Shown here: piece by piece, positions 1-19,135 of the stretch
Position numbering within the stretch: the stretch's first letter is position 1
How the letters are laid out: the number at the start of each line of letters is the position of its first letter
Virus record (IMG/VR): IMGVR_UViG_2585427745_000007
Source of the DNA: a virus
Taxonomy: Duplodnaviria > Heunggongvirae > Uroviricota > Caudoviricetes
DNA: 19,135 nucleotides
Strand: one strand, 5' to 3'
Program-made: the position numbers and the translations under genes
Notes under the pieces: model-generated
What the model was told of the DNA's origin: nothing
Database searches by the model: none
Seen by the model: the letters and a program-made list of their open reading frames with translations, nothing else

Positions 1-311
1 CGGTCGAACTCCGCCTTCGCAAAATAAGCGGAAGCCTGGCGAAGGATATCGTTACTGCGGCGCAGTTCACGATTTTCACGCTCCAGCTCTTTCAGACGCT
101 GACGTTCAGCGGTGGTGAGCCCTCCATCACCGCCCCCGGTATCCCGCTCATGCTGGCGAACCCAGACACGCAGAGTCTCCGGCGTACAGCCAATCTTTGG
201 AGCAATGGAACAAATTGTCGCCCATTGTGAGTCATATTCGCCCTGACTTTCCAGAACCATACGGACTGCCCGTTGACGGACTTCAGGGGAAAAACGAGTA
301 TTTTTAGTCAT
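1..311 (-). CDS. IS3-family transposase OrfA (N-terminal 103 codons; 3' end and orfB outside window)
   Basis: ATG at 309-311 on the minus strand, preceded by AGAGG-like RBS (GAAAGAGGTAAACAGG ATG); open to the window edge; strong family-level match from memory. Confidence 0.85.
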
Positions 312-365
312 CCTGTTTACCTCTTTCTCAGGAAGTTTAGTCTCCAGGATTCCCGGGGCGGTTCA
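1..365 (-). mobile_element. IS3-family insertion sequence (IS629/IS1203-like), left end only; terminal inverted repeat ends at about 365 (minus-strand terminus TGAACCGCCCCGGGAATCC...), rest of element lies beyond window start
   Basis: Reverse complement of 1-311 translates to [104 protein letters not shown], recognised as an IS3-family OrfA (HTH plus leucine zipper). The TG...-type terminus sits 54 nt upstream of the OrfA ATG. The IS629 subgroup assignment is from memory and unverified. Confidence 0.8.
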
Positions 366-658
366 CAGGACTATATCCGCACTCAGTGCCTGAAATAGGT
401 TTTGCTGATGCGCGGTATTGTCGCCGTATCCCCGCATTAACAGAGACCGCAGCCCGACAGGGAGACTCCTCTGCGCGAGTGTGCGGGGATAATCAAAAAC
501 GACACACACCGGGGTTTACCGCGTTAACGGAGCGCGGCGTTGTCCCCTCATAGTCGCCTGTCCGGTGCGATGGTGGAAGAAGCCGGATGTTTATCACTAT
601 TAATTGATGACACAGAAATGGATTCATTGAATTTCAGCACGTTTTTGTATTCGTGTTA

Positions 659-688
659 TTGAACATCTGTTTATTTTACTTTTAACAT
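659..688 (+). promoter_or_regulatory. Candidate sigma70-like promoter (TTGAAC, 18-nt spacer, TAACAT) upstream of the small ORF at 749
   Basis: Hexamers read directly from the sequence in an AT-rich stretch; weak match, no experimental support. Confidence 0.2.
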
Positions 689-748
689 ATTGATAATAAA
701 AAGAGCTGTAAATCTTTAGATGAGTCGATTTTGTCCGGGGAAGTTCAA

Positions 749-889
749 ATGGATTTTATGCTGACGGTTTCTGGAGTGGTTATCCTGTCCATTGCTTATA
801 CTGCAGATAAATATGGCTGCCATTTGTTATCACGTATTGGCGCTTATTGTTCGTTGATGCTGATTTTCTCGTCGCTTTTTTTTGAGTAA
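749..889 (+). CDS. Hypothetical small hydrophobic protein, 46 aa (MDFMLTVSGVVILSIAYTADKYGCHLLSRIGAYCSLMLIFSSLFFE), two predicted hydrophobic helices
   Basis: ATG at 749 with GGGGAAG 5 nt upstream, TAA at 887-889. Lies in an AT-rich segment (about 600-1020) that has no counterpart in my recollection of the lambda right end. Below the 60-aa cutoff of the supplied ORF track. No recognised homolog. Confidence 0.3.
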   Translation: MDFMLTVSGVVILSIAYTADKYGCHLLSRIGAYCSLMLIFSSLFFE

Positions 890-1021
890 GTTATATTAAT
901 TATAACAAATAATTTTCTGTGTTATTTTTTCAGGCTATCCCGTCAGAGGGGAAGCCTGTACTGCCAGGGAGCGAATGGAAAACTGATGTGTCCGGTAACT
1001 GCGTGTTCTGTGAACACCATG

Positions 1022-1207
1022 TTACTTAATTATGTAATTCATACCCGAACTCTCTGTTGACAGCCTTCTTCTGCAGGCTTCAATAACCCACGCTGAAAAG
1101 TTTCCTGAACCTTTCAGATCAAGAGCGATGTTAATTTGTTCAATCATCTGGTTTGGAAATCGGATGTTGCGGGTTGTTGTTCTGCGGGTTCTGTTCTTTG
1201 ATGACAT
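1022..1207 (-). CDS. Small ribbon-helix-helix-like protein (61 aa), conserved at lambdoid right ends just upstream of cos; possibly DUF3950/YlcI-like
   Basis: ORF-track protein MSSKNRTRRTTTRNIRFPNQMIEQINIALDLKGSGNFSAWVIEACRRRL... has a basic N-terminus followed by a strand-helix-helix pattern. The same reading frame is present in my recollection of the lambda right-arm sequence just before cos. The family name is from memory, unverified. Confidence 0.5.
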   Translation of the reverse strand: MSSKNRTRRTTTRNIRFPNQMIEQINIALDLKGSGNFSAWVIEACRRRLSTESSGMNYIIK

Positions 1208-1380
1208 AATGTTTCCCCATATTCAGTGTTGCTGATTTGTATTATCTGAAGTTGCTTTTACGTTAATTTGACGCAGATCAATTAATACGATACCTGCGTC
1301 ATAATTGATTATTTCTCGTGGTTTGATGGCGTACACACATGTTGTGATAAACCTTATATAGATGATAATAATTATCATTT

Positions 1381-1594
1381 CGTGGGTCCTTTCCGGCGAT
1401 CCGACCGGTTACGGGGCGGCGACCTCGCGGGTTTTCGCTATTTATGAAAATTTTTAGGGAAAAATCAGATCCGTTCTTCTTCTTTTTAACTGATTGATTA
1501 TCAATAGAATTTTAAAAATATAAAAGGATCTGACAAAGGCTGTTTTTGTTAGAAAACGCCATTTTCAGATCCTTTCTGGTTCCCGGGGGAGTGT
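1381..1594 (+). other. cos: cos region: cosQ-like sequence (about 1381-1413), cosN, and cosB with Nu1-binding R-site-like repeats (1426-1594)
   Basis: Sequence CGTGGGTCCTTTCCGGCGATCCGACCGGTTACG followed by GGGCGGCGACCTCGCGGGTTTTCGCTATTTATGAAAATTTT is nearly identical to the lambda right-end/left-end junction; the element CCGTTCTTCTTC resembles lambda R3. Confidence 0.85.
1414..1425 (+). other. cosN: cosN cohesive-end 12-mer GGGCGGCGACCT (terminase nicking site)
   Basis: Exact match to the lambda 12-nt cohesive end, immediately upstream of the nu1 homolog. Confidence 0.85.
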
Positions 1595-2143
1595 ATGAAC
1601 GTCAATAAGAAAAAACTGGCCGATATTTTTGGCGTTGATGTCAGGACCATCACCGCCTGGCAGAGTCAGGGGTTACCACTAGTTTCTGGTGGAGGGAAAG
1701 GGACTGAATCAGTTTTTGATACAACTGCTGCCATTCAGTGGTATGCGCAGAGGGAAGCTGATATTGAAAACGAAAAACTCCGTAAAGAGATCGAGGATTT
1801 GAGGGCTGCCAGCGAATCAGACCTTCAGCCCTGCACCATTGATTACGAACGTTACCGACTGACGAAGGCACAGGCCGATGCACAGGAGCTGAAAAATGCT
1901 CGTGAGGAAGGCCTTGTCCTCGAGACGGAGTTATTTACCTACATCTTTCAGCGAGTGGCACAGAATATATCAGGGATCCTTGTCCGTGTCCCTCAGACAC
2001 TGCAGCGTAAATACCCTGATATATCACCCGTACATCTTGATGCTGTGAAAACTGAAATCGCGAAAGCATCCGATGTGGCTTCTGAAGCCGGTGAGAATGT
2101 GCGCAGGTGGATTGATGATTTCAGACGAACTGAGGGCGGCTAA
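1595..2143 (+). CDS. nu1: Terminase small subunit Nu1
   Basis: 182 aa; [36 protein letters not shown]... closely parallels lambda Nu1 (MEVNKKQLADIFGASIRTIQNWQEQGMPVLRGGGKG...); lies immediately downstream of cos; RBS GGGGGA. Confidence 0.95.
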
Positions 2144-4043
2144 TTCTGCAGGAGCGATAGCAACCGGCCTCCTTGCGCTAAAAATTCCTGTCCCTCTGAC
2201 GACAGTTCAGTGGGCAGATCGACATTATTACCTTCCGAAAGAGTCATCTTACACCCCGGGGCGGTGGGAAACACTGCCGTTTCAGGTTGCCATCATGAAC
2301 AGCATGGGGAATGACCGGATCCGCACTGTTAATCTGATTAAATCTGCCCGTGTTGGTTATACAAAGATGTTGCTGGGAGTGGAGGCTTATTTTATTGAGC
2401 ATAAATCACGCAACAGCCTTCTTTTCCAGCCCACGGATTCTGCTGCTGAAGATTTTATGAAATCTCATGTGGAACCCACGATCAGGGATGTGCCGGTTTT
2501 ACTCGATCTTGCACCGTGGTTTGGGCGTAAACATCGTGATAATACCCTCACGCTGAAACGTTTTTCATCGGGCGTGGGCTTCTGGTGCCTGGGCGGGGCT
2601 GCCGCTAAAAACTACCGTGAAAAATCCGTGGACGTGGTCTGCTATGACGAACTTTCCTCGTTCGAACCGGATGTCGAAAAAGAGGGGTCGCCAACCCTGC
2701 TTGGGGATAAACGTATTGAGGGCTCTGTATGGCCCAAATCCATTCGCGGCTCGACGCCTAAAATCAAAGGCACCTGCCAGATCGAAAAAGCGGCCAACGA
2801 GTCGGCGCATTTCATGCGTTTTTATGTGCCCTGCCCACACTGTGGGGAGGAGCAGTATCTGAAATTTGGCGATGAATCCACGCCTTTTGGCCTTAAATGG
2901 GAGAAGGACAGCCCCGAAAGCGTTTTCTACCTCTGTGAACATCATGGCTGCGTGATCCATCAGTCTGAGCTTGACCAGAGCAACGGGCGGTGGATCTGTG
3001 AAAACACGGGGATGTGGACCCGTGACGGTCTGACGTTTTTCAGCGCCGCGGATAATGAAATTCCGCCGCCGCGCTCCATCACGTTCCATATCTGGACAGC
3101 GTACAGTCCGTTCACCACCTGGGTACAGATTGTCTATGACTGGCTGGATGCACTGAAAGATCCCAACGGCCTGAAAACCTTTGTGAACACCACGCTGGGC
3201 GAGACCTGGGAAGAGGCCGTGGGCGAAAAACTCGATCACCAGGTACTGATGGATAAGGTCGTGCATTACACGGCGGCGGTGCCAGCCCGGGTGGTTTATC
3301 TGACGGCGGGCATTGACTCGCAGCGAAACCGTTTTGAGATGTATGTCTGGGGATGGGCACCGGGAGAGGAAGCTTTTCTGGTGGATAAAATCATCATTAT
3401 GGGGCGTCCTGATGAGGAAGAGACGCTGTTACGTGTGGATGCGGCGATCAACAAAAAATACTGCCATGCAGATGGCACCGAAATGACCATTTCCCGTGTC
3501 TGCTGGGACACCGGGGGGATCGATGGTGAAATTGTCTATCAGAGGTCAAAAAAACACGGTGTTTTCCGGGTGCTGCCGGTAAAAGGTGCATCTGTTTATG
3601 GCAAGCCGGTGATCACCATGCCGAAAACCCGCAATCAGCGGGGCGTGTATCTGTGTGAAGTGGGGACGGACACCGCAAAAGAAATTCTCTATGCCCGTAT
3701 GAAAGCCGATCCCACTCCTGCGGATGAAGCCACGTCGTATGCCATCCGTTTTCCTGATGATCCGGAGATTTTTTCGCAGACAGAGGCGCAGCAACTGGTC
3801 GCGGAAGAGCTTGTGGAGAAGTGGGAAAAAGGAAAGATGCGTCTGCTGTGGGATAACAAAAAGCGGCGTAACGAAGCGCTGGACTGCCTGGTGTATGCCT
3901 ATGCGGCATTACGTGTGTCCGTGCAACGCTGGCAGCTTGATCTGGCTGTACTGGCAAAATCCCGGGAAGAAGAGACGACCCGGCCAACCCTTAAAGAACT
4001 GGCAGCGAAGCTGTCCGGAGGAGTGAATGGTTACAGTCGCTGA
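2115..4043 (+). CDS. A: Terminase large subunit A
   Basis: Lambda gpA-like throughout ([27 protein letters not shown]...). Start chosen at ATG 2115 (MISDEL...), overlapping the nu1 3' end by 29 nt as in lambda, rather than the ORF-track alternative start at 2073. Confidence 0.95.
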
Positions 4044-4233
4044 ACTGCAGGCGCTGCGTCAGGCGCGCCTTGATTTATTAACCGGTAAACGGGTGGTGTC
4101 TGTCCAGAAAGATGGTCGCAGAATTGAATATACGGAGGCTTCTCTGGATGAGCTTAACCGGGCGATCAATGATGCGGAGTCGGTACTGGGGACAACCCGA
4201 CGTCGCCGTCGTCCGCTGGGAGTGAGGTTATGA
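4027..4233 (+). CDS. W: Head-tail joining / head completion protein W
   Basis: 68 aa, gpW-like (LTGKRVVSVQKDGRRIEYTEASLDEL); overlaps the A stop and shares ATGA with the B start. Confidence 0.9.
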   Translation: MVTVAELQALRQARLDLLTGKRVVSVQKDGRRIEYTEASLDELNRAINDAESVLGTTRRRRRPLGVRL

Positions 4234-5822
4234 AACGAACGCCTGTCCTGATTGATGTGAACGGCGTTCCGCTTCGTGAGAGTCTCAGCTACAACGGGGG
4301 CGGCGCAGGATTTGGCGGGCAAATGGCGGAGTGGTTGCCACCGGCGCAGAGTGCCGATGCAGCCCTGCTGCCTGCGTTGCGTCTGGGGAATGCCCGGGCA
4401 GATGATCTGGTGCGCAATAACGGGATAGCGGCTAATGCGGTGGCCCTGCATAAGGATCATATTGTCGGGCATATGTTTCTGATCAGCTACCGTCCGAACT
4501 GGCGCTGGCTGGGGATGCGGGAGACTGCGGCAAAAAGTTTTGTCGATGAGGTGGAGGCGGCCTGGTCGGAATACGCCGAAGGGATGTTTGGCGAGATCGA
4601 CGTGGAAGGGAAACGCACGTTTACGGAATTTATCCGTGAAGGTGTGGGCGTTCATGCGTTTAACGGCGAAATCTTTGTGCAGCCGGTCTGGGATACGGAG
4701 AGCACGCAACTGTTTCGTACGCGTTTTAAAGCCGTGAGTCCGAAACGGGTGGACACGCCAGGACACGGTATGGGGAACCGTTTTCTGCGGGCCGGTGTGG
4801 AGGTCGATCGATATGGTCGTGCCGTTGCGTACCATATCTGTGAGGATGATTTTCCTCGCTCCGGGAGTGGACGATGGGAACGGATCCCGCGTGAACTTCC
4901 CACCGGGCGTCCGGCCATGCTGCATATTTTCGAGCCGGTGGAGGACGGGCAGACCCGTGGGGCCAATCAGTTTTACAGCGTAATGGAACGGCTGAAGATG
5001 CTCGATTCCCTGCAGGCAACACAGCTTCAGTCGGCCATAGTGAAGGCGATGTATGCAGCGACGATTGAAAGTGAACTTGATACCGAAAAGGCCTTTGAAT
5101 ATATCGCCGGTGCGCCGCAGGGGCAGAAGGATAATCCGCTTATTAATATTCTGGAGAAGTTCTCCACCTGGTATGACACGAATAGCGTGACGCTGGGCGG
5201 TGTCAAAATTCCGCACCTTTTCCCCGGTGATGATCTGAAACTTCAGACCGCGCAGGATTCAGACAATGGATTTTCGGCGCTTGAACAGGCGCTGCTGCGG
5301 TATATCGCCGCCGGTCTTGGCGTTTCCTACGAACAGTTGTCCCGTGATTACTCGAAGGTCAGTTATTCAAGTGCCCGCGCATCCGCCAATGAGTCGTGGC
5401 GCTATTTTATGGGGCGGCGAAAATTTATTGCGTCCCGGCTGGCCACGCAGATGTTTTCCTGCTGGCTGGAAGAGGCACTTCTTCGGGGGATTATTCGTCC
5501 GCCACGGGCGCGTTTTGATTTTTATCAGGCGCGATCAGCCTGGTCACGGGCTGAGTGGATTGGAGCCGGAAGAATGGCCATTGACGGGCTCAAGGAGGTT
5601 CAGGAATCAGTGATGCGCATTGAGGCCGGACTGAGCACGTATGAGAAAGAGCTGGCGCTGATGGGCGAGGATTATCAGGACATTTTCCGCCAGCAGGTCA
5701 GGGAATCTGCAGAGCGGGAAAAAGCCGGACTCTCACGTCCGGTGTGGATAGCGCAGGCGTATCAGCAGCAGATAGCGGAGAGTCGCAGGCCGGAAGAGGA
5801 GACAACACCACGTGAGACGTAA
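4230..5822 (+). CDS. B: Portal protein B
   Basis: 530 aa; extensive lambda gpB similarity (LPALRLGNARADDLVRNNG..., ...AMLHIFEPVEDGQTRGANQFYSVMERLKMLD...). Confidence 0.95.
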   Translation: MKRTPVLIDVNGVPLRESLSYNGGGAGFGGQMAEWLPPAQSADAALLPALRLGNARADDLVRNNGIAANAVALHKDHIVGHMFLISYRPNWRWLGMRETAAKSFVDEVEAAWSEYAEGMFGEIDVEGKRTFTEFIREGVGVHAFNGEIFVQPVWDTESTQLFRTRFKAVSPKRVDTPGHGMGNRFLRAGVEVDRYGRAVAYHICEDDFPRSGSGRWERIPRELPTGRPAMLHIFEPVEDGQTRGANQFYSVMERLKMLDSLQATQLQSAIVKAMYAATIESELDTEKAFEYIAGAPQGQKDNPLINILEKFSTWYDTNSVTLGGVKIPHLFPGDDLKLQTAQDSDNGFSALEQALLRYIAAGLGVSYEQLSRDYSKVSYSSARASANESWRYFMGRRKFIASRLATQMFSCWLEEALLRGIIRPPRARFDFYQARSAWSRAEWIGAGRMAIDGLKEVQESVMRIEAGLSTYEKELALMGEDYQDIFRQQVRESAEREKAGLSRPVWIAQAYQQQIAESRRPEEETTPRET

Positions 5823-5878
5823 TCTTTCACACATTATTGCCGCAGCATTCAATGAACCGCTGCTTCTGGAGCCCGCCT

Positions 5879-7318
5879 ATGCGCGGGTTTTCTTTTGCGC
5901 GCTCGGGCGCGAGATGGGGGCAGCACGTCTTTCAGTTTACGCTTACGCAGGTACAGCTTGATGCTCCCGGAATGCTGGCTGAAACGGACGAGTACATGGC
6001 CGGAGGTAAACGACCGGCCCGTGTTTACCGGGTGGTGAACGGTATTGCTGTACTGCCGGTGACCGGCACGCTGGTGCACCGGCTGGGCGGTATGCGGCCA
6101 TTTTCCGGAATGACAGGCTATGACGGCATTGTCGCCTGTCTTCAGCAGGCAATGGCAGATAGCCAGGTGCGGGGCGTACTGCTGGACATTGACAGTCCGG
6201 GCGGGCAGGCCGCCGGCGCGTTTGACTGCGCTGACATGATTTACCGCCTCCGGCAGCAGAAGCCGGTCTGGGCACTGTGTAATGACACGGCCTGTTCTGC
6301 AGCCATGCTGCTGGCGTCGGCCTGCTCCCGACGGCTGGTTACCCAGACATCCCGTATCGGCTCCATTGGCGTGATGATGAGCCATGTCAGCTATGCCGGT
6401 CATCTGGCGCAGGCCGGGGTGGATATCACGCTGATTTATGCCGGGGCGCACAAGGTGGATGGCAATCAGTTTGAAGCCTTACCGGCAGAGGTGCGTCAGG
6501 ACATGCAGCAGCGGGTTGATGCGGCGCACCGGATGTTTGCCGAAAAAGTGGCGATGTATACGGGGCTGTCTGTGGAAGCTGTCACGGGGACAGAGGCTGC
6601 CGTTTTTGAAGGTCAGTCCGCTATTAAGGCCGGACTGGCGGATGAATTAATCAATGCGTCGGATGCCATCAGCGTGATGGCTGCGGCGCTGAACACTCAT
6701 GATACAGGAGGCACTATGCCGCAATTAACTGCAACGGAAGCTGCCGTGCAGGAGAACCAGCGAGTGATGGGGATCCTGACATGCCAGGAAGCGAAAGGAC
6801 GTGAACAGCTTGCCACGATGCTGGCAGGGCAACAGGGCATGAGCGTTGAACAGGCCCGGGCGATTCTGGCCGCGGCGGCACCACAGCAGCCGGTGGCATC
6901 CGCGCAGAGTGAAGCCGATCGCATTATGGCGTGTGAAGAAGCGAAAGGTCGTGAACAACTGGCGGCAACGCTGGCGGCGATGCCGGAGATGACGGTGGAA
7001 AAAGCCCGCCCGATCCTGGCTGCCTCACCGCAGGCGAATGCCGGGCCCTCACTTCGTGATCAGATCATGGCCCTGGATGAGGCAAAAGGGGCAGAAGCGC
7101 AGGCTGAAAAACTGGCGGCCTGCCCGGGAATGACCGTGGAGAACGCCCGGGCTGTGCTGGCTGCGGGATCAGGTAAGGCCGAACCGGTCTCTGCATCCAC
7201 AACCGCCTTGTTTGAACATTTCATGGCGAATCATTCACCGGCAGCGGTGCGGGGTGGCGTGTCACAGACGTCAGAAGACGGTGATGCGGACGTGAAAATG
7301 CTCATGGCCATGCCATGA
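5879..7318 (+). CDS. C: Prohead protease C (S49/ClpP-like peptidase) with C-terminal scaffold domain. The N-terminal about 30 codons homologous to lambda gpC are encoded in a different frame (5812-5961), so the gene carries an apparent +1 frameshift and may be a pseudogene or sequencing error
   Basis: Main body (frame of 5837-7318) matches lambda gpC (VVNGIAVLPVTGTLV, SGMTGYDGI, VWALCNDTACSAAMLLASACSRRLVTQTSRIGSIGVMMSHV). A short ORF from GTG 5812 (overlapping the B stop) encodes RRNLSHIIAAAFNEPLLLEPAYARVFFCAL, matching the lambda gpC N-terminus, then stops at 5959-5961. Confidence 0.8.
   Translation: MRGFSFARSGARWGQHVFQFTLTQVQLDAPGMLAETDEYMAGGKRPARVYRVVNGIAVLPVTGTLVHRLGGMRPFSGMTGYDGIVACLQQAMADSQVRGVLLDIDSPGGQAAGAFDCADMIYRLRQQKPVWALCNDTACSAAMLLASACSRRLVTQTSRIGSIGVMMSHVSYAGHLAQAGVDITLIYAGAHKVDGNQFEALPAEVRQDMQQRVDAAHRMFAEKVAMYTGLSVEAVTGTEAAVFEGQSAIKAGLADELINASDAISVMAAALNTHDTGGTMPQLTATEAAVQENQRVMGILTCQEAKGREQLATMLAGQQGMSVEQARAILAAAAPQQPVASAQSEADRIMACEEAKGREQLAATLAAMPEMTVEKARPILAASPQANAGPSLRDQIMALDEAKGAEAQAEKLAACPGMTVENARAVLAAGSGKAEPVSASTTALFEHFMANHSPAAVRGGVSQTSEDGDADVKMLMAMP
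6503..7318 (+). CDS. nu3: Scaffolding protein Nu3, nested in-frame in the 3' part of C (internal start uncertain: ATG at 6503, 6533 or 6716)
   Basis: Lambda Nu3 is translated from an internal in-frame start within C. The candidate ATG at 6716 has an AGGAGG-like RBS (CAGGAGG, 4-nt spacing). The C-terminal region contains three tandem EAKGREQLA...MTVE.AR.ILAA repeats. Confidence 0.4.
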   Translation: MQQRVDAAHRMFAEKVAMYTGLSVEAVTGTEAAVFEGQSAIKAGLADELINASDAISVMAAALNTHDTGGTMPQLTATEAAVQENQRVMGILTCQEAKGREQLATMLAGQQGMSVEQARAILAAAAPQQPVASAQSEADRIMACEEAKGREQLAATLAAMPEMTVEKARPILAASPQANAGPSLRDQIMALDEAKGAEAQAEKLAACPGMTVENARAVLAAGSGKAEPVSASTTALFEHFMANHSPAAVRGGVSQTSEDGDADVKMLMAMP

Positions 7319-7354
7319 AGTCAGTGCTGAACATCAATACGAGGTTTTAACAAT

Positions 7355-7702
7355 ATGGTGACGAAAACCATCACTGAACAGCGTGCGGAAGTACGTATTT
7401 TTGCCGGTAATGATCCGGCTCACACCGCCACAGGCAGCAGCGGGATTTCCTCGGCAACACCGGCACTGACGCCCCTGATGCTGGATGAAGCCACCGGGAA
7501 ACTGGTGGTCTGGGATGGACAGAAAGCCGGTAGTGCGGTTGGCATACTGGTACTGCCGCTTGAAGGCACAGAGACGGTGCTGACCTATTACAAGTCGGGG
7601 ACCTTTGCGACGGAGGCAATCCGCTGGCCTGAAAGTGTGGATGAACACAAAAAGGCAAATGCCTTTGCCGGCACAGCCCTGAGTCACGCGGCTCTGCCGT
7701 AA
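7355..7702 (+). CDS. D: Head decoration protein D
   Basis: 115 aa; DPAHTATG...TPLMLDEATGKLVVWDG...YKSGTF...AFAGTA parallels lambda gpD. Confidence 0.93.
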   Translation: MVTKTITEQRAEVRIFAGNDPAHTATGSSGISSATPALTPLMLDEATGKLVVWDGQKAGSAVGILVLPLEGTETVLTYYKSGTFATEAIRWPESVDEHKKANAFAGTALSHAALP

Positions 7703-7710
7703 CACGTTAT

Positions 7711-7740
7711 CAGGCCACCGCGTTGGCCTGACTGATTTCT
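7711..7740 (+). terminator. Stem-loop (CAGGCC...GGCCTG) followed by a T-rich tract in the D-E intergenic region; possible partial terminator or RNA-stability element
   Basis: 6-7 bp GC-rich inverted repeat at 7711-7730, then ACTGATTTCTT. Confidence 0.25.
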
Positions 7741-7759
7741 TAATGAAAGGAACTGATTT

Positions 7760-8788
7760 ATGGGATTGTTTACGACCCGCCAGTTACTCGGTTATACCGA
7801 ACAAAAAGTTAAATTCCGTGCGCTGTTTCTGGAGCTGTTTTTCCGCCGTACGGTGAATTTCCACACCGAAGAGGTGATGCTGGACAAAATTACCGGAAAA
7901 ACGCCGGTGGCGGCCTATGTCTCCCCGATCGTTGAAGGAAAAGTGCTTCGCCATCGCGGTGGTGAAACCCGCGTGTTACGTCCGGGCTACGTCAAGCCCA
8001 AACACGAATTTAATTACCAGCAGGCGGTTGAGCGCCTTCCTGGTGAAGATCCGGCTCAGCTGAACGACCCGGCCTACCGTCGTCTGCGTATCATTACCGA
8101 TAACCTCAAACAGGAAGAGCACGCCATTGTCCAGGTGGAAGAAATGCAGGCGGTGAATGCCGTGCTGTATGGCAAATACACCATGGAAGGGGATCAGTTT
8201 GATACTGTCGAGGTGGATTTCGGGCGCTCTGAAGGAAATAACATTGAGCAGGCTGACGGTAAAAAATGGTCTGAGCAGGACCGTGATACGTTTGATCCGA
8301 CGCATGATATTGACCTCTACTGCGATCAGGCCAGCGGCCTTGTGAATATCGCCATTATGGACGGTACGGTCTGGCGTCTGCTGAATGGCTTTAAGCTGTT
8401 CCGCGAAAAACTGGATACCCGTCGCGGCTCAAATTCACAACTCGAAACGGCAGTGAAAGACCTGGGGGCGGTGGTGTCCTTCAAGGGGTATTACGGCGAT
8501 CTGGCCATTGTGGTGGCGAAAACGTCTTATGTGGCAGAGGACGGTACCGAAAAACGTTATCTGCCGGAGGGCATGCTGGTGCTGGGGAATACGGCGGCAG
8601 AGGGGATTCGTTGCTATGGTGCCATTCAGGATGCACAGGCGTTGTCCGAAGGTGTGGTGGCTTCTTCCCGTTACCCGAAACACTGGCTGACCGTGGGCGA
8701 TCCGTCCTGTGAATTCACCATGACGCAGTCCGCTCCGCTGATGGTGCTGCCGGATCCGGATGAGTTTGTGGTGGTACAGGTGAAATAA
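7760..8788 (+). CDS. E: Major capsid protein E
   Basis: 342 aa; strong lambda gpE similarity (YVSPIV.G.V.R.RGG, PGYVKPKHE, DPAYRRLRII, LDTRRGSNS.LETAVKDLG); RBS AAGGAA upstream of ATG 7760. Confidence 0.95.
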   Translation: MGLFTTRQLLGYTEQKVKFRALFLELFFRRTVNFHTEEVMLDKITGKTPVAAYVSPIVEGKVLRHRGGETRVLRPGYVKPKHEFNYQQAVERLPGEDPAQLNDPAYRRLRIITDNLKQEEHAIVQVEEMQAVNAVLYGKYTMEGDQFDTVEVDFGRSEGNNIEQADGKKWSEQDRDTFDPTHDIDLYCDQASGLVNIAIMDGTVWRLLNGFKLFREKLDTRRGSNSQLETAVKDLGAVVSFKGYYGDLAIVVAKTSYVAEDGTEKRYLPEGMLVLGNTAAEGIRCYGAIQDAQALSEGVVASSRYPKHWLTVGDPSCEFTMTQSAPLMVLPDPDEFVVVQVK

Positions 8789-8796
8789 TCCGTGAG

Positions 8797-8826
8797 CGGG
8801 GGCGAAATGCCCCCGTGTCTTTTTTC
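8797..8826 (+). terminator. GC-rich hairpin (CGGGGGC GAAAT GCCCCCG) followed by TGTCTTTTTTC, between E and FI; intrinsic-terminator-like or attenuator
   Basis: 7-bp perfect GC stem with 5-nt loop and a downstream T-run, read directly from the sequence; the FI RBS (AGGAGG) lies immediately after it. Confidence 0.4.
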
Positions 8827-8839
8827 ACAGGAGGCTGAG

Positions 8840-9223
8840 ATGGCAACAAAAGAAGAAAATCTGAATCGTCTTCGTCAACTGGCTGGCCTGCTGGGGCGCG
8901 AGGCGGATATGTCGGGGAGTGCTGCGGATATTGCTCAACGTGTGTCTGAGTGGGAAGAGGAGCTTGCTGTTTCCCCGGAGGGCATTATGCACTCTGATGA
9001 GAGCGGGGCTGATCAAAATCACACAGACGATGGTGAGCAGTTGAACAACACGGATGCTCCGGATGATGTTAAAGCCGTCCGGGTACGGAAGTGCCTGCAA
9101 GTAATGGGGTATTGCCCGGAGACAGGCCGTCCCGTTGAACTGACGTACCGGGGTATGCGTGTTCTGGTGCCATCATCACTGGCAACGGCCATGATACAGC
9201 ACGGAACGGCTGAATATGCGTGA
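8840..9223 (+). CDS. FI: DNA packaging protein FI
   Basis: Position between E and FII, with an acidic central region as in lambda gpFI. Start chosen at ATG 8840 with AGGAGG RBS rather than the ORF-track GTG at 8792. Confidence 0.85.
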   Translation: MATKEENLNRLRQLAGLLGREADMSGSAADIAQRVSEWEEELAVSPEGIMHSDESGADQNHTDDGEQLNNTDAPDDVKAVRVRKCLQVMGYCPETGRPVELTYRGMRVLVPSSLATAMIQHGTAEYA

Positions 9224-9569
9224 TTTTCAGAATGCCTTTGATGCTGCCCTCGCCGGGGTGGACAGTACGATCGTTGAAGTGATGGGGATCCGTGCGCAGT
9301 TCACCTCGGGGGCACAGTGTGGCGGCGAAGTTCAGGGGGTTTTTGACGATCCGGAGTCGCTGGGTTTTGCCGGTGGCGGGGTCCGTATTGAAGGAAGCAG
9401 CCCGTCATTATTTGTGCGGACGGATACGGTGCGTGCCGTGCGGCGTGGTGACACGCTGACCATTAACGGCGAGATGTTCTGGGTGGATCGTGTTTCTCCG
9501 GATGACGGGGGAAGCTGTTATCTCTGGCTCAACCGTGGGCAACCACCCGCTGTTAACCGGCGACGATAA
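9216..9569 (+). CDS. FII: Head-tail connector protein FII
   Basis: 117 aa; C-terminus FWVDRVSPDDGGSCYLWLNRGQPPAVNRRR is nearly identical to lambda gpFII. Confidence 0.95.
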   Translation: MRDFQNAFDAALAGVDSTIVEVMGIRAQFTSGAQCGGEVQGVFDDPESLGFAGGGVRIEGSSPSLFVRTDTVRAVRRGDTLTINGEMFWVDRVSPDDGGSCYLWLNRGQPPAVNRRR

Positions 9570-9584
9570 ACGCAGGGTGAAATT

Positions 9585-10118
9585 ATGGCGATAAAAGGGC
9601 TTGATCAGGCGATTGATAATCTGAGCCGGGTTCGTAAAAACGCCATTCCGGCGGCTTCAGCAATGGCCATTAACCGCGTGGCCACAACGGCGATTAATCA
9701 GTCTTCATCACAGGTTGCCCGGGAGACAAAGGTTCGCCGGAAACTGGTTAAGGAACGGTCCAGACTGAAACGGGCGACGGTCAGAAATCCGAATGCCAGA
9801 ATTATCGTTAACCGCGGTGATCTCCCTGTGATTAAGCTGGGGATCAGGATGCTGGGGCGTCGCCCGAACAGCATACTTAAAGCCGGTCAGCATCGGTATC
9901 AGCGGGCATTTATTCAGCGATTAAAAAATGGTCGCTGGCATGTCATGCAGCGTGTGGCCGGGAAAAACCGTTACCCCATTGATGTGGTGAAAATCCCGAT
10001 GGCGGCCCCACTGAAACAGGCATTTGATGAGAATGTTGACCGTATCCGGCGTGAACGCCTGCCTAAAGAACTGGCATACGCGCTGAAACAACAACTGAGG
10101 ATTGCGATAAAACGATGA
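9585..10118 (+). CDS. Z: Minor tail protein Z (tail completion)
   Basis: 177 aa; MAIKGLDQAIDNLSRV...VARETKVRRKLVKERSRLKRATV...NGRWHVMQRVAGKNRYPIDVVKIPMA is gpZ-like. Confidence 0.93.
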   Translation: MAIKGLDQAIDNLSRVRKNAIPAASAMAINRVATTAINQSSSQVARETKVRRKLVKERSRLKRATVRNPNARIIVNRGDLPVIKLGIRMLGRRPNSILKAGQHRYQRAFIQRLKNGRWHVMQRVAGKNRYPIDVVKIPMAAPLKQAFDENVDRIRRERLPKELAYALKQQLRIAIKR

Positions 10119-10510
10119 AACACACTGACATTCGTGCCGCAGTGCTGGATGCACTCGAGCAGCATGAACACGGGGCGACGCTGTTTGATGGTCGCCCCGT
10201 TGTTTTTGACGAAGAGGATTTTCCTGCGATCGCGGTTTATCTGACGGATGCAGAGTATACCGGTGAAGAGCTGGATGCAGATACCTGGCGGGCCACACTG
10301 CATATTGAGGTGTTTTTACCGGCACAGGTACCGGATTCAGAGCTCGATCAGTGGATGGAAAGCCGGATTTACCCGGCGATGACCGCGATCCCGGCACTGG
10401 CAGGACTGATTACCACGATGGTTACGCAGGGCTATGAGTATCGTCGTGATGACGATATGGCGTTATGGAGTTCTGCAGATCTGACTTATTCCATTACATA
10501 CGAGATGTGA
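10115..10510 (+). CDS. U: Tail terminator protein U
   Basis: 131 aa; [28 protein letters not shown]...LTYSITYEM is gpU-like; ATGA overlap with the Z stop. Confidence 0.95.
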
Positions 10511-10517
10511 GGACGAT

Positions 10518-11264
10518 ATGGCAACACCAAATCCCCTTGAGCCGGTAAAAGGTGCCGGTACCACTCTGTGGGTTTACAACGGCAAGGGTGATGCTTATGC
10601 AAACCCGTTGTCAGACGATGACTGGCAGCGACTGGCTAAGGTGAAGGATCTGACGCCGGGCGAGATGACGGCAGAATCCTACGATGATAACTACCTGGAT
10701 GATGAAGACGCGGACTGGACCGCGACCGGGCAGGGACAGAAATCTGCAGGTGATACCAGTTTTACGCTGGCCTGGAAACCGGGAGAGGAAGGCCAGAAAG
10801 GGCTTATAGGCTGGTTTGAAAGCGGCGATGTCCGGGCCTATAAAATCCGTTTTCCGAATGGCACGGTGGATGTGTTTCGTGGCTGGGTCAGCAGTATCGG
10901 TAAGGCCGTGACGGCGAAAGAAGTGATCACCCGCACGGTGAAAGTCACTAACGTGGGTAAACCTTCTGTAGCGGAAGAACGCAGCAAAATTACGCCGGTC
11001 ACTGCGATTAAGGTAACGCCGACAGGTACGGTTGAAAAAGGGAAAACAACCACCCTGACCGTTACTGTGGAACCGGAAAATGCAACGGATAAGACATTCA
11101 GGGCGATTTCCGCCGATCCATCAAAAGCCACCATTAGCGTGAAAGATATGACGATTACTGTGACGGGGGTTAAGGATGGAAAAGTCAGCATCCCTGTGAT
11201 TTCCGGTAATGGTCAGTTTGCTGCGGTGGCTGAAATTACCGTTAATAATGTGCCGGGTGGCTAA
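10518..11264 (+). CDS. V: Major tail (tube) protein V with C-terminal Ig-like (Big_2-type) domain
   Basis: 248 aa; [37 protein letters not shown]...[38 protein letters not shown] is gpV-like. Confidence 0.95.
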
Positions 11265-11282
11265 AGAGCTGAGAGATAAGCG

Positions 11283-11714
11283 ATGTTCCTGAAAACAGAA
11301 CAATTTGAATATAACGGTGTATCCGTCACGCTTTCTGAGCTGTCTGCGCTGCAGCGTATTGAGCATCTTGCCCTCCTGAAACGGCGGGCAGAAGAGGCTG
11401 AAGCCAGCGGCAACCTGCAGGTGAGTGTGGAAGATCTTGTCAGAACCGGCGCGTTTCTGGTGGCGATGTCCCTGTGGCATAACCATCCACAGAAAACGCA
11501 GTCACCGTCAATGAATGAGGCCGTGATGAAGATAGAGCAGGAAGTGCTCACCACCTGGCCTGCAGATGCCATTGCCCGGGCGGAAGACGTGGTGTTGTGC
11601 CTGTCCGGGATGATCGAAGCTGTTCGTCCGGATACTGATATTACTGAAGTGGCGAAAAATAACACGCTGACTGATGATGATTTTTCTGCGGGAAAGTCTT
11701 CGACGGCGAGCTGA
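11283..11714 (+). CDS. G: Tail assembly chaperone G
   Basis: 143 aa; MFLKTEQFEYNGVSVTLSELSALQRIEHLALLKRRAEEAEAS... is gpG-like. Confidence 0.93.
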   Translation: MFLKTEQFEYNGVSVTLSELSALQRIEHLALLKRRAEEAEASGNLQVSVEDLVRTGAFLVAMSLWHNHPQKTQSPSMNEAVMKIEQEVLTTWPADAIARAEDVVLCLSGMIEAVRPDTDITEVAKNNTLTDDDFSAGKSSTAS

Positions 11715-12154
11715 ACTTTGCCCTCAGACTGGCGCGTGAGATGGGGAGACCCGACTGGCGCGCCATGCTTGCCGGGATGACATCCACCGAATATGCCGAC
11801 TGGCACCGTTTTTACCGCACGCATTATTTTCAGGATACCCAGCTGGATATGCATTTTTCCGGGCTGACGTACGCTGTACTCAGCCTGTTTTTTTGCGATC
11901 CGGATATGCATCCCTCTGATTTCAGTCTGCTTGTCCCCCGGCATGAGGAAGAGCAGGTGGAGAGGCCGGATGAGGACAAAATGCTGATGCAGAAAGCGGC
12001 AGGACTTGCCGGAGGCGTCCGGTTCGGTGGGGACGGAGGGCGCGATATTTTATCGTCTGCGGATGTGGCGGATGTCATGGTGGATGATGCCGCATTAATG
12101 ATGGCTTCAGCGGGGATTCCGGGAGGTGTGAGATATGTCCCAGCCGGTTGGTGA
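11283..12154 (+). CDS. T: Tail assembly protein G-T fusion, made by programmed -1 ribosomal frameshift at the slippery heptamer G_GGA_AAG (11690-11696)
   Basis: Slippery heptamer GGGAAAG lies 18 nt before the G stop; the -1 frame continues open to 12154, and the shifted reading (...GRPDWRAMLAGMTSTEYADWHRFY...) is gpT-like. Confidence 0.85.
11690..11696 (+). promoter_or_regulatory. Programmed -1 ribosomal frameshift slippery site (G GGA AAG) for the G to G-T switch
   Basis: Canonical X_XXY_YYZ heptamer in the G reading frame, identical to the lambda G-T site. Confidence 0.85.
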
Positions 12155-14687
12155 TCTTGTTATTGACCTTAGTCTGGATGCTGTCCGTTTCGATGAGCAG
12201 ATGAGCCGGGTAAGGCGTCATTTTTCAGGTCTGGATACCGACGCCAGAAAAACCGCCAGTGCTGTTGAACAGGGCCTGAGCCGCCAGGCGCTGGCTGCAC
12301 AAAAAGCCGGGATTTCCGTCGGGCAGTATAAAGCGGCCATGCGAACCCTGCCCGCACAGTTTACGGATATCGCCACGCAGCTTGCCGGTGGTCAGAATCC
12401 CTGGCTCATCCTGCTGCAACAGGGCGGTCAGGTGAAGGACTCCTTCGGCGGGATGATCCCCATGTTCAGGGGGCTTGCCGGTGCGATCACCCTGCCGATG
12501 GTCGGGGTCACCTCGCTGGCGGTGGCGACAGGTGCGCTGGTGTACGCCTGGTACCAGGGAGATTCCACGCTTTCAGCGTTTAATAAAACCCTGGTTCTTT
12601 CCGGTAATCAGTCCGGACTGACTGCCGATCGTATGCTGACTCTCTCAAGAGCCGGGCAGGCAGCAGGGCTGACGTTTAACCAGGCGAGAGAGTCACTGGC
12701 AGCCCTGGTGAATGCCGGTGTGCGTGGTGGTGAACAGTTTGATGCCATCAACCAGAGTGTCGCGCGTTTTGCGTCTGCATCCGGTGTGGAGGTGGATAAA
12801 GTCGCTGAAGCCTTCGGGAAGCTGACCACTGACCCGACGTCGGGACTGATGGCGATGGCGCGCCAGTTCCGTAACGTGACGGCAGAGCAGATTGCGTATG
12901 TTGCACAGCTGCAGCGTTCCGGAGACGAGGCCGGGGCATTGCAGGCGGCGAACGATATCGCCACGAAAGGCTTTGATGAGCAGACCCGTCGCCTGAAAGA
13001 AAACATGGGAACACTGGAGACCTGGGCGGATAAAACAGGGAAGGCATTCAAATCGATGTGGGATGCCATTCTGGATATCGGTCGTCCTGAATCCTCAGCG
13101 GATATGCTCGCCAGTGCGCAGAAGGCATTTGATGAGGCGGATAAAAAATGGCAGTGGTACCAGAGCCGGAGCCAGCGCCGGGGAAAGACCTCCTCTTTTC
13201 GTGCGAACCTTCAGGGGGCATGGGATGACCGGGAAAATGCCCGTCTGGGTCTGGCAGCGGCCACGCTGCAGTCGGATATGGAAAAAGCCGGTGAACTGGC
13301 GGCAAGGGACCGGGCTGAGCGTGAGGCGTCACAGCTGAAGTATACCGGAGAGGCGCAGAAGGCGTATGAGCGCCTGCAGACGCCGCTGGATAAATATACC
13401 GCCCGTCAGAAAGAGCTGAATAAGGCCCTGAAAGACGGAAAAATCCTGCAGGCGGATTACAACACGCTGATGGCGTCGGCAAAAAAGGATTATGAATCGA
13501 CGCTGAAAAAGCCGTCAGGTGTGAAGGTGTCTGCCGGTGAGCGCCAGGAAGACCGGGCGCATGCAGCCATGCTGGCGCTTGAAACCGAGCTCAGGACGCT
13601 GGAAAAACACAGCGGTGTGAATGAGAAAATCAGCCAGCAGCGCCGGGATTTATGGGAAGCGGAAAATCAGTATGTGGTCCTGAAAGAGGCCGCCACGAAA
13701 CGGCAGTTATCTGAGCAGGAAAAATCCCTGCTGGCCCATGAGAAAGAAACGCTGGAGTACAAACGCCAGCTGGCTGAGCTGGGCGACAAGATAGAACACC
13801 AGAAGCGGCTGAATGAGCTGGCACAGCAGGCGGCGCGGTTTGAGCAGCAGCAGAGCGCAAAAGCCCGCGGCCTCACTGACCGTCAGGCGCAGCGGGAGTC
13901 GGAAGAGCAGCGCCTTCGTGAGGTGTACGGTGATAATCCGGCTGCGCTGGCGAAGGCCACATCGGCACTGAAGAACACCTGGTCTGCGGAGGAGCAGCTT
14001 CGTGGAAGCTGGATGGCCGGGATGAAGTCCGGCTGGGGCGAGTGGGCGGAAAGTGCGACGGACAGTTTTTCGCAGGTTAAAAACGCGGCCACGCAGACCT
14101 TTGACGGTATTGCACAGAATATGGCGGCGATGCTGACCGGCAGTGAGCAGAACTGGCGTGGTTTCACCCGTTCCGTGCTCTCCATGCTGACAGAGATTTT
14201 TCTGAAGCAGGCAATGGTGGGGATTGTCGGAAGTATCGGCAGCGCCATTGGCGGGGCTGTTGGTGGTGGCGCATCCGCGTCAGGCGGTACAGCCATTCAG
14301 GCAGCTGCGGCGAAATTCCATTTTGCGACCGGAGGATTTACGGGAACCGGCGGCAAATATGAACCTGCGGGGATTGTTCATCGCGGGGAGTTTGTCTTCA
14401 CGAAGGAGGCGACCAGCCGGATTGGTGTCGGCAATCTGTACCGCCTGATGCGGGGCTATGCGGAAGGTGGTTATGTCGGCGGTGCCGGAAGTCCGGCGCA
14501 GATGCGGCGGGCGGAAGGCATTAATTTTAATCAGAACAATCACGTGGTGATTCAGAACGACGGCCCCAACGGGCGGGCAGGGCCGCAGCTGATGAAAGCG
14601 GTGTATGAGATGGCCCGCAAGGGGGCACAGGATGAACTCCGGCTGCAGTTGCGTGATGGCGGTATGTTATCAGGGAGCGGTGGATGA
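12135..14687 (+). CDS. H: Tail tape measure protein H
   Basis: 850 aa; collinear similarity to lambda gpH (MSQPVGDLVIDLSLDAVRFDEQMSRVRRHFSG... and the C-terminal GGFTGTGGKYEPAGIVHRGEFVFTKEATSRIG); GGGAGG RBS upstream. Confidence 0.95.
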   Translation: MSQPVGDLVIDLSLDAVRFDEQMSRVRRHFSGLDTDARKTASAVEQGLSRQALAAQKAGISVGQYKAAMRTLPAQFTDIATQLAGGQNPWLILLQQGGQVKDSFGGMIPMFRGLAGAITLPMVGVTSLAVATGALVYAWYQGDSTLSAFNKTLVLSGNQSGLTADRMLTLSRAGQAAGLTFNQARESLAALVNAGVRGGEQFDAINQSVARFASASGVEVDKVAEAFGKLTTDPTSGLMAMARQFRNVTAEQIAYVAQLQRSGDEAGALQAANDIATKGFDEQTRRLKENMGTLETWADKTGKAFKSMWDAILDIGRPESSADMLASAQKAFDEADKKWQWYQSRSQRRGKTSSFRANLQGAWDDRENARLGLAAATLQSDMEKAGELAARDRAEREASQLKYTGEAQKAYERLQTPLDKYTARQKELNKALKDGKILQADYNTLMASAKKDYESTLKKPSGVKVSAGERQEDRAHAAMLALETELRTLEKHSGVNEKISQQRRDLWEAENQYVVLKEAATKRQLSEQEKSLLAHEKETLEYKRQLAELGDKIEHQKRLNELAQQAARFEQQQSAKARGLTDRQAQRESEEQRLREVYGDNPAALAKATSALKNTWSAEEQLRGSWMAGMKSGWGEWAESATDSFSQVKNAATQTFDGIAQNMAAMLTGSEQNWRGFTRSVLSMLTEIFLKQAMVGIVGSIGSAIGGAVGGGASASGGTAIQAAAAKFHFATGGFTGTGGKYEPAGIVHRGEFVFTKEATSRIGVGNLYRLMRGYAEGGYVGGAGSPAQMRRAEGINFNQNNHVVIQNDGPNGRAGPQLMKAVYEMARKGAQDELRLQLRDGGMLSGSGG

Positions 14688-15013
14688 AAACCTTTCGCTG
14701 GAAAGTGAAGCCGGATATGGAGGTGAACTCGCAGCCATCGGTGCGTGAAGTGCGTTTTGGTTACGGGTACTCACAGCGTATGGCGGCAGGGCTGAATGCT
14801 GACCTGAAAACATACAGGGTGACGCTTTCCGTGACCCGGGAGGAGGCCCGGCATCTGGAAGCGTTCCTGGCAGAGCACGGTGGCTGGAAGGCATTTTTGT
14901 GGAAGCCACCCTATGCATACCGGCAGATAAAGGTGACCTGTGCCGGGTGGTCTGCGCGGGTCGGGATGTTGCGCGTTGAGTTCAGCGCGGAGTTTAAGCA
15001 GGTGGTGAACTGA
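14684..15013 (+). CDS. M: Minor tail protein M
   Basis: 109 aa; MKTFRWKVKP...LKTYRVTLSV...HGGWKAFLWKPPY..RQIKVTCAGWSARVGMLRVEFSAEFKQVVN is gpM-like; ATGA overlap with H. Confidence 0.95.
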   Translation: MKTFRWKVKPDMEVNSQPSVREVRFGYGYSQRMAAGLNADLKTYRVTLSVTREEARHLEAFLAEHGGWKAFLWKPPYAYRQIKVTCAGWSARVGMLRVEFSAEFKQVVN

Positions 15014-15711
15014 TGCAGGATATTCGCGAAGAAAGTCTGAACGAGTCGGTTAAGTCAGAGCAGTCACCGCGGGTGGTACTCTGGGAAATCGACCTGACGG
15101 TGCAGGGCGGTGAGCGGTATTTTTTCTGCAATGAGCTGAATGAAAAAGGGGAGCCGGTGACCTGGCAGGGGCGTGAATATCAGGCGTACCCGATTGAGGG
15201 GAGTGGCTTTGAGATGAACGGGAAGGGCAGCAGTGCCAGACCATCGCTGACGGTGTCCAATCTGTTTGGTCTGGTCACCGGGATGGCGGAAGACCTGCAG
15301 AGTCTGGTGGGGGCCACGGTGGTCCGCCGCCGGGTGTATGCCCGTTTTCTGGATGCGGTGAATTTCGTTGCGGGCAATCCGGAGGCGGACCCGGAGCAGG
15401 AGCTGAGTGACCGCTGGGTGGTGGAGCAGATGTCGCAGCTGACAGCCATGACGGCCTCGTTTGTGCTGGCTACACCGACCGAGACGGACGGGGCGCTGTT
15501 TCCCGGTCGCATCATGCTGGCGAACACCTGTATGTGGGATTACCGGGGAGATGAATGCGGGTATAACGGTCCTGCGGTGGCGGATGAGTTCGACAACCCC
15601 ACCACGGATATCCGTAAGGACAGATGCAGCAAGTGCATGCGCGGGTGTGAACTGCGCAGGAATGTCGGCAATTTTGGCGGTTTCCTTTCCATTAATAAAC
15701 TTTCGCAGTAA
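15013..15711 (+). CDS. L: Minor tail protein L
   Basis: 232 aa; VVLWEIDLT..GGERYFFCNE.NEKGEPVTWQGREYQ and the C-terminal Cys cluster (CSKCMRGC...NVGNFGGFLSINKLSQ) are gpL-like. Confidence 0.95.
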   Translation: MQDIREESLNESVKSEQSPRVVLWEIDLTVQGGERYFFCNELNEKGEPVTWQGREYQAYPIEGSGFEMNGKGSSARPSLTVSNLFGLVTGMAEDLQSLVGATVVRRRVYARFLDAVNFVAGNPEADPEQELSDRWVVEQMSQLTAMTASFVLATPTETDGALFPGRIMLANTCMWDYRGDECGYNGPAVADEFDNPTTDIRKDRCSKCMRGCELRRNVGNFGGFLSINKLSQ

Positions 15712-15721
15712 ATCCCGGTTT

Positions 15722-16465
15722 ATGACACAGACTGAATCAGCGATTCTGGCGCATGCCCGGCGGTGTGCGCCTGCGGAGTCGTGCGGCTTCGTGATAAGCA
15801 CGCCGGAGGGGGAGTGGTATATCCCTTGTGTGAATATTTCTGCAGAGCCGGAGGCGTATTTTCGTATCGCACCGGAAGACTGGCTGCGGGCAGAGATGCA
15901 GGGGGAGATTGTGGCACTGGTCCACAGTCATCCCGGTGGGCTGCCCTGGCTGAGCGAGGCTGACCGGCGGCTGCAGATAAAAAGCGCACTGCCCTGGTGG
16001 CTGGTCTGCCGGGGTGACATTCACAAATTCCGCTGTGTGCCACATCTGACAGGACGGCGCTTTGAGCACGGGGTGACGGACTGTTACACGCTGTTCCGGG
16101 ATGCTTATCATCTGGCGGGGACTGAGATGCCGGATTTTCATCGCGAGGATGACTGGTGGCGCAACGGTCAGAACCTTTACCTGGACAATATGGCGGTCAC
16201 CGGCTTTTACCGGGTGCCCCTGTCCTCTGCACAGGCGGGCGATATTCTGCTGTGCTGCTTTGGTGCTTCGGTACCGAACCATGCCGCCATTTACTGCGGC
16301 AACGGTGAGCTGCTTCACCATCTGCCTGAACAACTGAGTAAACGGGAGAGGTATTCCGAAAAATGGCAACGACGAACGCATTCAGTCTGGCGTCACCGCC
16401 ACTGGCACGCATCTGCCTTCACGGGGATTTACAACGATTTGGCCGCCGCCTCAGCCTGTATGTGA
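15722..16465 (+). CDS. K: Tail assembly protein K (N-terminal JAMM/MPN+ metalloprotease-like motif, C-terminal NlpC/P60-like domain)
   Basis: MTQTESAILAHARRCAPAESCGF... with HSHPGGLPWLSEAD (HxHx7SxxD) and a Cys/His pair (DCYTLF, NHAAIY). Start taken at ATG 15722 rather than the ORF-track upstream extension into L; overlaps I by 103 nt. Confidence 0.88.
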   Translation: MTQTESAILAHARRCAPAESCGFVISTPEGEWYIPCVNISAEPEAYFRIAPEDWLRAEMQGEIVALVHSHPGGLPWLSEADRRLQIKSALPWWLVCRGDIHKFRCVPHLTGRRFEHGVTDCYTLFRDAYHLAGTEMPDFHREDDWWRNGQNLYLDNMAVTGFYRVPLSSAQAGDILLCCFGASVPNHAAIYCGNGELLHHLPEQLSKRERYSEKWQRRTHSVWRHRHWHASAFTGIYNDLAAASACM

Positions 16466-17043
16466 ACACGGCAGCGGAAGCCATTCGCGCCCTGTCGATG
16501 CAGATGCCGGGCTTTCGCCGTCAGATGAACGAAGGCTGGTACCAGATACGTATTGCCGGTTATGACACGGCACCGGAGGCGGTGTACGCCCGTCTTCACG
16601 AACAGCTGGGTGAGGGAACGGTCATCCACATTGTGCCGCGACTGGCCGGGGCCGGAAAGGGTGGACTGCAGATTGTGCTGGGGGCGGCAGCCATCGTGGG
16701 CTCTTTCTTCACTGCCGGGGCATCAATGGCGTTATGGGGTTCAGCCCTGGCAGCCGGTGGTTTTTCTGCCACCACGATGCTGTTTTCACTTGGAGCCAGC
16801 ATGATTCTGGGCGGTGTGGCCCAGATGCTGGCCCCGAAGGCAAAAACACCGGATTACCGCGCAACGGATAACGGCAGACAGAACACGTACTTTTCCTCAC
16901 TGGATAACATGATTGCCCAGGGGAACCCGATGCCGGTGCCTTACGGGGAAATGCTGGTTGGCTCCCGCCGTATATCCCAGGACATCAGCACCCGTGATGA
17001 AGGCGGGGGCGGAAAGGTCGTGGTTATCGGGCGGCAGGGGTAA
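16363..17043 (+). CDS. I: Tail assembly protein I
   Basis: 226 aa; MATTNAFSLASPPLARICLHGDLQRFGRR... and the glycine-rich hydrophobic C-terminus are gpI-like. Confidence 0.93.
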   Translation: MATTNAFSLASPPLARICLHGDLQRFGRRLSLYVNTAAEAIRALSMQMPGFRRQMNEGWYQIRIAGYDTAPEAVYARLHEQLGEGTVIHIVPRLAGAGKGGLQIVLGAAAIVGSFFTAGASMALWGSALAAGGFSATTMLFSLGASMILGGVAQMLAPKAKTPDYRATDNGRQNTYFSSLDNMIAQGNPMPVPYGEMLVGSRRISQDISTRDEGGGGKVVVIGRQG

Positions 17044-17089
17044 AAAGAATAAAAAAATCCCGCAGTGATCGCGGACAGGAACTGCGGGA
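17044..17089 (-). terminator. Intrinsic terminator on the minus strand: 8-bp stem (UCCCGCAG/CUGCGGGA) followed by UUUUUUUAUUCUUUUU
   Basis: Inverted repeat at 17058-17065 and 17082-17089, with an A-run on the plus strand (17044-17057) that is a U-tract on the minus strand; lies immediately after the I stop codon. Confidence 0.5.
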
Positions 17090-17147
17090 GAGTTACGAAG
17101 ATTAAGTGTAAGGAATTATTCTTATATCACGACAAAAAAATTAACGC
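17050..17147 (-). ncRNA. Candidate small noncoding RNA (about 100 nt) in the I-J intergenic insertion, defined by a promoter-like element and an intrinsic terminator
   Basis: No ORF in the predicted transcript (no ATG; GTG followed by an immediate stop); bounded by the -35/-10 element at 17154-17181 and the terminator at 17044-17089. Purely sequence-based prediction. Confidence 0.3.
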
Positions 17148-17153
17148 AGAGAA

Positions 17154-17181
17154 ATTATACGCGCCACAGTCAGTTTGTGAA
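17154..17181 (-). promoter_or_regulatory. Sigma70-like promoter on the minus strand: -35 TTCACA (17176-17181), 16-nt spacer, -10 TATAAT (17154-17159)
   Basis: Perfect TATAAT and 5/6 match to TTGACA with a 16-nt spacer, read directly from the reverse complement. Confidence 0.35.
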
Positions 17182-17256
17182 AATGTGAAGATATTCAGAA
17201 TTTTTATGCCATTACCGGTTTTAACCAACAGGATTATCGGTGGGCATGAAAGAAAA

Positions 17257-17289
17257 CCCCGGTATCTGCTGATACCGGGGTTTCTCTTT
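17257..17289. terminator. Bidirectional intrinsic-terminator-like hairpin: perfect 10-bp stem CCCCGGTATC/GATACCGGGG, 4-nt loop, flanked by AGAAAA upstream and TTTCTCTTT downstream
   Basis: Perfect inverted repeat at 17257-17280 with A-tract and T-tract flanks, about 100 bp upstream of the J start. Confidence 0.5.
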
Positions 17290-17386
17290 AGCATGGCAGA
17301 AATGTGTTTCATGCTTTTCGGGCGAAGGATATCCGACTTCTGTACGGAATGGCAAGTGGCGGTTAATTTATTCAGGGGAAGGCTGT

Positions 17387-19135
17387 ATGGGAAAAGGTGG
17401 CGGTAAGGCACACACGCCTCGTGAGGCGAAGGATAATCTCAAATCCACGCAGATGATGAGTGTGATTGATGCGATTGGTGAGGGACCGATAGAAGGCCCG
17501 GTGAAGGGACTGCAGAGTATCCTGGTGAACAAAACCCCGCTGACGGACACGGACGGTAATCCCGTGATACACGGTGTGACCGCGGTCTGGCGTGCCGGGG
17601 AGCAGGAGCAGACACCACCGGAAGGCTTTGAGTCCTCCGGAGCTGAAACCGGACTGGGCGTGGAAGTGACGAAGGCAAAACCGGTGACGCGCACCATTAC
17701 GTCCGCGAACATTGACCGCCTGCGGGTTACCTTCGGGGTGCAGTCACTGGTGGAGACCACCTCAAAGGGTGACCGTAACCCGGCATCCGTCCGCCTGCTG
17801 ATTCAGTTACAGCGTAACGGTAACTGGGTGACAGAAAAGGACGTCACCATTAACGGCAAGACCACCTCACAGTTCCTGGCCTCGGTGATTCTGGATAATC
17901 TGCCTCCCCGGCCCTTTAACATCCGGATGGTCAGGGAGACGGCGGACAGCACCACGGACCAGCTGCAGAATAAGACGCTGTGGTCGTCATACACCGAAAT
18001 CATCGATGTGAAACAGTGCTACCCGAACACGGCCATTGTGGGGCTGCAGGTGGATGCGGAGCAGTTCGGCGGCCAGCAGATGACGGTGAACTACCATATC
18101 CGCGGTCGCATCATCCAGGTGCCGTCAAACTATGACCCGGAAAAACGCACGTACAGTGGTATCTGGGACGGCAGCCTGAAACCGGCATACAGCAACAACC
18201 CGGCCTGGTGTCTGTGGGACATGCTGACTCACCCGCGCTACGGCATGGGAAAACGTCTGGGGGCGGCGGATGTGGACAAGTGGGCGCTGTATGCCATCGG
18301 GCAGTACTGCGACCAGACGGTCCCGGATGGTTTCGGGGGGACCGAGCCGCGGATGACCTTTAATGCGTACCTGGCACAACAGCGTAAGGCGTGGGACGTT
18401 CTCAGTGATTTCTGCTCGGCGATGCGCTGTATGCCGGTATGGAACGGCCAGACGCTGACGTTCGTTCAGGACCGTCCGTCGGATGTGGTGTGGCCGTACA
18501 CCAACAGCGATGTGGTGGTGGATGATAACGGCGTGGGGTTCCGCTACAGCTTCAGTGCCCTGAAGGACCGGCACACGGCGGTGGAGGTGAATTACACCGA
18601 CCCGCAGAACGGCTGGCAGACCTCCACGGAACTGGTGGAAGACCCGGAAGCCATACTGCGCTACGGACGCAACCTGCTGAAGATGGACGCGTTCGGCTGT
18701 ACCAGCCGCGGTCAGGCCCACCGTGCCGGACTGTGGGTGATAAAGACCGAACTGCTGGAAACGCAGACGGTGGATTTCACGCTCGGGTCTCAGGGGCTGC
18801 GGCACACACCCGGTGACATCATTGAAATCTGTGATAACGACTATGCCGGGACCCTGACCGGCGGACGTGTCCTGTCCATTGATGCTGCCACCCGCACCCT
18901 GACGCTGGACCGTGAAGTGACACTTCCGGAGACCGGTGCCGCCACGGTGAACCTGATTAACGGCAGCGGTAAGCCGGTGAGTGTGGACATCACCGAACAC
19001 CCCGCGCCGGACCGGATACAGGTCAGTACCCTGCCTGATGGTGTGGAGACATACGGGGTGTGGGGACTCTCCCTGCCGTCACTGCGCCGTCGCCTGTTCC
19101 GCTGTGTCTCCGTCCGGGAAAACACGGACGGCACC
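17387..19135 (+). CDS. J: Tail tip / host specificity protein J (N-terminal about 583 codons; continues beyond the window end)
   Basis: MGKGGGKAHTPREAKDNLKSTQMMSVIDAIGEGPIEGPVKGLQS... is nearly identical to the lambda gpJ N-terminus; RBS AGGGGAAGG upstream; frame open to the window edge. Absent from the ORF track only because no stop codon falls in the window. Confidence 0.93.
   Translation, partial: MGKGGGKAHTPREAKDNLKSTQMMSVIDAIGEGPIEGPVKGLQSILVNKTPLTDTDGNPVIHGVTAVWRAGEQEQTPPEGFESSGAETGLGVEVTKAKPVTRTITSANIDRLRVTFGVQSLVETTSKGDRNPASVRLLIQLQRNGNWVTEKDVTINGKTTSQFLASVILDNLPPRPFNIRMVRETADSTTDQLQNKTLWSSYTEIIDVKQCYPNTAIVGLQVDAEQFGGQQMTVNYHIRGRIIQVPSNYDPEKRTYSGIWDGSLKPAYSNNPAWCLWDMLTHPRYGMGKRLGAADVDKWALYAIGQYCDQTVPDGFGGTEPRMTFNAYLAQQRKAWDVLSDFCSAMRCMPVWNGQTLTFVQDRPSDVVWPYTNSDVVVDDNGVGFRYSFSALKDRHTAVEVNYTDPQNGWQTSTELVEDPEAILRYGRNLLKMDAFGCTSRGQAHRAGLWVIKTELLETQTVDFTLGSQGLRHTPGDIIEICDNDYAGTLTGGRVLSIDAATRTLTLDREVTLPETGAATVNLINGSGKPVSVDITEHPAPDRIQVSTLPDGVETYGVWGLSLPSLRRRLFRCVSVRENTDGT

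Follow-up and report, generated by a model that had tools for sequence, protein, structure and literature searches.

The window, by which we mean the whole stretch of 19,135 nucleotides analysed here, comes from a lambda-like E. coli prophage, the late region of which has been cut on its left side by an insertion sequence. Positions 1..365 (-) carry the end of an IS3-family element, made up of the terminal repeat and the start of orfA; the translation of 311-3 (-) matches HTH_Tnp_1 at 5.5e-13, and a partial match to the ALIL frameshift pseudoknot of Rfam covers 1-30 (-). The element is presumably IS629-like. In intact prophages homology with the window begins at 364-366, and what follows the element is a remnant of the Rz spanin gene (366..398, (+)), the final 10 codons and the stop codon, the remainder of the gene being severed by the IS. 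In strain 118UI the coding sequence annotated as "lysis protein" ends at the position equivalent to 398, and window position 366 lies 33 nt before that end. On the other side, a gene of the YlcI/YnfO family (DUF3950), here called ynfO-like, occupies 1022..1207 (-) and is matched by Pfam PF13132 (9e-19), NCBIfam NF041551 and PHROG 949; cos lies near 1413, and Nu1 and gpA are found from 1595 onward, as in the late region of lambda. The resemblance of the flanks to lambda, claimed from the sequence at the outset, is confirmed, as positions 426-524 correspond to lambda 46885-46981 with 79% identity and positions 1073-1413 to lambda 48169-48502 with 87%, reaching cos. Sequence comparison gave no lambda match between these two flanks, and the AT-rich stretch that separates them indeed has no lambda counterpart.

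This stretch is a variable AT-rich cassette of 484 bp (589..1072), bounded on the left by conserved sequence that immediately follows Rz and on the right by the 5' part of the ynfO-like gene, which is conserved too. Its sole cargo gene is ORF46 (749..889, (+)), which runs convergently with the ynfO-like gene and encodes a predicted two-helix inner-membrane protein of 46 aa with the translation MDFMLTVSGVVILSIAYTADKYGCHLLSRIGAYCSLMLIFSSLFFE. Direct reading of the sequence found the ORF with the position, strand and length first reported for it, and likewise the Shine-Dalgarno-like GGGGAAG at 737..743 (+), 5 nt before the ATG. In other lineages of the cassette this site reads GGGGAAT, GGGGAAC or GGGTTAC. 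The original prediction had also remarked that ORF46 escapes an ORF track limited to 60 aa, which is correct, but the implication that the gene had gone unnoticed does not stand: RefSeq holds the protein as WP_000347013.1, "hypothetical protein", and the copy in prophage Sp6 of strain Sakai, ECs_1538 (NP_309565.1; ECs1538 below), encodes an identical protein. ORF46 is therefore not new, having been in public annotation since the Sakai genome (2001), and every name that the databases give to its product is "hypothetical". In the literature, main texts make no mention of WP_000347013 or ECs1538; the supplements to Tree et al. 2014 have no entry for ECs1537-1539, and the tables of the "Cryptic bacterial microproteome" study do not list the peptide. 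A preprint on the Pas sRNA does not deal with this part of the prophage.

A 481-nt region of the cassette is present in 734 of 5426 complete E. coli genomes (~13.5%), in one to three copies each, and in 733 of the 734 the copies are at least 95% identical. The carriers are strains of O157:H7, O55:H7, O26, O145, O121 and O104:H4 together with some human urinary and clinical isolates, and they include most of the O157:H7, O26, O145, O121 and O104:H4 strains sampled. The cassette is common in IMG/VR and in contigs from gut and food metagenomes, and the GenBank phage collection has it in two records only. Among 185,579 species, each represented by one genome, neither the ORF46 peptide nor the conserved block upstream of it (see below) was found. 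Homology searches, suggested at first as a way of finding relatives of the peptide, returned no family and no relative beyond the E. coli copies: Pfam, PHROGs, NCBIfam and PADLOC gave no family match at E values up to 10, a word-indexed search of 5.8 billion proteins gave E. coli copies and frameshift variants only, and a HMMER search of 1.84 billion representatives gave no relative outside ORF46's own cluster and its fragments. A few long repetitive proteins that came up in the HMMER search were taken as spurious. From 150 fetched loci we could distinguish three lineages of the cassette, namely a main lineage, a second lineage comprising contigs L089, L090, L091 and L149 (89% nucleotide identity to the main lineage) and a third comprising L003 and L150 (74-76%).

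Comparison with related phages indicates that the cassette is an insert. Homology to lambda, Lambda_ev087, BP-4795 and Stx2c_2409 ends at about 587-594 and restarts at 1073. The slot thus delimited contains 56 bp in Lambda_ev087 as against 478-484 bp in the window; in BP-4795 and the Stx2c phage (Stx2c_2409) it is filled by 266 bp, and in lambda by about 1.19 kb, of unrelated content. The 266-bp filler of BP-4795 was checked for an analogous hydrophobic peptide and encodes none. The segment had first been delimited as 600-1020; that it is an insert is upheld, while the variable block is slightly wider (589-1072). Since the right breakpoint (1072) falls inside the ynfO-like gene, the final 17 codons of this gene belong to the cassette. 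As first noted, the stretch is AT-rich, with a GC content of 36% over 589-1072 compared to 58% in the left flank (366-588); within the cassette the GC content is 29% upstream of the ORF (589-748) and 39% in ORF46 itself (749-889). The structural genes (1595-17043) have 56% GC, and the right flank, up to cos, is itself at 40%.

At least three different packaging modules are found next to the cassette: Nu1/gpA in the window and in strain 118UI, an HNH endonuclease with terminase in O157:H7 TW14359 and Sakai Sp6, and, in contigs L090 and L091, where homology stops at 997, a different TerS/TerL pair that comes without ynfO. On the lysis side, the holin (class II), the lysozyme and Rz are of one and the same type in all contexts examined. 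We considered whether ynfO and ORF46 form a two-gene module and rejected it, as ynfO occurs without ORF46 and ORF46 occurs without ynfO (L090/L091). The term moron, after Juhala et al. 2000, denotes extra DNA amid genes that are adjacent in related phages, and further marks of a moron are a deviating base composition, an own promoter active in the repressed prophage and an own terminator (PMC3594210). Of these marks, the cassette has the insertion, the flanks being contiguous or differently filled in related phages, as well as the deviating base composition (36% GC); an own terminator after ORF46 is not predicted. The best explanation of these data is that the cassette is a mobile accessory moron in the lambdoid sense, residing in a recombination hot spot that has the lysis genes on one side and ynfO, cos and the terminase genes on the other.

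The protein encoded by ORF46 is strongly hydrophobic (GRAVY 1.1). Two hydrophobic segments, at about residues 3-17 and 26/30-45, have a mean Kyte-Doolittle hydropathy of about 2 and short cores of 15-16 residues, and are separated by the short, basic loop TADKYGCH. The sole basic residues are K21 and R29, acidic residues are located at either end, and the C-terminus, ending in SSLFFE, has no basic tail. AlphaFold2 models helices at 2-22 and 24-44 with a break at G23 (mean pLDDT 72). Both the hydropathy segments and the modelled helices agree with the two-helix hydrophobic peptide of the original prediction. When the AlphaFold2 model was compared with viral structures by Foldseek, no match was obtained. 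ECs1538 is listed as "inner membrane, 2 TMH" by Hücker et al. (S9, PMC5597208). From the positive-inside rule we infer that the loop would be cytoplasmic, and the best reading of the predictions is a helical-hairpin inner-membrane protein with this putative topology.

The region of the cassette upstream of ORF46 never occurs without the gene, both queries being found in 734 genomes at 787 places. Within this region lies a near-invariant non-coding block (668..703) that shows one substitution in each of two lineages, while the surrounding cassette is 74-89% identical; judging by its conservation, the block is probably a core promoter or operator. The sigma-70 promoter proposed originally, TTGAAC (659-664) and TAACAT (683-688) separated by 18 nt (659..688, (+)), is located where it was said to be, but its strength is not borne out, as it has 8/12 consensus matches, the best count for plus-strand hexamers, and falls below the threshold of 9/12 hexamer matches used in our scan, the overall yield of which was no better than on shuffled sequence. 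GATAAT at 692-697 is an alternative candidate for the -10 element, and a 9/12 match on the minus strand, running from 712 to 684 inside the conserved block, is directed away from ORF46. Positions 665-712 also resemble 1469-1516 (48 nt, 71%), which is probably a chance likeness of AT-rich stretches. For ECs1538, Hücker et al. list a Shine-Dalgarno sequence 4 nt upstream with a deltaG of -3.6 and a strong BPROM promoter score (LDF 8.00) (PMC5597208).

Expression data for the gene come from Hücker et al. 2017, who performed strand-specific RNA-seq and RIBOseq on uninduced Sakai and included ECs1538 among 250 short annotated control genes (PMC5597208). In LB, ECs1538 had 57.6 RPKM of RNA and 26.1 of RIBOseq, with an RCV of 0.46 and a coverage of 0.98; the corresponding values were 32.7, 7.3, 0.23 and 0.81 in BHI, and 2.1, 0.6, 0.29 and 0.13 in BHI with 4% NaCl at 14 °C (PMC5597208 S2), and these values are to be read with the small read counts, 7 vs 1 counts, given for the gene (S7 Table, PMC5597208). 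The RNA levels in LB of genes upstream on the same strand were 8.4 RPKM for holin S (ECs1530), 10.1 for ECs1536 and 3.0 for ECs1537 (PMC5597208 S2), so that ECs1538 exceeds the late genes preceding it on its strand 6- to 19-fold in RNA. ECs1537 is the plus-strand ORF that ends at window position 607, and as the RNA steps from 3 to 57.6 RPKM between ECs1537 and ECs1538, a promoter should lie somewhere in 607-749. A promoter within 607-749, the part of the promoter claim that holds, is thus supported by the expression data together with the conserved block, and its exact position we infer. The sequence of the cassette's promoter region was not found in the TSS tables of EDL933. Taken together, the data suggest that lysogens transcribe ORF46 from a promoter of its own. 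In the window itself, since the IS cuts Rz and parts the cassette from the late promoter, ORF46 should be expressible from its own promoter only.

Directly after the stop codon lies the AT palindrome GTTATATTAATTATAAC (890..906), which is present as first described but is not a conserved element. A 10-nt deletion removes it in the second lineage (L089/L149), and it is broken in L003/L150. Our scan predicted no intrinsic terminator after ORF46, and no terminator is listed for ECs1538 (S4 Table, PMC5597208). Further downstream, a 36-aa ORF at 919..1029 (+) corresponds to XECs148, a "novel gene" in Hücker et al. (Sakai 1561141-1561245, old coordinates). XECs147 and XECs148, which together cover about 893-1054 of the window, had 38-50 RPKM of RNA and RCV values of 0.37-0.52 (PMC5597208); of the two, the plus strand is established for XECs148. 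RNA at 38-50 RPKM downstream implies that the transcript passes through the palindrome and that there is no efficient terminator at this place. The frame of XECs148 is broken by indels in other lineages and its nucleotide identity is just 54-60%, and we consider that this ORF is probably the 3' UTR of the ORF46 transcript and not a gene. Ribosome footprints, proposed from the start as a check on translation, do extend over 98% of ORF46, but since its RCV of 0.46 matches that of the non-conserved XECs147/148 (0.37-0.52), the RIBOseq signal is not frame-specific to ORF46, and the reads are few.

Evidence that the frame is used comes from the comparison of lineages. In all three, a frame of 45-46 codons is maintained with the same start and stop positions and without indels, whereas the sequence just downstream of ORF46 (916-1065) is 54-60% identical and carries several indels; the conservation of the frame, which had been put forward as a check on the gene, is thus observed. 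When the same 25 changes are placed at random, about 50% of the placements also leave the frame open, and it is conceivable, though in our estimate unlikely, that ORF46 has no protein function at all, its frame being open by accident within an AT-rich recombination spacer of recent origin or within a regulatory or RNA element, with its conservation reflecting recent spread and its footprints reflecting the background of a pervasive transcript. The near identity of the copies across genomes, the confinement of the family to E. coli with no distant homologues found, the equal RCV of the non-conserved 3' region and the low read counts all fit such an origin. It does not readily account for the pattern of substitutions. 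Between the main and the most distant lineage, dN/dS (Nei-Gojobori) is 0.26-0.28 in the annotated frame, the two other frames giving 0.5-0.9, and only the annotated frame shows an excess of synonymous changes (P = 0.006-0.008). Hydrophobicity as high as that observed was obtained in only 0.65% of random placements (P = 0.0065), the replacements within the helices are conservative (V/I, S/A, I/V, M/I), and residues 26-45 are almost invariant. Indels occur directly downstream of ORF46 and none inside it, and the start, ATG or GTG, and the position of the stop are kept in every lineage.

Variation within the main lineage was examined in 136 full copies. All ORF46 SNPs present in at least 20 of the 136 are synonymous, and in 7 of the 136 the ATG start is changed to GTG, which still initiates. 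A T8 run near the 3' end of ORF46 varies in length and alters the last residues only. With three lineages and some 25 substitutions to go by, purifying selection on the protein is moderately but not overwhelmingly supported; the data suggest that the amino acid sequence has been constrained. Overall the data support that ORF46 behaves as a genuine gene for a two-helix hydrophobic protein.

Among the functions contemplated originally for this peptide was a type I toxin-like one. According to this possibility ORF46 would damage the inner membrane by depolarising or permeabilising it, in the context of addiction, abortive infection or persistence, and would be silenced by an RNA or by poor translation. 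ORF46 shares with the type I toxins (Hok, Ldr, Ibs, ShoB, TisB, DinQ, ZorO), which are often encoded on mobile elements, its small size (46 aa), its high hydrophobicity and its location on a prophage, and ECs1538 in LB, with an RCV of 0.46, falls short of the average of 1.55 that the short annotated genes reach (PMC5597208), as might be expected of a poorly translated message. Yet the locus shows little of what would go with such a system. Our scan found no minus-strand promoter- or terminator-like sites over or after ORF46, the sole minus-strand site nearby (712 to 684) being the one that is directed away from it, and no inverted or direct repeats that would hint at an antisense partner acting in trans. 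Rfam searched over 1-2500 gave only the IS pseudoknot fragment and a chance lncRNA match, and the mRNA fold of 696-960 is not better than that of shuffled sequence (z = -1.27). Thus an antitoxin RNA at the locus, judged by sequence prediction only, was not found, nor was homology to a described toxin family in Pfam, NCBIfam, PHROGs or PADLOC at E up to 10, and ynfO is not an obligate partner. In addition, to our knowledge the type I toxins are single-helix peptides, whereas ORF46 has two helices. We therefore regard a toxin of this type as quite unlikely.

Very unlikely in our view is that ORF46 is the last gene of the lysis cassette, tuning holin or spanin as an antiholin-like or lysis-timing factor, for although it lies directly 3' of S-R-Rz in the same orientation, is accompanied by one holin, lysozyme and Rz type wherever examined and encodes a two-helix membrane protein, BP-4795, the Stx2c phage and Lambda_ev087 share the Rz end and lack ORF46, which is therefore dispensable for lysis, its RNA in uninduced cells, which surpasses that of the late genes including the holin by a factor of 6-19, indicates independent, lysogenic expression, and, along with the lack of a match to the holin families of Pfam and PHROGs, the charged cytoplasmic C-terminal tail that holins carry is absent from the protein, so that ORF46 does not group with holins or antiholins.

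We favour the explanation that ORF46 is a real, lysogen-expressed small membrane protein carried as a moron, and we consider this rather probable. We propose that a sigma-70 promoter in the conserved block, at about 659-705, would drive low-level transcription in the repressed prophage and that late transcription would read ORF46 too, since the gene is co-oriented with the late operon. The protein would then form a helical hairpin in the inner membrane, its loop facing the cytoplasm, and may act there on another membrane component and not as an enzyme. What it does can be suggested only tentatively. By analogy with known systems, a role in exclusion or as a modulator is possible though doubtful, and our guess as to its most plausible activity would be that it keeps the DNA of superinfecting phages out of the cell, in the manner of HK97 gp15, or that it modulates some membrane protein of the host. 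In a broader and equally speculative form, ORF46 may found a new, E. coli-restricted family of lysogen-expressed two-helix peptides that protect the lysogen through a block to phage DNA entry or an abortive membrane depolarisation, or that rewire a host membrane sensor or transporter, in which case it would be a widespread unrecognised lysogenic-conversion factor of pathogenic E. coli.

The closest functional precedent, by analogy, may be the moron of HK97 that encodes gp15, a superinfection exclusion protein (Cumby et al. 2012, reviewed in PMC3594210). The gene for HK97 gp15 lies on an insert whose GC content deviates within a lambdoid late region, its product is a small protein of the inner membrane, and expression takes place from the repressed prophage (PMC3594210). 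ORF46 is similar in being an AT-rich insert that encodes a small membrane protein and gives an RNA signal in lysogens. The two differ in several respects, as HK97 gp15 belongs to the YebO family, to which ORF46 has no sequence relationship (no Pfam match at E up to 10 and no relative in the HMMER search of the 1.84 billion representatives), lies in the tail operon and not between Rz and cos, and has an own terminator where none is detectable for ORF46.

A second group for comparison is formed by MgrB, AcrZ and MgtS, chromosomally encoded single-helix inner-membrane proteins of E. coli that bind a larger membrane protein and the partners of which are known. ORF46 is of similar size and is likewise predicted to lie in the membrane; unlike them, it is prophage-borne, has two helices and shows no homology to any of the three. 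If functional, ORF46 would be a further case of a small membrane protein made by a prophage in its lysogen. As it is carried by about one in seven complete E. coli genomes, among them many Shiga-toxin-producing lineages, with no family assigned to it, and is short, cheap to test and accompanied by hints of expression, it could reasonably be included in screens of small proteins or of phage defence.

With respect to its setting, ORF46 is an ordinary kind of prophage accessory gene, annotated as hypothetical and located at a site well known as a hot spot of mosaicism in lambdoid phages. In lambda, the same slot between Rz and cos is occupied by other accessory ORFs, those of the bor/lambdap78/lambdap79 region, and the contents of the two slots are unrelated, lambda bor being a lipoprotein gene on the minus strand and ORF46 encoding a two-helix peptide on the plus strand.

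The left end of the window is occupied by the end of an IS3-family element (1-365, minus strand) carrying HTH_Tnp_1 orfA and a fragment of the ALIL frameshift pseudoknot, an element which we take to be IS629-like. Comparison with E. coli strain 118UI places the insertion point 33 nt upstream of the Rz stop, and the 3' remnant of Rz occupies 366-398, up to the stop. As the element sits at this position the spanin gene Rz is truncated, and the late promoter is thereby cut off from cos and the structural genes; lysis or late expression is probably defective in the prophage copy represented by the window. The same IS end was detected at a different site in the related IMG/VR contigs L076, L078 and L079, where it lies immediately left of cos, between the positions equivalent to 1313 and 1331. 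In these IS-bearing contigs the ATG start codon of ORF46 (the 46-aa ORF at 749-889, plus strand) is replaced by GTG.

The conserved block upstream of ORF46 contains a minus-strand promoter-like site, TTTACA-17 nt-TATGTT (684-712, 9/12 match), which is directed towards Rz and outscores the plus-strand hexamers. The Sakai expression value covering this interval, that of ECs1537 (3 RPKM in LB), refers to the plus strand only (PMC5597208). The conserved block (665-712) also resembles 1469-1516, located just right of cos on the cosB side, with 71% identity over 48 nt, probably a coincidental similarity of two AT-rich stretches.

At its 3' end ORF46 carries a T8 homopolymer within the last codons (875-882), the length of which differs between copies by one or more extra T's, and depending on the length of the run the protein ends in ...LFFE or ...LFF, or is slightly extended, for example to ...LFFFLSKLY. 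The run is possibly a slippage-prone site. Downstream of it, the 36-aa ORF at 919-1029 (plus strand) is equivalent to XECs148, a 'novel gene' described as translated in Sakai (PMC5597208). Since indels disrupt this frame in the other lineages of the cassette, the variable AT-rich insert carrying ORF46, the region more likely represents the 3' untranslated region of the ORF46 mRNA than a gene.

The YlcI/YnfO (DUF3950) gene at 1022-1207 (minus strand) is mosaic. As the phage homology breakpoint at 1072 falls within this gene, the C-terminal 17 residues of its product travel with the cassette; in the related phage BP-4795 the counterpart ends in another, longer C-terminus (75 aa). The YlcI/YnfO protein matches HicB-like antitoxins weakly in PHROG (E = 0.012), and we suspect that it adopts an RHH-type DNA-binding fold.

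Searching E. coli genomes, we found three of the 797 cassette copies on plasmid-typed records, e.g., NZ_OZ392475.1 (216,715 bp), which could be phage-plasmids or assembly artefacts.

What the first reader, a model, noticed from the sequence alone, without database searches (positions are those of the whole stretch)
5812..5961. Apparent +1 frameshift near the 5' end of prohead protease gene C
A short frame starting at GTG 5812 (overlapping the B stop as in lambda) encodes RRNLSHIIAAAFNEPLLLEPAYARVFFCAL, matching the lambda gpC N-terminus, but stops at 5959-5961. The rest of gpC (from VVNGIAVLPV onward) is in the +1 frame. The homologous stretch is 2 nt shorter than the in-frame lambda equivalent, so this is either a genuine inactivating lesion (prophage decay, consistent with the IS insertion nearby), a sequencing or assembly error, or an N-terminally truncated protease initiated at the in-frame ATG 5879 (GGAG 7 nt upstream).
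Basis: partly seen in the sequence, partly recalled or inferred. Interest (0 to 1): 0.5.

Follow-up and report, generated by a model that had tools for sequence, protein, structure and literature searches.

The report
IS66 end scar breaks prophage protease
The head-protease gene of this E. coli prophage is thrown out of frame because 12 of its bases have been replaced by the last 13 bases of a common jumping gene (an IS66-type insertion sequence), which is ordinary prophage decay or an assembly mis-join, not a programmed frameshift.

Summary
The two-frame arrangement is real in the sequence. GTG 5812 opens a 49-codon frame that stops at TGA 5959-5961, and the rest of the gene (S49 peptidase plus scaffold) runs in the +1 frame to 7318.

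It is not a 1-2 nt indel. Against phage 21 gene 5 and about 3,000 E. coli prophage copies, all with one 501-codon ORF, the window differs only in a private patch. Twelve bases (GGTACCRCAACA) are replaced by 13 (AGTTTACGCTTAC, 5934-5946), and there is one private A>C at 5926.

Bases 5932-5946 are identical to the outermost 15 nt of the IS66-family inverted repeat (GTAAGCGTAAACTGA on the minus strand). That element occurs in 2,956 of 5,426 complete E. coli genomes. Identity to gene C resumes exactly at the IS terminus (GCAGGTAC, the would-be 8-bp target).

The window is a whole contig of a 100-bp-read MaSuRCA draft (E. coli 2-222-05_S3_C1). The split ORFs occur nowhere else.

Best reading: a one-ended IS66 remnant that inactivates gene C in a prophage that also carries an IS3-family insertion. 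An assembly chimera at an IS66 junction is a serious rival. I found no support for recoding or for a start at ATG 5879. Interest is low.

The parts
4230..5822 (+). Portal gene B (530 aa), intact. Its 3' end overlaps the gene C start by 11 nt.
   Evidence: Pfam Phage_portal_2, E = 1.6e-100. The exact protein is found on many contigs. The layout matches the phage 21 annotation.
5812..5961 (+). 5' fragment of gene C (phage 21 gene 5 / lambda C homologue). It has 49 codons: the conserved N-terminal segment, then an altered linker, ending at TGA 5959-5961.
   Evidence: Translation. Annotated as KEN93938.1 'putative head protein/prohead protease'. This product is on only one contig in the collection.
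5926..5926 (+). Private A>C substitution (AGT>CGT, S39R), 6 nt to the left of the junction. Unexplained.
   Evidence: All fetched relatives have A here. No complete E. coli genome reaches 90% identity over the 81-nt query. R39 in other drafts is encoded AGG, not CGT.
5932..5946 (-). Outermost 15 nt of an IS66-family terminal inverted repeat (minus strand 5'-GTAAGCGTAAACTGA-3'). Bases 5934-5946 (13 nt) replace the 12 nt GGTACCRCAACA of intact gene C, a net +1. Bases 5932-5933 (TC) are shared by gene C and the IS (microhomology).
   Evidence: Exact match to the IS66-type end in NZ_CP075649.1. Four independent IS copies end at ...CGCTTAC and diverge immediately afterwards. Every short-query hit in E. 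coli genomes and plasmids starts at 5932. Literature: IS66 IRs start GTAAGCG and make 8-bp direct repeats (PMC11946415).
5947..5954 (+). GCAGGTAC: the first 8 nt of restored gene C sequence, abutting the IS terminus. This would be the target-site copy of the inferred insertion. Only one copy is present.
   Evidence: Alignments. In NZ_CP075649.1 the same IS is flanked on both sides by the 8-bp duplication GCAGGTGC.
5972..7318 (+). 3' part of gene C in the +1 frame (448 codons from ATG 5972; the frame is open from 5837). It holds the whole S49 peptidase domain and the C-terminal scaffold domain.
   Evidence: Translation. Pfam PF01343. SppA structures align to residues 77-290 of the 501-aa phage 21 protein, downstream of the break. 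Annotated as KEN93939.1 and unique to this contig.
6716..7318 (+). Nested Nu3-type scaffolding ORF (200 aa), in the same frame as the 3' part of C and downstream of the lesion, so it is unaffected.
   Evidence: Corresponds to phage 21 CPT_21_06, which has its own RBS. The exact 200-aa product is present in the protein collection.

Best explanation
The frame break is a footprint of an IS66-family insertion sequence.

Inferred history: an IS66-type element, very common in E. coli, inserted into the variable linker of gene C at the 8-bp target GCAGGTAC, with its tnpA-proximal end pointing downstream. Almost all of the element was later lost. The loss also took one target copy and 12 nt of gene C, and used a 2-nt TC microhomology. 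What remains is the last 13 nt of the inverted repeat (15 nt counting the TC).

Shown directly: twelve bases became thirteen, so translation from GTG 5812 stops after 49 codons. The S49 peptidase and scaffold part is left in the +1 frame without its conserved N-terminal 31 residues.

Inferred consequence: the prohead protease is inactivated, while the nested Nu3 scaffold gene keeps its own start. Lambda C is essential, and the prophage also has an IS3-family element in its lysis gene, so this prophage copy is most likely defective. A second related prophage with an intact C gene is present in the sister isolate and could supply the protease in trans.
For: (1) The lesion is a clean block replacement inside otherwise identical sequence.
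(2) Bases 5932-5946 equal the terminal 15 nt of the IS66-type IR. Homology to gene C resumes exactly at the IS boundary, which is defined by four independent copies and by the 8-bp duplication in NZ_CP075649.1.
(3) This 15-mer is the best IS-to-window match. Chance matches reach only 13 nt.
(4) The IS end occurs at 8,370 places in 2,956 of 5,426 complete E. coli genomes.
(5) The IR signature GTAAGCG and 8-bp direct repeats are IS66 family hallmarks (PMC11946415).
(6) There is no target duplication, no second IR and no palindromic join, which is what a simple collapse of a full IS would be expected to leave. One-ended remnants fit a microhomology deletion (inference).
(7) All other genes in the 19-kb window are intact, and the patch holds the only private positions in the well-sampled head region.
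(8) A second IS lesion, from the IS3 family, sits at window 1-365 in the Rz-type lysis gene.
(9) Lambda C is essential (PMC10695390).
(10) The N-terminal 30 codons are conserved even at DNA level in phi80, Gifsy-1 and lambda-like alleles.
Against: The patch is a singleton. It was not found in complete E. coli genomes, phages, plasmids, one genome per species, viral contigs or metagenome contigs. The 49-aa and 448-aa products occur only on this contig.

Those products were not found for sister isolates from the same stool sample (same ST and serotype). Sister isolate S3_C2 is in the collection, and its retrieved contig carries a second, intact copy of C.

The source is a 269-contig MaSuRCA draft from 100-bp reads with redundant contigs.

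The patch lies 25-45 nt upstream of a boundary between two near-identical prophage copies. The private A>C at 5926 is not explained by a clean deletion breakpoint. An excision or deletion pathway that leaves one-ended IS66 scars is not something I could document.
Confidence: 0.5

Rival explanations
1. Assembly chimera. In the real genome an IS66-family element is still inserted at GCAGGTAC in one prophage copy, or IS66 junction reads come from one of two near-identical copies. The assembler (MaSuRCA super-reads with Celera consensus) joined the shared upstream sequence to the downstream contig through a low-stringency overlap. A short stub of the IS end was then frozen into the consensus. Under this reading the 13-nt remnant and the A>C at 5926 are consensus artefacts. 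Gene C is either disrupted by a full IS or intact.
For: The source is a draft from 100-bp reads assembled with MaSuRCA 2.3.2, with 269 contigs. Three contigs of the assembly share window 11476-19135 at 99.99% identity. The patch sits just upstream of the point (5971) where the window stops being identical to the second prophage copy seen in the sister isolate. At 5926 the window has the base that the IS carries at the gapless-equivalent position, while 5928, 5930 and 5931 carry gene C bases, a mosaic pattern. The split ORFs were not found for the sister isolates.
Against: I could not construct a route by which k-mer or majority-consensus steps would produce this join. Its 17-mers would be absent from reads of a full insertion. 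There is no target duplication and no second IR. No mate pairs could span a 2.5-kb IS. The IS-derived block is clean over 15 nt, not noisy. The rest of the contig shows no comparable anomaly.
Confidence: 0.3
2. The lesion is unrelated to any IS. It is a complex multi-nucleotide mutation or a local base-calling or consensus error that happens to resemble the IS66 end.
For: By BLAST statistics alone, the 21-nt match in 28 Gb has E = 0.3 and the 15-nt IS-to-window match has E = 0.08.
Against: The match is to the very terminus of the IS, and its boundary coincides to the base with the point where gene C identity resumes. For a 13-nt novel block this is about 4^-13 per IS end, roughly 1e-5 to 1e-4 after allowing for all E. 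coli IS ends and both orientations (my estimate, inference). Every short-query hit in two collections is an IS66 end starting at 5932. No local template for the patch exists in the window.
Confidence: 0.08
3. The arrangement is functional. The protease is made either from an internal start (ATG 5879 or ATG 5972), or as two pieces (49 aa plus 448 aa), or by +1 ribosomal frameshifting at or before UGA 5959.
For: GGAG lies 7 nt upstream of ATG 5879. ATG 5972 lies 11 nt after the stop and keeps the complete S49 fold, since SppA aligns to residues 77-290. An AGGU lies 3 nt upstream of GCU-UGA (read from the sequence). By general lambda knowledge, only a few gpC copies are needed per prohead.
Against: None of about 3,000 related copies, nor phage 21 itself, shares the two-frame layout. 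The candidate signals are identical in the intact relatives, so they did not evolve for this purpose. The last sense codon, GCU, cannot re-pair in the +1 frame, and there is no CUU-UGA type site at the stop. Rfam finds nothing. The N-terminal 31 residues that would be lost or detached are the most conserved part of the 5' region. The cause of the shift is IS debris.
Confidence: 0.03

Closest known systems
Phage 21 gene 5 / lambda gene C: S49 prohead protease with the nested Nu3 scaffold gene
   Same: Same position (Nu1-A-W-B-C-D-E), the same 11-nt overlap with the portal gene, a GTG start, an S49 domain and a nested in-frame scaffold ORF. About 96-99% DNA identity to phage 21 and E. coli prophage copies.
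   Different: The single 501-codon ORF is split into 49 and 448 codons by a 12-to-13-nt replacement in the linker between the conserved N-terminus and the peptidase domain.
IS66-family insertion sequences of E. coli (tnpA-tnpB-tnpC elements, about 2.5 kb, IR starting GTAAGCG, 8-bp target duplication)
   Same: Fifteen bases at 5932-5946 are identical to the outer end of the tnpA-proximal IR. They abut the gene sequence exactly at the element's terminus.
   Different: Only 13-15 nt are present. There are no transposase genes, no second IR and no duplicated target. It is debris of an element, not an element.
IS-disrupted or frameshifted genes in defective lambdoid prophages (ordinary prophage decay)
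   Same: A single essential morphogenesis gene is broken in an otherwise intact late operon. A second IS, from the IS3 family, sits in the lysis gene of the same prophage. Another draft genome has a plain G5>G4 frameshift in the same gene.
   Different: The usual cases are whole IS insertions or homopolymer indels. Here only a one-ended terminal remnant is seen.
Programmed +1 frameshifting (prfB type)
   Same: The downstream frame is +1, and the upstream frame ends in UGA with a weak AGGU 3 nt before the last sense codon.
   Different: There is no slippery P-site codon, no conservation in any relative, and the frame change was created by IS-derived sequence.

Membership tests
Lambda gpC / phage 21 gp5 prohead protease-scaffold gene | Peptidase S49 domain | tested here: met
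   PF01343, E = 4.2e-36, on the +1-frame ORF. SppA structures match residues 77-290 of the phage 21 homologue.
Lambda gpC / phage 21 gp5 prohead protease-scaffold gene | Position between portal and decoration/major capsid genes, with a start overlapping the portal stop | tested here: met
   Gene order and the 11-nt overlap are identical to the phage 21 annotation.
Lambda gpC / phage 21 gp5 prohead protease-scaffold gene | Nested in-frame scaffold (Nu3) ORF in the 3' third | tested here: met
   ORF 6716-7318 corresponds to CPT_21_06. The exact 200-aa product is on record.
Lambda gpC / phage 21 gp5 prohead protease-scaffold gene | One continuous reading frame of about 501 codons (an intact gene) | tested here: not met
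   The frame is broken at 5934-5961. By this criterion the window holds a disrupted copy (pseudogene).
IS66-family insertion sequence | Terminal inverted repeat of 20-30 bp starting GTAAGCG | tested here: inconclusive
   Only the outer 15 nt of one IR are present, with a 15/15 match to the E. coli element. The family feature is taken from PMC11946415.
IS66-family insertion sequence | 8-bp direct target duplication flanking the element | tested here: not met
   GCAGGTAC occurs once, on the right side only.
IS66-family insertion sequence | tnpA, tnpB and tnpC genes and a second IR | tested here: not met
   No further IS66 sequence is in the window or in the two sibling contigs. The other matches are 13 nt or shorter, at chance level.
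Programmed ribosomal frameshift site | Two-frame arrangement conserved among functional relatives | tested here: not met
   Phage 21 and all listed E. coli copies have one ORF. All matches are 1 nt shorter than the window.
Programmed ribosomal frameshift site | Slippery site with a stimulator (for example CUU-UGA with an SD 3 nt upstream) or a known RNA element | tested here: not met
   The sequence reads ...AGG UAC AGC UUG A in the target frame and GCU UGA in the zero frame, with no re-pairing codon. Rfam gives 0 hits.
Simple homopolymer indel (sequencing-type frameshift) | Single-base length change in a run, with flanks otherwise identical | tested here: not met
   The lesion is a 12-to-13-nt block replacement plus a substitution. 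Contrast the G5>G4 frameshift in DABSNF010000025.1.

The most novel reading that the evidence does not exclude
The remnant is genuine and records an excision or deletion pathway of IS66-family elements. That pathway would remove the element, one target copy and a few flanking bases, but leave 13-15 nt of one inverted repeat. Such a scar type has not, to my knowledge, been described for this family. If so, similar scars could be searched for systematically as fossils of past IS66 insertions.
Probability: 0.15. Interest if true: 0.35.

Novelty: already known. Interest (0 to 1): 0.13.

Why it matters
It matters little beyond annotation. It shows that this 'frameshift' should be annotated as an IS-derived disruption (pseudogene), or flagged as a possible mis-assembly, and not as two genes or a recoding site. 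It also gives a cheap diagnostic: match a private sequence patch against IS termini. If the one-ended scar is real, it is a small data point on how IS66-family elements are lost from genomes. It also suggests that this prophage cannot make its own prohead protease and would depend on a co-resident relative.

Tried and rejected
**Exact-pattern scans for the patch.** One genome per species, viral contigs and metagenome contigs gave nothing. Six 18-mer hits in unrelated MAGs and one in a viral contig were chance.

**A local template for a template-switch origin.** I looked for one on either strand of the window and found only chance 8-10-mers.

**A small inversion of the reference segment.** It does not fit by inspection.

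**Donor alleles among diverged C genes** (the pSTEC711 type and the lambda-like T43 type). Their linkers do not carry the patch.

**5926 A>C as a pre-existing polymorphism.** Other drafts do encode R39, but with AGG rather than CGT, so I rejected this.

**An IS66 variant whose subterminal sequence would extend the match to 5926.** None was found in E. coli genomes, plasmids or metagenomes.

**Predicted products of a full IS insertion and reconstructed intact 501-aa proteins.** Not in the protein collection.

**Attempts to reach the sister isolates' copy of this locus.** I recovered only a second prophage copy with an intact C.

**Other checks.** Rfam on the whole window gave no family. A conserved hairpin plus T-run at 5872-5896 is not significant. 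A literature search for the accession found nothing.
Full report
**Observation**

The window is the late operon of a phage-21-like (lambdoid) prophage: Nu1, A, W, B, C, D, E ... J.

GTG 5812 overlaps the portal gene (4230-5822) by 11 nt, as in phage 21. It opens a frame encoding VRRNLSHIIAAAFNEPLLLEPAYARVFFCAL..., which ends at TGA 5959-5961 after 49 codons. The +1 frame is open from 5837 to 7318. From ...QVQLDAPGM onward it encodes the rest of the protein, with a Peptidase_S49 domain (E = 4e-36) and the C-terminal scaffold part.

**What the lesion is**

Phage 21 gene 5 and every E. coli copy examined have one 501-codon ORF. Every match to the region is 1 nt shorter than the window: 340 vs 341 nt vs 81 nt, 180 vs 181 nt.

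Alignment shows flanks that are identical base for base. The differences are confined to 5926-5946:
- window: GCACGTCTTTCAGTTTACGCTTACGCAGG
- relatives: GCAAGTCTTTCGGTACC(A/G)CAACAGCAGG

So 12 nt (GGTACCRCAACA) are replaced by 13 nt (AGTTTACGCTTAC), and there is an A>C at 5926. This is not a 1-2 nt indel, and the stretch is not 2 nt shorter.

It is the only frame-breaking difference from an intact relative over 18.8 kb. In the well-sampled head region the patch holds the only positions private to the window. The patch was found nowhere else:
- none of 3,020 places in 1,864 complete E. coli genomes
- no phage record
- no exact match in one genome per species, in viral contigs or in metagenome contigs

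**Origin of the inserted bases**

A short-query search gave one 21-nt exact match, window 5932-5952 against NZ_CP075649.1. That site is the end of an IS66-family element (tnpA, tnpB, tnpC) plus its flank. There the element is bounded on both sides by the 8-bp duplication GCAGGTGC. It begins GTAAGCGTTAACGG... and ends ...GGTCAGTTTACGCTTAC.

Four independent copies of the element share sequence up to ...CGCTTAC and diverge immediately afterwards. This fixes the terminus.

Window 5932-5946 equals the last 15 nt of that end. On the minus strand it reads GTAAGCGTAAACTGA, which carries the GTAAGCG signature of IS66-family inverted repeats. The family makes 8-bp direct repeats (PMC11946415; another IS66 IR is given in PMC12888890).

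Identity to gene C resumes at the very next base (GCAGGTAC, 5947-5954). The 15-mer is the best match between the IS and the window, and chance matches reach only 13 nt. In both E. coli genomes and plasmids, every hit to the short query is an IS66 end beginning exactly at 5932.

This IS end is very common: 8,370 places in 2,956 of 5,426 complete genomes.

A 13-nt novel block would rarely coincide to the base with the terminus of a resident IS by chance. My estimate is 1e-5 to 1e-4 (inference). I take the IS66 origin of the inserted bases as established with about 0.85 confidence.

**Most likely mechanism**

Shown:
- Twelve bases of gene C are replaced by the terminal 13 bases of the IS66 IR.
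- The junction has a TC microhomology.
- One copy of the would-be target GCAGGTAC is on the right.
- There is no second IR, no target duplication and no transposase genes.

Inferred: an IS66-type element inserted at GCAGGTAC. A later deletion then removed nearly all of it, together with the left target copy and 12 nt of the gene. The net change is +1.

Consequences. Translation from GTG 5812 terminates at 5959. The S49 domain lies entirely downstream, because SppA aligns to residues 77-290 while the lesion is at residues 42-46. The downstream part is out of frame, however, and is separated from the N-terminal 31 residues.

Those residues are conserved even at DNA level in lambda-like, phi80 and Gifsy-1 alleles. 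The nested Nu3-type scaffold ORF (6716-7318) is untouched. Lambda C is essential (PMC10695390). The prophage copy is therefore probably unable to mature heads on its own.

It also carries the end of an IS3-family element at window 1-365, joined 33 nt before the stop of the Rz-type lysis gene.

**Provenance and the main rival**

The window is the whole contig JOSM01000106.1 of E. coli 2-222-05_S3_C1. The isolate is ST10, O15:H4, from a Tanzanian child. It was sequenced with 100-bp HiSeq reads and assembled with MaSuRCA 2.3.2 into 269 contigs (PMC6222053).

Several points favour an assembly artefact:
- Two other contigs of the assembly repeat window 11476-19135 with a single difference, so the genome holds several related prophages.
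- Contig JOSN01000170.1 of a sister isolate from the same stool carries a second head cluster with an intact 501-codon C. It is identical to the window over 4787-5925 and 11073-13470 and diverges from 5971 onward. The patch therefore lies just upstream of a boundary between two-copy and unique sequence.
- The 49-aa and 448-aa products are on record only for this contig.
- The private A>C at 5926 happens to be the base the IS carries at the gapless-equivalent position, while 5928, 5930 and 5931 keep gene C bases.

Together these keep an assembly chimera seriously in play. That would mean an IS66 junction, from a full insertion or from one of two prophage copies, frozen into the consensus.

Against it:
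- I could not find a route by which k-mer or majority-consensus steps would create this join.
- A collapsed full IS should leave both IR ends and a duplicated target.
- The IS-derived block is clean.

I put a real scar at about 0.5, a chimera at about 0.3, and a chance resemblance or other error at about 0.08. Only the reads or a PCR can decide.

**Functional readings**

The GGAG-N7-ATG at 5868-5881 and ATG 5972 are present but are identical in all intact relatives. No relative shares the two-frame layout. The last sense codon before UGA is GCU, which cannot re-pair in the +1 frame. Rfam finds nothing. A truncated, two-piece or recoded protease is not supported (about 0.03).

**Comparison with known things, and verdict**

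The gene is a disrupted member of the lambda C / phage 21 gene 5 family. The inserted bases are debris of an IS66-family element, not an element. A plain homopolymer frameshift in the same gene exists in another draft (G5>G4), which shows what an ordinary indel looks like here.

The finding is ordinary prophage decay or an assembly quirk, so novelty is 'already known' and interest is low. The only mildly new aspect would be a genuine one-ended IS66 excision scar.

Unexplained: the 5926 substitution, and the proximity of the patch to the repeat boundary (note 4).

Noticed in passing
window 1-365 (minus strand; junction at 365/366): The contig starts inside an IS3-family (IS629-like) element. 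The OrfA N-terminus (103 aa, ATG 311-309) is on the minus strand. The IS end ...GGTTCA is joined to prophage sequence 33 nt before the stop of the Rz-type lysis gene of relatives. In relative GN04592 a fragment of the same IS lies elsewhere, between ynfO and Nu1.
   Followed up: partly
window 11476-19135; L022 (JOSM01000195.1) and L023 (JOSM01000011.1): Two other contigs of the same assembly repeat this 7.66-kb tail region with one difference (11564 A/C, at position 89 of both contigs). They then diverge from each other in the J gene exactly where the window ends. This indicates at least 2-3 related prophages and redundant contigs.
   Followed up: partly
L044 (JOSN01000170.1, sister isolate 2-222-05_S3_C2): A second phage-21-like head cluster with an intact 501-aa C gene of a different allele. 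It is identical to the window over 4787-5925 and 11073-13470 and about 2% diverged in between. It could complement the broken C in trans if it is also present in the source isolate.
   Followed up: partly
window 13843-13853 (tape measure gene H, 12135-14687): A 21-nt in-frame deletion relative to relatives (850 vs 857 aa). This exact H protein is on record only for the three contigs of this assembly.
   Followed up: no
window 5866-5900: A block of about 35 nt (GAACCCGCCTATGCGCGGGTTTTCTTTTG) is invariant at DNA level across C alleles that are otherwise about 25% diverged (phage 21, pSTEC711 and lambda-like types). It can form a GC hairpin followed by a T-run. The fold is -13 kcal/mol with z = -1.3, so it is not significant. 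It may be a recombination homology island or a protein constraint.
   Followed up: partly
codon 39 of gene C (window 5926-5928); L032-L037: Six unrelated contigs encode R39 through AGG, whereas the window uses CGT and most copies have AGT (Ser). The same residue has therefore changed by two different routes.
   Followed up: partly
L038 (DABSNF010000025.1), equivalent to window 5916-5920: Another E. coli draft has a simple G5>G4 frameshift in the same gene and the same annotated 448-aa ORF. Other noisy assemblies (L053, L057) also show indels here.
   Followed up: partly
window 17044-17386: A spacer of about 340 nt lies between the tail assembly gene I and the annotated start of J. It contains ORF 17065-17406 (113 aa, no Pfam hit). 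It is also present in relatives.
   Followed up: no
window 11163-11276: A cluster of small compensating indels and substitutions relative to FDAARGOS_1255, at the 3' end of the major tail gene V and in the V-G intergenic region. It looks like a mosaic allele boundary, not a lesion. The V protein is an exact match to many records.
   Followed up: no

What the first reader, a model, noticed from the sequence alone, without database searches (positions are those of the whole stretch)
17044..17386. Expanded I-J intergenic region (343 bp) carrying a promoter-plus-terminator unit for a candidate ~100-nt minus-strand RNA
In lambda, as I recall it, I and J are about 60 bp apart; here the gap is 343 bp and AT-rich. 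On the minus strand there is a near-consensus promoter (TTCACA, 16 nt, TATAAT at 17154-17181) pointing toward a strong intrinsic terminator (8-bp stem plus UUUUUUUAUUCUUUUU at 17044-17089). The roughly 100-nt transcript between them has no plausible ORF. This is the classic moron layout (own promoter and terminator inserted between late genes), but with a noncoding payload on the strand opposite to the tail operon. I do not recognise it as a known prophage sRNA.
Basis: partly seen in the sequence, partly recalled or inferred. Interest (0 to 1): 0.65.

Follow-up and report, generated by a model that had tools for sequence, protein, structure and literature searches.

The report
Known prophage small RNA gene (PasB family)
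The promoter-plus-terminator unit between the phage tail genes I and J is real, but it is a divergent copy of a small regulatory RNA gene (PasB in EPEC, EcOnc22-24 in O157) that has already been detected experimentally, so it is a correct rediscovery rather than a new kind of element.

Summary
The I-J gap is 343 bp, against 60 bp in lambda. It is AT-rich. On the minus strand it carries an 11/12 sigma-70 promoter (17181..17154) aimed at an 8-bp hairpin plus U7 terminator (17088..17051).

The unit is a member of a known sRNA family. PasB of EPEC E2348/69 (83 nt, Northern-verified, Hfq-dependent, RIL-seq hub) lies at the same place and on the same strand. It shares the promoter block, the terminator 3' arm and the U7 tail with the window. 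The Northern probe for EcOnc22/23/24 of O157 Sakai (~85 nt, destabilised without Hfq) also matches this I-J RNA.

The window allele is 73% identical to PasB over the RNA. It is 100% identical to an unannotated stretch of CFT073 and present at >=99% identity in 633 complete E. coli records. The published PasB census used blastn with word size 28, and the longest word shared here is 25 nt, so it probably missed this allele.

Conserved across alleles are an A-R-N block, UCCUU and UUAAUCUUC just 5' of the terminator, which fits a trans-acting Hfq sRNA.

The other 180 bp (17205-17386) is an invariant, highly structured module that remains unexplained.

The parts
16363..17043 (+). Tail assembly gene I. 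RefSeq starts it at the equivalent of 16462 in CFT073. Its stop codon is at 17041-17043.
   Evidence: Pfam Lambda_tail_I, E = 6e-17. CFT073 annotation 'tail assembly protein'.
17042..17088 (-). Intrinsic terminator of the sRNA. The stem is 17088-17081 paired with 17066-17059, the loop is 17080-17067, the U7 run is 17057-17051, and a distal U-run reaches into the I stop codon. On the + strand the hairpin is followed by AGAGTTACG, so it is one-directional.
   Evidence: The 3' arm CUGCGGG plus U-run was required by both scan patterns, so its constancy there is by construction. In the 15 BLAST-sampled and separately fetched copies, CUGCGGGA plus six U are invariant and the 5' arm CCCGCAG is in 13 of 15.
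17051..17147 (-). Predicted primary transcript of 97 nt: a PasB-family sRNA of the allele called 'B' here. The stretch equivalent to the annotated 83-nt PasB is 17134..17051 (84 nt).
   Evidence: Alignment with E2348/69 PasB. The +1 position is inferred from the -10 hexamer. GCGUUA at +1 is nearly invariant across alleles.
17095..17123 (-). Conserved block that is largely unpaired in the single-sequence fold. It comprises the (A-R-N)3 stretch AAGAAUAAU (17123-17115), UCCUU (17114-17110) and UUAAUCUUC (17105-17097). It is the putative Hfq distal-face site plus seed.
   Evidence: Conserved among 15 BLAST-sampled alleles. AUCUUC is present in 128 of 145 units found with a seed-independent pattern. 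No helix common to the alleles covers it.
17154..17181 (-). Sigma-70 promoter with -35 TTCACA (17181-17176), a 16-nt spacer and -10 TATAAT (17159-17154).
   Evidence: The -10 is conserved in nearly all alleles, while the -35 hexamer varies.
17184..17199 (-). Conserved dyad TCTGA-N6-TCACA just upstream of the -35, centred at about -44.5. It is a candidate regulator-binding site with CRP-like half-sites.
   Evidence: The left half-site is constant and the spacer varies among the 52 distinct promoter-bearing units; the right half-site was required by my filter, but is also invariant in the 15 BLAST-sampled copies. It is not significant as a lone motif.
17205..17386 (.). Module 'X'. It is an invariant 182-bp segment between the sRNA promoter and J. 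It holds a 13-bp perfect hairpin (17254-17266 with 17271-17283) flanked by T-runs on both strands. The J Shine-Dalgarno sequence GGGGAAGG lies at 17375-17382.
   Evidence: At least 99% identical in 1446 genomes, with no divergent relatives. Fold z-scores are -5.8 (minus strand) and -6.3 (plus strand). It is absent from the E2348/69, Stx2c-phage and Sakai versions of the gap.
17387..19135 (+). Tail tip / host-specificity gene J. It runs off the end of the window.
   Evidence: Pfam FNIII-A_GpJ and Phage-tail_3. CFT073 annotation gpJ.

Best explanation
Positions 17051-17199 on the minus strand are a stand-alone small-RNA gene of the PasB / EcOnc22-24 family. The gene is inserted, moron-fashion, between tail genes I and J of a lambdoid prophage. 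It is transcribed from its own sigma-70 promoter in the lysogen and ended by its own intrinsic terminator. The 84-97-nt RNA most likely binds Hfq in two ways: through its 3' hairpin plus U7 tail, and through an internal A-R-N block. It would then regulate host and accessory-genome mRNAs in trans by base pairing, using the conserved unpaired stretch UCCUU...UUAAUCUUC just 5' of the terminator. What is shown here: the anatomy, the homology, the locus identity and the conservation pattern. What is shown for homologues in the literature: expression, size, Hfq dependence and many RNA partners. What is inferred: that this particular allele is expressed, that it binds Hfq, and which bases form the seed.
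For: (1) PasB is annotated at NC_011601 1466343..1466261 on the minus strand (Table S6 of PMC8550237). That places it between tail assembly protein I and gpJ, antisense to both. (2) The PasB Northern probe matches window 17057-17076 at 20 of 23 bases. (3) In the alignments, an ~80-nt promoter block and the last 25 nt are essentially identical, and the RNA is 73% identical overall. (4) The EcOnc22/23/24 peaks fall in the I-J gaps of Sakai Sp15, Sp14 and Sp11 on the anti-tail strand. The reverse complement of their Northern probe is identical over 23 nt to the Sp15 copy of this RNA. They are listed as ~85 nt and destabilised in delta-hfq. (5) In 137 of 150 pattern matches the I stop codon lies within 60 nt of the terminator. 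(6) The A-R-N block, UCCUU and UUAAUCUU are conserved while the flanking bases vary. That is what a trans-acting seed and an Hfq site would produce. (7) PasB is strongly reduced in delta-hfq (log2 fold change -6.8 and -2.4) and is listed with 37 interactions in a supplementary table.
Against: There are no expression data for this allele or for CFT073-type prophages. Rfam has no model for the family, so there is no independent score. The seed is inferred only from conservation; no target was validated for any family member in the papers read (review PMC7873438 lists the target as unknown). No base-pair covariation is available, because both terminator arms are nearly invariant and no other helix is shared. 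The PasB 5' end annotated from RNA-seq lies about 13-15 nt downstream of the +1 predicted from the -10, so the start site or processing is unsettled. The RNA is also perfectly antisense to the late tail transcript, so a cis role is not excluded.
Confidence: 0.85

Rival explanations
1. The RNA acts mainly in cis. It is fully complementary to the I-J junction of the Q-antiterminated late transcript. It would form a ~97-bp duplex, or its promoter would cause head-on polymerase collisions. Either could lead to RNase III processing or reduced J expression during induction, or to interference with superinfecting relatives that carry the same junction.
For: The gene lies entirely inside the late operon on the opposite strand, and its terminator abuts the I stop codon. 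Allelic diversity with a fixed promoter and terminator could also fit phage-versus-phage specificity.
Against: A purely antisense role puts no constraint on particular internal bases. Yet the A-R-N block, UCCUU and UUAAUCUU are conserved while neighbouring bases vary. PasB is listed with 37 RNA interactions, reported to include core- and accessory-genome transcripts, and needs Hfq. It is expressed in uninduced lysogens, when the late operon is silent.
Confidence: 0.1
2. The promoter and terminator are a decayed or chance remnant with no function of their own, for example the leftover 3' end of a lost moron such as sodC.
For: In about a dozen IMG/VR loci and in E. albertii, a sodC gene occupies the gap on the same strand and the sRNA body follows it without its usual promoter. 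So the body can exist as a gene tail.
Against: The promoter-bearing unit is present in a third of complete E. coli genomes. Its -10, +1 region, seed and terminator are conserved across at least 40 RNA alleles. Two homologues give discrete Hfq-dependent bands on Northern blots.
Confidence: 0.03
3. The segment encodes a small protein, or is a fragment of a protein gene or an insertion sequence.
For: ORFs of 113 aa (+) and 94 aa (-) span the gap. One phage record annotates a 66-aa hypothetical protein in 17207-17407.
Against: There are no Pfam or PHROG hits. The ORFs run through the hairpins and the promoter. RefSeq annotates nothing here in the E. coli records listed in the searches. Alleles differ by indels that would break any reading frame. 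The 343-bp segment did not turn up outside lambdoid tail regions in the places examined.
Confidence: 0.02

Closest known systems
PasB (pathogenicity-associated sRNA B) of EPEC E2348/69 prophage PP6; Pearl Mizrahi et al. 2021 (PMC8550237); census by Zhu, Shabalina and Storz 2026 (bioRxiv 10.64898/2026.05.13.724894)
   Same: It has the same locus (I-J gap), the same strand, a near-identical promoter block, an identical terminator 3' arm plus U7, and a similar length. It shares the conserved UCCUU and UU(A/G)AUCUUC stretch that Zhu et al. proposed as the seed region.
   Different: It is only 73% identical over the RNA. The 5' third, the bases between the seed and the terminator, and the terminator loop all differ. 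The 5' arm of the hairpin sits at a different offset. The longest shared exact word is 25 nt. The published census used blastn with word size 28 and required more than 75% query coverage, so it probably did not count this allele. That last point is my inference.
EcOnc22/EcOnc23/EcOnc24 of E. coli O157:H7 Sakai prophages Sp15, Sp14 and Sp11; Tree et al. 2014 (PMC4104026)
   Same: It has the same locus, strand and architecture. It is about 85 nt on Northern blots and destabilised without Hfq. GUUAAUCUUC and the terminator arms are shared.
   Different: It is a third allele, 73% identical to the window RNA. Its -35 hexamer is poor (TTCCGG). The surrounding gap is the 240-bp version without module X. 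Neither Table S6 of the 2021 paper nor the 2026 preprint links PasB to EcOnc22-24.
Anti-sRNAs AgvB and AsxR (Rfam RF02702, RF02703) and the convergent sRNA pairs at the PR' moron site of lambdoid prophages
   Same: They are also prophage-borne, Hfq-binding, stand-alone sRNA genes at a conserved moron insertion point, with a constant 3' part and a variable 5' part.
   Different: They lie at a different site (downstream of Q/PR', not in the tail operon), are 51-60 nt long, and have no sequence similarity. Rfam finds nothing in the window, although the same search finds AgvB in Sakai.
Protein-coding morons of lambdoid phages (the Juhala/Hendrix concept), such as sodC
   Same: They also have their own promoter and terminator inserted between late genes. 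sodC occupies this very gap, on this strand, in some relatives.
   Different: Here the payload is a non-coding RNA.

Membership tests
PasB / EcOnc22-24 prophage sRNA family | The gene lies in the gap between tail assembly gene I and tip gene J of a lambdoid prophage, on the strand opposite the tail operon, with its terminator abutting the I stop codon. | tested here: met
   Window, E2348/69, Sakai Sp15/Sp14/Sp11, and 137 of 150 collection matches.
PasB / EcOnc22-24 prophage sRNA family | Sequence homology to the 83-nt PasB of E2348/69. | tested here: met
   73% identity over the RNA, with the last 25 nt identical. The upstream ~80-nt promoter block has only a few substitutions. The PasB probe matches at 20 of 23 bases. 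By percent identity this is a distinct allele, not a near-identical variant.
PasB / EcOnc22-24 prophage sRNA family | [quoted passage not shown] | tested here: met
   An 8-bp stem plus U7. The fold is -19.4 kcal/mol with z = -2.3.
PasB / EcOnc22-24 prophage sRNA family | [quoted passage not shown] 2026. | tested here: met
   UCCUU and UUAAUCUUC are present and largely unpaired in the fold. There is a one-base difference from PasB (UUGAUCUUC).
PasB / EcOnc22-24 prophage sRNA family | Expressed as a discrete ~80-100-nt RNA whose level depends on Hfq. | not testable with these tools
   Shown only for the E2348/69 and Sakai alleles. It needs a Northern blot or RNA-seq on a strain carrying this allele.
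AgvB/AsxR anti-sRNA family (RF02702/RF02703) | A match to the Rfam covariance models, a location 3' of PR' at the moron site, and a length of 51-60 nt. | tested here: not met
   No Rfam hit at the gathering threshold or at E <= 10. As a positive control, AgvB was found in Sakai at 96.5 bits. The window element lies in the tail operon.
Moron (autonomous transcription unit inserted in a late operon) | Extra DNA relative to a close relative, lying between two late genes and carrying its own promoter and terminator. | tested here: met
   The gap is 343 bp against 60 bp in lambda. The promoter and terminator are as described. GC drops to 0.35.
Class II CRP-dependent promoter (considered for the conserved upstream dyad) | A TGTGA-N6-TCACA site centred at -41.5. 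| tested here: not met
   The half-sites match at 9 of 10 positions and are conserved with a variable spacer. However, the centre is about -44.5 and the lone-motif count is not above chance.

The most novel reading that the evidence does not exclude
The I-J gap may be a hypervariable sRNA cassette rather than a single gene. Here it carries a fixed promoter with a conserved upstream dyad and a fixed terminator. These frame interchangeable RNA bodies. I found at least 40 distinct RNA sequences, arrays of two or three units, and fusion behind sodC. The allele in this window is about as common as PasB itself and dominant in ExPEC lineages such as CFT073, S88 and ATCC 25922. It would have a target set different from PasB. 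It was probably missed by the published census. In addition, the invariant module X (17205-17386) may encode a second, undescribed ~75-nt minus-strand RNA, or a conserved attenuator in front of J.
Probability: 0.25. Interest if true: 0.45.

Novelty: new member of a known kind. Interest (0 to 1): 0.25.

Why it matters
For the scan, the value is a correct identification. An unannotated feature present in a third of complete E. coli genomes is a member of an experimentally verified, Hfq-dependent prophage sRNA family. Three secondary points may help specialists. First, PasB (EPEC, 2021) and EcOnc22-24 (EHEC, 2014) are the same locus family, a link not made in the papers read. Second, the family has several deeply diverged alleles. 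One of them is the main form in extraintestinal pathogenic strains, and a word-28 BLAST census would miss it, so prevalence and pathovar associations may need revisiting. Third, the conservation pattern pinpoints a likely seed, an A-R-N Hfq site and a candidate regulator site that can be tested directly.

Tried and rejected
- Rfam at the gathering and E <= 10 thresholds gave nothing meaningful. The best hits were terminator-like look-alikes on the second hairpin.
- AgvB/AsxR membership was rejected on site, size and sequence, with a positive control.
- Protein-coding readings of the gap were rejected: no Pfam or PHROG hits.
- I looked for an in-window trans target of the seed and found only the self-antisense site.
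- I looked for structure covariation. Only the terminator stem is common to all alleles and its arms are nearly invariant, so covariation says nothing either way.
- I tested module X as a decayed copy of the sRNA unit or as a dispersed repeat. It has no similarity to the sRNA unit. The only extra hits in the fetched loci were the palindrome matching itself, and the genome-wide place count (median one per genome, at most four) fits prophage copies. No divergent relatives exist to analyse.
- I tested EcOnc33 (~71 nt, with a terminator) as a possible transcript of module X. It maps to the esterase-holin region instead.
- I tested the conserved dyad as a canonical class II CRP site. The spacing is wrong by 3 bp and the motif count is not above chance. 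By eye a LexA box also fails, because the critical CAG is CAT here.
- The PasB target list in Table S3 could not be extracted within the supplement look-up limit.

Full report
**Observation.** The window's I gene ends with TAA at 17041-17043 and J starts with ATG at 17387, so the gap is 343 bp. The flanking ORFs match Pfam Lambda_tail_I, and FNIII-A_GpJ plus Phage-tail_3. In lambda the same gap is 60 bp (15445-15504). GC drops to 0.35 inside the gap, against about 0.6 in the flanking genes.

On the minus strand, TTCACA-16-TATAAT (17181..17154) matches 11 of 12 consensus positions and is the best promoter-like site in 16000-18500. Downstream lies an 8-bp GC-rich stem (17088-17081 with 17066-17059), followed by A, U7 (17057-17051) and AUUCUUUUU. 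On the plus strand the same hairpin is followed by AGAGTTACG, so it terminates in one direction only. The predicted transcript (17147..17051, 97 nt) holds no ORF.

**What it is.** Rfam has no match, but the literature does. Pearl Mizrahi et al. 2021 (PMC8550237, Table S6) list PasB at NC_011601 1466343..1466261 on the minus strand. It is 83 nt long, lies in prophage PP6, and was probed with AATCCCGCAGTGATCGCGGAGCT. In E2348/69 that interval lies between the tail assembly protein (ending at 1466255) and gpJ (starting at 1466496), antisense to both. The probe matches window 17057-17076 at 20 of 23 bases.

Aligning the two gaps shows an ~80-nt promoter block with only a few substitutions, an identical terminator 3' arm plus U7, and a diverged RNA body. 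Over the RNA the identity is 73%. PasB gave a Northern band of the expected size. It was strongly reduced in delta-hfq (log2 fold change -6.8 and -2.4), was higher under the non-activating growth condition, and is listed with 37 interactions in a supplementary table.

A second, older detection is the same locus. Tree et al. 2014 (PMC4104026, Table S2) list EcOnc22, EcOnc23 and EcOnc24 in Sakai prophages Sp15, Sp14 and Sp11. They are on the plus strand, about 85 nt on Northern blots, and destabilised in delta-hfq. All three peaks fall in the I-J gaps of those prophages, whose tail genes are on the minus strand. Coordinates differ between NC_002695.1 and NC_002695.2 by roughly +140 at 1.94 Mb, judged from AgvB. 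That shift puts the peaks on the RNA body.

The decisive evidence is their Northern probe, GGGAGAGAACGATGAAGATTAACTGATGAGTTA. Its reverse complement contains GTTAATCTTCATCGTTCTCTCCC, which is identical to the Sp15 copy. Table S6 of the 2021 paper notes EHEC homologues for PasA and PasD but none for PasB. The 2026 preprint does not mention EcOnc names at all.

**Distribution and alleles.** The 343-bp gap is 100% identical to an unannotated stretch of CFT073 (NC_004431 1364141-1364483) and to many other ExPEC genomes. The sRNA unit alone occurs in 1836 of 5426 complete E. coli genomes, at 3415 places. The window allele is present at 99% identity or more in 633 records.

Among species representatives, only E. 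albertii gave credible additional hits. Three hits in unrelated taxa look like contaminating contigs. IMG/VR holds at least 120 loci. In 137 of 150 pattern matches the I stop codon is within 60 nt of the terminator.

I found 52 distinct promoter-to-terminator units and 40 distinct RNA sequences. They fall into several alleles:
- The PasB/PasB-2 type, in E2348/69 and the PPompW phages.
- The window type, in CFT073, the Stx2c and Stx1a phages, and PhiR5_1.
- The Sakai type.
- At least three more types.

The part of the gap between the promoter and J also comes in two forms. One is the 343-bp form with module X, and the other is a 240-bp form. Both forms combine freely with the RNA alleles, which indicates recombination within the conserved promoter block.

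Zhu et al. searched bacterial genomes with the 83-nt E2348/69 sequence, blastn word size 28 and more than 75% query coverage. The longest exact word shared with the window allele is 25 nt. I therefore infer that this allele was not counted in that census.

**How it probably works.** The positions conserved across alleles are:
- the -10 hexamer;
- GCGUUA at the predicted +1;
- a 5' U-run;
- an A-R-N repeat block (AAGAAUAAU here, AAAAACAAC in PasB);
- UCCUU;
- UU(A/G)AUCUU;
- the terminator arms and U-tail.

My first IMG/VR pattern required AUCUUC, so I repeated the scan with a pattern anchored only on the promoter and the terminator. In that sample, 128 of 145 units have AUCUUC and most of the rest have AUCUUU. 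The only helix common to all alleles is the terminator, so the conserved block is probably single-stranded.

This is the layout of an Hfq-dependent base-pairing sRNA. The 3' hairpin plus U-tail would bind the proximal face of Hfq, the A-R-N motifs would bind the distal face, and an adjacent seed would pair with targets. It agrees with the seed position that Zhu et al. proposed for PasB. These steps are inferred for this allele. Expression and Hfq dependence are shown only for the sister alleles.

A cis-antisense effect on the late I-J transcript remains possible, because the RNA is perfectly complementary to it. That role would not explain why specific internal bases are conserved.

**The promoter region.** The -35 hexamer varies between alleles, but a dyad TCTGA-N6-TCACA just upstream (17199-17184) is constant while its 6-nt spacer varies. 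The half-sites resemble a CRP site at 9 of 10 positions. However, the centre is about -44.5 rather than -41.5, and such a motif is not rare enough on its own (2 found, 0.59 expected). I record it as a candidate regulator site, not as a CRP site.

**The rest of the gap.** Positions 17205-17386 (module X) are at least 99% identical in 1446 genomes and have no divergent relatives. The module folds far better than shuffled sequence, with z = -5.8 on the minus strand and -6.3 on the plus strand. It holds a 13-bp perfect hairpin with T-rich runs on both sides.

On the minus strand, a weak promoter (TTGCCA-18-TATCCT, 17355..17326) could give a ~75-nt RNA that ends at this hairpin. On the plus strand, the hairpin resembles the terminator-like hairpins that lie just upstream of J in lambda itself and in the 240-bp form of the gap. 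With no sequence variation and no expression data, I cannot decide between these readings. ORFs crossing the module have no family matches.

**Verdict.** I rate it a new member of a known kind, meaning a divergent allele. Interest is low to moderate. It rests mainly on three points: the PasB to EcOnc22-24 equivalence, the breadth of allelic diversity, and the unexplained module X.

Noticed in passing
window 17205-17386: Module X is an invariant 182-bp segment between the sRNA promoter and J. It is at least 99% identical in 1446 genomes. It has a 13-bp perfect hairpin (17254-17283) flanked by T-runs on both strands, and fold z-scores near -6. It could be a second ~75-nt minus-strand sRNA or a plus-strand attenuator before J. 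It is absent from the E2348/69 and Sakai versions of the gap.
   Followed up: partly
window 17184-17199 (minus strand): The dyad TCTGA-N6-TCACA upstream of the sRNA -35 is constant across the promoter-bearing alleles I collected, while its spacer and the -35 hexamer vary. The right half-site was part of my filter, but it is also invariant in the BLAST-sampled copies. The half-sites are CRP-like, but the dyad is centred about 3 bp off the class II position.
   Followed up: partly
L032 902-1775 (also L079, L082, L088, L091, L094, L102, L115, L119, L127, L130; E. albertii L030): In these relatives the I-J gap is about 860 bp and holds a Cu/Zn superoxide dismutase gene (sodC) on the sRNA strand, with its own terminator. 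The sRNA body follows it without the usual promoter.
   Followed up: partly
L077 323-1126; L068 4419-4782; L072 348-703; L017 13-734: Some phages carry two or three sRNA units in tandem in the I-J gap. One paralogue has a different putative seed (GGUUAGUCAACAUCG) and a different -10.
   Followed up: partly
L019 745-806 (lambda 15445-15504); L001 2930-2965; L006 2040-2066: Lambda itself and the 240-bp form of the gap have a GC hairpin followed by a T-run on the tail-operon strand just upstream of the J ribosome-binding site. A terminator-like hairpin before J therefore seems to be a conserved feature, independent of the sRNA insertion.
   Followed up: no
L028 (Streptomyces flavalbus NZ_JBHTEB010000006.1), L024 (Parendozoicomonas haliclonae NZ_FWPT01000051.1), L029 (Clostridiales MAG SFGJ01000116.1): Short contigs in assemblies of unrelated organisms carry E. 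coli-type lambdoid I-J sequence, including the sRNA unit. This is most likely contamination or mis-binning.
   Followed up: no
L006, L007, L008, L009 (E. coli O157:H7 Sakai): Coordinates in Tree et al. 2014 (NC_002695.1) are offset by roughly +140 bp from NC_002695.2 at 1.94 Mb, judged from AgvB. PasB and EcOnc22-24 are the same locus family, a link not stated in the papers read.
   Followed up: yes
L018 959-1159 (phage ASU11, equivalent to window 17207-17407): A 66-aa 'hypothetical protein' is annotated across module X and overlaps the J start. It has no recognisable ribosome-binding site, and the overlapping window ORFs that cover the gap have no family match. It is probably an over-call.
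   Followed up: partly
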